Below the pieces are notes generated by a model. The model searched no databases, was not told the DNA's origin, and saw only the letters and a program-made list of their open reading frames with translations. From contig JAJPHL010000031.1 in assembly GCA_021325275.1 (NCBI GenBank), forward strand, positions 5,096 through 69,095: a stretch of DNA of 64,000 nucleotides, written 5' to 3'. The stretch comes from Terriglobia bacterium. GTDB taxonomy: Bacteria; Acidobacteriota; Terriglobia; JAJPHL01. Positions 1 to 64,000 of this stretch are shown piece after piece (positions within the stretch are counted from its first letter, which is position 1; the number at the start of each line of letters is the position of its first letter). The position numbers and the translations under genes are program-made.

Positions 1-118
1 GGATGTCGCGCAAGTAGCGCGCGGCGCGGGCGCAGGCGTCGGCCAGCAGCGTGGTCGTGGCACGGGAGTGGGCTTGGGAAGGGCCGGGCGTTGAGACAGG
101 TGCGGGTGCTGTTGTCAT
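1..118 (-). CDS. 5' end of a probable PLP-dependent decarboxylase/aminotransferase (runs off window)
   Basis: Manual translation from ATG 118: MTTAPAPVSTPGPSQAHSRATTTLLADACARAARYLRDI; LLADAxxRAxRYL resembles group II PLP decarboxylase N-termini; divergent from a MocR regulator. Confidence 0.55.
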   Translation of the reverse strand, partial: MTTAPAPVSTPGPSQAHSRATTTLLADACARAARYLRDI

Positions 119-135
119 AACAAAACGAAAAATAC

Positions 136-167
136 CATTGACACAATATGGTGTCAATGTTTATATT
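136..167. promoter_or_regulatory. Divergent promoter/operator with inverted repeat CATTGACAC-N6-GTGTCAATG
   Basis: Perfect 9-bp IR at 136-144/151-159, giving TTGACA on both strands; TATATT at 162-167; AT-rich intergenic between divergent genes. Confidence 0.6.
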
Positions 168-179
168 GTCACTATTACA

Positions 180-1556
180 ATGTGGAGACCGAAACTCAAA
201 CAGCGCCGGCACTTAACCAACGAAATCCTTCGCGTCCTGGAGTCCGACATCGACTCCGGTCGCCTCGCACCGGGCGAGCAACTGCCCACGCATCGCGAGC
301 TCGCCGAGCACTTGCAGGTCGCCCTCGGCACGGTGACGCGCGCCTACACGCTGGCGCAGGCGCAGGGGCTCGTCACCGGCACCACGGGACGCGGGACTTT
401 TGTCGCCCCGCCCGCCGCCGCGCCAACAAGCATCATCGACTTCAGCCGGAATCTGGTGAATCGCGATCCGCGCGACGGCAACATTCGCGCCCAACTCGCG
501 GTGTTCGGCGATCCCGGACAAGCGGCGCTGCTGCTCGATGAAGAACAAGATCCGGCCGGCGCGATGGAACATCGCGTGGCCGCCGCCGAATGGATCAAGC
601 GTGCTGGATCCACCGCCGCGGGATATGCGCCCGCCGCCGAAGATATCGTGATCACCAGCGGCGTTCAGCACGCCATGCACACGATTCTCGCCACCATCGC
701 CAAGCGCGGCGACGTGGTGCTCACCGAATCGCTGACCTTCGCCGGTATCAAGGCGATCGCCGCGCTGCAAGGCTTCGATCTGCGCGGCCTGCCCATGGAC
801 TCCGAGGGCCTCGACGCGCAAGCCTTCGAGGACGCCGCCAAGCGCGGCGCGAAATTCCTCTACGTCACGCCCACGCTGCATAATCCCACCACCATCACCA
901 TGCCGGCGCGGCGCCGCAAGGAAATCGCCAAGATCGCCGAGGCGCACGGCGTCGCGATTCTCGAGGATGACGTGTTGGGATTGTTCGCGCCCGAAGCACC
1001 GCTGCCAATTGCCGCGCACGCGCCGGGGCAAACGTACTATTTGGTCAGCACGTCAAAGAGCCTGGCGCCGGGATTGCGCATCGGCTACGCGGTGTGCCCT
1101 CACGCGGCGGCCCCTGGAAGCATGGCGACGGAAATCGCCAACTCCGTGCGCACCACCGTCTGGGAAACGTCGCCGCTGATGAGCGCGTTAGTGGCGCGAT
1201 GGCTCACCAACGGCACGGCCGCCCGCATCATCGCGTTCAAGCGCGAGGAAGTCGCCGCGCGCCGCGAGATTGCGAAACACATCTTGCCGCGCGTCGCGCT
1301 GCCGCCGGCCCATTCACCGCATTGGTGGATTTCCTTACCGGCCGCGTGGCGCGCCGACGACTTTGCCGCCGAGTGCCGCAATCGCGGCGTGCGCCTTTCT
1401 CCGGCGGCGGCGTTCGCGATCCGTCGCGAGAACGTGCCGAACTCCATCCGCGTTTGTATCGGCGCCGTCGCCAAGCGCGAGCGCCTGCAGGACGGCTTGC
1501 AAATCGTGAAAGAAGTTTTGGAACGCGGTCCCACCATGCATTTCACAACGACTTAG
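180..1556 (+). CDS. MocR/GabR-family regulator (GntR wHTH + PLP aminotransferase domain)
   Basis: LPTHRELAEHLQVALGTVTRAY HTH; PTLHNPT, ILEDD and STSKSLAPGLRIG PLP motifs; ATG 180 preferred over GTG 51. Confidence 0.92.
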   Translation: MWRPKLKQRRHLTNEILRVLESDIDSGRLAPGEQLPTHRELAEHLQVALGTVTRAYTLAQAQGLVTGTTGRGTFVAPPAAAPTSIIDFSRNLVNRDPRDGNIRAQLAVFGDPGQAALLLDEEQDPAGAMEHRVAAAEWIKRAGSTAAGYAPAAEDIVITSGVQHAMHTILATIAKRGDVVLTESLTFAGIKAIAALQGFDLRGLPMDSEGLDAQAFEDAAKRGAKFLYVTPTLHNPTTITMPARRRKEIAKIAEAHGVAILEDDVLGLFAPEAPLPIAAHAPGQTYYLVSTSKSLAPGLRIGYAVCPHAAAPGSMATEIANSVRTTVWETSPLMSALVARWLTNGTAARIIAFKREEVAARREIAKHILPRVALPPAHSPHWWISLPAAWRADDFAAECRNRGVRLSPAAAFAIRRENVPNSIRVCIGAVAKRERLQDGLQIVKEVLERGPTMHFTTT

Positions 1557-1658
1557 CGGAATTCCCTGACCTTTGGCTCGGTGCCTGCGCTTCGTTTACT
1601 TGACGCGCTTCCCGATCATCACGCTACTGGCGTTGGCGTTTCTTCCCGTGTCACTCCG

Positions 1659-2927
1659 TCACTTCTTCGGCATAAACGGCGCGACCAAATATCCCAGCAC
1701 CGAGCCGACGATGTCGTGGCGCAGGTGAAGCATCGCCAGCCGGAAAATTCCTTCGAGGAAAAAATATCCCGTGACCAAATGCGCGGGACCAATGTGTTCG
1801 CCACGCAGCGCCCAAAGCTGCACCGCGCCCGACACCGCCGCGAGTTTCGCGGTGCGGCCGGTCCACAAGCCGGCATCGTAGTCGTAGCGGCGTGCCAGCT
1901 CCGTTTGCTGGTCGTCGGAAAGCAGTCCACAGAAAAAACTGAGGCGATTCACGCGGTCGCGCTCGCGTTCGTACGGGATCAGGCGCGCTAAATGCTCCGG
2001 CGTACGCTCCGGCAAATACTCGCGGCGCGCTACGGTGGCGGGATCGAGTTTCTTCAGACGAAAAATGTAGCGACGGTTGATTCCCTCGCCCTCTTGCGTG
2101 TAACCCAGCGGCTGATAGACCTCGCCGAAGTAGCGCACCGGCGCGGGACCCAGCAACACGGGATCGCGAAGCATCGAGCGCACCTCAACATCGTACGTTT
2201 TGCCGCGATCCTCCGACCCAACCACATGGCGCACTTCATCGCGCTGGCGCTCGAAGGTGCTGGCCGTCAGCGTGACGGCCTCGCCTTCCGAGCTGCGCCC
2301 GGTCGCCAGCATCCAGAGCATCCAGATCGCGCTGAGCGAGAGCGAGCCGATCGCGTCGCTCGAACCCATCCACCACAAGAAGCGCACAGCTTGCTCGAAC
2401 GACACGAACATCAGGACGTGCAGCAGCCGGGGATCGGGCTTTTCCTGACTCCCCGCGCTGAGGACGGCCATCGCCCCACCGGCCAGGACCCAAATCGAAA
2501 TCATCGACGCGACGCGCATCGGCAATCCCCAGTCGCGCTGCCAGCGAGTCGCGACGGGCGTAGGCAACAGTCCCGTAAGCGCAAACCAAATCACGCCGAT
2601 ACGCCGGCCCTCGGATTGTTTGCGGGTTTCTTCGAGATGGCGCGTTTCAGCGTGTGCGGCCTGCAAGCTGTAGGCAAAAACTTGCCGGATGGCAAAGCGC
2701 TCCTCCCACGCGCGCAGCGCGTAGCGATACGCGTACGGCGTGCCCGGCGCCGGGCCGATGGAAATCACTTCGTAGACGTTTTCTTCGTAGGAAATCGCGG
2801 AGCCGGGAAAGGGCGCTTGCGTGCGGTGTCCCTCTTGACGCGCGCGCCAGTTGGGTTTTTCAGTGGAGCTGAAGATGTACAGATCGAAACCGGAGCCGGC
2901 GGGCGGCACTTCCACACGATCCTGCAT
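1659..2927 (-). CDS. Hypothetical membrane protein with internal two-fold duplication
   Basis: 422-aa ORF with hydrophobic segments; two similar halves; 20 bp downstream of preceding gene. Confidence 0.75.
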   Translation of the reverse strand: MQDRVEVPPAGSGFDLYIFSSTEKPNWRARQEGHRTQAPFPGSAISYEENVYEVISIGPAPGTPYAYRYALRAWEERFAIRQVFAYSLQAAHAETRHLEETRKQSEGRRIGVIWFALTGLLPTPVATRWQRDWGLPMRVASMISIWVLAGGAMAVLSAGSQEKPDPRLLHVLMFVSFEQAVRFLWWMGSSDAIGSLSLSAIWMLWMLATGRSSEGEAVTLTASTFERQRDEVRHVVGSEDRGKTYDVEVRSMLRDPVLLGPAPVRYFGEVYQPLGYTQEGEGINRRYIFRLKKLDPATVARREYLPERTPEHLARLIPYERERDRVNRLSFFCGLLSDDQQTELARRYDYDAGLWTGRTAKLAAVSGAVQLWALRGEHIGPAHLVTGYFFLEGIFRLAMLHLRHDIVGSVLGYLVAPFMPKK

Positions 2928-2947
2928 GGTGGGCCATCATACTCCAA

Positions 2948-3733
2948 TTACCATTCGGCGATACGCACAAACTCCAGCGGATAGCGCGCGTTGCGCCGCG
3001 GATTGTCGGGATCGTAGAGCACGGTGATCACTGTACCTTCGGGAAATCGGCGCGGCGACCCGGGAAATCCGCCCTTCTGCGTGCCGCCGGCGGGCGTCGT
3101 GAACTCGTAGCGCATACTGGTGTGGCGCGCGCCTTCGCTCTGCACCCAACGCCGGCCCGTGACCACGCCGCGCGCGGTGCGTCCTTCCGCCAGCAAGTAA
3201 CGCTGCCGCTTCAGTTGCAATGAGAGAAGCGCGATCGGGAAAACCATCGACCCCGCGATAAACAGCGGCAGCCACGCGGGCGGGGGACGGTGTTCATAGC
3301 CGACAATTTGGCTGCGCTCCGGAGAATCGGGCAGATAGCGCACCACAATTGCCGGCTGCTCTTGCAAGCGCTTGACGTTTCGTCCGCTCAATCGCACGCT
3401 CCCTTCGTAGGAGCGTCCGCGCACTTCGTAGCGATACGTGACTTTATGTTGCTCGTCGTCGGAAGTGACGGGGCCAACGTTGGTCACCACGCCGTTGGTC
3501 AGCGAGTTGGCATGTGCCGCAAAGAGCCGCGCCAGTTCCAGCTCCTTGGCCGTCTGCTGATAAATCCACACGGGAAGAAAGACCGCGCCGCCCGCAAGCA
3601 GCGCGACGATGCACATCAAAAACACACCCTTCCCACTGAATCGCACCGAGCGCGGCAGGGATCCGGAGAGTTCGCTCGGCGGGCGCCAAGACTCGTTGTC
3701 CGGCGAATTCATTTTGCTGGTAATGGTTTGCAT
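2948..3733 (-). CDS. DUF3592-like membrane protein (two OB-like DUF3592 units)
   Basis: TM + GVVT..YRYEV..VRYLPDSPERS, then TM + GVVT..YEF..VLYDPDNPRR; RBS AAGGGAG. Confidence 0.75.
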   Translation of the reverse strand: MQTITSKMNSPDNESWRPPSELSGSLPRSVRFSGKGVFLMCIVALLAGGAVFLPVWIYQQTAKELELARLFAAHANSLTNGVVTNVGPVTSDDEQHKVTYRYEVRGRSYEGSVRLSGRNVKRLQEQPAIVVRYLPDSPERSQIVGYEHRPPPAWLPLFIAGSMVFPIALLSLQLKRQRYLLAEGRTARGVVTGRRWVQSEGARHTSMRYEFTTPAGGTQKGGFPGSPRRFPEGTVITVLYDPDNPRRNARYPLEFVRIAEW

Positions 3734-3770
3734 GTTCGTCTCCCTTAAAACCCATCAACCGGCATATCCG

Positions 3771-3970
3771 GCGTAGCTGGCGAAGCCAGCGGAATATCGT
3801 AGCCCACAGCGTAAGCTGTGGGTGGACGCGTCGTGCAACAAAGCTCGCGAACGCGAGCGGCATAAATGTTCTGGCCATTATGCCGCCCGCCTTCGCGGGC
3901 TTTCCTGCGCCGCAACTGAACCCACAGCTTACGCTGTGGGCTACAGATATTCCGCCAGCTCCGCTGGCTG
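3771..3970. repeat. REP doublet (REPIN/BIME-like): two inverted GTAG-CCCACAGCGTAAGCTGTGGG units
   Basis: GTAG+palindrome at 3799-3822 and its reverse complement at 3921-3944, with extended IR flanks (GCGGAATATC) and further hairpins between. Confidence 0.75.
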
Positions 3971-4040
3971 GCGTTTCCGCGATGCCCGTTTCGCAAGCAA
4001 CGGGGCCAAAAGATGAGTGCATCCCGGAACGGAGGCCAGC

Positions 4041-4607
4041 CTAAAACTCCGCGACTTTCACGAACAACATTGGATAAATGTCGCTGCGACTGGGATTGTC
4101 CGGATCGTACACCACGGCCACGGTGTCGCCATCCGATCCGAAGCGGCTGCGGTGTCCGTACGTCTTGCCCGCGACTGTCGCGCCGCCCGGCAGCGCGAAT
4201 TCGTAAGACGCTTTGTAGTGACCGCCGTTGTGATTCGCCGGCGTCCAGCCCACTTTGAGCAAACGCCCTTGCGCCACGCGTCCGTTCGCGAGCAACGATC
4301 GCTGCCGCGCGATCCGCACCCAAATCATGATGGGCGCGATCAACCCCGCGACCAACGCGATGTATGGAACCAACTCGGGCGGAGCGGCGTGAAGGCCGCC
4401 GCGATACGCGCGCTGAAATTGATCCATGTGCGCGATGAACCAATAAACCCAGATCGCGATTCCGATCGGCAGCACCGACGCGACAATCGCGACGATTCCT
4501 CGCCATGTGTACGCCACGTCGCGCGGCAGCGATTTCGCCAGTTCCGAGGGCGGCCGCCACGCTTCCGGTTCTTTTTGAGACTGCATCCTGCTGACAATGT
4601 CGTTCAT
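4041..4607 (-). CDS. DUF3592-like membrane protein, paralog of 2948..3733
   Basis: Shared N-terminus WRPPSEL..SLPR; C-terminal YEF..VVYDPDNPSRS. Confidence 0.75.
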   Translation of the reverse strand: MNDIVSRMQSQKEPEAWRPPSELAKSLPRDVAYTWRGIVAIVASVLPIGIAIWVYWFIAHMDQFQRAYRGGLHAAPPELVPYIALVAGLIAPIMIWVRIARQRSLLANGRVAQGRLLKVGWTPANHNGGHYKASYEFALPGGATVAGKTYGHRSRFGSDGDTVAVVYDPDNPSRSDIYPMLFVKVAEF

Positions 4608-4807
4608 GATGCACCTCCCGGCTCTTCCGATTGCGCTGGCGGAGCGGCGGGCGATTTGCCGTCGAGTCTTCCGGCTTGTTGCAACGCCCGCCGCAGCAAA
4701 AACTCGATTTGCGCGTTGACACTGCGCAGGTCCGCGTCGGCCCAGCGCTGAAGCGCTTCATGGACCGCCGGATCGAGCCGCAACGGAAATGCTTTGCGTT
4801 CCGCCAT
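4604..4807 (-). CDS. Arc/ribbon-helix-helix DNA-binding protein
   Basis: RKAFPLRLDPAVHEALQRWADADLRSVNAQIEFLL, the small RHH type commonly found after SPFH genes. Confidence 0.85.
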   Translation of the reverse strand: MAERKAFPLRLDPAVHEALQRWADADLRSVNAQIEFLLRRALQQAGRLDGKSPAAPPAQSEEPGGAS

Positions 4808-4836
4808 GGAAATATCCCTGTGCCTCGCGCGATCTC

Positions 4837-5706
4837 CTACGTGTACAGTGTGCCCGTGTTCACCACCGGCTCCGCGCCGCGGTCGCTACACAGCACCACC
4901 AGCAGATTGCTGACCATGGCGGCCTTGCGCTCTTCGTCGAGTTCGACCAAGTGCTTCCTGCTGATTTGGTCGAGCGCCATTTCCACCATGCCCACCGCGC
5001 CTTCCACGATTTTCTGGCGCGCCGCGATCACCGCGCTGGCTTGCTGGCGCCGCAACATCGCGCCCGCGATCTCCGGCGCGTACGCCAAGTGGCTGATGCG
5101 CGCTTCAATCACTTCGATTCCCGCGCGCGACAACCGCTCCTGGATCTCGTGGCGTAAACGGTCGGTGACTTCGCCCACCGAGTGGCGCAGCGAGGTCTTC
5201 CCTTCCTCGTGCGCGTCGTAAGGATAGGTGGTGGCGAGCACGCGCACGGCCGATTCGCTCTGCACATGCATGAACTGCTCGTAGTCGTCGACGTTGAACA
5301 CCGCCTCGAACGTCTCGACGATGCGCCACACGATGATCGACGCGATCTCGATGGGGTTGCCGTCGATGTCATTGACCTTCAACTTGTCGCTTTCAAAGTT
5401 GCGGATGCGCAGCGAAATGGTCCTGCGCGACGACAGCGGATTCACCCACAGGAATCCCGGCTGCTTCAACGTTCCTTTGTACACGCCGAGGACCGTCAGC
5501 ACCACGGCGCGGTTCGGATTCACCACCGTCAAGCCGATGCATCCGAAAATCGCGGACGCGAACAGCAGGACCGCGCCAAGAATCCCCAGGCCCCACGCTG
5601 CTTGCACCGCCGTGACGAACGCCCAGATCGCGGCCAGGAAGGTCAGTAAAAAAATCCCCGCCATCAGCCAACCGGAAACACCGTTCAATTCTTTTTCGCG
5701 CAACAT
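4837..5706 (-). CDS. SPFH/Band 7 domain membrane protein
   Basis: Two N-terminal TMs; KVNDIDGNPIEIA, ARISHLAYAPEIA..MLRRQQA; RBS AAGGAGG before ATG 5706. Confidence 0.92.
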   Translation of the reverse strand: MLREKELNGVSGWLMAGIFLLTFLAAIWAFVTAVQAAWGLGILGAVLLFASAIFGCIGLTVVNPNRAVVLTVLGVYKGTLKQPGFLWVNPLSSRRTISLRIRNFESDKLKVNDIDGNPIEIASIIVWRIVETFEAVFNVDDYEQFMHVQSESAVRVLATTYPYDAHEEGKTSLRHSVGEVTDRLRHEIQERLSRAGIEVIEARISHLAYAPEIAGAMLRRQQASAVIAARQKIVEGAVGMVEMALDQISRKHLVELDEERKAAMVSNLLVVLCSDRGAEPVVNTGTLYT

Positions 5707-5737
5707 ATGCGCCTCCTTGTCACTAACCAAGCCGGGC

Positions 5738-5947
5738 TTATCGAAGCCAGCGGCAAACCACGATCGCGTTGCCCACGATCAATCGGGGAATCCACTCCGG
5801 CACCGCTAAATGCATTTGCTGATGCAAAGTGCACGCCCATTGGGCCGTCGAGTGCAAACCCATCAAGATCGCGCCGGCAAAGGTCGTCGTGAGAATCGAT
5901 CCAAACATCCCCCTAGGCTTCCCCCCAAAACCGGTTTCAAATCCCAT
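5738..5947 (-). CDS. Possible small hypothetical protein at the head of the SPFH operon
   Basis: 69-aa ORF with AGGAG upstream, filling the gap between promoter and SPFH gene; no recognisable motif. Confidence 0.3.
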   Translation of the reverse strand: MGFETGFGGKPRGMFGSILTTTFAGAILMGLHSTAQWACTLHQQMHLAVPEWIPRLIVGNAIVVCRWLR

Positions 5948-5983
5948 CTCCGAACCGCTCCTTCCTGGTAATCCCCTCGTTCA

Positions 5984-6024
5984 TTGACATCACCACGATA
6001 TCTAAGTGATATCATTCTTGTCAA
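5984..6024. promoter_or_regulatory. Promoter with tandem GATATC boxes (candidate RHH operator)
   Basis: GATATC-TAAGT-GATATC at 5997-6013, bracketed by TTGACA (+, 5984-5989) and TTGACA (-, 6024-6019). Confidence 0.5.
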
Positions 6025-6084
6025 GCGAATTTACAAAACGAATCTCGGATGATTATCTTCTTTGTATTGTGTAGAATAACCGCC

Positions 6085-6726
6085 ATGAAGATGGCCGACC
6101 AGATCCGCGCTCGCATCGCGGCGCTGCCGGTGCGTAACACCGCCACCCTCCGAGGAGTGCGCCGCGACTTCTCGCGCCAGTTCGCGAAATCCGACGCCGC
6201 CGAAGTGATGGCCGTGGCGCGCGCGCTGGTTCACTCGCCGCTTCGTTGGATCGCCTATGAGTTGGTGCAGCATCACCCTGGCGCGATGTCGGGATTGCGA
6301 CAAAAAGACGTGGAAGAATTCGGCGAAGGAATCGCCAGTTGGGCCGACGTCGATTGCTTCGCCTGCTTCATCGCGGGACCCGCGTGGCAAGCGCGACAAA
6401 TCCCCGATCGCGTGATCCACGCCTGGGCGCGATCGCGCGACCGCTGGTTGCGTCGCGCGGCGCTGGTGTCGACGGTGGCGTTGAATTGTCCAGCGCGCGG
6501 TGGGCGCGGGGACACGCCGCGCACGTTGCGCGTGTGCACGATGCTGGCGGACGATCGCGACGACATGGTGGTGAAAGCACTGTCGTGGGCGCTGCGCGAA
6601 TTGTCAAAACGCGATCCGCGCGCGGTGCGTGCATTTCTCGCCTCGACGCCGGTGGCGGCGCGCGTGTCGCGGGAAGTTCGCAACAAACTCACCACGGGGC
6701 TCAAGTCGGGGCAGGCCAAAAAGTGA
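6085..6726 (+). CDS. DNA alkylation repair protein (AlkD/HEAT-like family)
   Basis: SWADVD, WARS.DRWLRRAALV, DRDDMVVKALSWALREL. Confidence 0.85.
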   Translation: MKMADQIRARIAALPVRNTATLRGVRRDFSRQFAKSDAAEVMAVARALVHSPLRWIAYELVQHHPGAMSGLRQKDVEEFGEGIASWADVDCFACFIAGPAWQARQIPDRVIHAWARSRDRWLRRAALVSTVALNCPARGGRGDTPRTLRVCTMLADDRDDMVVKALSWALRELSKRDPRAVRAFLASTPVAARVSREVRNKLTTGLKSGQAKK

Positions 6727-6743
6727 ACGGAGCTTGCCGCCGT

Positions 6744-9700
6744 TCAGCGATTGCGAAGATTGATCGCCACGTCGCGTCCACTTTCCAGTTCGTTGGCCGA
6801 CGCCCCGGTGAATCGAAGATCTGCGGGCGACGTCCCTTCCACGCGAGTCAAAAGAATCCGCTGGCCACTGCCAATCACGACCCCGTCTAACCACGCCATC
6901 GCGGCGCTGTTGCCGGTCCCTGTATCGATCAGCGAGGCCGGATGGTTTCCAGGCGTAAGCCGCAGCGGCGATCCCGTGCGACCGGTCAGGGAAAAGGCAA
7001 ATCCACTCAACGATAGCTGATCCCTCGACGACAGATAGACCGCCGTGCCGCCGTCATCGCCGACCAATTCCAGGCTCGCTTCCGGTTGTCCAGGCATCGG
7101 CGCGCCACGGCTTTGCGGCGCCGCCGAAGTACACGCCAATCCGCGTGGCACGCGTGTCGGCCGCAATGGGTCGAGATTGGTGACACGCTTCAACAATGTG
7201 ATCAGGTCCAGCGTATTCAGAACGCCGTCCCCGCCACGGGCCGATGCTGAGTCCACGGGAAATGCATCCATGGCATCGTAGCGATCCGAACAAGTGGCCG
7301 GCACAAAACCCGAAAGCTGGGTTACGGCACGCAGAAGGGCAATCAAGTCGAGAGTGTTCAGCGTGCCGTCGCCGAAGTGGCCGTCACCATCGGTCGTTGC
7401 CGGAAAGACGTCGCCGACCAAGTAAGGCACGCCCACCACGAGATTGGTGTCCAAACCGGCGATGACCGTGACGGTATTTCCTGAAAGCGACGCGCTCGCG
7501 ACGCTGACGTGGGTCGTGTAGAGCTGGCCGAGGAGGGCCCCAGCAGGAACCGTCACCGTCACCGTGCCCAGTTGCACGGTCCCGCTAAACGCGGGATTGA
7601 GTCCGGCGTAGGTCAGCGTAATCATCGCTGCGCCGGCGTTTGATGAAACCGGCGCCGGTTGCGAGACTCTAGGAACGAAAGCAAGCGTACCGCTCAAGGC
7701 GGCCGCGCCCGAGACGGGCGTCAGACTTAGAGTGAACGAGAGAGAGTCCAGGGAAAGACCCACCGGCAGCGCGAGCGTCAGGGGAATCTGCGCGGTATTG
7801 CCCGGCATCGCGCTCGCGGGACTCGCGTACACCAAGCTGGTCGCATTGATCGTGGTGATATCGGTGCTGGAATTGAGCTTTCCACCGCTCGAAACGGTCA
7901 CGGCGTTTGTGACGCTGGCCGGCGCGTTATCCGCCACGCTGACCGTGACCATTATCGCCGGGTAGCTGTTAGTCGGCGCGAGCGCATCGGAACGGAAACA
8001 AGCGAGCGGCCCCAGGGTGCAAGTCCAGCCGGACCCCGCGATGGCCGTTGCAATCAAACCGGACGGCAACGTGTCGGTCACAGTGACCGTTCCAACGCTC
8101 GACGCCGTGCCGCTGTTGGCGACATTGATGCTGTAGGATTGGCCGGCCTGTCCCTGCTGGAAATTTCCGGTATGGCTCGATGCGACGGCGAGACGAGGCG
8201 AAGTGCTCAGTAAAATCGCGAAGTTGGTCGAGTTCGAATTCGTCACCACCAGATCGGGACGCCCGTCGCCGTTGAAATCACCCAACAGTAGGTTGAATAG
8301 CCCAAACTGAGCGGCAAGGCCAGCAACGCCATAGGTAATTGGCGACTGAAACGTTCCATCACCGTTTCCTGGGAGGATGCTCACCGTGTTCGCGTTGTCA
8401 TTGAGCACTGCCAAGTCCGGCTTACCGTCTCCATTGAAATCTGCCACCGCCATGCGGGTGCTGAAAGCCGTTCCTGTTCCCGTGGCGTAGAAGACGCCAG
8501 GCTGGAAGGTTCCGTCACCTTTGCCGAGCAAAACGCTGACGCCGGTGCTATTGGAAATGGCCAAGTCAGGCTTGCCGTCGCCGTTGAAGTCCCCTGTGAC
8601 CGTATAGCCCCCGGGGCTGAGTTGCTGGAATCCGGTGAAGAGCTGGTTCAGGATTGTCGTGTTGCCAGTGTTGAACCACATGCTGTAGTAGTTGGGGCCT
8701 GGGACTAATCCATTACCGTTCTCATAGTCGCCCAGAACCCCAACCGCCAAATCTAGTTTGTCGTTCAACTTGAAATCCGCGACGGCAAACGAGTAGGTGT
8801 CTCCCAACACACCCAAAATGGTGGCGCTTGGAAAGGTCCCATCGCCTCTGCCGGGCAGGAACGCGGCGTCATTGAAACCTCCCACCACCAGATCGACATT
8901 TCCGTCGCCCGTGAAATCACCGGCGGCAATGCAGTTTAGATTCCTGATCGTTTGATAGTTGGCAGCAGCGCCAAATGTTCCGTCGCCATTGCCTAACAGC
9001 ACCGTCACGCTGCCCAGTTCTCCTGCAATGAGGTCGGGAGATTGATTATTAATGGCTAAGTCCACTTTGCCGTCTTTGTTGAGATCGACCGCCAACATTT
9101 GCGCGGGTGCGCCTCCAATCACGGGACCGTTTTTGGTGACGAATGTTCCATCGCCATTGCCCAGCAAAAGAGAGAGGCTGCTGACACCCTGAACGTTGTT
9201 CTGCACCATCGCCAAGTCGGCTTTTCCATCGCCGTTGAAATCGCCCACAGCGCCGGGAGATCCCGTTAAAAGACTCGTCGGTGGTGAAGGCCAGTTCAAG
9301 GGCGCGGCGACAGTCAGGGATAATGCGGCTGAGCTCGACGCCGCGTCGTTAACGTCTCCGGAGTAATTCGCTTGCAAGGACACCACGCTGATCGGCAGAA
9401 CTGGCGTCAACGTCGCTTGACCTCCCGACAGAGTGACTGTGCCAAGCGTTTGCGCACCGGCTGCAAAAGTGATCGTTCCCGTGGCCGTCGACGGCGAGAC
9501 CGTTGCGGTCAACGTAAGGGGCTGGCCAAACCCAATGGGATTCGCGGAGGCGTTCAAGGAAACGCTTGTCGCGATCAATCCCGCTTGGTTGACGGTGAAT
9601 ACCGAGCCCGCGATGGCCAACGTTCCGGTTCGCGCGATGGAAGTCGGATTCGCGGCCACCGAGTAGTTCACCGTACCGTTGCCCGATCCGCTTGCGCCGG

Positions 9701-11816
9701 AGGTGACGCTGACAAAACTGCTGTTGCTGCTCGCCGTCCAGGGGCACCCGGTGCCGGCGGTGACGACAACAGATCCCGTTCCGCTTGGTGCGGAGAACGG
9801 ATGGCTTGTTGGCGCAATCGAGAATGCGCAGCCCGAGTTGGAAACTTGTAGGATGCCGGTCCCTTTGCCGCTCTGGCCATCCGGATTCGTAACCGTTACG
9901 TCTTGGGCTCCCAGAGTTGCGCTGGTGGTCGAAATGCTCAAGATGAGCGTGGTGGGATTGACGTATGTCAGGTTGTTAACCGTGACGCCGCCCGATATGT
10001 GAACGCTGAGACGGTTCGGAAACGCGGGACCAGGATCGTAAAAACCCGTCCCTGTAACAGTGATCTCGGCGGCGGCTTGTCCGGGAGCGACCGAAGGCGT
10101 CGACGATGACGGAACGGGCGGCGGAGCCAAGACTTTCGCAACCTGCAAGCCATAAGCATTAGTTCGGCTGCCATACTGCTGGATCGTCCACATGGTCATG
10201 TCGTCGGAAGGATCCAAACTGGTGGACGACGATACGCCCCACAAACGGGCGCCGAACGAGGACCCGGTATCTCCCGGCGGGTTGTACGCGGTGTTGCTGG
10301 ATGTGTAGAAACTCGGAGCGTCCATTTGGCCGGAGGGATCATTGGAACGCCGCGCCGTGAAGACCGCATCGATGTAATGAGATAGTCCGGCCGTACTCGA
10401 AGCGAGAACGACATTCCCTTGTCCGGATACGACCAGCGATGGAACCCAATAATTCCGAGGTGACGTGGACGTTGGATCAAAAACGGTGCCCGCCTGCACT
10501 AAGGAAAAAGGCTCCGCGGATGACGCCGGAGCGCCTAGTTGATACCAGCGCAGCCCATTGCGGTCGGGCCGCGTGTTGTTGGATGTTCCGGTGAAATCGA
10601 CACCGATCGCGTGAGCCGTCCACAGGTAGCCGTTGCGGATATGGGCCATGGTCAAACGGTCGTCGATGCCGTCCAGTTCTCCAGTCGTTCCGTTAGCGTT
10701 GCCCAAATGAGGCACGGCGACAGGAAAATCGGTTGCGGGCACCGTCAAGGAACTTGGCGTGACGAACGATCCGTTGCTGTTAAAAACCACGGCGTCCGCT
10801 ACGAGCCCGCCGAAGAATTGGGAACTCACGCCAATAAAGTAACCGAGGGTGGCGTTCGGATCGTCGTTGTCGACACCTTGTGGCGTGACCGGTCCGGTCT
10901 GCTGGTAAGTTGTGTTTACGACGATGAGTCCGCCGCTGACGACGGAGTTCCGGTATACGACAAAAAGGCCCGCGCCGCTGTATTCATACTGGGAGCCAGA
11001 CACGCAAAATTGATCAGCGCCGATATAGAGCGCGTTCACGTCGACTCCCAGGGAGGGATTGTCCACGAAACAACTGGCCGCCGACGGCACGTTCGTGCTG
11101 ACATCGTAATAATAAAACGCCCACGTGGTCGCACTGGTGATGCTGGCGCCGTTGCTCACGGCGATGAGAAGGCGATTGGGCACGCCCGTATTAATTGCTG
11201 TGACAAACCAATCGCCGGAGAAGCGGTCGTAGCGTAAATGCGGTTCGACGGCGGTGAATCCGTTGCTGACCGAAGCGAAGAACGAATCCAAGGCCACGTG
11301 GATTTGGCCGTCCGGCTGACCCGTGCCTTTGTCGAACGACTCAATGACGGAGTTGTTGGCCATTAAGAACTGCGTAGGGCCGATTGCACCCGCGGGCTCC
11401 GGTGGAAAAGGTCCTTCGCTGGGGTCGGAATCAAATGTGTCAAAACTCAGCCCGACCGTCTGCGGCGAAGCCGGCACGCCGCGCTCCCTATTCTCCAGCG
11501 GAACCGCCATTGGGTTACGGGAAGTCCGGCTTACATCGTGAGGCGAATCTGGATTCTGGGACAAATGCCGCCGATCCGGCAAGTGATGAACGGGAAGACG
11601 CGCTTTTCGAAATGTGCCCGGATGCGTGCGCTCGACAGCGCGCCTTTCCGCATCTCGCGCCATGATTTGCGCAGTTGTCTCGACGACGGCGGGCGGGCCT
11701 GTCCACTGCGTCGCGATTTTGTGATCTGATAGCGCCGCCTGATAGGCAGGTGTCAGAACGGCGGACACTACCAAAAGTCCGGCTGCCGCATTAAGCTGGC
11801 GTTTCAACGGGCACAT
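6744..11816 (-). CDS. Large secreted multidomain protein (N-terminal propeller-like domain, BACON, Ig-like, FG-GAP/VCBS repeats, DUF11-like, cohesin-like + dockerin-like C-terminus)
   Basis: Signal-like N-terminus; CPWTASSNSSF..SGSGNGTVNYSV BACON; repeated GDFNGDGKPDL; paired GDG.LNTLDLI.LL; start could lie up to 11903. Confidence 0.85.
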   Translation of the reverse strand: MCPLKRQLNAAAGLLVVSAVLTPAYQAALSDHKIATQWTGPPAVVETTAQIMARDAERRAVERTHPGTFRKARLPVHHLPDRRHLSQNPDSPHDVSRTSRNPMAVPLENRERGVPASPQTVGLSFDTFDSDPSEGPFPPEPAGAIGPTQFLMANNSVIESFDKGTGQPDGQIHVALDSFFASVSNGFTAVEPHLRYDRFSGDWFVTAINTGVPNRLLIAVSNGASITSATTWAFYYYDVSTNVPSAASCFVDNPSLGVDVNALYIGADQFCVSGSQYEYSGAGLFVVYRNSVVSGGLIVVNTTYQQTGPVTPQGVDNDDPNATLGYFIGVSSQFFGGLVADAVVFNSNGSFVTPSSLTVPATDFPVAVPHLGNANGTTGELDGIDDRLTMAHIRNGYLWTAHAIGVDFTGTSNNTRPDRNGLRWYQLGAPASSAEPFSLVQAGTVFDPTSTSPRNYWVPSLVVSGQGNVVLASSTAGLSHYIDAVFTARRSNDPSGQMDAPSFYTSSNTAYNPPGDTGSSFGARLWGVSSSTSLDPSDDMTMWTIQQYGSRTNAYGLQVAKVLAPPPVPSSSTPSVAPGQAAAEITVTGTGFYDPGPAFPNRLSVHISGGVTVNNLTYVNPTTLILSISTTSATLGAQDVTVTNPDGQSGKGTGILQVSNSGCAFSIAPTSHPFSAPSGTGSVVVTAGTGCPWTASSNSSFVSVTSGASGSGNGTVNYSVAANPTSIARTGTLAIAGSVFTVNQAGLIATSVSLNASANPIGFGQPLTLTATVSPSTATGTITFAAGAQTLGTVTLSGGQATLTPVLPISVVSLQANYSGDVNDAASSSAALSLTVAAPLNWPSPPTSLLTGSPGAVGDFNGDGKADLAMVQNNVQGVSSLSLLLGNGDGTFVTKNGPVIGGAPAQMLAVDLNKDGKVDLAINNQSPDLIAGELGSVTVLLGNGDGTFGAAANYQTIRNLNCIAAGDFTGDGNVDLVVGGFNDAAFLPGRGDGTFPSATILGVLGDTYSFAVADFKLNDKLDLAVGVLGDYENGNGLVPGPNYYSMWFNTGNTTILNQLFTGFQQLSPGGYTVTGDFNGDGKPDLAISNSTGVSVLLGKGDGTFQPGVFYATGTGTAFSTRMAVADFNGDGKPDLAVLNDNANTVSILPGNGDGTFQSPITYGVAGLAAQFGLFNLLLGDFNGDGRPDLVVTNSNSTNFAILLSTSPRLAVASSHTGNFQQGQAGQSYSINVANSGTASSVGTVTVTDTLPSGLIATAIAGSGWTCTLGPLACFRSDALAPTNSYPAIMVTVSVADNAPASVTNAVTVSSGGKLNSSTDITTINATSLVYASPASAMPGNTAQIPLTLALPVGLSLDSLSFTLSLTPVSGAAALSGTLAFVPRVSQPAPVSSNAGAAMITLTYAGLNPAFSGTVQLGTVTVTVPAGALLGQLYTTHVSVASASLSGNTVTVIAGLDTNLVVGVPYLVGDVFPATTDGDGHFGDGTLNTLDLIALLRAVTQLSGFVPATCSDRYDAMDAFPVDSASARGGDGVLNTLDLITLLKRVTNLDPLRPTRVPRGLACTSAAPQSRGAPMPGQPEASLELVGDDGGTAVYLSSRDQLSLSGFAFSLTGRTGSPLRLTPGNHPASLIDTGTGNSAAMAWLDGVVIGSGQRILLTRVEGTSPADLRFTGASANELESGRDVAINLRNR

Positions 11817-12026
11817 CTGATCGCGGCAGTTTATCACAGGAGAGTTTTGCGGAACTCGCATCGGGAACCATCCGGCTGCCTGGTTTCGCGGACCGCTTTC
11901 CATGCCGCAACAAACTCACGACAGGACTCAAATCGGGAGCAAGAAAATAGTTCCAGTACCGACGATCCAAACCACTTAGCGCGGCGACGTGCTAGACTTT
12001 CCATTTGCTGTTTTGAATCGAGCGTC

Positions 12027-14492
12027 ATGCCGTTAGCTTCCCAGCGTTCCGCGCCTTCCCTTCGCAGCCTTTTGCCGCTGGCGCGATACGCGCCAGATTT
12101 AAAACTGCAAACGCTGGCTCTGGGCGTCGATAATCTGCGCATCGATGTGCGGATGAGTCCGCGGCTGGTCACGGCTCTCTCGCGATATCAGTTCGGACTC
12201 TTCATCAAGTACAGTAACGCACGCCGTTTCCTCGACGGTTTGCCAGACGTGCCAACCGCCGCCGATCGGAATCAACTGAAGCAACTGATTTCCGAAGTGC
12301 TGCTCGGCGCGCTGAATCAAGCGCGCGCGCGAAAGCTGCCGGAACTCGATTTGCTCGCGAATCTTGCGGTGCTGAAGTATGTGGCGTATGAAGCGCGTCA
12401 GAATTACGACTTCATTTTGCTGCAAGGCAAGAATAAAGCGCGGCAATTTGAGGGTCCGCGCCACACCACCAGCCCCCGGGCGGCGGAATTTCAGCAGACC
12501 ATCAACGATTTTCAGACGGCGCGCAAGCAGACCCTACGCCTGGTCACGCAAGACGTCCAGCGCATCGTGAATGAAGTGCAGGCCGACAGCGTGCGCAAGA
12601 CGCGGCAATCGCTCTCCGGCATCGAAGCGGCGAATTTGTTTCCGTATTTCTCCAATCCCCTGCTCTACGCCGAAAACGGCCGCGACGATTACACGCACTT
12701 GGAAAAATACGTGATGATCGGGAACTACTCGAACGATCCCGACCGTTTCGATTTTGTCGACGAATGGCTGCGCTCGTTTCTGCGCGACGTGGATCAAGAA
12801 GGTCCCGAGGCCAAGGAATTGGCGGCGGCGGTGGCGCGCGAAGAAGCGCTCGGCACGCGCATGGAGGAATTCCGTAAGACGTATATCCCCACCGGCAAAT
12901 CGCGCGGCGTGCTCGGCAAGTGGTTCAGCACGAGCTCCGATCCACCGGTGGTCCCGATGCCGGCGGAGAAATTAGCCAAAGAAGTGGCGACGCAAGCGCG
13001 GCAATTGATCGACGCCAATGCGCAGGTGCAGCAACTCGCAGCGCATTACGAACAAGTGATCGCCGAGTGGATGAGCGTGCCGGAAAACGCCGAGGACCTT
13101 CTGGAAATCGCGCGGAACGAGCGCCAATTGGAAGACGCGCGCCGCCGGTCGGATCACGGCAAAGTCGCGCAGTTGGAGCAACGCATCGAGGCGCAGAAAT
13201 TCCTGGTGGACGAGCTGTACCTGCGCACGGAACGGGCCGGCTTGCTGCCGTTTCTCTTCGCGACGTATGAAGTCGCGCGCATCTATGCGGATTTTTGTCC
13301 GCCGATCAATCCGCAAATCCTCAAGCAGGCGCTGTTAAAACCGGACGAGCGCGAAAAGGTCAACACCATGATCCGGCACTATCGCATGCCGGACAGCCGC
13401 ATCAACGTGCTGAAAGACGCGGCGGAACGCGTGCGCGCGGCTTCCCCGCTCGATCTACGGAAGGCGATGGTGCGTTTCGCCGGCGACTACTTCCGGCATC
13501 ACCGCGACGCAAGGAATCAGGCGGCCGTGCAAGCGCTCTTCGACCGCTTGCACATGCCGATGGAAGATCGCGCCGAGGAGTTGTCGCGCATCAACGGCAC
13601 GCTCTACGAGTTCCTGATCTCGAGCGAAGAGCAATCGGTGGAGCGCCGCGTCACGGGTCACGTGATTTTGAAGGCCGATATCCGCGACTCCACGCGCCTG
13701 ACCACCGAATTGCTGGCGCGCGGCATGAATCCCGCCAGTTATTTCAGCCTGAACTTTTACGATCCGCTGAACAAACTCCTGCCGCGTTACGGCGCGGAAA
13801 AAGTATTTATCGAAGGCGACGCGGTGATTCTGGCGTTGTTCGAGCGCGAAGGCGGGCGCAGTCACACCGTGGGCCTGGCGTGCGGATTGGCGCGCGAAAT
13901 GGTGGAAATCGTGAAACTGTACAACGCCAAGAGCGAAGCGGGCGGCTTGCCGAAGCTCGAAATCGGCATTGGCATTACTTTCCGCGACACCGCGCCGCTC
14001 TATTTGCTCGACGGCGAGAATCGCATCATGATTTCCGACGCGCTGAATCTCTCGGATCGGCTCTCGGGATGCCACAAGCTGGCGCGGAAATCGCTGCCGG
14101 TGAATAAGAGCGCGTTCAACGTTTTCATTTTCCAAACCATCAGCGAGGAAACGGCGGCCGGCGCGATGGATGAATTCCTGGTGCGCTACAACGTGCAAGG
14201 CATTTGCTTGAGTGAAGACGCGTTCGAGAAACTGCGCACCGAGATTCGCTTTTCCACCGTCGAAACGGACTTGCCCGCCTTGTGGGGCACCGAGCGCGTC
14301 ACGCTGCACTCGGGCGCGGTGCCGCTGTCGACGGAAGTGTATCAGCGCCTGGTGGTCCGCGAAGCGCTGGTCAGTTGGGTGGACCCGCACACCTTTGCGC
14401 TGAAGGAATGCACGTCGCGCCGGTACTTTGAATTGTGCACGAACAAAGTGGTGTACGACGAGACGGACAAGCTCGTCTCGGGCGGAGCATGA
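12027..14492 (+). CDS. Large soluble protein with C-terminal class III nucleotidyl cyclase-like domain
   Basis: ILKADIRDST, FIEGDAVIL, IGIGI, SDALNLSDRLSG motifs; ~550-aa helical N-terminal region without TMs. Confidence 0.75.
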   Translation: MPLASQRSAPSLRSLLPLARYAPDLKLQTLALGVDNLRIDVRMSPRLVTALSRYQFGLFIKYSNARRFLDGLPDVPTAADRNQLKQLISEVLLGALNQARARKLPELDLLANLAVLKYVAYEARQNYDFILLQGKNKARQFEGPRHTTSPRAAEFQQTINDFQTARKQTLRLVTQDVQRIVNEVQADSVRKTRQSLSGIEAANLFPYFSNPLLYAENGRDDYTHLEKYVMIGNYSNDPDRFDFVDEWLRSFLRDVDQEGPEAKELAAAVAREEALGTRMEEFRKTYIPTGKSRGVLGKWFSTSSDPPVVPMPAEKLAKEVATQARQLIDANAQVQQLAAHYEQVIAEWMSVPENAEDLLEIARNERQLEDARRRSDHGKVAQLEQRIEAQKFLVDELYLRTERAGLLPFLFATYEVARIYADFCPPINPQILKQALLKPDEREKVNTMIRHYRMPDSRINVLKDAAERVRAASPLDLRKAMVRFAGDYFRHHRDARNQAAVQALFDRLHMPMEDRAEELSRINGTLYEFLISSEEQSVERRVTGHVILKADIRDSTRLTTELLARGMNPASYFSLNFYDPLNKLLPRYGAEKVFIEGDAVILALFEREGGRSHTVGLACGLAREMVEIVKLYNAKSEAGGLPKLEIGIGITFRDTAPLYLLDGENRIMISDALNLSDRLSGCHKLARKSLPVNKSAFNVFIFQTISEETAAGAMDEFLVRYNVQGICLSEDAFEKLRTEIRFSTVETDLPALWGTERVTLHSGAVPLSTEVYQRLVVREALVSWVDPHTFALKECTSRRYFELCTNKVVYDETDKLVSGGA

Positions 14493-14504
14493 TCGGTAGG
14501 GTCT

Positions 14505-14712
14505 TTTCAACGCAGAGACGCAGAGGGCGCAGAGAAAACCTGATTGACTCATCTGATGAAGATCAATGAGATAACCAATGCGATTGTCGGGGCCGGAATT
14601 GAAGTGCATAGAGCACAACGTCCCGATTCTCACGGAAGGCGGCATTCGCAGAAAAGTTCTCGGCCTGAACGAATAAGGTTTTCTCTGCGCCCTCTGCGTC
14701 TCTGCGTTGAAA
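14505..14712. mobile_element. Miniature element bounded by 37-bp perfect inverted repeats
   Basis: TTTCAACGCAGAGACGCAGAGGGCGCAGAGAAAACCT at 14505-14541 and its reverse complement at 14676-14712. Confidence 0.65.
14556..14676 (+). pseudogene. Internally deleted GxxExxY-family gene remnant
   Basis: MKINEITNAIVGAGIEVHRA (14556-14615) joined out of frame to NVPILTEGGIRRKVLGLNE* (14617-14676), matching typical GxxExxY N- and C-termini. Confidence 0.7.
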
Positions 14713-14774
14713 GAGCCGTTAGCCAAGAGGCTTCACACGGGGAACGCGCTCCCACCCAGGTATAATCGACTACC

Positions 14775-14874
14775 GGAGGGCGATTGGGTCTGGTGACTTG
14801 CCCGGCCTTCAAAGCCGGCGGCTGCTACGCGAAGGCATGGCAGCGGTGAGTTCGATTCTCACCGCCTTCCGCCA
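14775..14874 (+). tRNA. selC: tRNA-Sec (anticodon TCA)
   Basis: 8-bp acceptor GGAGGGCG/CGCCTTCC, discriminator G, encoded CCA; anticodon loop CTTCAAA (TCA 14809-14811); long variable arm; TTCGATT T-loop; TATAAT at 14761-14766. Confidence 0.95.
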
Positions 14875-14886
14875 AGACGAGATTCC

Positions 14887-15042
14887 GTGAAAAAGCGCAA
14901 GAAAAAACGCTTCCGCGCGGTGAAAGAAGTAAAGGCCATCGCGCGCGAACGCATCGGCGCGCCACCGTCGGAAAAAATCATCCTCGATCCACGGCTCAAG
15001 CCGGAAAAACATCCCAAGCGGGTGATGGCGGACGAAGAATAA
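14887..15042 (+). CDS. Small basic hypothetical protein (51 aa)
   Basis: GTG-MKKRKKKRFRAVKEVKAIARERIGAPPSEKIILDPRLKPEKHPKRVMADEE; too short for the ORF track; fills the gap after selC. Confidence 0.6.
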   Translation: MKKRKKKRFRAVKEVKAIARERIGAPPSEKIILDPRLKPEKHPKRVMADEE

Positions 15043-15046
15043 ACCT

Positions 15047-15781
15047 CTACTTCAACGTCTCGGCGAGCTTCTGGAAAGCGCGTTCGGCCTGCGGCTGGTC
15101 GAACACAGGACTATCGGGCACGGTCCAACTGTGCAGCGCGCCGGTGTACGTTTCGCTCTCATAGCGCCCGCCCCACGCCGCGAGCGCCGCTTCGAATTTC
15201 GCGATCGCTCCCGCCGGCATGCTCTTGTCCTGATCCGCGTGACCGAAGTACAGGCGGGCTTTCACGCGCGGAAGCACCAAGTGCGGACTCGCCGGCGAAT
15301 CCGTGCACAATCCGCCGCCGTGGAACGACGCCGCGGCGCAAACCGCGTCGGGACGCGCCGCCGCCGCGCGCAACGCCATCGCGCCGGTCAAGCAATATCC
15401 CACCACGCGCACCGGCCCCGCCTCGACACTCGCGTGCGACGCCAGAAAATCGACGTACGCCGCGCCGTCGCGATCCATCGCCGCCGCGTCGAGCGGCGCC
15501 ATCAGTTCCTTCATGCGTTTCAAGGAACGCTCGTCCATCTGTCCGGGCTTGCGTGGAAAATCGAAAACCGGCAAACGGCTGGTTCGATAGAAAACGTTCG
15601 GCAGCAGCACGGTGTATCCCAACGCCGCGACCCTTGCCGCCATCTGGCGATTCGCTTCGCGGACTCCTCCAATGTCGGTGAAATGAATCACGCCGGGCAA
15701 GCGCGCGGAATCTTCGGGACGGAACAGCACCGCTTCCGTCACGCCGTCGGCGGCGCGGATTTCGAGTGTTTGTTCGACCAT
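15047..15781 (-). CDS. Dienelactone hydrolase family protein
   Basis: DIGG.R, GYCLTG nucleophile, SFHGG, HADQD, GALHSW. Confidence 0.9.
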   Translation of the reverse strand: MVEQTLEIRAADGVTEAVLFRPEDSARLPGVIHFTDIGGVREANRQMAARVAALGYTVLLPNVFYRTSRLPVFDFPRKPGQMDERSLKRMKELMAPLDAAAMDRDGAAYVDFLASHASVEAGPVRVVGYCLTGAMALRAAAARPDAVCAAASFHGGGLCTDSPASPHLVLPRVKARLYFGHADQDKSMPAGAIAKFEAALAAWGGRYESETYTGALHSWTVPDSPVFDQPQAERAFQKLAETLK

Positions 15782-15785
15782 GTTT

Positions 15786-15819
15786 GGCGTCCCCGAACCG
15801 GGGACTAGTTTTTCGCGCC
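15786..15819 (-). promoter_or_regulatory. Putative bacterial SECIS element
   Basis: On the minus strand right after UGA: GGCG..GTCCCC-GGTTC-GGGGAC-GCC hairpin with G/U in the apical loop, no U-tract. Confidence 0.7.
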
Positions 15820-16305
15820 TCAACCAGCCTTCACCTTCGGCACGTCCTCGCCGGCGTGAAAGAGTGAGAAGCCCTTCTTGCCGGTTAGCGTTTCGAGCTT
15901 GGCCATCATCCTCAGCAAATCTTCGCGCGCGAAGCCCACGCAACTCTCCAGGATCTCGCCGTTCTGTGCGATCAGGAAAATCGACGGCACGTGGGTCAAT
16001 CCGTAGGCGTTCGAGGTGGGGTAGTCGTCGGTGTCTTCGAGCAGCAGCGGAAAGTGCACACCGAAGTGTTTCGCGAAATCGCGCGTCGAGCGCTCATCGT
16101 CTTGCGACACGCCCCAGACGCAGCCGAAATGCTTGGCGGCGCGATCGAGAAACGGCAGCGTGAACTGGCAAGTGGGACAACTCACCTTGAAGAAGGCCAC
16201 CAGTTGCGGCCCCGCCGAAAGCGCGTCGCGCAGGGAGTACGTTTTTCCGTCGATGGCGGGCCAAGTGAATTCCGGAGCGTGAGTACCAGTTTCAATGGCA
16301 GGCAT
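15805..16305 (-). CDS. AhpC/TSA-TlpA-like redoxin, probable selenoprotein (C-terminal KAG-U-GAKN)
   Basis: Thioredoxin fold APEF..FFKVSCPTC..VSQD..VPSIFLI; in-frame TGA at 15822-15820 followed by GGC GCG AAA AAC TAG and a SECIS-like hairpin. Confidence 0.8.
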
Positions 16306-16651
16306 ACATTCAGATTATCACTGCTGCGCGCCGCGGCGCAGCCCGCTGCGTCCGCCCGAAAATCATCGTCTGGCCGAAAGAACCATCCATCAGTCGAAAG
16401 AACACGCGGCGAGCCGAAAGAATTGACCGAAAGGCCAGCGCATCGCGGCATGAACAATGGAAGCGCCGGGGCTGAGGCGCGCGAACAATCTCCCGCGCTG
16501 AGAGTGCTACAACGGGCGCGAGCTCCATCTTTTGAAGATCGGAAACAATCAACCAGCCAAACTAAAGGGTTTTCACTGAGGCAATCTCGAGACGAATTTC
16601 GCGGGAAAGTTCCCAAATTGGACCGCTTTAGTGATTCTCTTCTCATTTGCT

Positions 16652-16667
16652 TGTGACTCCTGTCACA
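16652..16667. promoter_or_regulatory. CRP/FNR-family binding site TGTGA-N6-TCACA
   Basis: TGTGACTCCTGTCACA, a perfect CRP consensus core ~50 bp upstream of the decaheme gene. Confidence 0.65.
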
Positions 16668-16716
16668 GACGATGTGACGATATATGGAAATAATGACGAA
16701 CCAGGAGGACGAGATC

Positions 16717-17649
16717 ATGTCGCAAGGCGTGGCGAAAGGTTGCTTGTTGGCGTTGTTGGCGGCGACCGTTTTCGCGGCCGCGCCGGCAGCACAGAAACAG
16801 GCGGCTCCCGCTGCATCGCAGGCCAAACCGGCGCCCGCGAGTGAATACGTCGGATCGGATACGTGCAAGACGTGTCACGAAGGGCCCGCCAAGAGTTTCG
16901 AGCATGGGCCGCATTGGAAGACCGAGCTGAGCAAACACCAGGGACCCGAGTGGCAAGGCTGCGAAGCGTGCCATGGACCCGGCAAAGCGCACGCCGAATC
17001 GGCCGATGCCGCCAAGATCATTCGCTTCCCCAAATTGAAGCGCGAGGAATCGTCGAAGCGCTGCTTGCAATGTCACGAATTCGGCGAAGAGCACGCCAAT
17101 TTTCTGCGCTCGCAGCATCTCAAGAATAACGTCGGCTGCATCGACTGCCATTCCATCCACAGCGCCAAGGTGGAAAGCCATTTGATGAAAGCCTCGCAGC
17201 CGCAACTTTGTTACGGTTGCCATCAGGAAGTGAAGCCGGACTTTTCCAAGCCCTTCCACCATCGCGTGAATGAAGGATTGGTGAAATGCTCCGATTGCCA
17301 CAATCCGCACGGCGGATTCCTGACGCATCAGTTGCGCGCCACGGCCGCGCAGGATCAAGTTTGTTTCACTTGTCACACCGACAAGGCCGGTCCTTTCGCA
17401 TGGGAACACGGCCCGGTGAAGACGGAAGGTTGCGTGGCGTGTCACATGCCGCATGGTTCGTCGAATCCGCGTTTGTTGAAACGCAGCAACGTGAATTTGC
17501 TCTGTCTCGAATGTCACACGTTCACGGTGGATTCGGCGGCTCCGGCCGCGCCTTCGTTCCACAATCAAGCGCAAAAGTATCAAGCATGCACGCTGTGTCA
17601 CACCGCGACTCATGGGTCGAACACCGATGAATTCTTCTTCAAACCGTAA
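16717..17649 (+). CDS. Decaheme c-type cytochrome, DmsE/MtrA/MtoA/PioA family
   Basis: Signal peptide; ten CxxCH motifs (CKTCH, CEACH, CLQCH, CIDCH, CYGCH, CSDCH, CFTCH, CVACH, CLECH, CTLCH); GPFAWEH..PHGS; RBS AGGAGG. Confidence 0.93.
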   Translation: MSQGVAKGCLLALLAATVFAAAPAAQKQAAPAASQAKPAPASEYVGSDTCKTCHEGPAKSFEHGPHWKTELSKHQGPEWQGCEACHGPGKAHAESADAAKIIRFPKLKREESSKRCLQCHEFGEEHANFLRSQHLKNNVGCIDCHSIHSAKVESHLMKASQPQLCYGCHQEVKPDFSKPFHHRVNEGLVKCSDCHNPHGGFLTHQLRATAAQDQVCFTCHTDKAGPFAWEHGPVKTEGCVACHMPHGSSNPRLLKRSNVNLLCLECHTFTVDSAAPAAPSFHNQAQKYQACTLCHTATHGSNTDEFFFKP

Positions 17650-19990
17650 CGCATGTTTGTATGTCGGGTTGTCTGTGGCGCTCCTTGCGGCGGCCGCGGC
17701 AGCGCAGCCGCCGGCGCCGCTGGCCCCGCCGTTGGAATCAGACAAGCCCACCATGGCGGGCAGCTATGAAATCCGCCAGACCATCGAGTTCGGCGGACAC
17801 GCCACGCATTTCGGCGGAAACTCCGGCATGTGGGACACCTTCGTGAATCTCGGCACGGGTCCGCGCCTGCTCGATTACACGCTGGACCTGCATTCGCCCA
17901 ATCACAACGGATTGCTCTTCGACGATTTGACGTTCACCAATTTCGGCTATGGCGGCGATCCTAACAACGTGAGCCGGCTGCGCATCTTGAAAAGCAAGTA
18001 TTACAACTTCACCGGCACATTTCGCCGCGACGTCAACGTGTTCGATTACGATTTGTTCGCCAATCCGCTGAACCCATCGAACTCCAACCCCAACTTGCCG
18101 GTGCTGCAATCGCCGCACGAAATGTTCCTCGTCCGGCGCATGACCGACCTGAACCTGACGCTGCTTCCGGTGAGCAAAGTGCGTTTCCGCCTCGGATGGT
18201 CGCGCGTGACGAATCAAGGAACCTCGTTCACCACGTATCACGAAGGCACCGAGACGCTGCTCGACGAGCCTACGTTGAATATCACCGATACCTATCGCCT
18301 CGGTGTCACCTTCAAGGTTCGTCACCGCACCAGTTTGCAGTTCGATGAAATGTTCACGCACTTCAAGGGCGACACCTCGGCGACGCTGGCGTCGAGCGCC
18401 ACGATGGCGGGGTTTGGTTTCCCGTCGTTTCAATTGGCCGGCAATATTCCCGTAAATCTTGGACTGCCGTTCAACACGGGAGCCACCACGCCGTGCGCCG
18501 CGCCGGTGTTGGCCACGGGATTCGCGAATCCCACGTGCAACGGCTACCTTAGCTTTGTGCAATCCGGACGCACACGCAATTCGTTTCCCACCGAGCAAGC
18601 CAGTTTTCAGAGCAGCGAAAGTCCGCAGTGGGATTTTTCGGGCAAGCTCAGCTACACCGACGCCACCGCCAATCTGCCTTCCTACGATCAATTCTTCAAT
18701 GGACTCGTTTCGCGCTCGGCCGTTCGCACCGAGGGAATCACCGGCGCGTCGACGGCGAAGCACATTGCCCTGAACGGCGATTTCGCGGCGACCTATCACG
18801 CCACCGAGAAGTTGCGCATCGTCGACACGCTGCGCTACTCCGCGTTCCGCAATCCGGGATCGTGGAGCCTGGTGACCGCCGATACGTTCGGCGCGTCGCT
18901 GCTGGTGAATCCCAATACGTTTTCCACGACAACGTGTCCGTCGCCGTTTACCGGCGCCGGCTGCCCGCAGCATACCTCGAGCTCCAGCGCCGATCTCACG
19001 GTCGATAATCGCACCGACTTCATGGCGCAGCAGCAAACCATCAACACGTTCGAGTTGGAATACGATTTCACGCCGAAGCTCATGGCGCACCTGGGCCATC
19101 GCTACGAGCACCGCGAGATCACCGACAATGTGGTCGACTATTCGGTGCAAACGTTCCTGCCCACGCTGCCGAATCGCGGCGCGTGCGCGGGCATCGCGCT
19201 CAGTTCCACGGGAACGTGCACCACAACGGTGCCGAGCATCGACAACGGCAACTTCTTCGTGCCGATCAACTCGAATTCGGCCATCGGCGGCTTTACCTAT
19301 CGGCCCAACGAGAAATTCCGTTTCACGGCCGACGCGGAAATCTTCTACGCCGACAACGTATACACACGCATCAGCCCGCGCCATTTGCAGGACTATCGGT
19401 GGCGCGCGGTCTACAAGCCGCTTCCCTGGGTGAACCTGGGGTCGACCATCCGCATCCAGGAGAATCGCAACAATACGGCGGCCATCGGCAACTTGCAGCA
19501 CAATCGCAATTACGCGTTCAACGCCGTGATGGCTCCGCCTTCGGCCAACTGGGGCTTCGATTTTTCGTACAGCTACCAGGACATTTTCTCGCAAACCAAC
19601 ATTTGTTTTGTCTCCACGCCCGCGCCGCTGAATTCGCTCAGTTGCGGATCGCCGTACCTGCAGGGACTGTCGTATTACACCGAACTCGCGCACAACGGCT
19701 CCACTTCGTTCTTCTTCAAGCCCGCGTCGAACGTCACGGCGGGCGTCGGCTACACGATCACCAGCACGGCGGGAAACACCTTGATCCTGAATCCGATTGC
19801 GCCGACCGGGCCGCTAAGCTATAACTACCACCTGCCGATGGTCTCTCTAGCCGCTCAGCTTTCCAAGCACGTGAGCTACAAATCGAGTTGGAGTTTTTAC
19901 GATTACCATGAGAAATCGGCTCCGGGACCGACGCTGCCGCGCGGATTTCACGGCGGCGTGATCACCATGTCGCTGCGGTACTCGCTGTAA
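17627..19990 (+). CDS. MtrB/PioB-like outer-membrane beta-barrel associated with the decaheme cytochrome
   Basis: Signal peptide, aromatic-rich amphipathic beta strands, C-terminal SLRYSL; overlaps the decaheme gene end. Confidence 0.8.
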   Translation: MNSSSNRNACLYVGLSVALLAAAAAAQPPAPLAPPLESDKPTMAGSYEIRQTIEFGGHATHFGGNSGMWDTFVNLGTGPRLLDYTLDLHSPNHNGLLFDDLTFTNFGYGGDPNNVSRLRILKSKYYNFTGTFRRDVNVFDYDLFANPLNPSNSNPNLPVLQSPHEMFLVRRMTDLNLTLLPVSKVRFRLGWSRVTNQGTSFTTYHEGTETLLDEPTLNITDTYRLGVTFKVRHRTSLQFDEMFTHFKGDTSATLASSATMAGFGFPSFQLAGNIPVNLGLPFNTGATTPCAAPVLATGFANPTCNGYLSFVQSGRTRNSFPTEQASFQSSESPQWDFSGKLSYTDATANLPSYDQFFNGLVSRSAVRTEGITGASTAKHIALNGDFAATYHATEKLRIVDTLRYSAFRNPGSWSLVTADTFGASLLVNPNTFSTTTCPSPFTGAGCPQHTSSSSADLTVDNRTDFMAQQQTINTFELEYDFTPKLMAHLGHRYEHREITDNVVDYSVQTFLPTLPNRGACAGIALSSTGTCTTTVPSIDNGNFFVPINSNSAIGGFTYRPNEKFRFTADAEIFYADNVYTRISPRHLQDYRWRAVYKPLPWVNLGSTIRIQENRNNTAAIGNLQHNRNYAFNAVMAPPSANWGFDFSYSYQDIFSQTNICFVSTPAPLNSLSCGSPYLQGLSYYTELAHNGSTSFFFKPASNVTAGVGYTITSTAGNTLILNPIAPTGPLSYNYHLPMVSLAAQLSKHVSYKSSWSFYDYHEKSAPGPTLPRGFHGGVITMSLRYSL

Positions 19991-20016
19991 AACTGCCATT
20001 GACGAGAGGAGACCGA

Positions 20017-20322
20017 ATGAAAGCTTCGCTGAAACTGCTGTTCCTGATCCTGATGGTAGCCGCTGTGGGCCTGTGGGCCGATGACGCCGCGACGATCTAT
20101 AAGTCAAAGTGCCAGGCGTGCCACGGCGCCGATGGCAAAGGCTCCGCCGTCGGCCAGAAGATAGGCGTAATCTCTTTTCAAGATCCGGCGGTTGTGAAAA
20201 TGTCGGACGCCGAACTGTTCGACACCACCAAAAAGGGCAAGAACAAAATGCCCGCGTACGACGGCAAGTTGTCCGACGCCGACATCAAGGCGGTGGTGAA
20301 GTTTTGCCGCGATTTGAAGTAA
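20017..20322 (+). CDS. Periplasmic monoheme class I cytochrome c
   Basis: Signal peptide, CQACH, KMPAY distal Met; RBS AGGAG. Confidence 0.9.
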   Translation: MKASLKLLFLILMVAAVGLWADDAATIYKSKCQACHGADGKGSAVGQKIGVISFQDPAVVKMSDAELFDTTKKGKNKMPAYDGKLSDADIKAVVKFCRDLK

Positions 20323-20341
20323 TCGTTTTTCAGGAGAACGC

Positions 20342-20941
20342 ATGGCACTGATTCTCACCGGCGTTGCGCTGGTCCTGGTATGCGTGGTGGCGGCCGCGCC
20401 GGGCGTCACGGCGAATCCCAGCGGCAAAGTGCTGGCCTTCGTCGCGCTGTTCCTGCTTCCGGCCACCGCCGGCTTTTTCGGCGTGACGCAGCATTACGAG
20501 CATTCCAAGGACACGTCGTTTTGTCTCTCGTGCCACGTAATGGAACCCTACGGCCGCTCTTTGTATCGCGACGACAAGAACTTCATCCCGGCTGCGCATT
20601 TCCAAAACGCGCGCATTCCGCGCGACCAGGCGTGCTATACGTGCCACACCAATTACACGATCTTCGGCACGGTGCACGACAAGCTCCGCGGGCTGAAGCA
20701 CGCTTACAAGTACTACATCGCAACGCCCGCGAATCCCATCAAGCTCTACGAGCCCTTCAACAATCGCGAGTGCCTGCATTGTCACGCGGGCGCGCGCAGC
20801 TTCGAGGAAGGCCCGGTGCATTCGGCCATGATGGACGATATCAAGGGGAACAAACTTTCCTGCGTGTCGTCGGGATGCCACGACCAAATCCATGACGTGG
20901 CGCATTTGAGCAACGCAAAAATGTGGAGCGCGCCCAGATGA
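20342..20941 (+). CDS. NapC/NirT (CymA-like) membrane-anchored tetraheme cytochrome c
   Basis: N-terminal TMs; FCLSCHVM, CYTCH, CLHCH and atypical CVSSGCH. Confidence 0.85.
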   Translation: MALILTGVALVLVCVVAAAPGVTANPSGKVLAFVALFLLPATAGFFGVTQHYEHSKDTSFCLSCHVMEPYGRSLYRDDKNFIPAAHFQNARIPRDQACYTCHTNYTIFGTVHDKLRGLKHAYKYYIATPANPIKLYEPFNNRECLHCHAGARSFEEGPVHSAMMDDIKGNKLSCVSSGCHDQIHDVAHLSNAKMWSAPR

Positions 20942-21132
20942 GCGAACCTAGCGTCCCAACCATCTATCGCAAGCTACGCCTCTCCGCCCTGCTGATCGCC
21001 GCGGGACTTGTCGTGGAAGCCATAACCCTGGAACTCGCGCATCCACTCGCGTTCATGGGATTCCTCGGTCTCGCGGGACCGCTGATCGCAGCGGGCGTGG
21101 TGACGTTCCTGTGGGCGCTGGTCTCGCCTTAG
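20938..21132 (+). CDS. Small two-TM membrane protein, translationally coupled to NapC/NirT
   Basis: ATGA overlap; two hydrophobic helices. Confidence 0.7.
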   Translation: MSEPSVPTIYRKLRLSALLIAAGLVVEAITLELAHPLAFMGFLGLAGPLIAAGVVTFLWALVSP

Positions 21133-21944
21133 TTCTCCGACGCCTTTTCCACGTGTTCAATCACCAATACTTCGACCGCCTGCTTCGACGATTCCAGGCG
21201 CAGGCCGAGTTGTTGCTGTAGCGCGGTGAAGATCGAAGGAGCAGCATCCGGCGCGCCTGTTGAATCGCCGGGCGCAAATTCCAAATGCAAGTCGAATTTT
21301 TCCGTGAAGCCCGTTTTGTCGACCACCGTGCGACGGACATCGCTGGAGATCACCTCGATCAGTTTGGGCATCGCGATGCTAAAAGCGTCGACCCGATCCG
21401 TTCGATCGGGAGCAGCGGTAACCATCGTTCGCCTGAGCCCCCCGCAAATGTTGGCCGGCCGACTCGGCGTAGGCGGACTAGCCGGATCCAGCGTGATGCA
21501 ACTTCCTTCCTTGGCGCTCTGAATCTTGAATCCGCCTTTGGCGGCCACCAGGTCATAGACGGGAAATTCCTTCGACTCCCGGCGTAATTTGAGTTTGAAT
21601 CGCTCCGCCAGCAACGCCTGAAGCATTGGGCGCATCTCGGCCGACGTAGCGTCGCCGTCGGCTTTCGCGATCACATCGTAGCGATCGGCGTTCACCCAAG
21701 CCGGCGCGCCCTGCACCTGAAAGTCCTTCACGTTGTAAGCCGCCTGAATCAGCAGGCTGAGCGGCGCATTCTTCATAGTGAATCGGCCGTTGCGGATAAC
21801 CGGCCTCAACAGGTTCATTTCGACGTCGTCGGGAGGCGGATGGACACCGGGAATCTGCTTGACCGACGCGACTTCGAATCTCGCGGCGGGTGCTTGAGCG
21901 AAGGCCAGCGTCGCCCACATAGCGATGGTCCAAATGTTTTTCAT
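21129..21944 (-). CDS. TIGR03435 (DUF3738) family protein
   Basis: FEVASVK..LIQAAYNV..MLQALLAERFKL..VVDKTG..SIFTALQQQLGLRLE..VIEHVEKASEN. Confidence 0.9.
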   Translation of the reverse strand: MKNIWTIAMWATLAFAQAPAARFEVASVKQIPGVHPPPDDVEMNLLRPVIRNGRFTMKNAPLSLLIQAAYNVKDFQVQGAPAWVNADRYDVIAKADGDATSAEMRPMLQALLAERFKLKLRRESKEFPVYDLVAAKGGFKIQSAKEGSCITLDPASPPTPSRPANICGGLRRTMVTAAPDRTDRVDAFSIAMPKLIEVISSDVRRTVVDKTGFTEKFDLHLEFAPGDSTGAPDAAPSIFTALQQQLGLRLESSKQAVEVLVIEHVEKASEN

Positions 21945-21949
21945 AGGCG

Positions 21950-22291
21950 TCACTTCGCTAAGGGCGACGGGGAAAACATTTTCCGCGCGAAGGCGCCCGC
22001 GTATCCGGCGACGAGCGCGATCGCCATCACGACCACCGCGACAATCGGCAATCCTTTTACGGCGCCTTTTCCGAAGAGAATCTCGGCGCCGGGAATGCTC
22101 GCGGCCACCAAGAGCGGCCACAGCCACGCCCTCGCCGGATCGAGACAACCGAGCGTAAACGCCGTGACGCAGAGCAGGCCCACCTCCACGCCCGTATCGT
22201 CGGTGTGCAATTCGTAGTGACCGAAGAACGCCATGGCGCCCGCGCAAAGCACGCAAGCCACCGCCATTGCCAGCCTGGAAGAAGAAGTCAT
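21950..22291 (-). CDS. Hypothetical small membrane protein
   Basis: About four hydrophobic helices; directly upstream of TIGR03435 gene. Confidence 0.65.
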   Translation of the reverse strand: MTSSSRLAMAVACVLCAGAMAFFGHYELHTDDTGVEVGLLCVTAFTLGCLDPARAWLWPLLVAASIPGAEILFGKGAVKGLPIVAVVVMAIALVAGYAGAFARKMFSPSPLAK

Positions 22292-22530
22292 GCACGCAGG
22301 GTAGCGCAATCACATTGCGTTGTAAAGTACTTTTTGTTGGCTGCGGCTGGGGAAACCCACTACGGGATTTTTCCCGGCAAAATCATGGTTCTACCCGATA
22401 CCAGTCGGCGAAGCCCACTCGCTAGAATGATTTCTGTAACCCACTCCACCAGGGGTGGCCGGCATGCCTCGCTACGCCTCCAATAACCCGGTCACCCCTT
22501 CAAAGGCAGTTCTTAAAAGCAGGGCTCGGC

Positions 22531-22989
22531 ATGTTTGATATACGACGCTGGTTTTCATCCGCGCCGGCGGCCGGCGGCAACGCGACCACGCGCCTATGCG
22601 ACAATCCGGGGAGTGTCCGCCTGCTGGCGATTCTGCCCGGCGCCGGCGACGCCGAGCAACTTCGCGGCGTCGTCGAGCAACTCGACTGGAGCGTATCGAT
22701 CGCCGGGACGGAATCACAAGCCATGGCGCTTTTGCAAGGCGAGCCGATCACCGCCGTCATCTGCGATCAGGATTTGCCGGATGAAGATTGGCGCGACGTC
22801 ATCACGCGCATCGCCGCCCTGCCGCATGCGCCGTGCGTGCTGCTGGCCTCGCGCGTTATGGACCAATATCTGTGGAATGAAGTGATCCAATGCCGTGGCT
22901 ACGACGTTGTCTCGAAGCCGTTTCAGCGCGAAGAACTGCGTCGCGTGCTGTCGTTTGCCTTGTCCTTTCCGGAGCGCCCTTCCCTATGA
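22531..22989 (+). CDS. Stand-alone response-regulator receiver protein
   Basis: VICDQDLPD, VLLAS, GYDVVSKPF. Confidence 0.8.
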   Translation: MFDIRRWFSSAPAAGGNATTRLCDNPGSVRLLAILPGAGDAEQLRGVVEQLDWSVSIAGTESQAMALLQGEPITAVICDQDLPDEDWRDVITRIAALPHAPCVLLASRVMDQYLWNEVIQCRGYDVVSKPFQREELRRVLSFALSFPERPSL

Positions 22990-24218
22990 ATCGACCCACA
23001 TTGCTTGTACCACCTTTTCTTGCTTTGCTCGCACTACTCTCAGGCTGCGAGAAAAACGAGCCTGTCGCCGCTGCCGAAAACACGGCGCCCGATGTCGCCG
23101 TCGCGAAAGTCGCGCGCAAGACGCTCGATCGCACGCTCACGGTATCCTCGGAACTTGTGCCCTTCCAAGTGATCGACGTATACGCGAAAGAATCGGGCTT
23201 TATTCGGCAGCTTTTTGTCGACTACGGCTCGCGCGTGAAAGCGGGACAAGTGTTGGCGATTCTCGAAATCCCGGAACTCGAAGTGCAGCTTCGCCAGGAC
23301 GAGGCGACGATCCGGAACGCCGAAGCGCGCGTGAACCTGGCCGAGCGCGAAGTGCAGCGCGCGCGCGCGCAAGCCAACGTTTTGCATCTTCAATACGACC
23401 GCCTCGCGAACGTCGTGAAGGAAAAGCCGGGACTGGTCGCGCAGCAGGAAGTGGACGACGCGCAAGGCAAGGACCTCGCCGCCGCCGCCAACGTCGATGC
23501 CTCGCAAGCCAATTTGCAAGCCGCGCAGAGCGATCTGCAAGCGATGCAAGCAAAAAAAGAGCACGACAAAGTGCTTTTCGACTACGCGAGGATCACCGCG
23601 CCGTTCGACGGCGTGGTCACCCAGCGTTACGCGAATCTCGGAACATTGATGCAAGCCGGCACGAGTTCCTCGACGCAAGCCATGCCGCTGGTGCGCATCT
23701 CCGAGGATCAGAAATTCCGGCTGGTCATTCCCGTGCCCGAGTCGTACGTGCCGATGATCCACGTGGGATCGCCGGTGGAAGTGCGCGTGCCGTCCTTGAA
23801 TCGCACGCTGCCCGGAACGATCGCGCGTTTCTCCACCGACGTAAAAGAAGATACGCGCACGATGCACACCGAAGTCGACGTGCCGAATCCCGACCGGTCG
23901 CTGGTGGAAGGACAATATGCGGAGGCCTCCATCACGCTCGACCACAAGGAAGGTGCGCTCGCCGTGCCGTTGGCGGCGGTGGCGCGGAATGGTCCCGAGA
24001 CGATCGTGTTTGTCGTTGATGGATCGGGCAAGCTCGACGCGCGGCGCGTCACGCTGGGCATTCAAACCGCCACCGACGCGGAGATCCTCTCCGGACTGAA
24101 GGAGGGCGACCTCGTCGTCACCGGCGATCGCGGCGGATTGCGCACCGGACAAATGGTCCATCCCAAGATCGCCGCCGAGGCGAAGCCGGACGCCGCCGAC
24201 CCGGCGAAGGAGCAATAG
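22986..24218 (+). CDS. RND efflux periplasmic adaptor (MFP), lipoprotein
   Basis: LSGC lipobox; VDYGSRVKAGQVL, ITAPFDGVV. Confidence 0.92.
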   Translation: MNRPTLLVPPFLALLALLSGCEKNEPVAAAENTAPDVAVAKVARKTLDRTLTVSSELVPFQVIDVYAKESGFIRQLFVDYGSRVKAGQVLAILEIPELEVQLRQDEATIRNAEARVNLAEREVQRARAQANVLHLQYDRLANVVKEKPGLVAQQEVDDAQGKDLAAAANVDASQANLQAAQSDLQAMQAKKEHDKVLFDYARITAPFDGVVTQRYANLGTLMQAGTSSSTQAMPLVRISEDQKFRLVIPVPESYVPMIHVGSPVEVRVPSLNRTLPGTIARFSTDVKEDTRTMHTEVDVPNPDRSLVEGQYAEASITLDHKEGALAVPLAAVARNGPETIVFVVDGSGKLDARRVTLGIQTATDAEILSGLKEGDLVVTGDRGGLRTGQMVHPKIAAEAKPDAADPAKEQ

Positions 24219-24221
24219 CCC

Positions 24222-27200
24222 ATGTCCGGGTTCTCCATTCGCAATCCTTACTTCATCGTTGTGCTTTGCCTCGCGCTGATGGTCATCGGCGCGACCAGCC
24301 TTTCGCGCATGCCGGTGGATTTGTTCCCCACGATCAATCTGCCGGAAGTGGTAGTCGCGACATTTTTCTCCGGCATGCCGCCGCAGGACATCGAGACCGA
24401 CATCACCAATCCGCTGGAGCGATTCTTCACCATGGCCAGCGGCATCGATCACATGGAATCGCGCTCGATGCTCGGCGTGAGCATGATCAAAGTGTTTTTC
24501 CAGCCCGGCTCCAACGCCGACGCCGACGTCACGCAGCTCGCCAACTTGTCGCTCGCCGACTTGAAACGTCTTCCGCCGGGAACGCTGCCGCCGGTGGTGT
24601 TGAAATTCGACTCCAGCAGTTTGCCCGTGTGTCTCGTGACGCTGAAAGGCGAAGGCCTCACGCAAACGCAGCTTCACGACGTCGGGCAATTCACGATCCG
24701 CAATCAAATCGCCGTCGTGAAAGGCGCGGTGATTCCGCCGCCCTTCGGTGGAAAGTATCGCCAGGTGATGGTCTACGTCGATCCTTACAAACTGATGTCG
24801 CGGCAGTTGAGCTTGATGGACGTGGTCAACTCGGTGAACTCCAGCAACCTGATTCTTCCCGCGGGCGACGTGAAGATCGGGCCATACGACTACTACGTCT
24901 ACACCAACAGCTTGGTGGATAAGGTCGATGAGTTGAACGCGGTGCCGATCAAGACCGTCGGCACAAGTTCGGTTACCGTCGGCGACGTTGGACGAGCCGA
25001 GGACGCCGCGCAAATTCAGTACAACGTGGTGCGCGTCGACGGTCAGCGCTCCGTTTTTCTGCCGATCATGAAGGCGGGCGGCGACACCAATACCATCGCG
25101 GTGGTTGACGGCATCCGCGATATGACGTCGAAGTTGTTCGACATCCCCGCACAGTTGAAGACCGCCGTGGTTTTCGATCAATCGGCGTACGTGAAGCAAG
25201 CCATCGACACGGTGTTGCACGAAGGAACTCTCGGGTTGCTGCTGACGAGCCTGATGATTTTGGTTTTCCTCGGCAGCCTGCGGGCCACCACCGCCGTTTT
25301 CCTCTCGATCCCGCTCTCGGCGATGGCCGCGTTTGTGGCGCTCTTCCTGATGGGCTCGACGATCAACACGATGATCCTGGCGGGACTCGCGCTGGCGTTC
25401 TCCCGCGTGATCGACAACTCCGTAATTTCGCTCGAAAACATTTATCGTCACCTGGAAATGGGAGCGCCGCCGAAGCAGGCAGCGGAAGAAGGCGGCCGGG
25501 AAGTCAACTTGGCCGTGCTCGCGGCAACGCTCGTGGATGTGGTGGACTTTTATCCCGTAACGTTTCTCTTCGGTGTGAGTCAGTTCCTGTTCTCCGCGCT
25601 GGCGCTTTCGTTTGTGCTTTCGATGCTGGCGTCGTACGTCGTGGCCATGACCGTGATTCCGCTGTTCTGCGCGAATTTCATGAAGAACGTTCCGAAGCAC
25701 GGCGAAGAAGCCTTCGGCGAAGGCCACGCCGCCGTGTACGGTGAAGGCGACTTGATCAAGGCGCCGAGTTGGGGCGCGCGATTCAATCACTGGTTTAATC
25801 GCGGCTTCACGCGATTGCTCGATTTCTACGAGCGCTGGGTGCGGCGCGCGTGCGCGCGTCCCGCGCTGACGGTGGCTCTGCTGATGGCGTTGTTCGTCGC
25901 CAGTCTGGGGATCTATCCGTTCCTGGGTCTGGCGTTTTTTCCGCGCACCGACGCCGGACAATTCACGATCAATTTGAAGGCGCCCACCGGTTCGCGCATC
26001 GAAACCACCGAACATGCCGTCGCCGAAGTGGAAGATTTGATCAAACAAACCGTCTCCAAAGACGACTTCAAGATGGTGGTGTCGAACATCGGCGTGGTTC
26101 CCGATTTCTCGGCCCTCTACACCACGAACGCGGGACCCTACACCGCGACGGTCCAAGTGGCGCTTAATGAAAACCACGCGGTTGGCAGTTATGAGTACAT
26201 GGCGCGGGTCCGCCGCGCCATCGCCGAGCGTCATCCCGAACTGCGCACGTTTTTCTCGAGCGGATCGATGGTCGACGCGATCATCAACACCGGAATGCCC
26301 GCGCCGATCGACGTGCAAGTGAGCACCAAGGATTTGGTGAAGAGCCATCAAATCGCCGAAGACCTCGGCCGGCGGATTCGCGCGCTGAAAAACGTCGACG
26401 AAGTGTATATCCCGCAGGACATGAACTATCCGGCGATCAAACTGGAGCTCGACCGCGTACACGCGGCCGAGATGGGGTTGAGTCTGAAGGACGTGGTGCA
26501 AAACGTGATCACCGCGCTCAACTCGAACACCATGATCGCGCCGAACTATTGGGTGGACTATCAGAGCGGCAACGATTATTTCCTCACCGTGCAGTATTAC
26601 GAGCAAGGCAAGCCGTCAATTCACAATCTCGTCGACTTGAAGAGCATTCCGTTGCGCGCGCCGAAACTCACGCAGCCCACCACGCTCGATTCCGTCGTGA
26701 AAGTCGTGAACGAACAAACGCCCACCGAAGTGGATCACTACCAGATCCAGCGCATCACCGACGTTTACGTCACGCCGCGCGGCGAAGATCTCGGCAAGGT
26801 GCGCGCGCAAGTGTTGCAAGCGATCACCGACATGCACCTGCCGACAAACATTCGCGTGGAATTGCGCGGCATGGTGCAAGGCATGGAGGCGTCGTTTCAA
26901 CGCTTCGCCGTCGGTTTCATTCTCTCGTTCGTGCTGCTGTACCTGATTCTCGTCGCGCAGTTCCGTTCCTTCGTCGATCCGTTTTTGATCATGCTGGCAA
27001 TCCCGATGGGATTTATCGGCGTGCTCATCACGCTGCCCCTGACAGGAACCACGCTGAACGTGATGTCGCTGATGGGCGTGCTGATGCTCGTCGGTATCGC
27101 CGACTCGAACAGTATTTTGATCGTGGACTTCGCGCACAATCTGGAAAGACAAGGACTGCCCGTGGCCGACGCCGTGATCACCGCGTGCCGCGTGCGTCTG

Positions 27201-27395
27201 CGCCCCATCCTGATGACCTCGCTCGCGTCGATCATCGGCATGCTGCCGATGGCGCTGAAGATGGGCACGGGCGCGGAACAATACGCGCCGATGGCGCGCG
27301 CCATCATCGGCGGGCTGGCGTCGTCGGTGCTGTTGACGGTTTTCATCGTGCCGGCCGCGTACCTGCTGGTCTACGGAAAGAAGGAAAAAGCATGA
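24222..27395 (+). CDS. RND efflux permease (AcrB/AcrD/AcrF family)
   Basis: 1057 aa; MPVDLFP, IDNSV..ENIYRH, RLRPILMT. Confidence 0.95.
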   Translation: MSGFSIRNPYFIVVLCLALMVIGATSLSRMPVDLFPTINLPEVVVATFFSGMPPQDIETDITNPLERFFTMASGIDHMESRSMLGVSMIKVFFQPGSNADADVTQLANLSLADLKRLPPGTLPPVVLKFDSSSLPVCLVTLKGEGLTQTQLHDVGQFTIRNQIAVVKGAVIPPPFGGKYRQVMVYVDPYKLMSRQLSLMDVVNSVNSSNLILPAGDVKIGPYDYYVYTNSLVDKVDELNAVPIKTVGTSSVTVGDVGRAEDAAQIQYNVVRVDGQRSVFLPIMKAGGDTNTIAVVDGIRDMTSKLFDIPAQLKTAVVFDQSAYVKQAIDTVLHEGTLGLLLTSLMILVFLGSLRATTAVFLSIPLSAMAAFVALFLMGSTINTMILAGLALAFSRVIDNSVISLENIYRHLEMGAPPKQAAEEGGREVNLAVLAATLVDVVDFYPVTFLFGVSQFLFSALALSFVLSMLASYVVAMTVIPLFCANFMKNVPKHGEEAFGEGHAAVYGEGDLIKAPSWGARFNHWFNRGFTRLLDFYERWVRRACARPALTVALLMALFVASLGIYPFLGLAFFPRTDAGQFTINLKAPTGSRIETTEHAVAEVEDLIKQTVSKDDFKMVVSNIGVVPDFSALYTTNAGPYTATVQVALNENHAVGSYEYMARVRRAIAERHPELRTFFSSGSMVDAIINTGMPAPIDVQVSTKDLVKSHQIAEDLGRRIRALKNVDEVYIPQDMNYPAIKLELDRVHAAEMGLSLKDVVQNVITALNSNTMIAPNYWVDYQSGNDYFLTVQYYEQGKPSIHNLVDLKSIPLRAPKLTQPTTLDSVVKVVNEQTPTEVDHYQIQRITDVYVTPRGEDLGKVRAQVLQAITDMHLPTNIRVELRGMVQGMEASFQRFAVGFILSFVLLYLILVAQFRSFVDPFLIMLAIPMGFIGVLITLPLTGTTLNVMSLMGVLMLVGIADSNSILIVDFAHNLERQGLPVADAVITACRVRLRPILMTSLASIIGMLPMALKMGTGAEQYAPMARAIIGGLASSVLLTVFIVPAAYLLVYGKKEKA

Positions 27396-28681
27396 GAAAA
27401 ACTCTTCTGCTTCTGTTTGCAGCCGGCGCAATGGCGCAACCCACCACGACACCATTGACGCTGAAACAAGCGCAAGACATGGCGCTGAAGAATCATCCGC
27501 TGGTGATGGCGGCGGAGAACGAAGCGGCCGCGATGAGTCAAATGGTCACCGAGTCGCGCGCGGCGCTTTATCCGCAAGTTTCCGCCGATCTCACGGGATC
27601 GCAAGGCAACAAGGATGCGCGGGTCGGCGCGGGCGCGGTCGGCGCATCGCGCTTGTTCAATCGCTTCGCTCAAGGCGTGACGCTTTCGCAGCTCATCACC
27701 GACTCCGGACGTACACGCAGTCTTGTGGAGTCGTCGAAATTGCAAGCGCAGGCCAGCGCGCAACTCTCGACGGCCACGCGTTACGACGTGCTGGTGGCCG
27801 TCGATCACGCCTACTTCGAAGTGTTGCGCGCGCAAGCCACCGTGCGTGTCGCCGAGGAGACGGTGAAAGCGCGCGGCGTGCTGCAAGATCAAGTGTCGAC
27901 GCTGGCGCGAAACAAACTGCGCTCGGACCTCGACGTAACGTTTGCCGACGTGAACGTGTCCGATGCGAAATTGCTGCTGCTGCGCGCGCAGGAAAGCGTC
28001 GGCGGAGCGTACTCCGAGCTGGCGCGCGCTCTGGGCACCGATCAAGTCGTGCAGTATCAACTGGCCGACGAATCGCTGCCGCCCGCGCCGCCAACGGGCG
28101 CGGCGGATCTCGTTACGCAAGCATTAAGCAATCGCCCGGAGCTCGCAAGCCTGGCCAGTTCCAAAGATGCCGCGTACAAATTTGTGGAAGCCGAGCACGA
28201 TTTGAAGCGCCCAACGGTGAGCGTCATCGGCGTGGCGGGGTTTCTGCCGATCCTCTATCCGAATCCCACGGGATCGACGCAAGTGCCGAACAACTACGAA
28301 GGCGCGGCGATCGATATCGACTTTCCGATTTTCAACGGACATCTGTTTTCGGCGCGAGAGGAAGCCGCGCGGCAGCGCGCCATGGAATCGGATCAACGCC
28401 TGCGCGAAGCGCGCGACCGCGTGGCGCGCGACGTGCGAGCCGCGCTAGCGAGCGCGACGACGGCCTATCAGCGATTGTCCGTCACCGCCGACTACGTGAA
28501 GCAAGCGAATCAAGCGCTCGACCTCGCGCAAGGGCGCTACAACTTGGGTCTCGCGTCGATTGTAGAAATCACGCAAGCACAGTTGAATGTAACCAAAGCG
28601 CAAATCGAAGACTTAAGCGCGAAGTACGACTATGAGGATCAGTACGCCGCGCTGCAATACGCAATGGGGTTGTTGAGATAG
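27392..28681 (+). CDS. TolC-family outer membrane efflux protein
   Basis: Signal peptide; LTLKQAQDMALKNHP, NRPEL, RYNLGL. Confidence 0.92.
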   Translation: MRKTLLLLFAAGAMAQPTTTPLTLKQAQDMALKNHPLVMAAENEAAAMSQMVTESRAALYPQVSADLTGSQGNKDARVGAGAVGASRLFNRFAQGVTLSQLITDSGRTRSLVESSKLQAQASAQLSTATRYDVLVAVDHAYFEVLRAQATVRVAEETVKARGVLQDQVSTLARNKLRSDLDVTFADVNVSDAKLLLLRAQESVGGAYSELARALGTDQVVQYQLADESLPPAPPTGAADLVTQALSNRPELASLASSKDAAYKFVEAEHDLKRPTVSVIGVAGFLPILYPNPTGSTQVPNNYEGAAIDIDFPIFNGHLFSAREEAARQRAMESDQRLREARDRVARDVRAALASATTAYQRLSVTADYVKQANQALDLAQGRYNLGLASIVEITQAQLNVTKAQIEDLSAKYDYEDQYAALQYAMGLLR

Positions 28682-28721
28682 GCATATTGCCCTATGATTG
28701 ACATTGGGAGTTGAACACACG

Positions 28722-28970
28722 ATGAACCTCACCATCGAGATTCCGGATGACATCGCTGCCGCCTTGAAAGCGCAGGCTGAAGCGCAAGGTGTTTCTCCCT
28801 CCAGCTACGCGCGGCAAGCAATCGAAAAGAGCGTTTCGGAAGGATGCGGTGACGGCCATCCGTTCCAGACGGGCTATGGCATGTGGGCCAAGTACGGTCA
28901 CGCGCCGTCAGCAGAGGAAATCGACGAGAACCGTCGAGAATTGTTCGGCAATTTCGGCCAAGGCGCGTAA
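28722..28970 (+). CDS. RHH-type antitoxin
   Basis: LTIEIPDDIAAALKAQAEAQGVS; C-terminal PSAEEIDENRRELF; abuts a PIN fragment. Confidence 0.75.
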   Translation: MNLTIEIPDDIAAALKAQAEAQGVSPSSYARQAIEKSVSEGCGDGHPFQTGYGMWAKYGHAPSAEEIDENRRELFGNFGQGA

Positions 28971-29095
28971 ATGATCGCCGGTGTCGCCGACACGCACTCT
29001 GCGGTTTGGTTTCTCTTCGGCGACGCTCGTTTGTCCGCGACGGCGAAAGAGTTCTTTGTGCGCGCCGCATCCGAGCGCCGAGAAATCGCGCTCCT
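28971..29095 (+). pseudogene. Truncated VapC/PIN toxin
   Basis: MIAGVADTHSAVWFLFGDARLSATAKEF is a PIN N-terminus; similarity ends after ~41 codons and the frame runs antisense into ethD. Confidence 0.7.
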
Positions 29096-29110
29096 AACTC
29101 TTTCGGACGG

Positions 29111-29422
29111 CTACAGCTTGTCATCCTCGGCGATCAGCACGGTCATCGGTCCGCCGGTGGAGATTTCCAGCGCATGCGCGACCGTCGCTTGGCCGCCGGG
29201 CGAACCGAGCGAGGCTTGCAGCGATTCCATCGAATCGAAATACAATTCCGCCACGCGCTGATAGGGCGCCGCGCCGGCCGGCGATCCGAGCACGCGCGAC
29301 GCGATGAACTTGGTCACGCCGGTGAGGTTTTTCTGCGCCATCGGGACGTGCTCTTCGCGATAACGGCGCTCGAATGTCTCCACGTCTTTCGGCGGCGGGT
29401 ACAACACAATCACTTTGGGCAT
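29111..29422 (-). CDS. EthD family protein
   Basis: VLYPPP.D..FERRY.EEHVP, AELYFDS. Confidence 0.85.
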   Translation of the reverse strand: MPKVIVLYPPPKDVETFERRYREEHVPMAQKNLTGVTKFIASRVLGSPAGAAPYQRVAELYFDSMESLQASLGSPGGQATVAHALEISTGGPMTVLIAEDDKL

Positions 29423-29433
29423 GGAATTCTCCT

Positions 29434-30083
29434 TTATGAAATCACTCCCTTGCGCACGGCGTACAAAACGAGTTCCGGCGCGCTGTGCAGATTCAGTTTC
29501 TGCATGATTTTTCCGCGATGCGTCTCCACCGTCGATACGCTCAGGTCGAGCAGCACGGCCACTTCTTTGTTCGACTTTCCTTCCGCGAGCAACTGCAACA
29601 CCTCGCGCTCGCGCGGAGTCAGCAACTCGTAGCTATCTTGCACGCCGCGCTCCTGCACTTGACGCACGTAATCGTCGGCGAGCAAGCGGCTCATCGCGGG
29701 ACTGAAAAATCCTTTGCCTTCGCTCACCGCGCGAATCGCGGCAATCAAGTCGGCGTCGGCGGAGTCTTTCAGAAGTACGCGCGCGCGCCGGCTTTCAACG
29801 CTTGCAGCAGATAGCTCTCATCGGTGTGCATGCTGAGGATCACGATCGCGGTTTGCGGAAATTTCGCGGTGATCTGCCGCGCCGCCTCGATGCCGTTGAG
29901 TCTTGGCATGCCGATGTCGAGCACCACAACGTCGGGATGCCCTGCCTCGGCCATCTCGATCGCCTGACGTCCGTCGGACGCCTCGCCGATCACCTGAAAT
30001 TCCGGCTGGCGCTCGAGGAGCAAGCGCAAACCTTGCCGCAGCACGGTGTGATCGTCAGCGAGAAGAATCCGCAGAGGCTTCAC
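29434..30083 (-). pseudogene. NarL/LuxR response regulator split by a 1-bp frameshift
   Basis: Receiver ORF ends ...GARAYF*; adding one base restores [20 protein letters not shown], continuing into the LuxR HTH ([15 protein letters not shown]). Confidence 0.85.
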
Positions 30084-30087
30084 AGGT

Positions 30088-31401
30088 CTATTGTATGGGC
30101 AACGTGACCGCCAACAGCGTGCCCTTGCTTTTCTCCGATTCCATCGAAACTGTTCCGCCGAGGCGAGCTACGCGTTCTTGAATGCCGAGCAATCCCAAGC
30201 CGCGATCTTGTTTCAGGTCGAAGCCGCAACCGTTGTCCTGCACCGCAAGGCGCAGCGAGTTCCCTTCGCGGGAGAGCGTCACCCGGCACACCGTGGCCTT
30301 GGCGTGGCGCGACGCGTTGTGCAGAGCTTCCTGCACCACGCGAAACACGCAAGTCTTGTGTTCGTCCGGCAGATCCGCGAATTCGGAATCCGCCGCGACG
30401 TCCACACGCAGACCCGTGCGTCGCGACGTCTCGCGCGCCTGCCAGCGCAGTGCGGGCAGCAAGCCGATGTCGTCGAGCATCGAGGGACGCAGCAGCAGCG
30501 CCATGTTGCGCACCACGGCGACCGTACTTTCGGCGAGCTTTCGCACGGCATCCAAGCGCGGCCGCGAAGCTTCGGGAAGTGTGGCGGTGAGGCCGCCTAG
30601 CTCCAGCAGCACGGCGGAAAGCGATTGCCCCACTTCGTCGTGCAATTCGCGCGAGATGGTCCGGCGCTCCTCCTCTTGCGCTTCCAGCAATCGCGCCGAG
30701 AGCTCTTTCAGTTCCGCACGCGCTTGTTCAATCTCCAGATAGCGCTCGTACGCCTGACGCTCGAGGCGCAGGGTGTTCGAAATGCTCACGCCCGCCAGCG
30801 TCACGCCGAGAACCAACGAAATCCCCAGCACCGCGATGAGCCGCAGACGAAAATCGGCGAACATCGCGGCGATCCGCTCGCCGCCTTCATGCAATTGTTT
30901 TTCGTTTCGTTCAGAAAGCGCATCGGCCAGGCGCAACATCGACGTGCGTCGCGGATAAACTTCGTCGTTGAGAAACGCGTAGCCGCGCGCGCGGCGTTCT
31001 TCCGCGGACCAATCGAGCACCGGCTCGAGCGCATCCCAGAATCGGGCGATCTCCGAGGTCAGCGCGGCGGTGAGATCGCCTGACGGCACAGGATACGCCG
31101 CCACTTGCGCGGTGAGTTGCGCGCGAACCACGCGTAGCGCGTCGCGATGCACGTCGGCGGTCGCGGCGTCGGGATCGAGCAAGTAGTCGCGCGACGCCGT
31201 GCCGGTTAGATATAAGGATGTGCGGATTTCGTTGAGCGCACGATTGCGCGAAACGAACTCGCGGCGGATGGAATTGTCGGTCGCTTCAATGCGCCGCAGG
31301 GCCAGCAGCGCGTCGACGCTTGATAGCACGATCAACGCCAGCAAGCCGCCGAATCCGAGGAGCAGGATCAGGCGCGTGTTTACCGGCGAAGTTGCGTTCA
31401 C
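30088..31401 (-). CDS. Sensor histidine kinase (HisKA_3/NarX type)
   Basis: Two TMs with a helical periplasmic domain; ISRELHDEVGQSL, QEALHNASRH, DNGCGF, GLGLLG. Confidence 0.92.
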   Translation of the reverse strand: MNATSPVNTRLILLLGFGGLLALIVLSSVDALLALRRIEATDNSIRREFVSRNRALNEIRTSLYLTGTASRDYLLDPDAATADVHRDALRVVRAQLTAQVAAYPVPSGDLTAALTSEIARFWDALEPVLDWSAEERRARGYAFLNDEVYPRRTSMLRLADALSERNEKQLHEGGERIAAMFADFRLRLIAVLGISLVLGVTLAGVSISNTLRLERQAYERYLEIEQARAELKELSARLLEAQEEERRTISRELHDEVGQSLSAVLLELGGLTATLPEASRPRLDAVRKLAESTVAVVRNMALLLRPSMLDDIGLLPALRWQARETSRRTGLRVDVAADSEFADLPDEHKTCVFRVVQEALHNASRHAKATVCRVTLSREGNSLRLAVQDNGCGFDLKQDRGLGLLGIQERVARLGGTVSMESEKSKGTLLAVTLPIQ

Positions 31402-31402
31402 C

Positions 31403-32251
31403 TTAGCTCTTCATTCCGTCGAGCACGCCGCGCATGTACGCAAACGACTCGCGCATGCCCGGCAGCGGGTCTTCGGCGTGAATCTCGTACTCCAAGTCGA
31501 CCGATCCTTTGTAGCCTTGCTTGATGAGTTGCGCGAAGATCGCGCGGAACGGCATGATGCCGCGCCCGCACTCCACTTGGCTGTCGCGATCTTTATTATT
31601 CGCCAAGTCCTTCACGTGCATGTTCAGCAGGCGCGGACCTGCGTCGGCGATCGCTTGCACTACGTCTACGCCGGTACGCGTGGTGTGGCCGACGTCGATG
31701 CACATGCCCACGCGCGGATCGCGCTTCTGGATCGCCTTCAGCACATCGTATGGCGATTGGAAATTCTTCTCCTCGGGTCCATGATTGTGAATCGCCACGG
31801 GGATGTTGAATTCCTTCACCAACTCTTCCACTTTCGGCAGCGTGTCCGGCGTGGGGATGCAGACGATCACCGGGAAGCCGCAGTTTCTCGCGTACTCGAA
31901 CGCCGGACGCAATTGTTCTTCCTTCTGCATGCTGACGTTGCCGCCCGCGACGATCTTGAATCCGGCGTCGCTGAAGGCTTTCACCCCGAACTTCAGTTGA
32001 TTCGGCGAATCGGTCATCGGCAAGTGAAAATCCTTCACGTTCACGTTGACCACGCCCATCGGCTGCAGCTCCTTGAGCATCAGAAGCGCTTTGTGGCGAT
32101 AGAAATCGCGCAGCGAATACGTGGCGACGCCGAGACTCAGCGACGTGTTGTGCGACGCAACGGTCTGATTCATGCTCGGCGATTGCGCGGCGCCCGAGGC
32201 AGCCGCGAGCGAAGCTCCCGCGGTAGTTGTGAGAAATGTTCGACGATTCAT
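31403..32251 (-). CDS. Tat-exported sugar phosphate isomerase/epimerase (AP endonuclease 2 TIM barrel)
   Basis: MNRRTFL Tat motif; IHNH, CIDVGH, HVKD, LEYE. Confidence 0.85.
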   Translation of the reverse strand: MNRRTFLTTTAGASLAAASGAAQSPSMNQTVASHNTSLSLGVATYSLRDFYRHKALLMLKELQPMGVVNVNVKDFHLPMTDSPNQLKFGVKAFSDAGFKIVAGGNVSMQKEEQLRPAFEYARNCGFPVIVCIPTPDTLPKVEELVKEFNIPVAIHNHGPEEKNFQSPYDVLKAIQKRDPRVGMCIDVGHTTRTGVDVVQAIADAGPRLLNMHVKDLANNKDRDSQVECGRGIMPFRAIFAQLIKQGYKGSVDLEYEIHAEDPLPGMRESFAYMRGVLDGMKS

Positions 32252-32430
32252 TTGAAGAGAACTCCCCCGTTTTGGTTGAAAGATGGCGTCAAATAAAGAC
32301 CACAGTACCATAGTTGGTAGGCACTCGGTTGGATGCCCGCTAGGTTTCATCTCTTTCGAATTCTTTACGTGCAACGCGGCGCAAAACGCCGGCGTCGAAC
32401 GCTGTGGTAGGGTAATTCGAGGAGACCAAC

Positions 32431-33360
32431 ATGCGAACCAATCGACTCACCAGAACGTTGACATTCACTCTGATGTTTTCCGCTGCCGTAATGTCCGCGA
32501 TGCCGCTCGCGGCGCAAGCGCCGCCACCGGTGGGACCGCCGCCGGCGATGTTGCCGCCGGGCGAACTCGATCGCTTGGTGTCGGGCATCGCGCTTTACCC
32601 CGATCCGCTGTTGGCACAAGTGCTGGCCGCTTCCACTTACGCCGATCAAATTCCAGAAGCCGCCAGATACTCCGATCAACATCACTATTTGTCGCCCGAA
32701 CAATTGGCCGCCGCCATCCGGGAAGACAATTTGCCGTGGGACCCCGCGGTGCAAGCGTTGCTGCCGTTCCCCGCGGTGCTCGATCGCATGGCCAGCGACA
32801 TGAACTGGACGCATCGCCTGGGCGACGCTTTCCTCGCGCAGCCGAATGACGTGGAAGACGCGGTGCAGCGCGAGCGCCATCAGGCGTGGCAATACGGATA
32901 TCTCCGCAGTTCACCGCAAGTGATCGTGCGCAATGGGCCGTTCATCGAAATCGTGCCCACCGACCCGGGATACATCCCCGTGCCGTACTATGATCCGGCG
33001 GTGGTGTTCGTGGGACCGCGGCCCGGATTCTTCGTCGGCGCGGCGATCGGCTGGGGATACGGAATTCACCTCGGTGGATTCTTCTCGCCGTGGGGCTGGG
33101 GAGGAATCCGCTTCGGCTGGGGCGAACACCGCGTCTTTTTCGGCGGTGTGCCGTGGGGACGCACGTGGGGGAATCGCTGGACCTACTGGCACGGCGGATA
33201 TCGCGGCTTCGAGCGGCCGGCATTCGTCGGCGCGCGTCCCGCGCACTTCGAGGAGCATCACGAATTGCGCGAGCGTTCCGAACGCGAACGCTCGGCGGCG
33301 CGCTACGGACATCCGCACGTGGAAGAGCATGAACGTCCACGCGGTGGCCGCGGACACTAA
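32431..33360 (+). CDS. DUF3300 domain protein
   Basis: LD.LV..IALYPDPLLAQVLAASTY, WDPAVQAL; G/W-rich and H/R/E-rich tail. Confidence 0.88.
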   Translation: MRTNRLTRTLTFTLMFSAAVMSAMPLAAQAPPPVGPPPAMLPPGELDRLVSGIALYPDPLLAQVLAASTYADQIPEAARYSDQHHYLSPEQLAAAIREDNLPWDPAVQALLPFPAVLDRMASDMNWTHRLGDAFLAQPNDVEDAVQRERHQAWQYGYLRSSPQVIVRNGPFIEIVPTDPGYIPVPYYDPAVVFVGPRPGFFVGAAIGWGYGIHLGGFFSPWGWGGIRFGWGEHRVFFGGVPWGRTWGNRWTYWHGGYRGFERPAFVGARPAHFEEHHELRERSERERSAARYGHPHVEEHERPRGGRGH

Positions 33361-33391
33361 GTAAGACAGTTGCTGGTTGCCGATTAGGACG

Positions 33392-33430
33392 AAGGGCTCA
33401 CGGAAGACAATCCGTGGGCCTTTTTGTTTT
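33392..33430 (+). terminator. Rho-independent terminator
   Basis: GGGCTCACGGA..TCCGTGGGCC stem followed by TTTTTGTTTT. Confidence 0.75.
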
Positions 33431-33462
33431 CAACCAGCAACCAGCACCAGCAACCAGCAACC
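33431..33462. repeat. CAACCAG heptamer tandem repeat (inverted copy GTTGCTGGTTG at ~33369)
   Basis: Directly visible. Confidence 0.8.
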
Positions 33463-33484
33463 GTTGTTGTATGATGCATAGTTC

Positions 33485-35863
33485 ATGCCTTTATTGCTTC
33501 TTCCTCTATTGTTGTTGTTCGCGGCCAGCGGCTGCGCGGCATTGATCTACGAAATTGTCTGGTTCAAGCTGCTTCAGCTTGTGATCGGCTCCACGGGCGT
33601 GTCGATCGGCGTGCTGTTGGCCGCCTACATGGGCGGACTTTTCCTCGGCAGCTTCCTCTATCCGAAGTACGTCGACAAGAAGAAGCATCCGCTGCTGGTC
33701 TATGCGGCGATTGAAGCGGGCATCGGGGTGTTCGGCATTCTCGTGATTCTGGGATTGGGGCCGTTCGACAGTTGGTACAGCGCGCACGCCGCCGCGGGAT
33801 TCGCGGGATTGCTGGAGCGCTCGATTTTCGCGGGCCTCTTCCTGCTGCCGCCGACCATTTTGATGGGCGCGTCGCTGCCGGCGATCTCGCGCTGGCTGGA
33901 AGCGAAGCCGGAAGGACTCGCCGGCATCGGCTATCTCTACGGCGCGAACACGGCCGGCGCGTTTGTCGGCTGCACGCTCGCGGGATTTTATTTGTTGCGA
34001 CTTTTCGATATGCCGTCGGCGGCGTTTGTCGCGGCGGGAATCAATTTCCTAGCGGCCGCCGGCAGCTTCTTCCTGGCAAAGTCCACGCCTTACGCTCCGC
34101 TGCCGGCGCCGGAACTTTCCCCAGGTGTCACGCAAGATTTTCCGGCGATCAGTGGACCGCCGACGAGCATTTACTGGGCCATCGGACTCTCGGGTGCGGC
34201 GGCGCTCGGCGCGGAAGTCGTGTGGACGCGCTTGCTCGGCTTGATGGTCGGCGCGACGGTCTATACGTTTTCGATTATCCTCGCGGGATTTCTCGTCGGC
34301 ATCGGTCTCGGCAGCGCCGCGGCGTCGTGGACCGTGCGGCAAGGATGGAATGCGCGCCGCACGCTGGGCGTTACGCAGTTCGTGTTGCTGATCGGCATCG
34401 GCTGGACGATGATCGCGATGGCCAGCATCTTGCCGTACGTGCCCATCAACAACAATCAGGACTTGTGGCGCGGATTCGGCATCGACGTAGTGCGCATTTT
34501 CTTGAGCGTGATTCCCGGCGCGCTCTTGTGGGGCGCGAGTTTTCCGCTGGCGCTGGCGGCCGCGGCCGTGCCCGGTGAAGACACCGGCAAACTCGCCAGC
34601 CGCATTTACGCCGCGAATACGCTCGGCGCGATTGTCGGCGCGATCGGCTTCAGCTTGTTTTTCATTCCCGGCGTCGGCACGCATCGGTCCGAGCACAATA
34701 TCCTTTTGCTGACGGCCGCGGCGGCCGTCTGCGCGTTTCCCAAGGGATCGCGATTGAAGTGGGGCATCGCGGCGGGTGTCCTGGCGCTGATCGGAATCTT
34801 CGCGTATCCGGAAGTCCCGTGGCAAGTCTTCGCCTATGGACGCGAAACCACCATCGCCGTGAAAGACGGCCGCCTGCTCTACAACGGCGAGGGGCGCGAC
34901 GCGTCGATCGCGGTGAGCGAAACGTCGGACGGCGTGCGCTTCTATCACATCAGCGGAAAAACGGAGGCGTCCACCGAACCGTACGATATGCGCGTGGAAC
35001 GCATGCTCGGCCACTTGCCGGCGCTGCTGACCGATTCGCCGCAGTCGATTTTGCTCGTGGGATGCGGCGCGGGCATCACCGCCGGAACGTTCGTGGTGCA
35101 GCCGGAGACGGAGCGAATCCACATCTGCGAGTTGGAAAAACTCGTCCCGCAAGCCAACTCGATTTACTTCGCGCGTGAAAATCACAACGTGGTGAAAGAT
35201 CCGCGCACCGTAATCACCTTCGACGACGCGCGTCACTTCATCCAAACCACCGACGAGAAGTTCGACATCATCACGAGCGATCCCATCGCACCGTGGGTGC
35301 GTGGATCGGCCACGCTTTCCACGCGCGAGTATTTCGAAACCTGCAAGCGCCACTTGAAACCGGGCGGAATCATGGCCCATTGGCTGCCGTTTTACGAGAC
35401 CGATCCGGAGTCGGTGAAGAGCGGCGCGAGAACTTTCTTCGAGGTGTTTCCGAACGCCACGATTTGGAGCAACGACATCGACGGCGAAGGCTACGACTCG
35501 CTGATCATCGGCGTGAACGGCGATCCCACCATCGACGTCGATAAGATGCAAGCGCGCTTGAATCGCCCCGATTACGGCGGCGTGCGGCAATCGCTCTCGG
35601 AAATCGGCTTGGGATCGGCGGCGGAATTGCTCGCCACATACGCGGGCAGCGATCACGATCTCGGAGGATGGCTCGACGACGCGCCGGTTAACTTGGACCG
35701 TAACATGCGCCTCGAGTTCATTGCGGGCGCGGCGCTGCGTCATCACATGGCTCCGCAAATCTTCGATCAGATGTGCCAGTATCGTCAGTTTCCCACGTGG
35801 CTGCTGAAAGGCTCGCCGCAGCAGTTGGAAATGGTTCGCATGCTGCTGCACGGAAGGAAATAG
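33485..35863 (+). CDS. Fused membrane (MFS-like)/spermidine synthase-family methyltransferase
   Basis: SGCAALIYEIVW, YGANTAGA, second repeat YAANTLGA; C-terminal VGCGAGIT, DDARHF, FDIITSDP. Confidence 0.9.
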   Translation: MPLLLLPLLLLFAASGCAALIYEIVWFKLLQLVIGSTGVSIGVLLAAYMGGLFLGSFLYPKYVDKKKHPLLVYAAIEAGIGVFGILVILGLGPFDSWYSAHAAAGFAGLLERSIFAGLFLLPPTILMGASLPAISRWLEAKPEGLAGIGYLYGANTAGAFVGCTLAGFYLLRLFDMPSAAFVAAGINFLAAAGSFFLAKSTPYAPLPAPELSPGVTQDFPAISGPPTSIYWAIGLSGAAALGAEVVWTRLLGLMVGATVYTFSIILAGFLVGIGLGSAAASWTVRQGWNARRTLGVTQFVLLIGIGWTMIAMASILPYVPINNNQDLWRGFGIDVVRIFLSVIPGALLWGASFPLALAAAAVPGEDTGKLASRIYAANTLGAIVGAIGFSLFFIPGVGTHRSEHNILLLTAAAAVCAFPKGSRLKWGIAAGVLALIGIFAYPEVPWQVFAYGRETTIAVKDGRLLYNGEGRDASIAVSETSDGVRFYHISGKTEASTEPYDMRVERMLGHLPALLTDSPQSILLVGCGAGITAGTFVVQPETERIHICELEKLVPQANSIYFARENHNVVKDPRTVITFDDARHFIQTTDEKFDIITSDPIAPWVRGSATLSTREYFETCKRHLKPGGIMAHWLPFYETDPESVKSGARTFFEVFPNATIWSNDIDGEGYDSLIIGVNGDPTIDVDKMQARLNRPDYGGVRQSLSEIGLGSAAELLATYAGSDHDLGGWLDDAPVNLDRNMRLEFIAGAALRHHMAPQIFDQMCQYRQFPTWLLKGSPQQLEMVRMLLHGRK

Positions 35864-37224
35864 TGGACCGCCGGCAGTTTCTCGCGACACTGGGCGCGGC
35901 CGCGCTGCCGGCGGTGGGTTCCGCGAACGCACTTCCCAGCGAACGTCAACTTCGCTGGCACGAACTCGAAACCACCGCGTTTCTCCATTTCACGGTGAAC
36001 ACTTTCACCGATAAAGAATGGGGATACGGCGACGAAGATCCCGCGATTTTCAATCCCGCGAAGTTTGACGCCGACGCGATCGTCACGACGCTCGATCGTG
36101 CCGGCATGCGCGGCGTGATTCTCACCTGCAAGCATCACGACGGATTCTGTCTGTGGCCCACGGCGACCACCGATCATTCTGTGCGAGCCAGCAAGTGGCG
36201 CGACGGCAAGGGCGACGTGGTCCGTGAAATCGCGGACGCCGCGCGGCGCCGCGGACTGGGCGTCGGCGTGTATCTCTCGCCGTGGGATCGCAACAACGCC
36301 GCGTACGGGCGTCCTGAGTATGTGGAGATTTATCGCCGTCAACTGACGGAATTGCTGACGCGCTACGGTCCCATCTTCGAGGTGTGGCACGACGGCGCGA
36401 ACGGCGGCGACGGATATTACGGCGGCGCGCGCGAAAAACGCACCATCGATCGCAACACTTACTACGATTGGCCGGGCACGTGGGCGCTGGTGCGCAAACT
36501 GCAACCGGACGCGGTGATCTTCAGCGACATTGGACCCGACATTCGCTGGGTCGGCAACGAAAAGGGAATCGCCGGCGATCCTTGCTGGATGGCGTACGAT
36601 CCGGTGGGCGCGGATGGCGGCATGGCCGGCGTCGGCAACGTGCGCGAGAAGGATTCGCCCACGGGTACGCGTCATGGGTCGCACTGGCTGCCTCCGGAAT
36701 GCGATGTATCGATTCGTCCTGGGTGGTTTTGGCACGAGCGCGAAAATCCGCGCGTTAAAACAACGCGCGACTTGGTGAACTTGTACTTTCAATCCGTAGG
36801 ACGCGGCGCGAATCTGTTGTTGAATGTTCCGCCGAATCGCGATGGCTTGCTCTCGACGTGGGATACGACACCGCTCGAAGCCTTCGGCCGCTGGCGCCGC
36901 GCGACCTTTGAAGTGAATCACGCGGCGGGCGTTCCACTGAAACGCCAAGGCGATGATTTTACGCTCGACTTAAAACGCCCCGCGGCGTTCAACGTGATCC
37001 GTGTGCGTGAAGACATTCGCCAGGGCCAGCGTATCGACGCGTTTACGATCTACGCCGAGGTCGATGGCAACTGGGAGACGATCGCCGAAGCCACTAGCAT
37101 CGGCCCGCGCCGATTGTTTCGCCTGGGCCGCAACGTGACCGCCGGCCGCGTGCGTTTGCGCATCGCGCAACAATCGGCGAAAGCGGAAATCACGGAGCTG
37201 GCGTTGTTTGCTGAACAACCCTAG
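35863..37224 (+). CDS. Alpha-L-fucosidase (GH29), Tat-exported
   Basis: DRRQFL; KHHDGFCLWP, YLSPWD, WHDGA, SIRPGWF, SVGRGANLLLN. Confidence 0.93.
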   Translation: MDRRQFLATLGAAALPAVGSANALPSERQLRWHELETTAFLHFTVNTFTDKEWGYGDEDPAIFNPAKFDADAIVTTLDRAGMRGVILTCKHHDGFCLWPTATTDHSVRASKWRDGKGDVVREIADAARRRGLGVGVYLSPWDRNNAAYGRPEYVEIYRRQLTELLTRYGPIFEVWHDGANGGDGYYGGAREKRTIDRNTYYDWPGTWALVRKLQPDAVIFSDIGPDIRWVGNEKGIAGDPCWMAYDPVGADGGMAGVGNVREKDSPTGTRHGSHWLPPECDVSIRPGWFWHERENPRVKTTRDLVNLYFQSVGRGANLLLNVPPNRDGLLSTWDTTPLEAFGRWRRATFEVNHAAGVPLKRQGDDFTLDLKRPAAFNVIRVREDIRQGQRIDAFTIYAEVDGNWETIAEATSIGPRRLFRLGRNVTAGRVRLRIAQQSAKAEITELALFAEQP

Positions 37225-37230
37225 GGCCGG

Positions 37231-37617
37231 TCAGCGCGCTGGATAGAGATGTAACTCGGGCATTGGAAAATCCTTCACGTTGCTTGTCACCAAGATTAGA
37301 TCGTGCACGATGGCGGTCGCGGCGATCAGCGTGTCCAGCAATGAGAGGGTTCGGCCCCGCGACGCCCAGCGGTTCTTGAGGTCGCCGGCGAGCCGCGCGA
37401 TCTCGAGCGTGACTTCGTACTGAATCATTTCCTTCAGAAGCCTTTCCGTCCGAGCTTTCTCATGACCGCGCATGCCGCTGTAAAGTTCGCCGACCGTAAT
37501 GACGGAACAAGCCAGCAGTCCGCCTGACGAGACAATCTCGTCCAGCAGAGCGAACCGGTCTGCGCGCCCGCGAATCGAGCCAATCAAGATGTTCGTGTCC
37601 GTCAGGTAGACATCCAT
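37231..37617 (-). CDS. VapC PIN-domain toxin
   Basis: DTNILI..SVITVGEL..DTLIAATA..LVTSN.KDF. Confidence 0.9.
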   Translation of the reverse strand: MDVYLTDTNILIGSIRGRADRFALLDEIVSSGGLLACSVITVGELYSGMRGHEKARTERLLKEMIQYEVTLEIARLAGDLKNRWASRGRTLSLLDTLIAATAIVHDLILVTSNVKDFPMPELHLYPAR

Positions 37618-37621
37618 CCGA

Positions 37622-37903
37622 TTAAGGTTTGCGTCTGCTGCGAAGGAGCCGCTTGAATCGAGCCTCGCCCTCGCGTCGCTGACGCCTCACCCATTCGTCT
37701 TCTCCCATCGCAGCGAGGTCGGGGTGATCCTTGTCCTTCCAGATTCCGCGCGAGGCGCGCAGGGCGTCAAGCTGGCGCCGCCGGCGCAGTTCCTGACCGA
37801 CAATGTCAGCGACAAACTTGCTGCGATTGCCTTCGCCTGCGATGGCGTCCACTTGACAGGCCAACTGCCGCGGTATCTCGATGATCGACCTTGGTCCTCG
37901 CAT
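37622..37903 (-). CDS. VapB-like antitoxin
   Basis: RHH-like N-terminus NRSKFV; GIWKDKDHPDL..WVR; directly upstream of VapC. Confidence 0.8.
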   Translation of the reverse strand: MRGPRSIIEIPRQLACQVDAIAGEGNRSKFVADIVGQELRRRRQLDALRASRGIWKDKDHPDLAAMGEDEWVRRQRREGEARFKRLLRSRRKP

Positions 37904-37909
37904 AATTTT

Positions 37910-37928
37910 GGATGGCAATCTGCCATCC
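37910..37928. promoter_or_regulatory. Palindromic operator upstream of vapBC
   Basis: GGATGGCA-ATC-TGCCATCC perfect IR. Confidence 0.55.
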
Positions 37929-37950
37929 GTTCCTCCATCTTACCCTACAC

Positions 37951-40569
37951 CTAGCGAGCCGAACGAGTCAACAGCATGAGTTCAGTCACGAAGTAGGGCC
38001 GGTCAAATCCGGGCGCAAAGCCGGGATAGAGCCAGGCGTTCTTTCCTTCCTTCACCTGAAAGTAATACTGGATCGAGTACGGACTGTCGGTGTACTCCGA
38101 GGGAATCGTCGCGTGGAACGCGTCGTCGCGCGGTTCCATCGCCACCGATTGAAACCGCTCCGCTTGATTGACGTGGCGATACCAGAGCGTCGCGGTCGCG
38201 GATTGCGTGCCCAACACTTTCATCTCGATGGGAACCGGGCCGCCGCGAGCAAAAGGTAGCGGCGGCGTGTGCGTGCACGGGCGGTCGTGCATCCGTGGCA
38301 CCGCGAGCACCTGCGCGATTGATGCACTGGCATCAGGGTGAGTCTCGACGAGCACGACAGTCCTCTGCATGTCCGCAAGGTCCGCCTCCATTGCCGGCAT
38401 GCGATCGGCCCAATTTCCACGCAGCCACGGCTGTTCTCCCGCCGTGATGTCAGCAGCGTACACACCTTGCGACGAACTCACAGTTTGTTTCCACGCTTCG
38501 ATCGCAGTCCGGTATTGCTTCGCGGCTGCATCTAGCGCCGCCCGGTCGCCAGAGGTCGCGAAGATCGCGTAGAACACGCCGGCGCGTAACTTTGAAGCAA
38601 AGAACTGTCCGATTCCTGCCTGAATGCGAACGTCGACGGCCAGGCGGCGAAACTCCACGCTTTTCGCGCCCTTCTTCTCGGCTGCGGCCAGTTTTTCGAG
38701 CGCCGCCGCGGCGTCGCCTTCGATCCACTGCGCCACATCGACAGGCGAATACTTGCCGCTTCGCTCTCCGCTCAGAATTTCCGCCGCGCATTGATTCACC
38801 GTGAGGAACAACTGCGGGTCGAGCGGCGAGGTGTTGCCGAATGTTTTCGGCGACGGCGTGTCGCTGTACTGATTTTTTCCCGGCGCCACAATCGGCTGAT
38901 TCGTGTAGATCTCCGGCCAGTAATTGTTGTTCGCCGCCGAGGGCAAATGCGCCGTCGTGATCGTCGGCAAGATTCGCGTGGCGTGCCCCAAAGCCGTTTC
39001 CACATCCGGGGCCGCTTTGCCGAATTGCGTCGCGAGCAAACGGCGCGCGTCGCCGGGCGCAGACGCCGGGTTGTACATCGCGCGGCCCCAAATGCGATAC
39101 GTGTACAAGAACTTCTGCCAATCCCAGCGCGGTTCCAATGAGGCACCCGGTTCAGAGCTGGCATAACCGCAGCGCGATCCCACGCCCGATCCGCGGCGAC
39201 CCTTGAACGAGAGCGGCTCCATCAGGTCCACGCCCTCGCTTCCGCAAAATCCAAACGCGCGCGAGTATTGCGCGGCGGTCGAGGCGTCGCCCCAGAGGAG
39301 AATTCGCCGGCTGCCCGACCAAATGCGATGGATCACGCGATACTTCCGGTCGGCGCGCAGTAAGTCGGCGTAGCCGTAGCGCGTGAAACTGCGCTCGCCT
39401 GTCGAGAGCGCCATCAGGCCCTTCGCCGCGCCCTTGGGAATCTCGAGTTCACGAATGTCCGCCTGGTGATACGGCATTCCCATGTGCTCGGCCCAGAATT
39501 TCGGCGACACCGTGACGGGCATTTTGGTATCGAGCGCCGTCGCCAACATCTTTTCGTCGAGTCCCTTTGAATGCAGATCAATCTCGATCGTCCGGCCCGA
39601 CTTCTCCACGCCCTCGAAAACCGTTCGCCAGAACGGATAGTTTCCTTCCGCCACTCCACTCTCACCATGAATTCGAAATGTCACGCCGGTAATCGCCGGA
39701 CACGCGCGCAAGATCATCGCCAGCGCGTCGCGGCAATACGCCGCATGCGTCTCGGGCGTCAGGCCCTCGATCGTGAAATTCGCGTGCGGGCTGTTTTCCC
39801 ATTGATATCCGTGCGTCCAAATTCCCAACTGAAAATCCAGGTTGAAAACACCGGCGAGCGTCGAGATGTACCGCAGCGTTTCGAGGTTGCGGTCGCGTTC
39901 GGCATCGCTGAGACCAACCGCGCGCACGTTGTAGCCGGGCGGCGACACGAAAAAAGGATACGCGAAGACAAAGTAACAATCCGTGACCTGGCGCAGGAAG
40001 TCGTACCCGATGCCGAGCGCGAGATGAAAGCGGTTGAAGCGATTTTTCGCCAGCATCTCGAAGTACTCGGGCCACATTTCGCGATCGTTGAACCATGGTT
40101 TGTCGTGGTGATCCGAAACAAACAGCCGCGAGACGGCGCGCACGGGATTCGTCGGGTGATCCAAAACCGGCGGCCCCACCGCGATGGCATGGAACGCGTC
40201 CATCCCGAGATGTTCCACGCGATCCGCCAGTTCAAGAAATCCGTAGGTCTGCCCGCGCGCATCGCCGCCGACCACCGACAATTCTCCCGGGGCGGTCATG
40301 GTGAGCCCAAAGCCTTCGGCGATTCCGGCGAAGGGCGCCGCGAAAATCTTTTGGTCGACGCGCGAAACGCCTTTATCGCTAGTGAATTCGGAAACTTCGC
40401 ATCCGCGCGACTTCAAGGCGCGCGCGAGCACGGCCGTCGCCGCGGTTGCCCGCGGGCGAATAATGGCGATACGCGGCGGCCGGAGAGTTGCTTGCGGGAT
40501 CGGCAGCGTCGCGGGGATCATCGCTCCCGCGGCGGCCGTCTTCAGAAATTTGCGGCGTGTCGTCTTCAT
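37951..40569 (-). CDS. Tat-exported glycoside-hydrolase-like hypothetical protein
   Basis: TRRKFLK Tat motif; GGDARG..YG..EL domain as in GH20/67/115 N-termini; barrel-like core; Ig-like C-terminus. Confidence 0.7.
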   Translation of the reverse strand: MKTTRRKFLKTAAAGAMIPATLPIPQATLRPPRIAIIRPRATAATAVLARALKSRGCEVSEFTSDKGVSRVDQKIFAAPFAGIAEGFGLTMTAPGELSVVGGDARGQTYGFLELADRVEHLGMDAFHAIAVGPPVLDHPTNPVRAVSRLFVSDHHDKPWFNDREMWPEYFEMLAKNRFNRFHLALGIGYDFLRQVTDCYFVFAYPFFVSPPGYNVRAVGLSDAERDRNLETLRYISTLAGVFNLDFQLGIWTHGYQWENSPHANFTIEGLTPETHAAYCRDALAMILRACPAITGVTFRIHGESGVAEGNYPFWRTVFEGVEKSGRTIEIDLHSKGLDEKMLATALDTKMPVTVSPKFWAEHMGMPYHQADIRELEIPKGAAKGLMALSTGERSFTRYGYADLLRADRKYRVIHRIWSGSRRILLWGDASTAAQYSRAFGFCGSEGVDLMEPLSFKGRRGSGVGSRCGYASSEPGASLEPRWDWQKFLYTYRIWGRAMYNPASAPGDARRLLATQFGKAAPDVETALGHATRILPTITTAHLPSAANNNYWPEIYTNQPIVAPGKNQYSDTPSPKTFGNTSPLDPQLFLTVNQCAAEILSGERSGKYSPVDVAQWIEGDAAAALEKLAAAEKKGAKSVEFRRLAVDVRIQAGIGQFFASKLRAGVFYAIFATSGDRAALDAAAKQYRTAIEAWKQTVSSSQGVYAADITAGEQPWLRGNWADRMPAMEADLADMQRTVVLVETHPDASASIAQVLAVPRMHDRPCTHTPPLPFARGGPVPIEMKVLGTQSATATLWYRHVNQAERFQSVAMEPRDDAFHATIPSEYTDSPYSIQYYFQVKEGKNAWLYPGFAPGFDRPYFVTELMLLTRSAR

Positions 40570-40571
40570 AG

Positions 40572-41003
40572 TTAATCAAAAGCCGCGCACACATGCGCGG
40601 TCTCCCATAGCACCGCCTCTTGCTCAAATTTCTGTTTGTACGCCGCAATGATCGCCGCGACGTTCTTGCGCACCTCCGGCGAACCGTCGTTGAGCACGGA
40701 AAGCACTTTCGACTTTTCGTGGACGATCCGGCCACTGGCCAGACGGTATTGACCATTTCCATCGAACACCGTAAAGCCCTTCGGGAAACGCGGCGTCACT
40801 TCATCGCGCAAAAACGCTTTCCACTCGCGTTCGCTGACCGTGCCCGGTTTGGCGGCCAGACTGCGCTCGCGGCCAAAGGTGAGCGTGGTGTGCACGAACG
40901 GTTTTTCCGGCGATGTGCATTCAACTTGGGGAACGGCAGGCGGCGCCTGCGCGGTAAATGCGCCGCACAGCACAATGAAGAGCGAGAAAGTGACCAGTCG
41001 CAT
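40572..41003 (-). CDS. DUF3574 domain protein
   Basis: LTFGR..EW.AFL.DEVTPRFP.GFTV.DG.GQ..F.QEAV. Confidence 0.85.
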   Translation of the reverse strand: MRLVTFSLFIVLCGAFTAQAPPAVPQVECTSPEKPFVHTTLTFGRERSLAAKPGTVSEREWKAFLRDEVTPRFPKGFTVFDGNGQYRLASGRIVHEKSKVLSVLNDGSPEVRKNVAAIIAAYKQKFEQEAVLWETAHVCAAFD

Positions 41004-41138
41004 GGCTTAGATTATGGCACTTCAGTCCCAGGATCAGTACTTAGTAGCGAAATGATGGGTACTTAGTGGGAAACCGATGGGCATTTCCCTCGGGAAACGT
41101 TTAGCGGCGAGTGGTTGTCTAACTCGTAGGGGGTGTTT

Positions 41139-41720
41139 ATGAAGAACACCAGACTTTTGGCTCTCGCGGCAATCATCGTCTTTGCTGCAACGGCGGCTTT
41201 CGCGCAGCGTTGCAGCGCACCGGAAGCGGCCTCGCTCGAAAAGGACGTCGCCAAGTACAAGACCGTCACCGTCTCGGTGGACGATTGCGTCGTCACGCTG
41301 AGCGGATCGGTGAACAAACTGTCGGACGCCTGGGATATCGAAAACAAGTTCCGCAAATATCCCTGGGCCTCGCGCGTGGCCAACTACATCACCGTGATCG
41401 GCGGACCCACCGACGACGATAAAGTCCGCAAGGACGTCGCCTGGACGATCGCCGAAAACGGATACAGCAATCTGTACGCGCCGCTGACCATCATGGTCTA
41501 TCGCGGACAAGTGACCCTCGCGGGCGGCGAGCCGAATCCCATGATCCTCGACGACATGCTGTACTCGGTGGCCGGCGTGAAAGGCGTGCACTCCATCGTC
41601 TCCAACGTGACGATGGACGCAGGCCTCAACATCGCGGACTCCACGCATTGGACGCCGCGCACCACGTTCTTCTGGCCGAGCTATGTCGGCCCGATCTATC
41701 CGCAAGATCATCCGCACTAG
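41139..41720 (+). CDS. BON domain protein
   Basis: Signal peptide; two BON-like units (VVTLSGSV; GQVTLAG..VAGVKGV). Confidence 0.75.
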   Translation: MKNTRLLALAAIIVFAATAAFAQRCSAPEAASLEKDVAKYKTVTVSVDDCVVTLSGSVNKLSDAWDIENKFRKYPWASRVANYITVIGGPTDDDKVRKDVAWTIAENGYSNLYAPLTIMVYRGQVTLAGGEPNPMILDDMLYSVAGVKGVHSIVSNVTMDAGLNIADSTHWTPRTTFFWPSYVGPIYPQDHPH

Positions 41721-41747
41721 AACCCACCAAAATTCCGCCTTCAAAAG

Positions 41748-41790
41748 GGGCAGCCGTTTGGCACCATTGCCGCGGCTGCCCTCCTCTGTT
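41748..41790 (+). terminator. Stem-loop after BON gene
   Basis: GGGCAGCCG...CGGCTGCCC stem; weak U-tract. Confidence 0.4.
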
Positions 41791-41840
41791 ACACTCCGCA
41801 TCAATCCCCCGGGGCTAGAGACAATGATGCGGAGGCTTAC

Positions 41841-44800
41841 ATGCTCAAGTCGCGAGCAGCAGTCGGGGTTGTGACGTTTTTCCTTCTCGTGGTTCTCTCC
41901 GTTGGATTGGTCCGGCAAATTCGCCCGCGTCCTTCCGGCGCGCTGAATAAAGCAAAACTTCTGGAAACGTTCGGGCATTTGCCGCTCAGTTTTGAAGTGA
42001 ATCGCGGACAAGCCGACGCGACGGTGAAATTCATTTCGAATGCGCCGGGATTCCGCTTGGCGCTCACCAGCGACGCCGCGGTGTTCGAGTCGCGTGACGG
42101 CAACCAGCATCCCGCGATGCGGCTGAAGCTGCCGCGCGGATCGCAACCGGTCGCCGACGCCCGAGACGCGCTTTCCGGCAAAGTAAATTACCTGATCGGC
42201 AACGATCCCGCGAAGTGGCTCATCGACGTACCGCATTACTCGCGTCTGCGCTATCGTGATTTTTCGCCGGGCGTCGACTTGGTGTTCCACGGCGATCAGC
42301 GCAGTTTCGAGTACGACCTGGAAGTGGCGCCGGGCGCCGAGGTCGCGTCGATCGCGCTGGAGTTCGAAGGCGTTACGCGCATGCACTTGGGAGTTTCCGG
42401 GCGCTTGTTCATGGATACGCCGGGAGGCGAGATCCGCCAAAACGCGCCGGTCATCTACCAAAGTGTCGGCGGACAGCGCCGCTTGGTGCGCGGCGAGTTT
42501 GCGCTTCTGGGCGAGAATCGCGTGGGCTTCAAGGTTGAGGAGTATGATCGCACCCGCACGCTGGTGATCGATCCTTCCCTGCAACTCTTCACGTACCTCG
42601 GCGGCAGCGGCAGCGATCAGGTCAACGGAATCGCGGTGGATGCTTCCGGAAATCTCTTCATGGCGGGCGTCACCACTTCCAGCAACTTCCCAACGCGCGG
42701 CGCGTTTCAGGGCACGGCGAACGGCGGAGCCGACGGCTTCGTCACGAAGATGAGCCAGAACGGTCTGACGATCGTGTACTCCACCTACATCGGCGGCAGC
42801 GGCGACGATCAGGTCAACGGCATCGCGCTGGCCCCCGACGGTACGCCGTGGATCGCGGGCGTCACGGTGTCGACGAATTTCCCGTTGTCCACGGGCATCG
42901 CGCCGTTCCAGTCGGCGAACGCCGGCGGCTCAGATTGTTTCTTCACGCATCTCAACGCCAACGGCAATGGCGTGACGTACTCCAGCTATCTGGGTGGAAG
43001 CGCGAACGACACGTGCAACGGGATCGCCGTCGACGCGCTGGGGCGCGTTTTTTTGACCGGCGGTACGGCGTCCACGAATTTCCCCACGATGTCGCCGTTT
43101 CAAGCGACGTTCCAGGGCGGCGCGTCCGACGCGTTTCTCTCTGTTTTCAATCCGCCGACGATTCAACCGGTGAACGGCTTGATCTACTCGACGTATCTCG
43201 GCGGACCGGGCGCGGACCAAGGATATTCGGTGGCGGTCAACAGCACCGGCAACCCGATCGTCACCGGCGGAACCACGTCGGTGAGTTTTCCCATCACGCC
43301 CGGCAACATTCAGCCGTTGAACAATGGCGGATCCGACGTCTTCATCACCAAGTTTATTGTGCCCGGCGGCCTGGCATTTTCCACGCTGCTGGGAGGCAGC
43401 GGTAACGACGTTGGCTACAGCGTGGCCATTGGGCCCAACAACACGATCTATGTCGCGGGCAGCACGGCGTCCGCGAATTTTCCCACCAAGAGTCCGCAGC
43501 AACTCCTTTACGGCGGAGGTGGCGATTGCTTCCTCGCGACCATCGCGGACTCCGGCCCTCCGCTGTTCAACACGTCGGGCACGCCGCCCGCATTTTCCAG
43601 CACGTTTTTTGGCGGCAGCGGCAACGATTCCTGTAGCGGCGTCGCGGTGGGCCCTACGGGTCTCGCCTATTTGACCGGCGACACCAGTTCATTCAATTTT
43701 CCGATTCTCAATGCCTACCAGGGATCGAATGCCGGCGGACAAAGCGACGCTTTCCTGACAATCCTGGGGCCGGCGATCACCAACAGTACGGCGGCGCCGC
43801 TGGTCAGCAGCACGTTCTTTGGCGGATCGGGTAACGATTCGGGCTCGGCGCTCGCGCTGCTTCCTTCGGGTGGAATATGCATTGTCGGCGCGAGCCAATG
43901 TTCCTTCGGCTCCGGCTCCGGCTGCGGCGGCGGCACGATCAATGGATTCGCGGCGTGTTTCAACAGCGTGCTCGGAACGGCGCCGTGCGTCTATGCGCCG
44001 GGCACGAGTCTGATTGCGTCCGCGCCGAACATCACCAACGCCACCGTTGTGCCGATCTTCAGCGAACCGGCGGGGTGTCCGCTTAGTCCGTCGACAACAA
44101 CGCCTTGGATCCATCTTTCGACAATCAGCGGAGCAATCTCGTTCACGTCGGATCAAAACACCGGAACGACCTCGCGAAGCGGCGCGATCAGCATCGGCAC
44201 GCAAACCATCACCGTGCAGCAAGCGGGCAGCGGGTGTACGTATTCGTGGTCGCCGTCGGCGCTCGACTTCGGGCCGCTACCGGGAACGAATATCATTTCC
44301 GTCACCACAAGTCCCGGATGTCCGTGGTCGGTGGTTCCGAGCGGAGGCGTTTCCGCGTCGACGACTTCGGGACAAGGAAGCGGCAGTATTCAAATCGGCG
44401 TCGGCGCGTTTTCCGGCTCGACTTCGCCGTTGACGCAGCTGCTGAGCGTAACAGGCGGTTCCATCACAATCAATCAAATCGGCGTTCCCGCGCCGAATGT
44501 CGGCGGATTCGTTGGGTCGGCGGCGGCGGGAACGCCGGTGCCCGGCGGCGCCACGAGTCTCTACGGAAATTTCCTGGGATTGCAGACCGTAGTGGCAACA
44601 CTGCTGCCGCTGCCCACATCACTCGCCGACAGCAACACGTCGTTGCTGATCACGAGTCCGCCGTCGACGAAGAGTGGCCGTAACGGCAAGGCGGCCGTCG
44701 GTCCGATCAAGGTGCCTCTGTTTTTTGTCTCGGCGACGCAGATCAATTTCCAGATGCCGTGGGAATTGCTCGGCGCAACTTCGGCTTCGGCGACGGTGAC

Positions 44801-45266
44801 GGCGTTTGGCGTCACCGGACCGCCGGTGACACTGAACCTAACGGCCGCCGCGCCGACGATTTACACGATTAATCAATCGGGCAGCGGACAAGGCGCGATT
44901 CAAATTGCCAACACCGTGTTGTTCGCCGCCGCGGCGGCCAGCATTCCCGGCGCGCAATCGCGACCCGCGGTGAAAGGCGTGGACTATCTGACGATCTACT
45001 GCACCGGGTTGGGCGACGTCACGAATCGCCCAGCCTCGGGCGCGGCGGCATCGGCGGTAAACTTGTCGACCGTCGTCGTTACGCCGACGGCGACCGTCGG
45101 CGGCGTCAACGCGCCGGTGAGTTTCGCCGGACTGTCACCGGGCTTTGTGGGACTTTATCAAGTGAACCTGCAAGTGCCGGCGGGCGCGCCGTCCGGCAAC
45201 AACGTGCAGGTGATTCTGAACCAAGGCGGCACGCCGTCGAACACCGTGACCATCGCGGTGCAATAG
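41841..45266 (+). CDS. SBBP beta-propeller repeat surface protein with BACON and TIGR03437-type C-terminal domain
   Basis: LPLSFEVNRGQ N-terminal domain; repeated YSTYLGGSG.D..GIAVD; C-terminal GFVGLYQVN..SNTVTIAVQ. Confidence 0.88.
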   Translation: MLKSRAAVGVVTFFLLVVLSVGLVRQIRPRPSGALNKAKLLETFGHLPLSFEVNRGQADATVKFISNAPGFRLALTSDAAVFESRDGNQHPAMRLKLPRGSQPVADARDALSGKVNYLIGNDPAKWLIDVPHYSRLRYRDFSPGVDLVFHGDQRSFEYDLEVAPGAEVASIALEFEGVTRMHLGVSGRLFMDTPGGEIRQNAPVIYQSVGGQRRLVRGEFALLGENRVGFKVEEYDRTRTLVIDPSLQLFTYLGGSGSDQVNGIAVDASGNLFMAGVTTSSNFPTRGAFQGTANGGADGFVTKMSQNGLTIVYSTYIGGSGDDQVNGIALAPDGTPWIAGVTVSTNFPLSTGIAPFQSANAGGSDCFFTHLNANGNGVTYSSYLGGSANDTCNGIAVDALGRVFLTGGTASTNFPTMSPFQATFQGGASDAFLSVFNPPTIQPVNGLIYSTYLGGPGADQGYSVAVNSTGNPIVTGGTTSVSFPITPGNIQPLNNGGSDVFITKFIVPGGLAFSTLLGGSGNDVGYSVAIGPNNTIYVAGSTASANFPTKSPQQLLYGGGGDCFLATIADSGPPLFNTSGTPPAFSSTFFGGSGNDSCSGVAVGPTGLAYLTGDTSSFNFPILNAYQGSNAGGQSDAFLTILGPAITNSTAAPLVSSTFFGGSGNDSGSALALLPSGGICIVGASQCSFGSGSGCGGGTINGFAACFNSVLGTAPCVYAPGTSLIASAPNITNATVVPIFSEPAGCPLSPSTTTPWIHLSTISGAISFTSDQNTGTTSRSGAISIGTQTITVQQAGSGCTYSWSPSALDFGPLPGTNIISVTTSPGCPWSVVPSGGVSASTTSGQGSGSIQIGVGAFSGSTSPLTQLLSVTGGSITINQIGVPAPNVGGFVGSAAAGTPVPGGATSLYGNFLGLQTVVATLLPLPTSLADSNTSLLITSPPSTKSGRNGKAAVGPIKVPLFFVSATQINFQMPWELLGATSASATVTAFGVTGPPVTLNLTAAAPTIYTINQSGSGQGAIQIANTVLFAAAAASIPGAQSRPAVKGVDYLTIYCTGLGDVTNRPASGAAASAVNLSTVVVTPTATVGGVNAPVSFAGLSPGFVGLYQVNLQVPAGAPSGNNVQVILNQGGTPSNTVTIAVQ

Positions 45267-45286
45267 GCGCTCCAAGGCAAATCAGG

Positions 45287-45456
45287 AGTGCTGAGTGCTG
45301 AGTCCTGAGTGCTGAGTGAAAAACTCGGACTCAGCGCTCTTTACTCAGCACTCAGGACCCAGCACTCAGGACTCAGCACTCAGGACTCAGCACTCAGGAC
45401 TCAGCACTCAGGACTCAGCACTCAGGACTCAGCACTCAGGACTCAGCACTCAGGAC
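45287..45456. repeat. Heptamer-based array: (ACTCAGCACTCAGG)x8 preceded by inverted (GTGCTGA/GTCCTGA) copies
   Basis: Eight 14-bp units at 45343-45454; complementary arm at 45287-45317; lies between convergent genes. Confidence 0.9.
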
Positions 45457-45463
45457 TTCGCAG

Positions 45464-48400
45464 TTAGTGCACCGCGATTGTCGCGGCGTTGCTGGTCAGA
45501 CCATTCTGATTCAACACCACCGTCACGGCGTTGCTCGCTTGCAATCCTGCGGGAACCGCGACGTTCACCTGATACAAACCAACCAGACCCGGCGTCAGTC
45601 CCACGAATTGCGGGATCACCGGTGTGGTTTGCGTGCCGAACGTGACGGTCACAGGACTCGTAACCAGCGCAAGCGGCTGCGTGCTCGGCGCTGCAAGACC
45701 CGTCGGCACTGACGGATTCGTCGCGCCCAATCCTGTGCAGTAGATCGTGATCACGTCGCCGGCGGTTGCGGGATGCGACGCGTCGATCACTTGCAATCCG
45801 GGATTGTTCAGGATCGCGCCTTGATTCGGCAAGTTGGTCTCCGGCGCTAGGAAAATGCCCGGCGTGGTCGCTTGCACGAACAAGCTGGCCGGCACCGAAT
45901 CGAGCATTTCGGTGTTGCCGCTGAAACCGCGCGCCTGCACCGAAATCTGGGAATTGGGCGTGAGGGTCGTCGGCACCTGCGCGTTGACTTGTCCGTTGCC
46001 GGCGAAGAAGAGCGGCGTATCCACACCGCCCATCGTTACCTTGATTCCGCCGAGCGTGGTGGGTAGCGGGAATCCGCTGTTGCCGTTGTTACCGGTCGCT
46101 AAGTTCGATCCAAACAACGAAACAATTGCGCCCGGCGACACTTGACCGTTCTGTGTAAAGCTCGCGCCGTTCACAAATCCGTTCGCCGAAATCACCGGCG
46201 GCGGCGTGGCGTTTGCGCCCACGGTGCCCGGCACGATTCCCGTGACCGTGGTGAATCCCGCGTTGATGCCGGTGATCGTCACCGTGGCGGGATTGGCCGA
46301 CAGCGGCGTCCACGTAGCGCCGTAAATGCCCGTGCCGATCAGCGAAAGCGACAACGCCGGATCGCCGGTGGAGAAACCCGCGATCACCGTTGCGCTGGTG
46401 ATCGGATTTCCGCAATCGTCGATCAACTGCGCTTCCAAGTTCACCGGATATCCCACGGTTGAGTTGAAATTACTGCCGAGCCCGCGCAGCGCCATGATCA
46501 TTTGCGCCGGCGTACACGTCAGTCCCGACGCGCCGCGCGTGATTTCCGGATGCGTGCCGCTGTTTTTCGGAATCACGAGAAATACCGTAATGTCTTGCGA
46601 CGAGGGAATCGTGGGATACGAGACGGTCACCGTTCCCTGGTAAACGCCCGGCGTGGTGGGCAGCGACGACGCCGATGCGGCAACGTTCACCGTAGCCCCC
46701 GTGGCGCCGAGTTGCGTCGACGTGGAAGTCGCGGTGAGCCAGTTTCCACCCGAAAGCGTCGACACGCTCAGGGTGAACGGAAGCGACGACGCGTTGGCAG
46801 CCGACAACTGCACGCTCTGCGTCAGCACCGTGGGCGTCAGCGCGAATCCCAGCGGATATGCGCTGGGTCCAGGAGGCGCGGTCGGCGGCAGCACGTGCAG
46901 TTGCACCAGCACTTCAGTGGACGGCGCGTTCTGCTCGCTGATGACGAACGTCGAGTCGTACTCGCCCGCCGCCAAACTCGACGCGGACGCCGGCACAGTG
47001 ATCGTCGCCGAGCCGGCGTTGCCGGCAGCGATGGGTACCGGAGAGGTGATCGTTTCCTGAACTTGTCCACGCTCCTGCGCGATGGTGAAAATCTGCGAGC
47101 TCGACAGAGGATTTTGGATATACAACGTTTGGGGAGGCGGCGGCGTCCCACCGGCCGTCATGTAGAACGAAAAGCCGGTTTCCGGCACCCTGTAGACAAT
47201 ATTGCTCTCCTGGAAAATGATCGGCACCGTTTGAGTTTGCGTACCCGCGGTGAACGTAAGATTGCCGGCATACAAGCCGCCCGGCAGATTCGGAAGACGG
47301 AGATTGATGATCGACGGCGAGCCCGGAGTAGCAGTGCCCGACCCTTGACTCAGAGGTGTTGACTGCCCGTTCAACAAAAACACCACACTGAGTGTGGCCT
47401 GCCAATTCAGCGTGCCTCCGCCATTATTCGAGATCTGGACGTACACTGGCAGCGGCGTCGTGGCAACACCCCCGGTGACGATGATCGTCGTGGGCAACAC
47501 AGCCAAGACCGGCGCGCCAGTGGGCGCGGTAACGGTCAATACAACTTGCACCGCCAGCGATGTCGGCGATCCATTGGAGTCGGCAAATGTCACGGTGGTT
47601 TGATACGAGCCGGGACCGAGCGACATCGACGATGCGTTCGGATAAATCGATGCCGTTTGACCGAAGCTGCCGGAGTTCGGCGACACACTGAGCCACGACG
47701 GCATGTTGGTCGTCGCGACGCTCCACGAGCCCACGGCGGGAGTGGCCGAAAGCATCACGGTCTTCGCGGCGGCGGGCGTGGCGGCTTGCACTTGCTGGAA
47801 CGAGAGCGTGGTGGGCGTAACGGAAATGGTCGCCGCGCCGGCGGTCAACGTCACGGGAATCGTGACGCCTGTGCCCGTGGGCGGCGCCACCGAAAGGGTC
47901 GCGGTGTACTGGCCGGGTCCGCCCGTGATTTGCGATGGATCGACGACCACGGTGAACGATCCGTTGCCGGTGGTTGGCGACGGCGCGGCGGTTTGCACCG
48001 AAAGCCAATTACCGCCGCTGGTTGATCTGACGGTCGGCGTCCACTGCAGCGTTGTTGTGACGGCAACCGTCTGCATCGTTTTTACGGTGTTACCCGCGGT
48101 GACATTGAACGCGAGCTGGGTGGGCGCGACGGTGATCGCCGAGCCGCTCACCAAAAACGTTACGCCGAAGGTCACCGGCACCGCGGTGCTGTTTTGCGCG
48201 CTGGGGCCGATGGAAATTGTTCCCGTGTACGGCGTGGAACTTGCTTGTAGTTTCGATGGATCGGCATTGACGGTGAATGATCCATTGCCGTTGCCCGATG
48301 TCGGCGTCGTGGAGAGCCAACTGCCTCCCGTGGTCGCGGTGACCGTGGCGACCCACGCCTGGGACGCCGTGACGGCGACGGGCTGCGATTGCACGACGGG

Positions 48401-49138
48401 ACCTCCCGGCGTTCCGGTTAACGTTGTCGATGTTGGCGACAACTGGAAAGCCGGCGTGGTGACGTTCAGTTGCACGGGAATTACAGTGTCGTTGTTCATT
48501 CCGCCGGTGAAAAACGCGCCGCCGGCAAGCGTGATCGTGCCTGTGTAGGTTCCGACGGCCAGCGTGGCGACCGTCGCCGACACGGTAAGCGTCCCAGTCG
48601 AGCCGGGCGTACTGGAGCTGGATGCAGGCGACACGCTGAGCCAGGCGCCGCCGGTAGTCGTGTTGACCGTGGCGCTCCAATTCACATTCGTGGTTCCACC
48701 GCTCGCGAAAGAAAGCTGCAATGTCTGCGACGCCGGGTTGCTTCCACCAAGGTTCGCCGTGAACGTAACCTGCTTCGGCGCCACGTTGAACTGCACAGCT
48801 TGCGCGTACTGGCGCGGGTCGCCGGCGAACGTCACGTTCACCGTAGACGAATACGCGCCCGCGGCGAGCGATCCGGTGGTGACGGACACGACGATGGTCC
48901 CGTTGCCGGCGCCACTGGTTGTCGAGATGCTGATCCACGGCGCGCCGTCGGTCTGGGCGGTCCATGCACCAGACGCCGAGAACGGCGACACCGCGAAGTT
49001 TTGCGCGGCCGGATTCGCTCCGCCCACCACGGCGAGAAAACTCATGCCGTTCGGCGTAACACTGTTGTCGGCGAACGCCGAGACGGAAAGAAGAAGAATA
49101 AATGCCGCACACACCCCGACACGCTGGAAACATTTCAT
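45464..49138 (-). CDS. Secreted multi-BACON/Ig repeat protein with TIGR03437-type C-terminal domain
   Basis: Signal peptide; repeated GG.WLSV.P.SG units; VNGASF..SPGAIVSLFG..GLVGLYQVN. Confidence 0.88.
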   Translation of the reverse strand: MKCFQRVGVCAAFILLLSVSAFADNSVTPNGMSFLAVVGGANPAAQNFAVSPFSASGAWTAQTDGAPWISISTTSGAGNGTIVVSVTTGSLAAGAYSSTVNVTFAGDPRQYAQAVQFNVAPKQVTFTANLGGSNPASQTLQLSFASGGTTNVNWSATVNTTTGGAWLSVSPASSSSTPGSTGTLTVSATVATLAVGTYTGTITLAGGAFFTGGMNNDTVIPVQLNVTTPAFQLSPTSTTLTGTPGGPVVQSQPVAVTASQAWVATVTATTGGSWLSTTPTSGNGNGSFTVNADPSKLQASSTPYTGTISIGPSAQNSTAVPVTFGVTFLVSGSAITVAPTQLAFNVTAGNTVKTMQTVAVTTTLQWTPTVRSTSGGNWLSVQTAAPSPTTGNGSFTVVVDPSQITGGPGQYTATLSVAPPTGTGVTIPVTLTAGAATISVTPTTLSFQQVQAATPAAAKTVMLSATPAVGSWSVATTNMPSWLSVSPNSGSFGQTASIYPNASSMSLGPGSYQTTVTFADSNGSPTSLAVQVVLTVTAPTGAPVLAVLPTTIIVTGGVATTPLPVYVQISNNGGGTLNWQATLSVVFLLNGQSTPLSQGSGTATPGSPSIINLRLPNLPGGLYAGNLTFTAGTQTQTVPIIFQESNIVYRVPETGFSFYMTAGGTPPPPQTLYIQNPLSSSQIFTIAQERGQVQETITSPVPIAAGNAGSATITVPASASSLAAGEYDSTFVISEQNAPSTEVLVQLHVLPPTAPPGPSAYPLGFALTPTVLTQSVQLSAANASSLPFTLSVSTLSGGNWLTATSTSTQLGATGATVNVAASASSLPTTPGVYQGTVTVSYPTIPSSQDITVFLVIPKNSGTHPEITRGASGLTCTPAQMIMALRGLGSNFNSTVGYPVNLEAQLIDDCGNPITSATVIAGFSTGDPALSLSLIGTGIYGATWTPLSANPATVTITGINAGFTTVTGIVPGTVGANATPPPVISANGFVNGASFTQNGQVSPGAIVSLFGSNLATGNNGNSGFPLPTTLGGIKVTMGGVDTPLFFAGNGQVNAQVPTTLTPNSQISVQARGFSGNTEMLDSVPASLFVQATTPGIFLAPETNLPNQGAILNNPGLQVIDASHPATAGDVITIYCTGLGATNPSVPTGLAAPSTQPLALVTSPVTVTFGTQTTPVIPQFVGLTPGLVGLYQVNVAVPAGLQASNAVTVVLNQNGLTSNAATIAVH

Positions 49139-49185
49139 GGTTGAGCCCCTGCCTCCGCGCCCCATCATACAGCAGGGGTCCGAAA

Positions 49186-50226
49186 TCAGTTCCTGGTTTT
49201 TTCTTGCGACAACAGCGCTTCCTTGCGGCGTAATCCCCAGCGATAGCCCGCCAAGTTTCCGTCCGCGCGCACCACGCGATGGCACGGCACGACCACCGAC
49301 ACGGGATTTCCGGCGCACGCGCGCGCCACGGCGCGCACCGCCGCAGGCTTGCCGATACTGCGCGCCACTTGGGTGTACGTCTGAGTCGTCCCGCGTGGAA
49401 TGCGCTGCAACTCGCGCCACACTTGCATCTGAAACGCGGTCGCCGCGAGGTCGAGAGGCAGATCGAGCTGCGTGTGTCGCCCGCGCAGGTATTCAACGAT
49501 CGCTCGGGCCCACGCGTTGTTCGCAGCGCGGCGAATTTCGGCGCGCGGATACTCGCGGCGCAACTCCGCTTCCAGCGATTTGGCGGCGACCCCCAAGTAC
49601 ACGGCGGAGACGCCACGTTCGGTGAATCCCACCAGCACGCGGCCCAGCTTGGAATCGGGCGGCGCGTCGGCGATCACGTAGTCGATGTGCATTCCTTCGC
49701 CGCCGCGGCCATACACCGCGGGCGTCATGCCGAGTCGCGCAGAGGCCCTTTCGTATAACCGGCTAGAAGACCCGTAGCCTGCTTCATACGTCGCGCCGGC
49801 GATGTCGCGGCCGCCGCGCAAATGCTTCTTCCACTGTCCCAGCCGGCGCGCCTCCGCATACTCGCGCGGACTCACGCCGATGGCGCGTTTGAAAACGCGC
49901 TGCAAGTGAAATGGACTCTTCCCGAAGACTTTCGCTAACGCGGCCAGCGTGATGCGCGTTTCGTCTTCCAAGTGTTTGTCGATGTAAGCGGCCATCTGCC
50001 GCGCGGACTCCTCGCGGCGGCCCCCGCATCGCAGGCAGGCGCGAAATCCGCGGCGCTCGGCCGCCCCGGGTTCCGCGAAAAACTGCACGCTCTCTCGCAG
50101 CGGACGCCGCGACGGACACGACGGCCGGCAATACACACCAGTGGTCTGCACGGCGTAAACGAATTGACCATCAAAACGCGCGTCCCGTTGGGTCACGGCG
50201 CGCCAGAAACGCGATTCTCGATTCAC
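49186..50226 (-). CDS. ada: Bifunctional transcriptional activator/O6-methylguanine-DNA methyltransferase Ada
   Basis: CRPSC..CLRC zinc site, AraC HTH, PCHRV active site; RBS AAGGAG. Confidence 0.95.
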   Translation of the reverse strand: MNRESRFWRAVTQRDARFDGQFVYAVQTTGVYCRPSCPSRRPLRESVQFFAEPGAAERRGFRACLRCGGRREESARQMAAYIDKHLEDETRITLAALAKVFGKSPFHLQRVFKRAIGVSPREYAEARRLGQWKKHLRGGRDIAGATYEAGYGSSSRLYERASARLGMTPAVYGRGGEGMHIDYVIADAPPDSKLGRVLVGFTERGVSAVYLGVAAKSLEAELRREYPRAEIRRAANNAWARAIVEYLRGRHTQLDLPLDLAATAFQMQVWRELQRIPRGTTQTYTQVARSIGKPAAVRAVARACAGNPVSVVVPCHRVVRADGNLAGYRWGLRRKEALLSQEKTRN

Positions 50227-50289
50227 AGGCGTTCTCCTTAGTAATTTTACGCTCGAATGCCATTATGAAACCCCCATGAACTCGCGCTC

Positions 50290-50322
50290 TATCCGAAGAT
50301 TGCGGTCAAATTCGGATATCAT
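50290..50322. promoter_or_regulatory. Inverted repeat in the ada/sthA divergent promoter
   Basis: TATCCGAA-N13-TTCGGATA overlapping a TATCAT -10 candidate. Confidence 0.4.
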
Positions 50323-50331
50323 TTAGTCGCT

Positions 50332-51717
50332 ATGGCCGAATTCGACATGGTGGTGATTGGCTCGGGACCCGCCGGACAAAAAGCCGCGATCGCCGCCGCC
50401 AAACTCGGAAAACGCGTGGTGGTGGTCGAGAAAACCGAGATGGTCGGCGGCACGTGTATTTCGCAAGGCACCATCCCGAGTAAAACTCTCAGGGAAGCGG
50501 TGCTGTATTTGGCCGGAATCCGCCAGCGCGAGATTTACGGGGCTTCCTATCGCGTGAAAGACAAGATCACCATGGCCGATCTGATGCTGCGCACCGGCCT
50601 GGTGATCCGCAACGAGATCGAAGTGGTGCGCAACCAGCTCAATCGCAACGACGTGGAGATGGTTTCCGGCGCCGCCAGCTTCATCGATCAGCACCGCATC
50701 ATGGTCACGTGCAACGACAGCATGCGCATGCTGGAAGCGGACAAGATCGTGATCTGCGTGGGCACGTATCCGGCGCAACCGCCGGGAATCGAATTCAACG
50801 CCACCACGATTCTCAACAGCGACGACTTGCTGAAGATCAAGGTGCTGCCCAAGAACCTCACGATCGTCGGCGCGGGTATCATCGGCACCGAGTACGCCAC
50901 GATGTTCCAGGTGCTGGGCGTCCGTGTCACGCTGATCGATGGACGCCAGCGCCCGCTCGAATTCCTCGATCACGAAATCGAAGACGGCTTGATGTACCAC
51001 ATGCGCGACGAAGGCATCGTGATGCGTTTCGGCGAGCGCGTCTCGAACATTGAAGCCACGCCCGAGGGCCGCGTGAAGCTGCACACGGAATCGGGCAAAG
51101 AAATGGGCGCGGACTTCGTGATGTTCGCGGCCGGGCGTCAAGGCAATACCGATGGATTGAACTTGGCCGCCGCCGGACTGCAAGCCGACGATCGCGGCCG
51201 GCTCCCGGTGAACGAGAATTACCAGACGGCCGTGGAAAACATTTACGCCGCGGGCGACGTGATCGGATTCCCGATGCTCGCCGCGACGTCGATGGAGCAA
51301 GGGCGCAAAGCGGCGAGTCACGCGTTTGGCGCTCCGGTGTGCCACATGACCGAGACGCTACCCTTCGGCGTCTACACGGTGCCGGAGATTTCCTACGTGG
51401 GTCCGACGGAACAGAAACTCACCGAACAAAAGATCCCGTTCGAAACGGGACTGGCGCGTTACCGCGAATTGGCGCGCGGACAAATCATCGGCGACGTTCG
51501 CGGAATGCTTAAGATCATCATTCACCGCGAGTCGCACAAGGTGCTGGCGGTGCACATCATGGGCGAAGGCGCCACGGAACTGGTACACATCGGCCAAGCC
51601 GTGATGGCGCTGGGCGGAACGGCCGAGTATTTCCGCGACGCGGTGTTCAATTACCCGACGCTCGCGGAGGCGTATAAGGTCGCGGCGCTGAATGGCTTGA
51701 ATAAGCTGTTGTCGTAA
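50332..51717 (+). CDS. sthA: Soluble (Si-specific) pyridine nucleotide transhydrogenase
   Basis: GSGPAG, GGTC..GTIPSKTLRE with a single Cys, SMEQGR, VFNYPTLAEAYKVAALNG. Confidence 0.92.
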   Translation: MAEFDMVVIGSGPAGQKAAIAAAKLGKRVVVVEKTEMVGGTCISQGTIPSKTLREAVLYLAGIRQREIYGASYRVKDKITMADLMLRTGLVIRNEIEVVRNQLNRNDVEMVSGAASFIDQHRIMVTCNDSMRMLEADKIVICVGTYPAQPPGIEFNATTILNSDDLLKIKVLPKNLTIVGAGIIGTEYATMFQVLGVRVTLIDGRQRPLEFLDHEIEDGLMYHMRDEGIVMRFGERVSNIEATPEGRVKLHTESGKEMGADFVMFAAGRQGNTDGLNLAAAGLQADDRGRLPVNENYQTAVENIYAAGDVIGFPMLAATSMEQGRKAASHAFGAPVCHMTETLPFGVYTVPEISYVGPTEQKLTEQKIPFETGLARYRELARGQIIGDVRGMLKIIIHRESHKVLAVHIMGEGATELVHIGQAVMALGGTAEYFRDAVFNYPTLAEAYKVAALNGLNKLLS

Positions 51718-51773
51718 CCTCCGCATGATTGTTTGGTAATCTATAGTTGCCTCGCGAAAGGAGGACACCGGTT

Positions 51774-52004
51774 ATGGCGCATGTTCTCGAAGTTCCCGTT
51801 CCTGATGATCTCCTGGCAATCCTCGACGTCCGAGCAAACGGCGCCGGAGTCAAACGGGAGGACTACATTTCGAATCTCCTGCGGCGGGATCTCGGCGGAC
51901 CGAGACCGCTGGACGAGATCCTAGCTCCTTTTCGCGAGCAGGTTCGGGCATCCGGAATTAGCGACGACGAACTAGTTCGCCTCTTTCAAGCGGCCCGCAA
52001 ATAG
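51774..52004 (+). CDS. Putative antitoxin
   Basis: RHH-like N-terminus; LDEILAPFR..SGISDDEL; RBS AGGAGG; upstream of a PIN toxin. Confidence 0.75.
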   Translation: MAHVLEVPVPDDLLAILDVRANGAGVKREDYISNLLRRDLGGPRPLDEILAPFREQVRASGISDDELVRLFQAARK

Positions 52005-52023
52005 CTTGGAAGACAACCCCGCG

Positions 52024-52515
52024 ATGTCCGGCGATTCACGCCCTAGCGCGGTATTCGATTGCATGGTTTTCCTTCAGGGTGCCGCGCGAAAGGACAGCCC
52101 CGCCGGAATTTGTATCGGCTTGGCCAACACCGGCGCCATCCGACTTTTTCTCAGCGACGAGATTCTGACGGAAATACGCGATGTGCTGGCGCGACCGGTG
52201 CTGCAGCGAAAATTTCCTGCGTTGACCGCCGGCTTTGTGGACGAGCTATTGACCGGGCTAAAGGCGTCCTCGACATACATCGCAGAGGTTCCTCGGGCTT
52301 TCCAGTACCCTCGCGACCCGAAAGATGAACCGTACCTAAATTTGGCTTTGGCGGCTCGCGCGGACTACCTCGTAACCCGAGACGCCGATCTTCTCGACCT
52401 CGCCGATCCCAAGAGCCCGGAAGGCGCTCGATTGCATCGCCTCGACCATCAGATTGCGATCGTCGACCCGGTGCAATTCCTGCGTGAAATCTATTCCAAA
52501 ACGTACTTCACGTAG
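52024..52515 (+). CDS. PIN-family toxin (TIGR00305/PIN_3 type)
   Basis: AVFDCMV..RDPKDEPYL.LA..ADYLVTRD.DLL. Confidence 0.85.
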   Translation: MSGDSRPSAVFDCMVFLQGAARKDSPAGICIGLANTGAIRLFLSDEILTEIRDVLARPVLQRKFPALTAGFVDELLTGLKASSTYIAEVPRAFQYPRDPKDEPYLNLALAARADYLVTRDADLLDLADPKSPEGARLHRLDHQIAIVDPVQFLREIYSKTYFT

Positions 52516-53942
52516 AATGGCCACACTTGCGTCGCGTCCGCGTGGACCTCGGCGAACATTCCCGCGGTGTCGAACTTGCGCCAGCTCATTCCTTCCGAAT
52601 ACGTGCACCCGGAGAGATGGCCGTAGTGCATCCGGTCGGGACAAATGCGGCAGCCGTAGCGGAATTTACAATCGGGCATCGACCATCCCATGCGCTCGTT
52701 CATGATTTCGACAAGCGGCGCGACGTTCTGCACGTTGTTGCGCGGAACTCCGCCGCCAATCGTGAAAATCCCCGCGCGCTTGTGCGTGGTCGCGAGATCC
52801 ACAAGTAGCCGCGTGTCCAACTCCATGTCCATCACAAGCTGCCGGCGCCCGTCGCGCTCGCGCTTGCGATTGTGGACGTGAACGTCGTTGCCGATTTCCG
52901 AGTCCACGAACGCCGGCACCATCACCGGCACGTTTTTCTGGAAGGCCGATTTCAGAATGCCGCGATCGTTGGGATGTTTCCGCGCCAAGTCCTCGCCGAT
53001 CATGCGATTCAAAATCACGGGACTAAACGGTTGGCCCGCTTCAAAGCCGTTCAGCAAATCGTCGAGCACGCCTTCGATGTGATCGAGATTCGATTCCGGC
53101 TCAAGCGTGTCGGTTACGCGATTCAGGCGCGCCGCGGCAAGCTCCGCGTCGCCCTTGGAGGGATCGTACTTGTAATGCTTCAAGCCCACGCTCTCGACGA
53201 GGCCGTGCGCCATCAGCGCGCCCGTCGAGGCCAGCGCTTGCACCATGCCGTGATCGATCATGTCGCAGATCACCAAGCCCATTTTCGCGATGGTCATCGC
53301 GCCCGACATGGTGAAGAAGACGAAGCAGTCTTTGTCTTCCACCATCGCCTTGAAAGTCTTCGCGCCTTGCGCGACTTCCGCGGCGAGCCCGCCATACTGT
53401 TCGAGATCGGAGATCAGCCCCGCGACTTTGCTGAGTTTCCCTCCGCCCAAGCGATCTTCCAACACGCGATTCAGCACCGGCATCACGAAGCGCGGATCGG
53501 AAAACACCGCGCCGGGATACCAACCGTCGCGCACTTGCCCCGGCTTCGCGAGATCGTAGGCGTTGATGTAGATCGCGTCCTCGGGACGCTCGAACAACGC
53601 TTGCTCGTCGCGCTCGGAAAATCCGCCGACGACCAGAAGCCGTCCACCAGGCGCAATCGTGCGCGCGTATTCGCCGGGCGTCATCATGCCCAAGAGCCAT
53701 TTGCGGCGGATCATCGATTGCAGCAGTTGACCGAGCGGCGTGTCGGACTTTCCGTCGTAGATGCAGAGCGGCGGGCGTCCGCTGGCGATCCATTCGGTGA
53801 GCGTCGCGGCGACTTCGCCCAGCATGCGCGCACCGAACGAACAGCGCGACATCGCGCCGACAATGTCGGACACCGACGAGCACTTCGAAAGATCTAGAAG
53901 TTCGAGTGGTTCCAGTTTGAGTTGTTTCACGGGTTCCGGCAC
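52491..53942 (-). CDS. Deoxyhypusine synthase-family protein (possible homospermidine synthase) with N-terminal duplication
   Basis: SGAMT, STGA, DSEIG, IGGGVPRN, HLSGCTYSEGMSWRK, ADAT. Confidence 0.88.
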   Translation of the reverse strand: MPEPVKQLKLEPLELLDLSKCSSVSDIVGAMSRCSFGARMLGEVAATLTEWIASGRPPLCIYDGKSDTPLGQLLQSMIRRKWLLGMMTPGEYARTIAPGGRLLVVGGFSERDEQALFERPEDAIYINAYDLAKPGQVRDGWYPGAVFSDPRFVMPVLNRVLEDRLGGGKLSKVAGLISDLEQYGGLAAEVAQGAKTFKAMVEDKDCFVFFTMSGAMTIAKMGLVICDMIDHGMVQALASTGALMAHGLVESVGLKHYKYDPSKGDAELAAARLNRVTDTLEPESNLDHIEGVLDDLLNGFEAGQPFSPVILNRMIGEDLARKHPNDRGILKSAFQKNVPVMVPAFVDSEIGNDVHVHNRKRERDGRRQLVMDMELDTRLLVDLATTHKRAGIFTIGGGVPRNNVQNVAPLVEIMNERMGWSMPDCKFRYGCRICPDRMHYGHLSGCTYSEGMSWRKFDTAGMFAEVHADATQVWPFYVKYVLE

Positions 53943-53947
53943 GATTG

Positions 53948-56164
53948 CTATTCGGGAGGATCGTTCGTGTTGGCGCCGGCGACCGAATCCGCCGCTTCGG
54001 GTTTGGGGGCTTCTTTGTTTAAAGGCGCCGAACCTTCGGGAGCGCGCGCCGCCGCGCGCAACGGGACGCCTCCGGGCGGCGTGCGCAGTCCACCGGGAAG
54101 GTCTGCGAACTCCTCCAACAACTCTCCCGCGCCCGGACTGATCGCGGCCATCTCCGCTTCCGAGAGCGCCAACGCCACGCCGTCACTCGGCGTGACTTCG
54201 GTGAGTTCCGCGCCGAGAAACGCACGGCAGCGGGAGCTGTCGGGTGAAACCACCGTCATGGTTTGCCCTTGCAGCGCGGGATGCGCGACTCCGCGGAGCA
54301 GCAACATGCCGGCTTTTTCGAGAATCGTGATCCAGTCTTTGATGCGATCGAAGTCGCCTTCGCACAAACCGGCGCCCGCGCACTGCTGGATCAAAAACGA
54401 AATCGGCACCTGACCCGTGGGACGCGACAGTTCCACCGAGCGGCTCAAAAACTCGCGCGCCAAGTCGAGAATCTGCGCGACATCGGGAGATTCACCGAGA
54501 AAAACGCCGCTGGTCGGTTCGGCGCGCCGCGGATTCGGATACTCGCGCTTCACCAGCAATCCGCGCTCCAGCGCTTGACCGATGGCCATTCGCAAATCCT
54601 CGCGCGACACCGGGACGAGATCGCCGATGTGACGCAGCAACAACGACAGCGCCACCCATGGACGCTTCGGCGCACTCAACATGGTCGCCACGGTCAGGAC
54701 CAAAAGCGGCGTCGACACGCGCACCCAAACGGCTTCGGCCAATACCGCCTGGACCATCGGATGGTCGGGATTCATCTTCAAAATGTTGGCGGCTTGCACG
54801 TCGCGCGGCAGGCGCTCGTAGGTGGAAATCAGCGCGCCTCGCGACACGAACCAATCGAGCCAGCGATGCACTTCGTCGGCGTCGAGGTGCGGCGCCGCGC
54901 GCAAGATCGACGACACGATGAAGCTGCGCTTCGGCCGGAAACTATCGGTGGGATGCAGCGGCTTCACCAGCGCCGGTCCAAACAGGTTGTCGCGAACCTG
55001 GCGATAGTGCGTCACCACTTCGTGCGACGGATTCGGCAGCACGCGCAAACCTTCGCGGTCGCCGAGCCAAACTTTTTCTTCCTTCAGCACGCCGATTTGC
55101 AGCGCTTCGCCGAGATAGCGATTGCGCGACGCGTCGTCGGGACCACCCAGGCGGCTCTTCTCGAGGAAATCGAGAAACAAGCGCGGCGAAAGAAAATCCA
55201 GGCGCTGCGCGGAAAGAAATTCGTGAAACGTGGCGGTGAGCACTTGCAAATCGCTCAGCGCCGTTCCACCGCGCATCGATGGCGGAATCGCCAAGCCTTG
55301 CGACGGCGTGTAGCCCGGTGGAATCGCCAGTCCATGCGCAGGAGTGAATCCTTGCGAGGCGATCCCATGTGACGGTGTATACGGCGCCGACGTGTACGGC
55401 GCCGGCATGCCGTGCGAAGGCGTCACCGGTACACCATGCGGAGGCGTGTATCCGGTGCGCGGCGGCGGGCTGGGCAGCGGCGTGGGAACCGCTGTCGAGT
55501 AGTCGGAGGATCCGCGGCCGAGCGAACCCAAACTGGTGCCGAACGCCGGCGTCACACCGCTGGCCGACGACGAGCCCGTGTACGGACGCAGCGACTTGTG
55601 TCCCGTGGCGGCGGCCAATTTCACCGCGGCGAAATCCACCAGACGGTCGACGTATCCAACGTTCAGCGCCAAGCCGGCAAATCCTTCCATCAAGCGGCTG
55701 GTGTGTCCGCTGACGCCCCACACATGCACTTGCTTTTGCTTTTTCAACAGGTCGGAGACCAACTGAAAGTAGCCGCCGTCGCCGGTGACCAACACGTACA
55801 TCTCCATGTCGTTGTAGCGCGGGTCGCTCAACGATTCATTCACAAGCGTCTGAAGAAACGTGTCGGCGGAGTTTCGTCCGGAAAGGTTGTAGCGAGGATC
55901 GATGCCGCACTGCGCGTAAATTCCGGGATGATGGAAAAAATCGAATTGCGAAAAGTTCGCCACGGCAAACGCCACGCGCAACGGTCCGATTCTTTCTACT
56001 TCCCGGCGCAGGCCGGTGGCCAGAGTGGCGGCGAGGGACTGGTTTTGCTGCTGGTACGCAGCCTTGGCGGCTGCGTCGCCGCGGTCGGGCGCGCGTAGAC
56101 CCAGCATCTCTTTTAGACCGATGAAAATGTTCTCATGGTCTACAAAGAGGGCCACCCCTGGCAT
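53948..56164 (-). CDS. NYN (LabA/DUF88) domain protein with T-P-rich linker and tandem wHTH-like repeats
   Basis: LFVDHENI, NSAD, LVTGDGGY, TS..M motifs; start may be GTG 56173. Confidence 0.8.
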   Translation of the reverse strand: MPGVALFVDHENIFIGLKEMLGLRAPDRGDAAAKAAYQQQNQSLAATLATGLRREVERIGPLRVAFAVANFSQFDFFHHPGIYAQCGIDPRYNLSGRNSADTFLQTLVNESLSDPRYNDMEMYVLVTGDGGYFQLVSDLLKKQKQVHVWGVSGHTSRLMEGFAGLALNVGYVDRLVDFAAVKLAAATGHKSLRPYTGSSSASGVTPAFGTSLGSLGRGSSDYSTAVPTPLPSPPPRTGYTPPHGVPVTPSHGMPAPYTSAPYTPSHGIASQGFTPAHGLAIPPGYTPSQGLAIPPSMRGGTALSDLQVLTATFHEFLSAQRLDFLSPRLFLDFLEKSRLGGPDDASRNRYLGEALQIGVLKEEKVWLGDREGLRVLPNPSHEVVTHYRQVRDNLFGPALVKPLHPTDSFRPKRSFIVSSILRAAPHLDADEVHRWLDWFVSRGALISTYERLPRDVQAANILKMNPDHPMVQAVLAEAVWVRVSTPLLVLTVATMLSAPKRPWVALSLLLRHIGDLVPVSREDLRMAIGQALERGLLVKREYPNPRRAEPTSGVFLGESPDVAQILDLAREFLSRSVELSRPTGQVPISFLIQQCAGAGLCEGDFDRIKDWITILEKAGMLLLRGVAHPALQGQTMTVVSPDSSRCRAFLGAELTEVTPSDGVALALSEAEMAAISPGAGELLEEFADLPGGLRTPPGGVPLRAAARAPEGSAPLNKEAPKPEAADSVAGANTNDPPE

Positions 56165-56394
56165 GGGAGACACCTTTCCGAACCGCTAGGCAAGACACTG
56201 TGCAAAAAAGTGGGGCTACTCTCCCAAACGCAACCGATAGTTCTAAAAGCAAGCGGCAACGTCCGAGACTTTCAAATTAGCTTGCCGAGCCGTCCTTTTA
56301 CGCAATCTTTAGACGAGCCTATGGTACTCCTAAAACTGCTGCACACGCAAGCAGATTTGGGCTGGATCTTGTAGTACTAAAGGGGGGCCAATCG

Positions 56395-56979
56395 CTACAA
56401 AACTTGGTAGTATCTTTCCCCCGCGCAGGACCGGCATAGGGTCCGGCCGTCGCGCACCACTTCTCTCTTGAAACTGACGCCCTCTCCGCAGTTTTGGCAG
56501 ACCACGCGCACCGGCGGCTTATATCCCGGAAAATCCTCGGGAGGAATTTCGATTTTGACCCACGAAAATTCGAAAAGGTCTTGGTCGGACATTTCGCGGT
56601 ACGCGGCCATTTGTTGTTCGTTCTTATTCGTGAGATGCGGAAAAAGTTCGCGGGCCCGATCTTTCGATGATTCCTTCGCGGAGACGCGAAGCGAACGTCC
56701 CGAAGTCAGGTCACAAAATGTGGCGGCCATCTTTCCGAAGTCGCGAAACTTCAGCGCGCGCTTGCCCAAGCGGCATCCGGTGACGAGACTCACGGCGTCG
56801 GTGGCACAGCGGTCGATTTCGACAAACGTGACCAGACGCTTGCGGTCCGCGCCGCGCGGATCGGAAATTCCCAGGCGTTCGAGCGCGGCCATCGCCAATC
56901 GCACGCCGAGAATTTGACCGGCGCACAAGTGTCCGTGCGAGACCGCGGCGTCTTCGAGGTATTCCGCGAGTGTCTTCAT
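56395..56979 (-). CDS. FmdE family protein with C-terminal zinc finger
   Basis: HGHLCAG..G, EIDRCATDA..GC.LG, CQNCGE..CRSC. Confidence 0.9.
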   Translation of the reverse strand: MKTLAEYLEDAAVSHGHLCAGQILGVRLAMAALERLGISDPRGADRKRLVTFVEIDRCATDAVSLVTGCRLGKRALKFRDFGKMAATFCDLTSGRSLRVSAKESSKDRARELFPHLTNKNEQQMAAYREMSDQDLFEFSWVKIEIPPEDFPGYKPPVRVVCQNCGEGVSFKREVVRDGRTLCRSCAGERYYQVL

Positions 56980-58049
56980 GCGTTTCCTTTTTCAAAAACG
57001 TGGATGGCGGCGCGCGGCAAGGCCAGCGCGGCGCGGCGTGAGGATGAAAGGCCGAGCTCCGCATATTTTTCGCGCGATACTTCGCAATCCAAATCGCCCA
57101 GATCGGCAATGTGAAACGTAAGACGCACGCTGGAGGGCAATCGCGCTTCGCTCACCAGGTCGGCGATCACTTGGTTTTCCGCCGCTGGACCAATGCGGAC
57201 CGCATGCGGTGGAATGCAAAACTCCACGCGATCGTTCCGCAGGCGTCCCGGCAAATAATCGACGGCCAGCGTGACGTGGCCGGCACGCAGGCGGGAAATA
57301 CCGGCGCCGGGATCAAGATGCTCGATCGTCGCCGGAAAAACATTGCCGTATCCCAACAATCGCGCCACGGCGGCGTCGCGTGGCGCGGCAAAGATCGCTT
57401 CCGCCGATCCTTGCTGCACGATTTTTCCGCCGCGATAAATCACCAGGCGTTCGCCGAGGCGAAAGCTTTCGTCACGGTCATGCGTCACCAACAAAATCGG
57501 AATGCGGTATTCCTCCAGGACCCGGCCGAGAATCCAATAAAGGTCGGCCCGCAGTTCGGCATCGAGTCCGCGCGCCGGCTCGTCCAGCAACAAGAGGCGC
57601 GGACTCGCGGCCAGCGCGCGCGCGATCGCCACGCGTTGCTTCTCGCCGCCCGAGAGCCCGCGCGGATCGCGCGACGCCAGCGGGGTCAAGTGAAAAGCCT
57701 CGAGCAGCGCGTGACAACGCCGCCACCTTTCGATCGCGCCCATGCGGGCGAGCGGAAACAGCAGATTCTCCTCGACGGTCATGTGCGGAAACACGGCGTC
57801 GTTCTGAAAAACGTAGCCGACTCCGCGCAGGCGCGCCGGCAAATGCACGCCGCGCTGCGCGTCAAACAGGATTTCGCCGCCCAGCAGAATCCGTCCGGCA
57901 TCGGGACGAACAAGTCCCGCGATGGAGTTGAGCGTCAGCGTCTTCCCTGCTCCGCTCGGTCCGAACAAAACGGTAAGGCCTGGCTCGCAGTTCAACTCCA
58001 CGTCGAGTTGAAATCCCGCAAACGATTTCGCGACGGCGGCGGAGAGCAT
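56976..58049 (-). CDS. modC: Molybdate ABC transporter ATP-binding protein
   Basis: GPSGAGKT, LSGGEKQR, LLDEP, TOBE-like tail; follows modB. Confidence 0.85.
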   Translation of the reverse strand: MLSAAVAKSFAGFQLDVELNCEPGLTVLFGPSGAGKTLTLNSIAGLVRPDAGRILLGGEILFDAQRGVHLPARLRGVGYVFQNDAVFPHMTVEENLLFPLARMGAIERWRRCHALLEAFHLTPLASRDPRGLSGGEKQRVAIARALAASPRLLLLDEPARGLDAELRADLYWILGRVLEEYRIPILLVTHDRDESFRLGERLVIYRGGKIVQQGSAEAIFAAPRDAAVARLLGYGNVFPATIEHLDPGAGISRLRAGHVTLAVDYLPGRLRNDRVEFCIPPHAVRIGPAAENQVIADLVSEARLPSSVRLTFHIADLGDLDCEVSREKYAELGLSSSRRAALALPRAAIHVFEKGNA

Positions 58050-58738
58050 TATTCCTCGCTCCTTCCCAGCCGATTCACAACATACAACACAATCCCCGCC
58101 ACCGCCGCGATCACAATCGAGAGCGTCCGCGCCAGGGCGCCGTTGCCCGATTCCACCGCGTCGTAAATCGCCACGGCGAGGGTCTGCGTGCGGCCGGGAA
58201 TGTTTCCCGCGATCATGATGGTCACGCCGAAATCGCCGAGCGATCGCGCGAACGCGAAGACCGCCGCCGCGAGAATCGAGCGTCGCGCCAGCGGCAAGGT
58301 CACGCGCAGAAACACGCGCCACTCCGGCGCACCGAGTGTGCGCGCGGCCTGCGCGAACGACGCGTCGACGCTTTCCAGCGCCGCCCGCGCCGATTTCACG
58401 AGCAGCGGAAAACTGTGGACCACCGCCGCCACCACCGCCGCTTGCCACGTGAACACCAGCGGCGCGCCCCAAAAAGCTTCGTGCCAGCGGCCCAGAAACG
58501 AATCGCGCCCCAGCACGACCAGCAAGTAGTATCCCAACACCGTCGGCGGAAGCACGATGGGCAGCGTAATCACGGCGTCGAGCAATTCTTTCCCGCGAAA
58601 TTCAAAGTTGGCCAAACAGTACGCCGCAAGTAAACCGAAAACAACGGAGATGACCGTCGCGAGGGCGGCCACGCGCAAGGATAGCCAGAGCGGAAACCAA
58701 TCGACCTGCGTGAGCGTTTGGAAAAATCCGGAAGGCAC
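58049..58738 (-). CDS. modB: Molybdate ABC transporter permease
   Basis: LPIVLPPTVLGYYLL, AFARSLGDFG.T.MIAGNIPGRTQT; start approximate. Confidence 0.92.
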   Translation of the reverse strand: MPSGFFQTLTQVDWFPLWLSLRVAALATVISVVFGLLAAYCLANFEFRGKELLDAVITLPIVLPPTVLGYYLLVVLGRDSFLGRWHEAFWGAPLVFTWQAAVVAAVVHSFPLLVKSARAALESVDASFAQAARTLGAPEWRVFLRVTLPLARRSILAAAVFAFARSLGDFGVTIMIAGNIPGRTQTLAVAIYDAVESGNGALARTLSIVIAAVAGIVLYVVNRLGRSEE

Positions 58739-58809
58739 GTAGGAATATACCCACGGGATTATATCGCGCCCAGTGCTGCACAAACACTAGCCAAACGCCG
58801 GCGGTCTTG

Positions 58810-58885
58810 TTTAACGCAGAGGACGCAGAGGGACGCAGAGAACGACAAGATTGTCTCTGCGCTTCTCTGCGTCCTCTGCGTTAAA
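58810..58885. repeat. Gene-less copy of the CGCAGAG inverted-repeat element
   Basis: TTTAACGCAGAGGACGCAGAGGGACGCAGAG...CTCTGCGCTTCTCTGCGTCCTCTGCGTTAAA. Confidence 0.75.
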
Positions 58886-58964
58886 AGAAGAGCGCCGGCC
58901 TCCGGCTAACGTACCAGGCGTGGAACTCAGGCCGGTTTTTCCAGTCGCGGTATAATCGAGTCGA

Positions 58965-59570
58965 GTGCTGCGCGAAGGCTACCAATACGGTGCGGGATTC
59001 GGCGCGGCGGCGCTGTTGATCGGATTTTTGCTGAATCCTTGGTGGGCCTTGCCGCTGGTCGCCGTGGGATTGTTTGTCATGTTCTTTTTTCGCGACCCCG
59101 CGCGCGACGTTCCCGCCGATCCCGGCATTGCCGTTTCACCCGCCGACGGAAAAGTAATGGAAGTAAAACCCGTCGACGGCGGACGCCGCCGAATCAGCAT
59201 TTTTCTTTCACCGCTCAACGTCCACGTGAATCGATCGCCGGTGGCGGGGCGCGTCACGCACGTGGAATATTCGCCGGGGCGTTTTCACGCCGCTTGGAAA
59301 GAGGAAGCGTCGGTGGAAAACGAACGCAACACTATTACTGTCGCAACGGAGTCGGGCGACGTGGTGTTTAAGCAAATCGCCGGCGCATTGGCGCGAAGAG
59401 TGGTCTGCTGGAAACACGACGGCGAGACGGTGAATCGCGGCGAAAAAATCGGTTTGATGAAATTCAGTTCGCGCATGGACGTTTTTTTCGATCACACTTG
59501 GGACATCAAGGTCGGCGCCGGTGAAGTGGTGCAAGGCGGCGTGACGATCATCGCGCGCCGCGTCACATAG
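58965..59570 (+). CDS. psd: Phosphatidylserine decarboxylase (short type)
   Basis: FFRDP, SPADGKV, SIFLSPLNVHVNRSP, KFSSRMD; adjacent to pssA. Confidence 0.9.
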   Translation: MLREGYQYGAGFGAAALLIGFLLNPWWALPLVAVGLFVMFFFRDPARDVPADPGIAVSPADGKVMEVKPVDGGRRRISIFLSPLNVHVNRSPVAGRVTHVEYSPGRFHAAWKEEASVENERNTITVATESGDVVFKQIAGALARRVVCWKHDGETVNRGEKIGLMKFSSRMDVFFDHTWDIKVGAGEVVQGGVTIIARRVT

Positions 59571-59585
59571 AGGGAGGCACACAAG

Positions 59586-60419
59586 ATGAAAGCTCCGCGA
59601 CGATTGAAGCGAGGCGCATTTCTGATTCCGAGCCTCTTGACCACCGCCAACATGGCGCTGGGATTTTACGCGCTCATCCAAGCCGTGCGCGGGTATACGC
59701 TCGGCGTGGCGGGCGCGCAGTCTTTCGATCGCAGCGCGGTGGCCATCGGCTGGGCGATTCTTTTCGACGGCTGGGACGGCCGCGCCGCGCGCCTGATGAA
59801 CGCCACCAGCGACTTCGGACGCGAGCTCGATTCCCTCGCCGATTGCATTACCTTCGGACTCGCGCCGGCGTTTCTCGCGTATGCCTGGGGAATCGCGGCG
59901 GTCGATCCACACACCGCGGGACCGTTTGCCGAACACTTGCATCGCGCGGGCCTGGTGATTTGTTTCCTGTTTCTCGTCTGCGGCGCGGCAAGACTCGCGC
60001 GCTTCAATATTTCTCACGACCCGATTCCCGCCAATCCCGGCAAGCCCGGCAAGAAATATTTCGTCGGACTCGCCATTCCCGCGGGCGCCGGCGTGATCGC
60101 GGCGATCGTACACTACGAAAACGGTCAGGTGAACGATTGGGTCGGCTGGCCGGTGATGTGGATGGCCATCGTGCTGGGCACCGCGCTATTGATGGTCAGC
60201 ACGTGGCGCTACTACAGCTTTAAGGACATCCATTTCAATCGCGTCAACATTGTGTTGATCGCCGCGGTTTTCGGAGCGATCTATTTCAACTCGGAAATCG
60301 TGTTGCTGCTGATCGCCGTGATCTACACGGGATCGGGCGTGGTCTTGCGCGTGGCGCACATGTTCCGGCGCCGCCCGCATCCGCAGGCGGAACTCACACC
60401 CGCGGAGCACACGCAATGA
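59586..60419 (+). CDS. pssA: CDP-diacylglycerol--serine O-phosphatidyltransferase
   Basis: DGWDGRAAR..SDFG.ELDSLAD CDP-alcohol motif; RLARFN. Confidence 0.9.
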   Translation: MKAPRRLKRGAFLIPSLLTTANMALGFYALIQAVRGYTLGVAGAQSFDRSAVAIGWAILFDGWDGRAARLMNATSDFGRELDSLADCITFGLAPAFLAYAWGIAAVDPHTAGPFAEHLHRAGLVICFLFLVCGAARLARFNISHDPIPANPGKPGKKYFVGLAIPAGAGVIAAIVHYENGQVNDWVGWPVMWMAIVLGTALLMVSTWRYYSFKDIHFNRVNIVLIAAVFGAIYFNSEIVLLLIAVIYTGSGVVLRVAHMFRRRPHPQAELTPAEHTQ

Positions 60420-60946
60420 GCCGCCTTCTTGCGATTCCCGCCGTCGCCGCGCTGATGGTTTGCGCCGCGTGCGGGTACCACGTTGTGGGAACGGCGGGCA
60501 ACACCATCCCCAAGACCGTGCAAGTGATCGATGTGCCGACGTTCAAGAACTCCACCAACGCCTTCAAGCTCGAACAGCGCCTCACCGCCGCCGTGGTACG
60601 CGAGTTGCAGACCCGCACGCAATACAAGGTGCGCTACTCGGAAGATACCACCGGCGCCGACGCGATCTTGCGCGGCACGGTGTTCGCGTTTTCGTCCAAT
60701 TCGTTGATTTACGATCCCACCATCGGCCGTGCGACAACGGCACAGATCAACGTGCGCATGCGCGTTCAACTGTTCGACGCGAAGACCAACAAAGTGCTGT
60801 ACCAAAACCTCGACCTGAGTTTCCGCGATCAGTACGAAATCTCGGGACAAGCTTCGGCCTACTTCGACGAAAGCTCTCCCGCCGCCGATCGCTTGAGCAA
60901 ATCGTTGGCCGCGACGGTGGTCGCGGGAATTCTTTCCGGCTTCTGA
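60416..60946 (+). CDS. lptE: LPS assembly lipoprotein LptE family
   Basis: Lipobox AACGY; position upstream of holA. Confidence 0.8.
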   Translation: MSRLLAIPAVAALMVCAACGYHVVGTAGNTIPKTVQVIDVPTFKNSTNAFKLEQRLTAAVVRELQTRTQYKVRYSEDTTGADAILRGTVFAFSSNSLIYDPTIGRATTAQINVRMRVQLFDAKTNKVLYQNLDLSFRDQYEISGQASAYFDESSPAADRLSKSLAATVVAGILSGF

Positions 60947-60954
60947 CGCGCCAA

Positions 60955-61923
60955 ATGAAACTTGACGCCTTTCTTCGCGACGCCTCTAAAGGAAAGTTCG
61001 CGCCGGTCTATTTGCTGACGGGCAGCGAAGTATTTTTTCGCGACAAGTTTCGCGAAGCGCTGCAGAGGTTTTTCCTCGGCGATTCGGGCGAACTGGTCGA
61101 TCACGATCTCGGCGAAATAGCGGTGCGCGATGCCCTCGACGACGCGGCCACGCTGGGACTCTTCGCGACCAAACGCGCCGTCTGGCTGCGCAACGCCGAC
61201 GCGATCTTGCCGCGGCGCGAAGGCGCGGCTTCCGGGCGGCATTCCCCCGAGGCCATCGCGGGATACATGGCGCGTCCCAACGATCGAAGCGTGGTGGTGT
61301 TCGAATCGCGCGTTGACGACAAGGACAAAGCCACGCGTCTTGAAAAACTCTTGGCCGGATGTACGGTCGTGGAGTTGGAACGTCCGCCGGCGGCGGAGTC
61401 CGCGAAATATCTGGTGGAAGATGCGCGGCGCGACGGCGTGACGTTTGAGCAACGCGCCGCGCTCGAGCTGATCGAATCGACGGGTGGTGATTTAGCACGC
61501 GCCCGCATGGAATTGCAAAAGCTGATGACCTATGCGGCGGGGAAAAAATCCCTGGGACTGGAAGAAGTGCGCGCGCTGGTGCCCGCCGAGCCCGTGTACA
61601 TCATTTGGGAACTCGGCGATTCCATCGGCCGCCGCGATCCCGCGGGCGCGCTCGAACGCCTGGAAGCGCTGATGCGCGAGGGTCACAGCGCGATCCCCAC
61701 ACTGGGGCTGATCGCGGGACATGTCCGACGCATGATCAAAGCGAAAGCGGGATCGCAACAATGGATGCCGCCGGAAATCAAGAAGCAAGCCGAAAAAGTT
61801 CCGATGAAAGACTTGTTGAAAGCGCTCGAACGTCTGCATCAAGCCGACATCGAGTTGCGTTCCTCGCCCCCCGACGATCGCTTAGTGCTGGAGCGCTTGG
61901 TCTTGGATTTGGCAAGGAGGTGA
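60955..61923 (+). CDS. holA: DNA polymerase III subunit delta
   Basis: APVYLL.G.E.F, LGLF, G.DL..A.MEL.KL..Y, LE.LV. Confidence 0.88.
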   Translation: MKLDAFLRDASKGKFAPVYLLTGSEVFFRDKFREALQRFFLGDSGELVDHDLGEIAVRDALDDAATLGLFATKRAVWLRNADAILPRREGAASGRHSPEAIAGYMARPNDRSVVVFESRVDDKDKATRLEKLLAGCTVVELERPPAAESAKYLVEDARRDGVTFEQRAALELIESTGGDLARARMELQKLMTYAAGKKSLGLEEVRALVPAEPVYIIWELGDSIGRRDPAGALERLEALMREGHSAIPTLGLIAGHVRRMIKAKAGSQQWMPPEIKKQAEKVPMKDLLKALERLHQADIELRSSPPDDRLVLERLVLDLARR

Positions 61924-61927
61924 AAAG

Positions 61928-62044
61928 CGAGTTCCGAGGCTCCGAGTTCCGAGTTCCGAGTGGAAGGGGAGGCCCCTTTTGCCTTTTGCCTTTTGCCTTT
62001 TGCCTTTTGATTTTTGATTTTTGATTTCGTATCTCGTATCTAGT
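61928..62044. repeat. Composite heptamer repeat tract with small hairpin
   Basis: (CGAGTTC)~4, AGGGG-AGG-CCCCT, (CCTTTTG)x5, (ATTTTTG)x2, ATTTCGT, ATCTCGT, ATCTAGT. Confidence 0.85.
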
Positions 62045-62360
62045 ACTTCCCCATCCCCGGATCAATCTCCTCCGCCCACGCGTGAATCCCGCCCGTGAGA
62101 TTCCTCGCGGAAACGCCTTGACTGCGCAGCCAGTTGACGGCACGCAAACTGCGTCCGCCGTGATGGCAATGCACGACGATCTCGCGCGTTTCTTTCTTCA
62201 AATCGTCGAGCGATTCCGGGACTTGGCGCAGCGGAATCAGTTTCGCGCCGGGGATGGCGCAACGCTCGTTTTCCCACGGCTCGCGCACGTCCACTACCAG
62301 CGGCGGATTGGCGGAGTCCATTTTTTCTTTCAGTTCTTGAACGCTGATTTCGATGTCCAT
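62040..62360 (-). CDS. Rhodanese-like sulfurtransferase
   Basis: VDVREPWE, HCHHGGRS, NLTGGIHAW. Confidence 0.9.
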   Translation of the reverse strand: MDIEISVQELKEKMDSANPPLVVDVREPWENERCAIPGAKLIPLRQVPESLDDLKKETREIVVHCHHGGRSLRAVNWLRSQGVSARNLTGGIHAWAEEIDPGMGKY

Positions 62361-62482
62361 GATGATCAGTTCATCATAGTGCATGCTTACTTGGATACAC
62401 CGGCGATTTTCCGCGTGCTCGCGCGCCGGGAAGCGATATTCTCAACCAAGCGGCGCGCCCCACCGCGCCACGAAACGGCATC

Positions 62483-64000
62483 ATGGCTGAGCAATCTGCA
62501 TCCGCCGAGCATCAACGATCCCGCATGGTGCGATGGGCCGCACTCGCGGGAGTGGTGTTGCTGGCCGCCGCGATCGGATATTTCCTGGGACTCACGCTCC
62601 CGGCGGCAGCGATCGATCGCGCCTTCGACGATTACTGTGTGCTGCAAACGGCGCGCGGCATGTCGTGGTTGGCGCCGCGCGTGAAGCCCGCCGCGATCAC
62701 GCTTGTGGCGGTCGATCCCGCCACCTCCGAGCTGCTGAACAAGCCGCGGATGTTGTGGCCCGCCGAATTCGGCGAAGTGATCCAAGGCGCGGCGTCCGGC
62801 GGCGCGACGGCGATCGCGCTCGATGAGCCGTTCGAATCGCCGGTGACGCGCTGGGACGAGGCCGCCGATCCGCTGTTTTTCCAGGCCTACACGCAAGTCG
62901 CGCGGCCGCAGTTGCACGTGTACCTGGCGTACAATCGCGCGCAGCGTCCGCAACCGAGTCAGGATTCCCTGCCCGTCTACGCGCAAGCGGCGAGCGACGG
63001 CAATCTCGTTTCCACGCGACTCACACCCGATGCCGATGGTTTGGTTCGCGAACTTTCGAGCACGGGCACCGCCTCGCTCGTTCCTCCGTTGGCGTTCTCA
63101 CTGGCGAATAGTCCCGTGCTTCGCGACGCGGTGCGCATCCGCTACTACGGGCTTCCGCGCCAAGCGTTCCCCAGCGTCAGCATGGCGGATGTGCTGGGCG
63201 CGGCGCGCGCCAACGATCGCGGACGGCTCAACTCGTGGTTCAGCGGACGGATCGTACTGATCGGCGGAAGCGAATCGAACAATGGAACGCCCGTGGGACT
63301 GATGTCGAACGTGGAAATTCAAGCGCACACAATTTCCACGATTCAGCAGCACGACTCACCGCAGGCGGCTTCGGCGGCGTTGCAATGGATGTTGGTGGCC
63401 GGCGCCGGGCTTTTGGGTGCGGCCGCCGTCTACTTCCTGCGCTGGTATTTCAGCGGACCCGTTGTCGTGTTCCTGGGCGCGTTGGTGCTGGCCGCGGTGC
63501 TCGCGGCGAATGCGCGTGGCGTGATCTTGCACGCGACGGGCGCGGAACTCGCCATCGTTTTCGCCGCGCTCGGCGCCGCTGCGGTCATTTCCACCGCACC
63601 CCAGCATCGCGACATTCTGTTGCGCAACGCGTTTGCCGCGCGCGTTTCGCCGGCGGTACTTGGCGTGGTCCTCGACGGCGAAACTTTACCTGCGGAAGCC
63701 GAGCGCCGCGACGTCACGGTGATGTTGTGCAATGTGCGCGGATTCGCGGTGCAGGTTCCCTCCGCCGATCCGCCAGAGTTGCTGCGCGCCGTGAACGAAT
63801 ACGTCGATCAAATGGGCGAATGCATCTTGCGTCACGGCGGATTTGTGCAGCAACTGATGGGCGATCGCATCCTCGCGGTGTTCGGCGCGCCGGCGCGCCT
63901 TCCGAATCACTCGCACCGCGCGGTGGTGTGCGCGATGGAAATGCTCACGCGCATGGACCTCTTGAATGAACGCCGGAGCATCAGCCAAAAAGATCCGTGG
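62483..64000 (+). CDS. CHASE2-domain class III cyclase-like protein (3' partial; not in ORF track)
   Basis: Manual translation: TM, ITLVAVD..WP..GATAIALD, DADG.VR, VEIQAH (CHASE2), further TMs, then RRDVTVMLCNVRGF..MGDRILAVFGAP. Confidence 0.85.
   Translation, partial: MAEQSASAEHQRSRMVRWAALAGVVLLAAAIGYFLGLTLPAAAIDRAFDDYCVLQTARGMSWLAPRVKPAAITLVAVDPATSELLNKPRMLWPAEFGEVIQGAASGGATAIALDEPFESPVTRWDEAADPLFFQAYTQVARPQLHVYLAYNRAQRPQPSQDSLPVYAQAASDGNLVSTRLTPDADGLVRELSSTGTASLVPPLAFSLANSPVLRDAVRIRYYGLPRQAFPSVSMADVLGAARANDRGRLNSWFSGRIVLIGGSESNNGTPVGLMSNVEIQAHTISTIQQHDSPQAASAALQWMLVAGAGLLGAAAVYFLRWYFSGPVVVFLGALVLAAVLAANARGVILHATGAELAIVFAALGAAAVISTAPQHRDILLRNAFAARVSPAVLGVVLDGETLPAEAERRDVTVMLCNVRGFAVQVPSADPPELLRAVNEYVDQMGECILRHGGFVQQLMGDRILAVFGAPARLPNHSHRAVVCAMEMLTRMDLLNERRSISQKDPW

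What the first reader, a model, noticed from the sequence alone, without database searches (positions are those of the whole stretch)
15786..16305. Hidden selenoprotein: CxxC redoxin with C-terminal G-U-G-A-K-N and SECIS, ~1 kb from selC
Seen: the ORF-track stop is TGA (15822-15820), followed in frame by GGC GCG AAA AAC TAG. A GTCCCC-GGTTC-GGGGAC hairpin with a lower GGCG/CGCC stem has its loop ~20 nt after the UGA and overlaps the TAG. tRNA-Sec is nearby. Known: bacterial Sec insertion uses a SECIS immediately 3' of UGA. Inference: a 166-aa protein with a CPTC active site and a Sec on a flexible C-terminal tail, reminiscent of a thioredoxin-reductase-like swinging redox arm. Standard annotation would truncate it.
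Basis: partly seen in the sequence, partly recalled or inferred. Interest (0 to 1): 0.78.

Follow-up and report, generated by a model that had tools for sequence, protein, structure and literature searches.

The report
Hidden C-terminal selenocysteine redoxin, Acidobacteria
A small thioredoxin-like enzyme gene that annotation ends at a TGA really reads that codon as selenocysteine and adds four more residues, and this overlooked selenoprotein is conserved in many soil Acidobacteria.

Summary
ORF 15820..16305(-) is a TlpA/ResA-like redoxin with a CPTC site. Its TGA is followed by GGC GCG AAA AAC TAG and a 7-bp hairpin.

- **Conservation:** all 110 orthologous loci examined (30-100% identity) keep TGA there. 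A 4-5-residue tail follows (mostly G-S-K-N, synonymous codons vary), then a true stop that varies (TAG/TGA/TAA).
- **Hairpin:** it sits at a fixed distance in 94 of 107 distinct sequences, against 39 of 746 other ORF ends. Stems covary and the loop is GGUC or GUC.
- **Cys forms:** natural homologs have Cys at this position (…PG-C-GSKN). Three checked at DNA level carry TGC and no hairpin.
- **Sec machinery:** the genome has selA, selB, selC and selD. Among 61 relatives, no TGA form was found in the 8 selA-negative genomes outside the carrier set.

Databases truncate the protein and call it "peroxiredoxin" or "TlpA family". I found no specific NCBIfam model and no matching entry in a 2026 list of 119 prokaryotic selenoprotein families.

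The chemistry is inferred: a Sec arm working with Cys43. In 17 of 110 loci a single-Cys CoA-disulfide-reductase-like flavoprotein lies directly upstream, which suggests a dedicated reductase.

The parts
15808..16305 (-). Full coding sequence of the selenoprotein: 166 aa, a TlpA/ResA-like thioredoxin-fold domain plus a ~35-aa C-terminal extension ending …KVKAG-U-GAKN
   Evidence: Translation with TGA=U. Pfam AhpC-TSA 51 bits and Redoxin 40.3 bits, both over cut-off. The alignment of 30 orthologs has K40, C43, P44, C46, Q47, P51, Q68, F77, P107, G124 and U162 invariant.
16168..16179 (-). CPTC redox motif (Cys43-Pro-Thr-Cys46)
   Evidence: Sequence. C43 and C46 are invariant in 30 of 30 orthologs. 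C46 is replaced in a Sec form (L131, CPTS) and in a Cys form (P0148, CPVV), whereas C43 is kept.
15820..15822 (-). UGA read as selenocysteine (residue 162)
   Evidence: TGA in 30 of 30 and 80 of 80 orthologous loci, 107 of 107 distinct sequences. Cys (TGC) in natural homologs.
15808..15819 (-). Four tail codons Gly-Ala-Lys-Asn after Sec, which also serve as spacer between UGA and the hairpin
   Evidence: The tail is conserved as amino acids with synonymous variation: Gly GGG/GGC/GGA/GGT, Ser TCN/AGC, Lys AAG/AAA, Asn AAC/AAT.
15805..15807 (-). True stop codon TAG
   Evidence: Sequence. The second stop varies among orthologs: TAG 60, TGA 36, TAA 7, and 4 sequences with a longer tail, of 107.
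15789..15805 (-). SECIS-like hairpin: 7-bp stem with loop GUU (or 6 bp with loop GGUUC), starting at the last base of the stop codon and lying in the 23-nt gap before the next gene
   Evidence: Fold -12.9 kcal/mol. The same place and size occur in 94 of 107 orthologous sequences against 39 of 746 other ORF ends. All 6 stem pairs covary. Absent from 3 of 3 Cys-form loci. This genome's selD has a hairpin of the same size, place and xGUUC loop.
14775..14874 (+). selC (tRNA-Sec, anticodon UCA), convergent with the redoxin gene
   Evidence: ARAGORN. Rfam RF01852, 69.4 bits. A tRNA-Sec lies within about 0.8 kb of the redoxin's 3' end in 16 of 29 relatives' loci.
15047..15781 (-). Context only: dienelactone-hydrolase-family gene starting 23 nt after the TAG, probably co-transcribed. 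Next to the redoxin only in this genome.
   Evidence: Pfam DLH, E 4.8e-36. Found next to the redoxin in 1 of 110 loci, the window's own.

Best explanation
This is a genuine but unannotated selenoprotein gene. The product is a cytoplasmic TlpA/ResA-like thioredoxin-fold redoxin of 166 residues. I judge it cytoplasmic because the sequence shows no N-terminal hydrophobic signal. It keeps its CPxC site and carries selenocysteine five residues from the C-terminus (…[KR]-x-G-U-G-[SA]-K-N).

Decoding: UGA is recoded by SelB/Sec-tRNA(Sec). This is directed by a short G+C-rich hairpin with a GGUC/GUC/GUU loop that begins at the true stop codon, so the SECIS lies almost wholly in the 3' untranslated spacer. 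Recoding itself is inferred from comparative data and was not measured.

Chemistry (inferred): the selenolate on the flexible tail is the reactive end. It forms a selenenylsulfide with Cys43, which Cys46 resolves into a Cys43-Cys46 disulfide. An external reductant then recycles the protein. In many lineages that reductant is probably the single-Cys CoA-disulfide-reductase/NADH-oxidase-like flavoprotein encoded directly upstream.

The confidence of 0.85 refers to 'real Sec-containing redoxin decoded through this hairpin'. I give the specific relay chemistry about 0.4.
For: - **TGA is invariant.** It is kept in 30 of 30 relatives' loci and in 80 of 80 further loci. Protein identity falls to about 35% and the true stop varies.
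- **The tail is under protein-level selection.** Codons vary synonymously, and Ser is encoded by both TCN and AGC.
- **Databases truncate it.** 117 of the 120 best database homologs end exactly at the Gly before the TGA.
- **Cys forms exist.** 9 Cys-form homologs align G-C to G-U. TGC was confirmed in L123, L139 and L140.
- **The hairpin is specific to the family.**
  - 94 of 107 family sequences meet the criterion, against 39 of 746 other ORF ends; with a G-first loop the counts are 86 of 107 against 8 of 746.
  - Loops are GGUC in 57 and GUC in 24 of 107.
  - On the 58 sequences with 4-nt loops, all 6 pairs change on both sides. The covariation score is 0.85 against 0.215 in shuffles (0 of 500 reach it) and 0.08-0.18 when slid.
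  - Cys forms lack it in 3 of 3 loci, with MFE -1.9 to -2.2 kcal/mol against -6.3 to -16.6 in the 30 loci.
- **Spacing fits.** The loop starts at +23 to +29, inside the 16-37 nt quoted for bacterial SECIS (PMC10778597, passage read).
- **Within-genome control.** selD (G-U-A-S-K) has GUCCAA-AGUUC-UUGGAC starting at +17. fdhA also has a GUU-containing loop.
- **Sec machinery.** selD, selB and selA are over their cut-offs and selC is present.
- **Phyletic pattern.** 37 of 40 TGA-form genomes have selA; the 3 misses are MAGs 62-72% complete. None of the 8 other selA-negative genomes carries the TGA form.
- **Reductase link.**
  - A flavoprotein lies directly upstream on the same strand in 17 of 110 loci.
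  - TIGR03385 scores 384-404 bits, below the 578.8 cut-off.
  - It has a single invariant active-site Cys in SY[SG][AT]CGL.
  - All 23 relatives with an ortholog (at least 46% identity) also carry the Sec redoxin, and none of the 21 redoxin-negative relatives does.
Against: - No direct evidence of selenium incorporation or of the full-length product.
- In the single window sequence the hairpin is not exceptional (z = -0.58).
- 13 of 107 sequences miss my hairpin criterion.
- Hairpin segments for the covariation count were picked because they pair, so the 95.7% paired figure is partly circular.
- The loci are related lineages, not independent samples.
- Against the relay chemistry: no structure could be predicted, so I could not check whether the tail reaches Cys43.
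- 17 of 40 redoxin-positive relatives have no flavoprotein ortholog. The window's own genome has it on another contig. The flavoprotein therefore cannot be the universal reductant.
- On the opposite strand the same palindrome followed by TAGTTTTT scans as terminator-like.
Confidence: 0.85

Rival explanations
1. TGA is the real stop. The conserved downstream bases are an RNA element, for example an intrinsic terminator for the convergent selC or another opposite-strand transcript, or a stabilising 3' hairpin. The 'tail' is never translated.
For: On the + strand the hairpin 15789-15805 followed by TAGTTTTTCG matches the terminator-like pattern. selC is convergent and close in many relatives. The single-sequence fold is unremarkable.
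Against: - Tail codons change synonymously while the amino acids stay; Ser uses both TCN and AGC.
- Natural homologs have TGC there, the same tail and no hairpin.
- TGA is invariant while the next stop varies.
- The hairpin persists among L043-L122. Of the 31 of those loci scanned (L043-L073), only 2 have a nearby selC. In 55 of the 110 loci the next gene is a peptidase M28 family gene; all but one of these are among L043-L122, where it lies on the same strand.
- The loop is conserved on the sense strand as GGUC.
- The gene was not found in the 8 selA-negative relatives outside the carrier set.
Confidence: 0.03
2. The UGA is read through, but not as selenocysteine: near-cognate or suppressor decoding as Trp, Cys or Arg, stimulated by the downstream hairpin.
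For: Hairpins after stop codons can stimulate read-through (general knowledge, recalled). No selenium measurement exists.
Against: - The position aligns only with Cys in homologs.
- The full Sec machinery is present and tracks the TGA form.
- The hairpin has the size, spacing and G-U loop of bacterial SECIS elements, and matches this genome's selD hairpin.
Confidence: 0.02
3. It is a real selenoprotein, but the Sec tail is a ligand or carrier arm rather than a redox relay. It might bind a metal or metalloid, or carry selenium or persulfide (for example handing selenium to SelD).
For: - The tail motif G-U-x-[SA]-K is the same local motif as the Sec loop of this genome's SelD, G-U-A-S-K (SelD motif UxxK in Table 1 of PMC13188914).
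- The gene sits next to selC in 16 of 29 relatives' loci.
- The review suggests that near-C-terminal Sec in the UXX-star and SaoC families may bind metals (PMC13188914, section 7 read).
- CoADR-like flavoproteins include persulfide or polysulfide reductases (recalled).
Against: - The CPxC site and the cis-Pro of a working thiol-disulfide oxidoreductase are invariant, which fits redox chemistry.
- A four-residue resemblance to SelD can be chance.
- No metal or selenium transport genes are among the conserved neighbours I identified.
Confidence: 0.2
4. The family is already described under another name, namely the 'UGC-containing Prx-like / TlpA disulfide reductase family' selenoprotein of the GOS survey. 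On this reading the finding is a re-discovery.
For: - That entry is a TlpA-like (cd02966 / pfam00578) selenoprotein reported as commoner in non-marine samples (PMC2398784; PMC13188914 Table 1).
- NCBI names one truncated member of our family 'TlpA disulfide reductase family protein' (P0056).
- deep-Sep lists 3 'known' selenoprotein genes in an acidobacterium without naming them in the main text (PMC12013277).
Against: - None of 107 distinct sequences has Cys two residues after Sec; the position is S or A.
- The Sargasso paper lists 'UXC' as a variant of the Prx-like active-site redox motif UXXC (PMC1088965 Table 3). That places Sec in the active site, whereas our family keeps CPxC and has Sec in the tail.
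- No NCBIfam model above E 0.01 other than generic TlpA/ResA/DsbE ones, all far below cut-off.
- I could not see the representative sequences or the supplements.
Confidence: 0.1

Closest known systems
ResA / TlpA / DsbE-type thiol-disulfide oxidoreductases (Pfam AhpC-TSA PF00578, Redoxin PF08534)
   Same: Same fold family, CxxC site and cis-Pro. Best solved relative is B. subtilis ResA, 3c71, E 4.7e-23. Pfam hits are over cut-off.
   Different: - The ResA match covers profile positions 6-134 only. The last ~35 residues with the Sec have no counterpart in any solved chain found.
- There is no signal peptide or membrane anchor, so the protein is cytoplasmic rather than extracytoplasmic (sequence).
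- NCBIfam ResA, DsbE and StoA models score far below their cut-offs.
C-terminal Gly-Cys-Sec-Gly arm of mammalian thioredoxin reductase
   Same: Sec lies on a short Gly-flanked tail at the extreme C-terminus of a redox protein that also has a separate dithiol centre. A flavoprotein disulfide reductase is genetically linked.
   Different: - No Cys adjacent to Sec (G-U-G).
- The tail is on a small Trx-fold protein, not on the flavoprotein.
- The direction of electron flow is unknown.
- This is a resemblance of design, not homology. TrxR facts come from PMC10778597 (passages) and from recall.
'UGC-containing Prx-like / TlpA disulfide reductase family' selenoprotein (GOS 2008; reviews 2022 and 2026)
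   Same: TlpA/Prx-like domain, predicted selenoprotein, no dedicated NCBIfam model.
   Different: The U-G-C motif is absent from our family (0 of 107). 'UXC' is listed as an active-site motif variant. Ours keeps CPxC and places Sec in the tail.
Near-C-terminal bacterial selenoproteins (UXX-star families NF041114 and NF041211, KCU-star NF033934, SaoC)
   Same: Sec lies a few residues before the stop, so the SECIS must lie after the coding region (names and motifs from PMC13188914 Table 1).
   Different: Unrelated proteins. Our protein gives no hit to these models at E up to 0.01. It combines the tail Sec with an intact CxxC Trx fold.
Bacterial SECIS (E. coli fdhF type) and engineered 3'-UTR SECIS used to express TrxR in E. 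coli
   Same: - A short hairpin with G-U in the apical loop. The UGA-to-loop distance is within 16-37 nt (PMC10778597).
- A SECIS placed after the stop codon is known to work for C-terminal Sec (Arner et al. 1999, as cited in PMC10778597).
- That the fdhF loop reads GGUC is my recollection, not a call.
   Different: Here the arrangement is natural and conserved. The stem is only 5-9 bp, and there is no conserved lower stem. No Rfam family matched it.
CoA-disulfide reductase / NADH oxidase / NADH peroxidase flavoproteins (TIGR03385) as the linked partner
   Same: The neighbour has Pyr_redox_2 plus the dimerisation domain, and the single active-site Cys motif SY[SG][AT]CGL.
   Different: It scores 384-404 bits against an equivalog cut-off of 578.8, so it is not a bona fide CoADR by NCBI's rule. 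Its substrate is unknown, and pairing with a Sec redoxin has not been described in what I read.

Membership tests
Bacterial selenoprotein gene (UGA = Sec) | In-frame UGA conserved among orthologs, with coding conservation beyond it | tested here: met
   110 of 110 loci keep TGA. The tail is conserved with synonymous codon variation and the true stop varies.
Bacterial selenoprotein gene (UGA = Sec) | Cys-containing homologs aligning to the UGA position | tested here: met
   9 Cys forms aligned. TGC confirmed in L123, L139 and L140.
Bacterial selenoprotein gene (UGA = Sec) | SECIS hairpin immediately 3' of UGA (apical loop 16-37 nt away, G/U in the loop) | tested here: met
   Loop starts at +23 to +29 and reads GGUC, GUC or GUU. 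All 6 pairs covary. Absent in Cys forms. bSECISearch itself was not available.
Bacterial selenoprotein gene (UGA = Sec) | selA, selB, selC and selD in the genome | tested here: met
   selD 365 bits, selB 334 bits, selA 523 bits, all over cut-off. tRNA-Sec found.
Bacterial selenoprotein gene (UGA = Sec) | Selenium found in the protein (75Se labelling or mass spectrometry) | not testable with these tools
   Needs an experiment.
TlpA/ResA-like thioredoxin-fold oxidoreductase | Pfam AhpC-TSA/Redoxin domain, CxxC motif, conserved cis-Pro | tested here: met
   PF00578 51 bits (cut-off 26), PF08534 40.3 bits (cut-off 26.6). C43, P44, C46 and P107 are invariant. ResA is the best PDB relative.
Peroxiredoxin (the JGI name for the truncated homologs) | PxxxT/SxxC peroxidatic-Cys motif | tested here: not met
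   The sequence before C43 is …QLVAFFKVSC. Position -3 is Lys and position -7 is Val. Peroxiredoxin models (PrxQ, Bcp) score 17-29 bits against cut-offs of 140-260. The motif definition is recalled.
UGC-containing TlpA/Prx-like selenoprotein | Sec-Gly-Cys motif | tested here: not met
   0 of 107 distinct sequences have Cys at +2; the position is TCN/AGC Ser or GCN Ala. The family's own sequences were not seen.
UXX-star / VPGUxxT / hypothetical protein DG selenoprotein families (NCBIfam NF041114, NF041211, NF041383, NF049953) | Match to the family HMM | tested here: not met
   None appears among the 8 NCBIfam hits at E up to 0.01.
High-Mr thioredoxin reductase-type C-terminal redox centre | Adjacent Cys-Sec pair (G-C-U-G) on a flavoprotein | tested here: not met
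   The tail is G-U-G-[SA]-K-N on a Trx-fold protein. It may work like one but is not a member.
CoA-disulfide reductase (for the linked neighbour, not the window gene) | TIGR03385 equivalog score of at least 578.8 bits | tested here: not met
   384.4, 393.4 and 403.6 bits for the three neighbours scanned. It is a member of the wider single-Cys CoADR/Nox/Npx group only.

The most novel reading that the evidence does not exclude
The Sec redoxin and the upstream single-Cys CoADR-like flavoprotein form a two-protein, NAD(P)H-driven system, in effect a 'split' thioredoxin-reductase design. The flavoprotein's lone Cys would make a mixed selenenylsulfide with the redoxin's tail Sec, as CoADR does with CoA. 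It reduces that bond, and the selenolate arm then services the redoxin's own CPxC or an external substrate. The arm's G-U-x-S-K motif copies SelD's Sec loop, and the gene sits beside selC in many lineages. The system could therefore act on selenium or persulfide species and help keep the Sec trait in Terriglobia. In the relatives searched that lack selA the gene was not found, rather than being present as a Cys form.
Probability: 0.25. Interest if true: 0.8.

Novelty: new variant of a known kind. Interest (0 to 1): 0.62.

Why it matters
- **Scale of the annotation error.** Acidobacteriota are among the most abundant soil bacteria. At least 599 species-representative genomes hold a relative with the family's active-site motif. 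Every one of the 110 loci I examined keeps the TGA, yet public proteins end at that codon. This is a systematic error that hides the reactive residue of the protein.
- **Place in the selenoproteome.** Apart from SelD and FdhA, this is the only TGA-containing gene I looked for and found in this genome. It may therefore be a main reason the lineage keeps the costly Sec machinery.
- **Design.** It shows a natural bacterial SECIS placed after the stop codon, and a Trx-fold enzyme that adds a Sec arm instead of replacing a CxxC cysteine. The conserved flavoprotein neighbour makes that design directly testable.

Tried and rejected
- MAFFT plus RNAalifold on the raw 46-nt downstream segments gave no consensus structure, because loop lengths differ. 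I replaced this with hairpin-anchored counts and a gap-free subset of the 58 sequences with 4-nt loops, out of 107.
- A maximum-likelihood tree of 35 Sec and 9 Cys forms has an unresolved backbone. One origin of the Cys forms is neither shown nor excluded, so I make no claim about direction. L132, which is frameshifted, was left out.
- The search for related loci with the Cys-form alignment failed for lack of a conserved stretch. Single proteins were used instead. The genome of P0214 was not in the collection.
- No Cys-form locus had the flavoprotein next to it.
- The context of the window genome's own flavoprotein (acetamidase and DUF7948 genes) was uninformative.
- Structure prediction was not accepting jobs.
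- The protein-atlas search does not take a recoded protein.
- Complex prediction was not sent, because it takes table-11 proteins only and the tail is the point of interest.
- Haft & Tolstoy 2025 (PMC12013261) is not held.
- Supplements are closed: deep-Sep Table S2, Peng 2016 Tables S2-S3, BSepDB Table S2 and the GOS datasets. They may list this family.
- Literature searches for a description found none.
Full report
**What is in the window**

On the minus strand, ORF 15820..16305 encodes 161 residues that match Pfam AhpC-TSA (51 bits) and Redoxin (40.3 bits). CPTC is at residues 43-46. The ORF ends in TGA (15822-15820). The frame continues GGC GCG AAA AAC and stops at TAG (15807-15805), giving …KVKAG-U-GAKN, 166 residues.

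A 7-bp hairpin, GUCCCCG-GUU-CGGGGAC, spans 15805-15789 and starts with the G of TAG. The next gene, of the dienelactone hydrolase family, starts 23 nt after the TAG. ARAGORN and Rfam find tRNA-Sec at 14775-14874(+).

Taken alone the evidence is thin. The 56-nt fold is no better than shuffles (z = -0.58). The 32 nt around the hairpin give z = -2.97.

**Conservation of the UGA and the tail**

A six-frame search of 60 relatives plus the window's genome found the protein in 45 of 61 genomes. In 39 rows the tool reported one in-frame TGA with the match running to the last residues. A fortieth (L042) showed the same on inspection.

- In all 30 loci fetched (one is the window itself) the first stop is TGA. 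It is preceded by [KQR]-x-G (M-S-A in L029) and followed by 4-5 codons, then a second stop. The tails are GSKN, GAKN, SSKN, RSKN, HSKN, GSKG, GSKS, GSRN, GANR, GAKNA, GSKNA and HSKSD.
Of these, 599 encode a relative. The best 80 all have record titles naming Acidobacteriota, Terriglobia or Terriglobales MAGs. All 80 have TGA at the position.
- Over the 107 distinct sequences, TGA is invariant. The tail codons vary synonymously:
  - Gly: GGG 38, GGC 30, GGA 10, GGT 7
  - Ser: TCG 55, TCC 27, TCA 7, TCT 6, AGC 3
  - Lys: AAG 55, AAA 45
  - Asn: AAC 76, AAT 26
- The true stop is TAG 60, TGA 36 or TAA 7.

This is the signature of translated sequence, not of an RNA motif. Some loci are the same genome reached twice (for example L057 and L023). 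All are related lineages, so the counts are not independent trials.

A phylum-wide sample of 401 genomes gave 40 rows with one TGA (38 without the unpublished G205 and G083). Four of six further rows I inspected had been flagged 'none' by the tool. Three of them are Sec forms with more divergent tails (VSRSAA, LGRNR) and one is a frameshifted copy. The other two rows inspected, already flagged '1 TGA', have tails VSRSIA and TSRNAA.

**Cys homologs**

Of the 120 best database homologs, 117 end exactly at the Gly before the TGA and 3 are fragments. Their source names are 'peroxiredoxin' or 'TlpA disulfide reductase family protein'.

A profile search of 1.84 billion representatives gave 303 hits at E up to 1e-30. 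Of the 149 listed hits whose C-termini I checked (P0121-P0269), 111 end in PG, AG or SG. Nine run on with Cys at the Sec position:

- P0214 …KPGCGSKN
- P0248 …RPGCSSKN
- P0201 …LGCASKN
- P0234 …MGCGAKNFMEK
- P0142, P0148, P0195, P0252 and P0256

In their alignment with the window protein, G-C is invariant. These come from ordinary gene calls. In three loci I read the codon as TGC (L123; L139 and L140).

P0148 (CPVV) and the Sec form L131 (CPTS) have lost the second active-site Cys but keep the first. This points to Cys43 plus the tail residue as the core pair.

**The hairpin as SECIS**

- All 30 loci fold into a hairpin whose stem starts at +15 to +22 and whose loop starts at +23 to +29, counting U of UGA as 1. 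Mean z is -2.2 against shuffles.
- Over 107 distinct sequences, 106 have a stem of at least 5 bp. Loops are GGUC (57), GUC (24), GGC (7) and others. There are 37 different 6-nt arms, and every stem position shows both C-G and G-C pairs.
- A fixed criterion (at least 6 bp, loop start +23 to +27) is met by 94 of 107 family sequences, against 39 of 746 ends of other ORFs of at least 150 aa in the same loci. With a G-first loop the counts are 86 of 107 against 8 of 746.
- On the gap-free subset of 58 sequences with 4-nt loops (23 distinct), all 6 pairs change on both sides. The covariation score is 0.85 against 0.215 in shuffles (0 of 500 reach it) and 0.08-0.18 with slid partners. The segments were chosen because they pair, so the percentage paired is partly circular. 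The variety of stems under a constant loop at a constant place is the real evidence.
- The three Cys-form loci have no hairpin, with MFE -1.9 to -2.2 kcal/mol.
- This genome's selD (…AG-U-ASK…) has GUCCAA-AGUUC-UUGGAC starting at +17, close to the redoxin's GUCCCC-GGUUC-GGGGAC at +18. Its fdhA also has a GUU-containing loop.
- The spacing fits the 16-37 nt quoted for bacterial SECIS. A SECIS placed after the stop codon is known to work for C-terminal Sec (PMC10778597, passages read).
- On the opposite strand the palindrome plus TAGTTTTT scans as terminator-like. The T-run is the complement of the Lys-Asn codons. I treat a terminator role as at most secondary, for the reasons given under the rival explanations.

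**Sec machinery and phyletic pattern**

The genome has selD (365 bits, itself with a TGA), selB (334 bits) and selA (523 bits), plus an fdhA with a TGA split over two contig ends.

Among the 61 genomes, 37 of the 40 TGA-form carriers have selA. The three without it are 62-72% complete. None of the other 8 selA-negative genomes has the TGA form. Those genomes show only distant paralog matches or none at E up to 1e-10. In these lineages the gene therefore appears lost rather than converted to Cys.

**Gene neighbourhood**

- A tRNA-Sec lies within about 0.8 kb of the 3' end of the redoxin in 16 of 29 relatives' loci, convergent in 14. It does so in 2 of the 31 loci L043-L073 scanned. L074-L122 were not scanned.
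- In 17 of 110 loci the gene directly upstream on the same strand is a pyridine-nucleotide disulfide oxidoreductase. Thirteen of these are among the 30 diverse relatives.
  - It scores 384-404 bits on TIGR03385 (CoA-disulfide reductase), below the 578.8 cut-off.
  - It has the single-Cys motif SY[SG][AT]CGL. That Cys is the only invariant Cys in the alignment of 11 sequences (C279, in the GDC motif, is nearly invariant).
- In the 61 genomes, 23 have an ortholog (at least 46% identity) and all 23 carry the Sec redoxin. None of the 21 redoxin-negative genomes has one. However, 17 redoxin carriers lack it.
- The window's genome has the flavoprotein on another contig. The dienelactone hydrolase between the redoxin and selC is peculiar to this genome.

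**How it most likely works**

Shown:
- a Trx-fold CPxC protein;
- an invariant UGA with Cys counterparts in homologs;
- a covarying hairpin that disappears with the UGA;
- a complete Sec machinery.

Inferred:
- SelB reads the 3'-UTR hairpin and inserts Sec at residue 162;
- the flexible tail brings the selenolate to Cys43, forming a selenenylsulfide;
- Cys46 resolves it;
- a reductase recycles the protein, in many lineages the linked flavoprotein.

No solved relative covers the tail. ResA matches positions 6-134 only.

**Comparison with what is known**

- NCBIfam release 20 gives only generic ResA, DsbE, PrxQ and StoA hits far below cut-off.
- I read Table 1 of a 2026 review in full (119 families, PMC13188914). 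It has no G-U-G-[SA]-K family.
[quoted passage not shown] Our family never has Cys at +2. 'UXC' is listed in the Sargasso paper as a variant of the active-site motif (PMC1088965 Table 3).
- The UXX-star, KCU-star and SaoC families are precedents for near-terminal Sec.
- Five literature searches found no description.
- Supplements and Haft & Tolstoy 2025 could not be read, so prior listing cannot be excluded.

**Verdict**

This is a real selenoprotein gene, systematically truncated in databases and widespread in Acidobacteriota. Its design is unusual: the CxxC is kept, Sec sits on a C-terminal arm, and the SECIS follows the stop codon. The function is a reasoned inference with a testable partner.

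Noticed in passing
L001 (own genome, contig C2, selD): SelD of this genome is itself a selenoprotein with the local motif G-U-A-S-K, the same G-U-x-S-K pattern as the redoxin tail. Its post-UGA hairpin (GUCCAA-AGUUC-UUGGAC, starting at +17) closely resembles the redoxin's.
   Followed up: partly
window 15047-15781 (-): A dienelactone-hydrolase-family gene sits between the redoxin and selC only in this genome. It is absent from that position in the same-genus relative and in all other loci.
   Followed up: partly
window 11847-14492 (+): An 881-aa ORF with no Pfam or NCBIfam hit lies upstream of selC. Homologs lie near the redoxin/selC locus in 25 loci.
   Followed up: partly
window 16684-17649 (+) and 17612-19990 (+): A multihaem cytochrome c (doubled CXXCH, c7 and c3 domains) is followed, with a 38-nt overlap, by a 792-aa ORF with no family hit.
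   Followed up: no
window 15789-15805 (+ strand reading): The SECIS palindrome followed by TAGTTTTT fits a terminator-like pattern on the opposite strand. The T-run is the complement of the Lys-Asn codons.
   Followed up: partly
L124 and L125 (own genome, contigs C27 and C55): The formate dehydrogenase alpha gene has an in-frame TGA and is split across two contig ends.
   Followed up: no
L132 (G354), L131 (G170), P0148: One ortholog is frameshifted before a conserved …VKPG-TGA-GAKN end (L132). One Sec form (L131, CPTS) and one Cys form (P0148, CPVV) have lost the second active-site Cys.
   Followed up: partly
G045, G001, G053, G060 (flavoprotein orthologs): The CoADR-like flavoprotein match contains one in-frame TGA in G045 and one TAA in each of G001, G053 and G060. 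Some CoADR-like proteins are known selenoproteins, but these were not inspected.
   Followed up: no

Follow-up and report, generated by a model that had tools for sequence, protein, structure and literature searches.

The five-gene operon described here very probably encodes a porin-cytochrome conduit of the MtrAB/MtoAB/PioAB kind that lacks MtrC and is wired to the quinone pool, with assembly, localisation and electron path predicted from its parts. It lies in a window of 64,000 nucleotides (the whole stretch of DNA analysed), where the ORF map places five close-packed genes on the + strand at positions 16717-21132. The source organism is a soil acidobacterium. The features of the locus are as follows.

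15820-16305, - strand: thioredoxin-like gene, divergent from the operon (ORF map)
16306..16716, no strand: upstream intergenic stretch, presumed promoter region, between the divergent thioredoxin-like gene and the operon
16717..17649, + strand: decaheme cytochrome of the DmsE/MtrA family (310 aa; TIGR03508, 10 CXXCH)
17627..19990, + strand: outer-membrane beta-barrel (787 aa), MtrB/PioB-like by profile and fold
20017..20322, + strand: periplasmic monoheme class I cytochrome c (101 aa; PF13442, one CXXCH)
20342..20941, + strand: inner-membrane tetraheme of the NapC/NirT/NrfH superfamily (199 aa; PF03264)
20938..21132, + strand: small two-helix membrane protein (64 aa; two hydrophobic segments)

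The sequence-only reading had named a decaheme cytochrome, a ~790-aa barrel, a monoheme cytochrome, a NapC/NirT protein and a small membrane protein, and each of these has its ORF on the + strand. Its wider claim of a porin-cytochrome operon that is complete in itself, includes a quinone-pool module and has no MtrC was borne out; the results establish the parts, their families, the fold and kinship of the barrel and the conserved gene linkage. The absence of MtrC/OmcA that it had reported extends to the whole genome (97.6% complete), in which TIGR03507 had no match, and nothing resembling a DMSO reductase, also noted as missing, occurred among the scanned neighbour genes. The listed ORFs are spaced, in operon order, by -38, 8, 19 and -19 bases; when counted from the likely starts, the barrel gene overlaps the decaheme gene by 23 bases and the small gene overlaps the tetraheme gene by 4 bases. 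A sigma-70 consensus scan of positions 16100-21500 returned 0 sites, against 1.4 expected, and located no promoter.

The decaheme ORF (16684-17649) has its likely start at ATG 16717, the start given previously, with AGGAGG in front. The protein carries ten CXXCH motifs and a signal-like hydrophobic segment at the N-terminus. It matched TIGR03508 (DmsE family) at 261 bits (cut-off, 192), being the only gene in the genome above that cut-off, and aligned with the decaheme chain of the Mtr complex (PDB 6r2q, chain A) at E 1.3e-37, residues 56-314 against 62-325. Two other multiheme ORFs in the genome, of 398 aa on C59 and 716 aa on C30, are both weak TIGR03508 matches.

The barrel ORF (17612-19990; likely start, ATG 17627) encodes 787 aa and is 100% identical to a database gene call of the same length. 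It had no match among Pfam, NCBIfam or PDB sequences, and against PF11854 (MtrB_PioB) it scored 14 bits, below the cut-off of 23. In contrast to that score, hhalign comparison with genuine PF11854 MtrB/PioB barrels gave a full-length match over 630 columns (probability 98.2%, E 5e-14), and a PF11854 cluster appeared at rank 15 (score 0.98) among the ESM Atlas feature matches, which serve as a lead only. The AF2 model (pLDDT 88.4) has about 26 long strands. Foldseek placed MtrB (6r2q_B) first, at E 2.7e-13 and TM 0.57/0.69, and the VIA comparison of the model with the same chain gave Z 26.9 and an rmsd of 3.7 A over 579 aligned residues, with the runner-up at Z 16.2. By profile and by model, then, the barrel belongs to the MtrB/PioB superfamily as a divergent member, and its predicted fold is MtrB-like, with about 26 strands.

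It could be argued that there is no conduit across the outer membrane at all: the barrel would then be a porin or transporter of the ordinary sort, and the cytochromes would form a chain confined to the periplasm. The barrel belongs to no curated family, and in fold searches one large barrel matches another, as shown by the many TonB-dependent transporters at Z 14-16 among the VIA matches. We consider this very unlikely. The full-length profile match and the gap between MtrB and the next fold match both speak against it, and DSSP analysis of the model found no separate N-terminal domain ahead of strand 1 able to act as a plug. Gene linkage points the same way: a decaheme gene lies directly upstream of the barrel gene in 80/80 related loci, as it does in 12/12 relatives' loci that were inspected. 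Furthermore, on a 36-row tree a single branch (SH-aLRT 100) parts 8 decahemes linked to PF11854 barrels from 28 linked to acidobacterial barrels, and this co-segregation of the two types suggests that decaheme and barrel have evolved together.

Of the 80 related loci, 63 carry the monoheme gene downstream of the barrel, 40 the NrfH-like tetraheme gene and 37 the small gene. The whole five-gene layout recurs in 37-40 of the 80, all from Terriglobia MAGs; the gene arrangement is not due to chance.

The monoheme ORF (19999-20322) probably starts at ATG 20017, preceded by GAGGAG, and encodes a signal peptide. The product matched PF13442 at 56 bits and also PF00034, and appears to be an ordinary class I cytochrome with His/Met ligation, as judged from its CQACH and K-M-P motifs; the Met of the latter is kept in 63/63 aligned rows. 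Its best PDB matches were Kuenenia c-552-type cytochromes (E ~1e-9), and none of its 39 PDB matches at E <= 0.01 was to a molecule named MtoD. The proposal that this protein is the counterpart of MtoD was therefore not upheld, since MtoD is described as bis-His in the available portion of PMC4412085.

The tetraheme had been read as CymA-like. Profile, motif and PDB comparisons indicate instead that it is not a CymA orthologue but an NrfH-like variant. It matched PF03264 at 35.5 bits (cut-off, 24.1) and TIGR03153 (NrfH) at 41.7 bits, far under the cut-off of 134, and the sole PDB match of the family profile was NrfH (2j7a_C, E 2.8e-4). Three CXXCH motifs, the first reading CXXCHXM, are accompanied by CVSSGCH (CX4CH), and the combination of three CXXCH and one CX4CH occurs in 37/40 homologues; from this conservation, CX4CH would be the fourth heme site. 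In NrfH, the Met of CXXCHXM ligates heme 1. The N-terminus has two hydrophobic segments with an R/K-rich loop between them, and M67 is invariant. The protein is presumed to be a (mena)quinol dehydrogenase or quinone reductase.

The small-protein ORF (20923-21132; likely start, ATG 20938) overlaps the stop codon of the tetraheme gene in an ATGA, by which it is predicted to be translationally coupled to that gene. It matched no Pfam family at E <= 0.1 and is a member of no known family. Of the 40 loci with an NrfH-like gene, 37 carry the small gene behind it, as do 6/6 other contexts fetched, and the product of the small gene is presumed to be a subunit of the quinol module. Complex prediction scored the pair at 0.46 in 3/3 runs (best of 3 controls, 0.00), with a partner pLDDT of at least 78 and at least 94% of contacts agreeing between runs. 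The passing mark was reached by 116/157 solved complexes and 2/215 mismatched pairs, and passing scores at 0.60 or under comprised only 18/157 solved complexes and both passing mismatches, so that the prediction lends weak support to a complex.

Taken in order, the parts suggest the following route. Two helices would anchor the NrfH-like tetraheme, which, together with its 64-aa two-helix partner, would exchange electrons with the membrane quinone pool; the soluble His/Met monoheme cytochrome c would carry them across the periplasm; and the decaheme, threaded through the ~26-strand barrel, would pass them across the outer membrane, leaving its last heme accessible on the outside of the cell. 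This chain can probably run in both directions. For its main role we give an even chance to outward flow through this quinone-wired conduit, in which quinol would be oxidised and Fe(III), Mn(IV) or humic matter would act as electron sink once O2 runs out. This guess was made because the host is a Terriglobia-type heterotroph in whose 97.6%-complete genome no RuBisCO was found, and because the same quinol module occurs elsewhere beside octaheme enzymes: PF13447 octahemes adjoin the tetraheme-small protein pair in 3/6 of the other contexts fetched. Pairings of an NrfH-like module with an octaheme enzyme are known as quinol-oxidising, and these neighbours fit quinol oxidation better than electron uptake. 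We also counted in favour of outward flow that, in sister clusters, ~480-aa membrane proteins with five CXXCH motifs and an NrfH domain replace the pair.

Several observations count against outward flow and make an inward conduit a reading to which we attach tentative weight. Here the surface oxidation of extracellular Fe(II), reduced humics or minerals would give a mixotroph supplementary energy or would detoxify Fe(II). The His/Met class I monoheme is conserved throughout its aligned rows; such cytochromes usually have a high potential and donate to oxidases, in contrast to the low-potential multihemes of metal reducers. MtrC/OmcA is missing from the genome; the link that the sequence-only reading drew from this lack to electron uptake is putative. 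The MtrC-less Mto and Pio systems are described as Fe(II) oxidisers, and the operon has the same set of parts as the mto cluster. The genome also contains three heme-copper oxidase loci, and an inward route to O2 is therefore available. Besides the soil run, mine-metagenome runs of one study contain near-identical DNA (word shares 0.96, 0.73, 0.31 and 0.31), which offers a weak habitat hint. Electrons might, with similarly limited likelihood, run from the decaheme to the His/Met cytochrome c and on to the heme-copper oxidases, the NrfH-like module branching off to the quinone pool, in line with the proposal for MtoAB-MtoD-CymA. On the other hand, a reverse-flow quinone reductase would have no obvious use in a host without a detectable RuBisCO, the octaheme neighbours of the quinol module do not favour uptake, and the monoheme is not MtoD-like.

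We regard it as improbable that the five genes are an incomplete pathway serving a partner encoded elsewhere, a surface or extracellular reductase or cytochrome, in the manner of DmsEF with DmsAB or of the sister clusters, which carry cytochromes of 9 to 21 hemes. Among loci without the NrfH-like gene, cytochromes of at least 8 hemes adjoin the decaheme-barrel pair in 16/40, and the genome has the two additional multiheme ORFs named above. However, no other cytochrome of at least 4 hemes was found within ~5 kb in the 40 loci that have the NrfH-like gene, the genome has no OmcA/MtrC family gene, and no reductase genes occur among the neighbours.

Among known systems, the mto cluster of Sideroxydans lithotrophicus ES-1 (MtoA, MtoB, MtoD and CymA-ES-1; available portion of PMC4412085, cluster also in PMC13741234) is similar, by description, in bringing together a decaheme, a barrel, a small monoheme and a NapC/NirT-type tetraheme without MtrC. 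The resemblance proposed earlier stands for the parts list and fails for the monoheme, which is His/Met here and bis-His there, and for the tetraheme, which differs by its CXXCHXM and CX4CH motifs at the first and fourth sites, by one more helix at the N-terminus and by having a small partner protein. Moreover, the barrel here lies outside Pfam PF11854, and the RuBisCO-less heterotroph differs from the lithoautotroph ES-1. With Shewanella MtrCAB (6R2Q), the operon shares an alignable decaheme (E 1.3e-37) and a barrel whose best structural match is MtrB (579/649 residues aligned), the strand count of ~26 being that reported for PioB/MtoB/MtrB (PMC10654088). It differs in having no MtrC/OmcA, in barrels only 12-13% identical in structural alignments, in a barrel of 787 aa with long Cys-bearing loops against an MtrB chain of 649 residues, and in a monoheme periplasmic carrier in place of tetraheme CctA or FccA. 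Among solved structures the tetraheme family has a single relative, NrfH of Desulfovibrio vulgaris (PDB 2J7A), with which it shares the CXXCHXM first heme motif, whereas the operon tetraheme has a second N-terminal helix, the CX4CH site and a dedicated small membrane partner, with no adjacent nrfA.

Within the phylum, the earlier view that the mechanism is largely unsettled is in part out of date: a 2013 paper (PMC3669403) already noted MtrA homologues in acidobacteria, 'Group 5' MtrCAB was described in Acidobacteriia / Bryobacterales by Baker et al. in 2022 (PMC8805035), and the available portion of a 2026 preprint (bioRxiv 10.64898/2026.05.27.727921) reports Mtr-like clusters in peat Acidobacteriota. 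The last include the sequence-divergent porin-multiheme clusters EET1 and EET2 of Terriglobales and Bryobacterales, for which transcription in peat is reported; as far as that portion describes it, the survey began from extracellular multiheme cytochromes, of which the operon here has none. Same-genus and same-family genomes carry clusters of an OmcA/MtrC-family decaheme (495-550 bits), a decaheme, a ~670-aa barrel and a tetraheme, which we read as Baker's Group 5, matched by description rather than sequence; their barrels are clear relatives of the operon barrel (hhalign E 1e-86). Compared with Group 5, the operon has neither MtrC nor the downstream tetraheme; its barrel exceeds theirs by ~110 aa, and it encodes an inner-membrane quinol module, which is reported to be absent from Group 5. 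Alongside these published systems, the operon represents a variant of the Mtr/Mto iron-redox machinery that is widespread and has so far gone unannotated.

The operon at window 16717-21132 comprises five open reading frames (ORFs) arranged head to tail on the + strand, with gaps between ORFs of -38, 8, 19 and -19 bases.

Genes of the operon and its flanks (window coordinates, strand, description)
15047-15943, -, dienelactone hydrolase gene (PF01738), upstream flank
15820-16305, -, thioredoxin-like gene, upstream flank
16684-17649, +, decaheme ORF, 321 aa; likelier start ATG 16717 after AGGAGG
17612-19990, +, barrel ORF, 792 aa; likelier start ATG 17627, giving 787 aa
19999-20322, +, monoheme ORF, 107 aa; likelier start ATG 20017 after GAGGAG, giving 101 aa
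20342-20941, +, NrfH-like tetraheme ORF, 199 aa
20923-21132, +, small protein ORF, 69 aa; likelier start ATG 20938, giving 64 aa
21129-22313, -, TIGR03435-family gene, downstream flank

RBS-like purine runs indicate later starts for four of the five ORFs. ATG 16717 is also the start coordinate given by the sequence-only reading, a 787-aa database gene call is 100% identical to the barrel from ATG 17627, and ATG 20938 of the small-protein gene overlaps the stop codon of the NrfH-like gene by 4 bases (ATGA). The five-gene porin-cytochrome operon proposed in that reading was thus recovered, with all ORFs present on the + strand. The genes that flank the cluster in the window were conserved in none of 80 related loci (the best barrel relatives with gene context), thereby indicating that the five genes form a self-contained unit. 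A promoter scan around the operon returned no sites (1.4 expected), and the terminator-like sites numbered 6 vs 7.5 expected. DNA nearly identical to window 16600-21200 was detected in one soil-metagenome run, possibly the source, and in four runs from mine metagenomes of a second study, the latter sharing 0.96, 0.73, 0.31 and 0.31 of words with this stretch; no RNA runs carrying the locus were listed in the same search. We conclude that this is a real, conserved and probably functional porin-cytochrome operon.

Several other features were observed upstream of the operon. A 41-nt inverted-repeat pair (window 14505-14545 and 14672-14712; 98% complementary, 126 nt between the arms) sits between an 881-aa gene and the dienelactone hydrolase gene. 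Sequences resembling the arms recur in either orientation at many sites of G001, a genome of the same genus, and the pair resembles a MITE- or REP-like element. G001 lacks the dienelactone hydrolase gene (15047-15943, -): the site is syntenic there in other respects, and the genes on either side are separated by 22 bases. The 881-aa ORF (window 11847-14492, +) belongs to no Pfam family and is conserved in G001 (74% DNA identity), and a 1719-aa ORF with FG-GAP repeats and a bacterial Ig-like domain (window 6744-11903, -) probably encodes a large surface protein.

The decaheme passed the cut-off of TIGR03508, the DmsE-family decaheme model (261 bits, cut-off 192.2, profile positions 1-257 of 258), and it is the sole gene above this cut-off in the genome (6.86 Mb, 75 contigs, 97.6% complete). 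Its 321-aa ORF carries ten CXXCH motifs at residues 61-306 behind a hydrophobic N-terminal segment, and residues 56-314 align with chain A of the solved Mtr complex 6R2Q (E 1.3e-37). The 3′ end of the decaheme gene is overlapped by the barrel gene, and the two are paired in 80/80 loci. In a quick IQ-TREE tree of 36 decahemes, which left out five loci without an intact adjacent pair, the 8 decahemes adjoining PF11854 barrels and the 28 adjoining acidobacterial barrel types were split by one branch with an SH-aLRT of 100. This apparent co-evolution of decaheme and barrel supports their pairing.

The barrel matched nothing in Pfam or NCBIfam, and nothing among PDB sequences, either by phmmer or with a family profile. 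Against PF11854 (MtrB_PioB) it scored 14 bits (E 0.019), below the cut-off of 23; sub-threshold PF11854 matches were seen in only 4/39 members of the barrel family, and the genome of the window contains no PF11854 match. Across the phylum, 52 of 201 sampled Acidobacteriota genomes have PF11854 above cut-off (58 have matches at E <= 0.001, among them the unpublished genome G188). When 39 barrel-family members were compared by hhalign with eight genuine PF11854 barrels from other Acidobacteriota, the two families aligned end to end over 630 columns (probability 98.2%, E 5.2e-14). An AlphaFold2 model of the barrel, built from a 39-row alignment (mean pLDDT 88.4, pTM 0.77), shows about 26 long strands when those in its DSSP listing are counted by hand; the strands are joined by turns of 2-10 residues on one side, whereas the loops on the opposite side reach 57 residues. 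The top Foldseek match of this model in the PDB was MtrB (6r2q_B, E 2.7e-13, TM 0.57/0.69), followed by 22-strand TonB-dependent transporters at TM <= 0.46, and VIA-align superposed 579/649 residues on 6r2q_B (Z 26.9, rmsd 3.7 A; next entry Z 16.2). The protein is accordingly modelled as an MtrB-like barrel of about 26 strands. Profile-profile match, predicted fold, structural matches and gene linkage together tie it to MtrB, a 10-CXXCH gene lying just upstream of every relative barrel inspected (12/12 loci in related genomes and all of the 80 loci). This kinship was seen only by profile-profile and fold comparison, sequence searches having given none. Screens that rely on the Pfam MtrB_PioB model would miss this barrel. 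Eight cysteines are invariant among its close relatives, and judged by strand parity in the model the four presumed Cys pairs would all lie in the long loops, which we infer to be extracellular. The idea that these long, Cys-stapled loops substitute for MtrC was weakened by barrels of ~660-680 aa without those insertions in MtrC-less five-gene clusters (loci L128 and L129 of related genomes).

The 101-aa monoheme is a class I cytochrome c (PF13442), matched best in the PDB by c-552-type proteins of Kuenenia (E about 1e-9). Its K-M-P motif keeps the Met in 63/63 aligned rows, which argues for His/Met ligation of the heme. Class I monohemes with His/Met ligation are usually high-potential carriers. 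MtoD did not appear by name among the 39 PDB matches of the monoheme at E <= 0.01, and it is described as bis-His in the part of PMC4412085 covered here. An MtoD-type monoheme, as in the MtoAB/D layout named in the sequence-only reading, is therefore not supported, because the presumed axial Met is conserved whereas MtoD is bis-His.

The NrfH-like tetraheme passed PF03264 (NapC/NirT) at 35.5 bits vs a cut-off of 24.1, and scored far below the equivalog cut-offs for NapC/NirT, TorC and NrfH (for TIGR03153, NrfH, 41.7 bits, cut-off 134.2). The operon contains no nrfA-like gene. The profile of the NrfH-like family matched a single solved protein, the quinol dehydrogenase NrfH 2J7A (E 2.8e-4). The protein carries three CXXCH sites and one CX4CH, as do 37/40 homologues, and the first site reads CXXCHXM with an invariant Met. 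Two N-terminal hydrophobic segments are separated by an R/K-rich loop, which by the positive-inside rule suggests a hairpin with its N-terminus outside. The small protein of 64 aa has two hydrophobic helices and no known family was found for it. Of the 40 loci with an NrfH-like gene, 37 have the gene of the small protein after it, two of the three exceptions being near a contig end. When the tetraheme was predicted as a complex with four hemes and the small protein, the score was 0.46 in 3/3 runs (best of three controls 0.00), with partner pLDDT >= 78 and agreement between runs in >= 94% of contacts. The mark used is passed by 116/157 solved complexes and by 2/215 mismatched pairs, and the range from this mark up to 0.60 holds just 18 of those 157 complexes and both passing mismatches, so the prediction lends weak support to a complex of the two proteins. 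A conserved His in the loop of the small protein was considered as a heme ligand and rejected, because the alignment position varies among H, S, R, A, N and T. The genome also carries a second NapC/NirT-family gene (G000:C66:61031-61582; PF03264, 38 bits), which is 32% identical to the operon tetraheme in a match that reads through one in-frame TGA.

Barrel relatives were numerous: at least 1975 reached E <= 0.001 among 8000 scored candidates, and a search of 1.84 billion representatives gave 1185 clusters at 50% identity. At least 598 stretches of species-representative genomes encode one; the best 80 of these are all from MAGs, nearly all labelled as Terriglobia/Acidobacteriota lineages (e.g. 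Ca. Angelobacter, Acidiferrales, Terriglobales and Sulfotelmatobacter), with a top identity of 61% outside the window. Of 301 genomes sampled from the class, 60 have the barrel at E <= 1e-50 and 65 the NrfH-like protein at E <= 1e-25, the latter also in families that lack this barrel (each tally counts the unpublished genome G268). In several genomes of this sample that consist of few contigs, such as G370, G298 and G455, the barrel and NrfH-like genes are adjacent. The barrel-positive genomes were concentrated in three families (31/50, 21/51 and 6/47), and the same threshold gave no barrel in the 3 other genomes of the window's family or the 7 of the sister family.

Half of the 80 loci (40/80) contain the NrfH-like gene, which is the layout of the window, and none of these 40 has another cytochrome with at least four hemes within ~5 kb. 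Among the 40 loci without it, 16 have cytochromes of at least 8 hemes (9-21 in those seen), 7 have a ~480-aa membrane protein with five CXXCH and 16 show nothing further; 7 of the 40 have less than 1.5 kb of downstream sequence. The 5-CXXCH membrane proteins tested, from related genomes, bear an NrfH-type domain. Six other contexts of the NrfH-like gene were inspected. Two repeat the order decaheme, barrel (~660-680 aa), monoheme, NrfH-like protein and small protein, one has other c-type cytochromes, and three, all in other Terriglobia, consist of an octaheme PF13447 protein (HAO/ONR-like by family), an NrfH-like protein and a small protein.

Octaheme PF13447 cytochromes adjoining the NrfH-like and small pair (locus and coordinates)
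L125:7651-9078
L126:7516-8811
L130:2034-3314

The NrfH-like proteins at these three loci have four canonical CXXCH vs three plus CX4CH in the window's type. The occurrence of the pair in such varied contexts suggests that it acts as a movable quinone-pool module.

The operon cluster is absent from the same-genus genome G001 and from a genome of the same family. Their clusters instead combine an OmcA/MtrC-family gene (495-550 bits) with genes for a decaheme, a tetraheme and a shorter barrel. A search for a clean insertion site in G001 recovered both flanks of the operon at 74-78% DNA identity on two different contigs, and window 16337-21964 has no match there. The patchy spread, the absence from the nearest relatives and a decaheme 82% identical to the one in a Ca. 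Angelobacter MAG suggest a possible horizontal gain of the operon. In G001, one 1073-aa ORF (L024:4528-7749) encodes an MtrB-like barrel followed by a C-terminal region that has four CXXCH and gives four hits to cytochrome c domains; in the same-family genome (locus L025) a 668-aa barrel and a 378-aa tetraheme are separate genes. The 1073-aa ORF could represent a fusion of barrel and cytochrome, or else an artefact of assembly or frame.

Parts, families and linkage support the view that the operon very probably encodes a conduit from the quinone pool to the cell surface, in which the assembled proteins would pass electrons along a path of the MtrAB/MtoAB kind. Its main role has, in our estimate, an even chance of being outward flow, from quinol to Fe(III) or humics at the surface. 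RuBisCO was not found in the genome, so that reverse electron flow for autotrophy seems unnecessary, which counts for outward flow, as do the apparent service of the same quinol module to octaheme enzymes and its replacement in sister clusters by NrfH-domain membrane cytochromes. Inward flow, from an extracellular donor to oxidases, appears less likely to us as the role of the conduit. It would suit the heme-copper oxidases of the genome and the conserved, presumably high-potential His/Met monoheme, and it would suit the absence of MtrC/OmcA. This absence, claimed in the sequence-only reading for the operon, holds genome-wide: TIGR03507 (OmcA/MtrC-family decaheme) had no match in the 97.6%-complete genome, and the same search gave the 495-550 bits of the same-genus and same-family clusters. 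Characterised MtrC-less systems are, in the portions of the literature covered, described as Fe(II) oxidisers, which also speaks for inward flow.

Many soils and peats are dominated by Acidobacteriota, whose role in iron and humic redox has been argued mostly from gene surveys. The operon offers a candidate pathway that is both compact and complete, common in soil Terriglobia, of which the barrel and the small subunit are wholly missed by standard family models. A broader reading, which we offer tentatively as possible rather than probable, is that Terriglobia own a lineage-specific, modular extracellular-electron-transfer kit missed by annotation and gained horizontally here. It would consist of a non-Pfam clade of MtrB-superfamily barrels, always with a co-evolving decaheme and able to function without an MtrC-type surface cytochrome, and of a new two-subunit quinol module, the NrfH-like tetraheme (CX4CH, two helices) with the 64-aa hairpin protein, which would plug into conduits or into HAO/ONR-like octaheme enzymes. 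If this is true, a substantial fraction of the acidobacteria that dominate soils, usually deemed aerobes, could use a minimal five-gene pathway to discharge electrons onto Fe(III) or humics, or to acquire them. The unit is small enough for transfer to Shewanella or E. coli, as a direct test of direction and substrate.

Related systems have been reported in this phylum, according to the parts of the sources covered. MtrA homologues in acidobacteria were pointed out in a 2013 paper (PMC3669403), and a count published in 2023 put the PioA/MtoA hits in Acidobacteriia at 27 (PMC10654088). For CymA homologues in Acidobacteria, a 2018 survey gave a count of zero (PMC6295460), and a 2026 preprint describes transcribed porin-multiheme clusters in peat Terriglobales and Bryobacterales (10.64898/2026.05.27.727921). 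The literature text covered, which gave acidobacterial MtrA and MtrCAB reports, yielded no description of the MtrC-less five-gene layout, of a barrel clade outside PF11854 or of a CX4CH NrfH-like protein with a small partner; figures and supplements, including those of the 2026 preprint and PMC8805035, may bear on this. The operon differs from MtrCAB, which includes an extracellular OmcA/MtrC-family decaheme, in that the window's genome gave no match to one, and from the Mto cluster, where MtoD is bis-His whereas the operon monoheme is His/Met by sequence. The operon tetraheme, a PF03264 member with variant features, may be a counterpart of CymA in the Mto cluster. NrfH pairs with NrfA and has an equivalog cut-off of 134.2, whereas the operon tetraheme, at 41.7 bits, is accompanied by no nrfA-like gene. 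The clusters of G001 and the same-family genome, with an OmcA/MtrC-family gene, decaheme, barrel and tetraheme, fit by description the 'Group 5' MtrCAB reported for Acidobacteriia in the portion covered of Baker et al., 2022 (PMC8805035).
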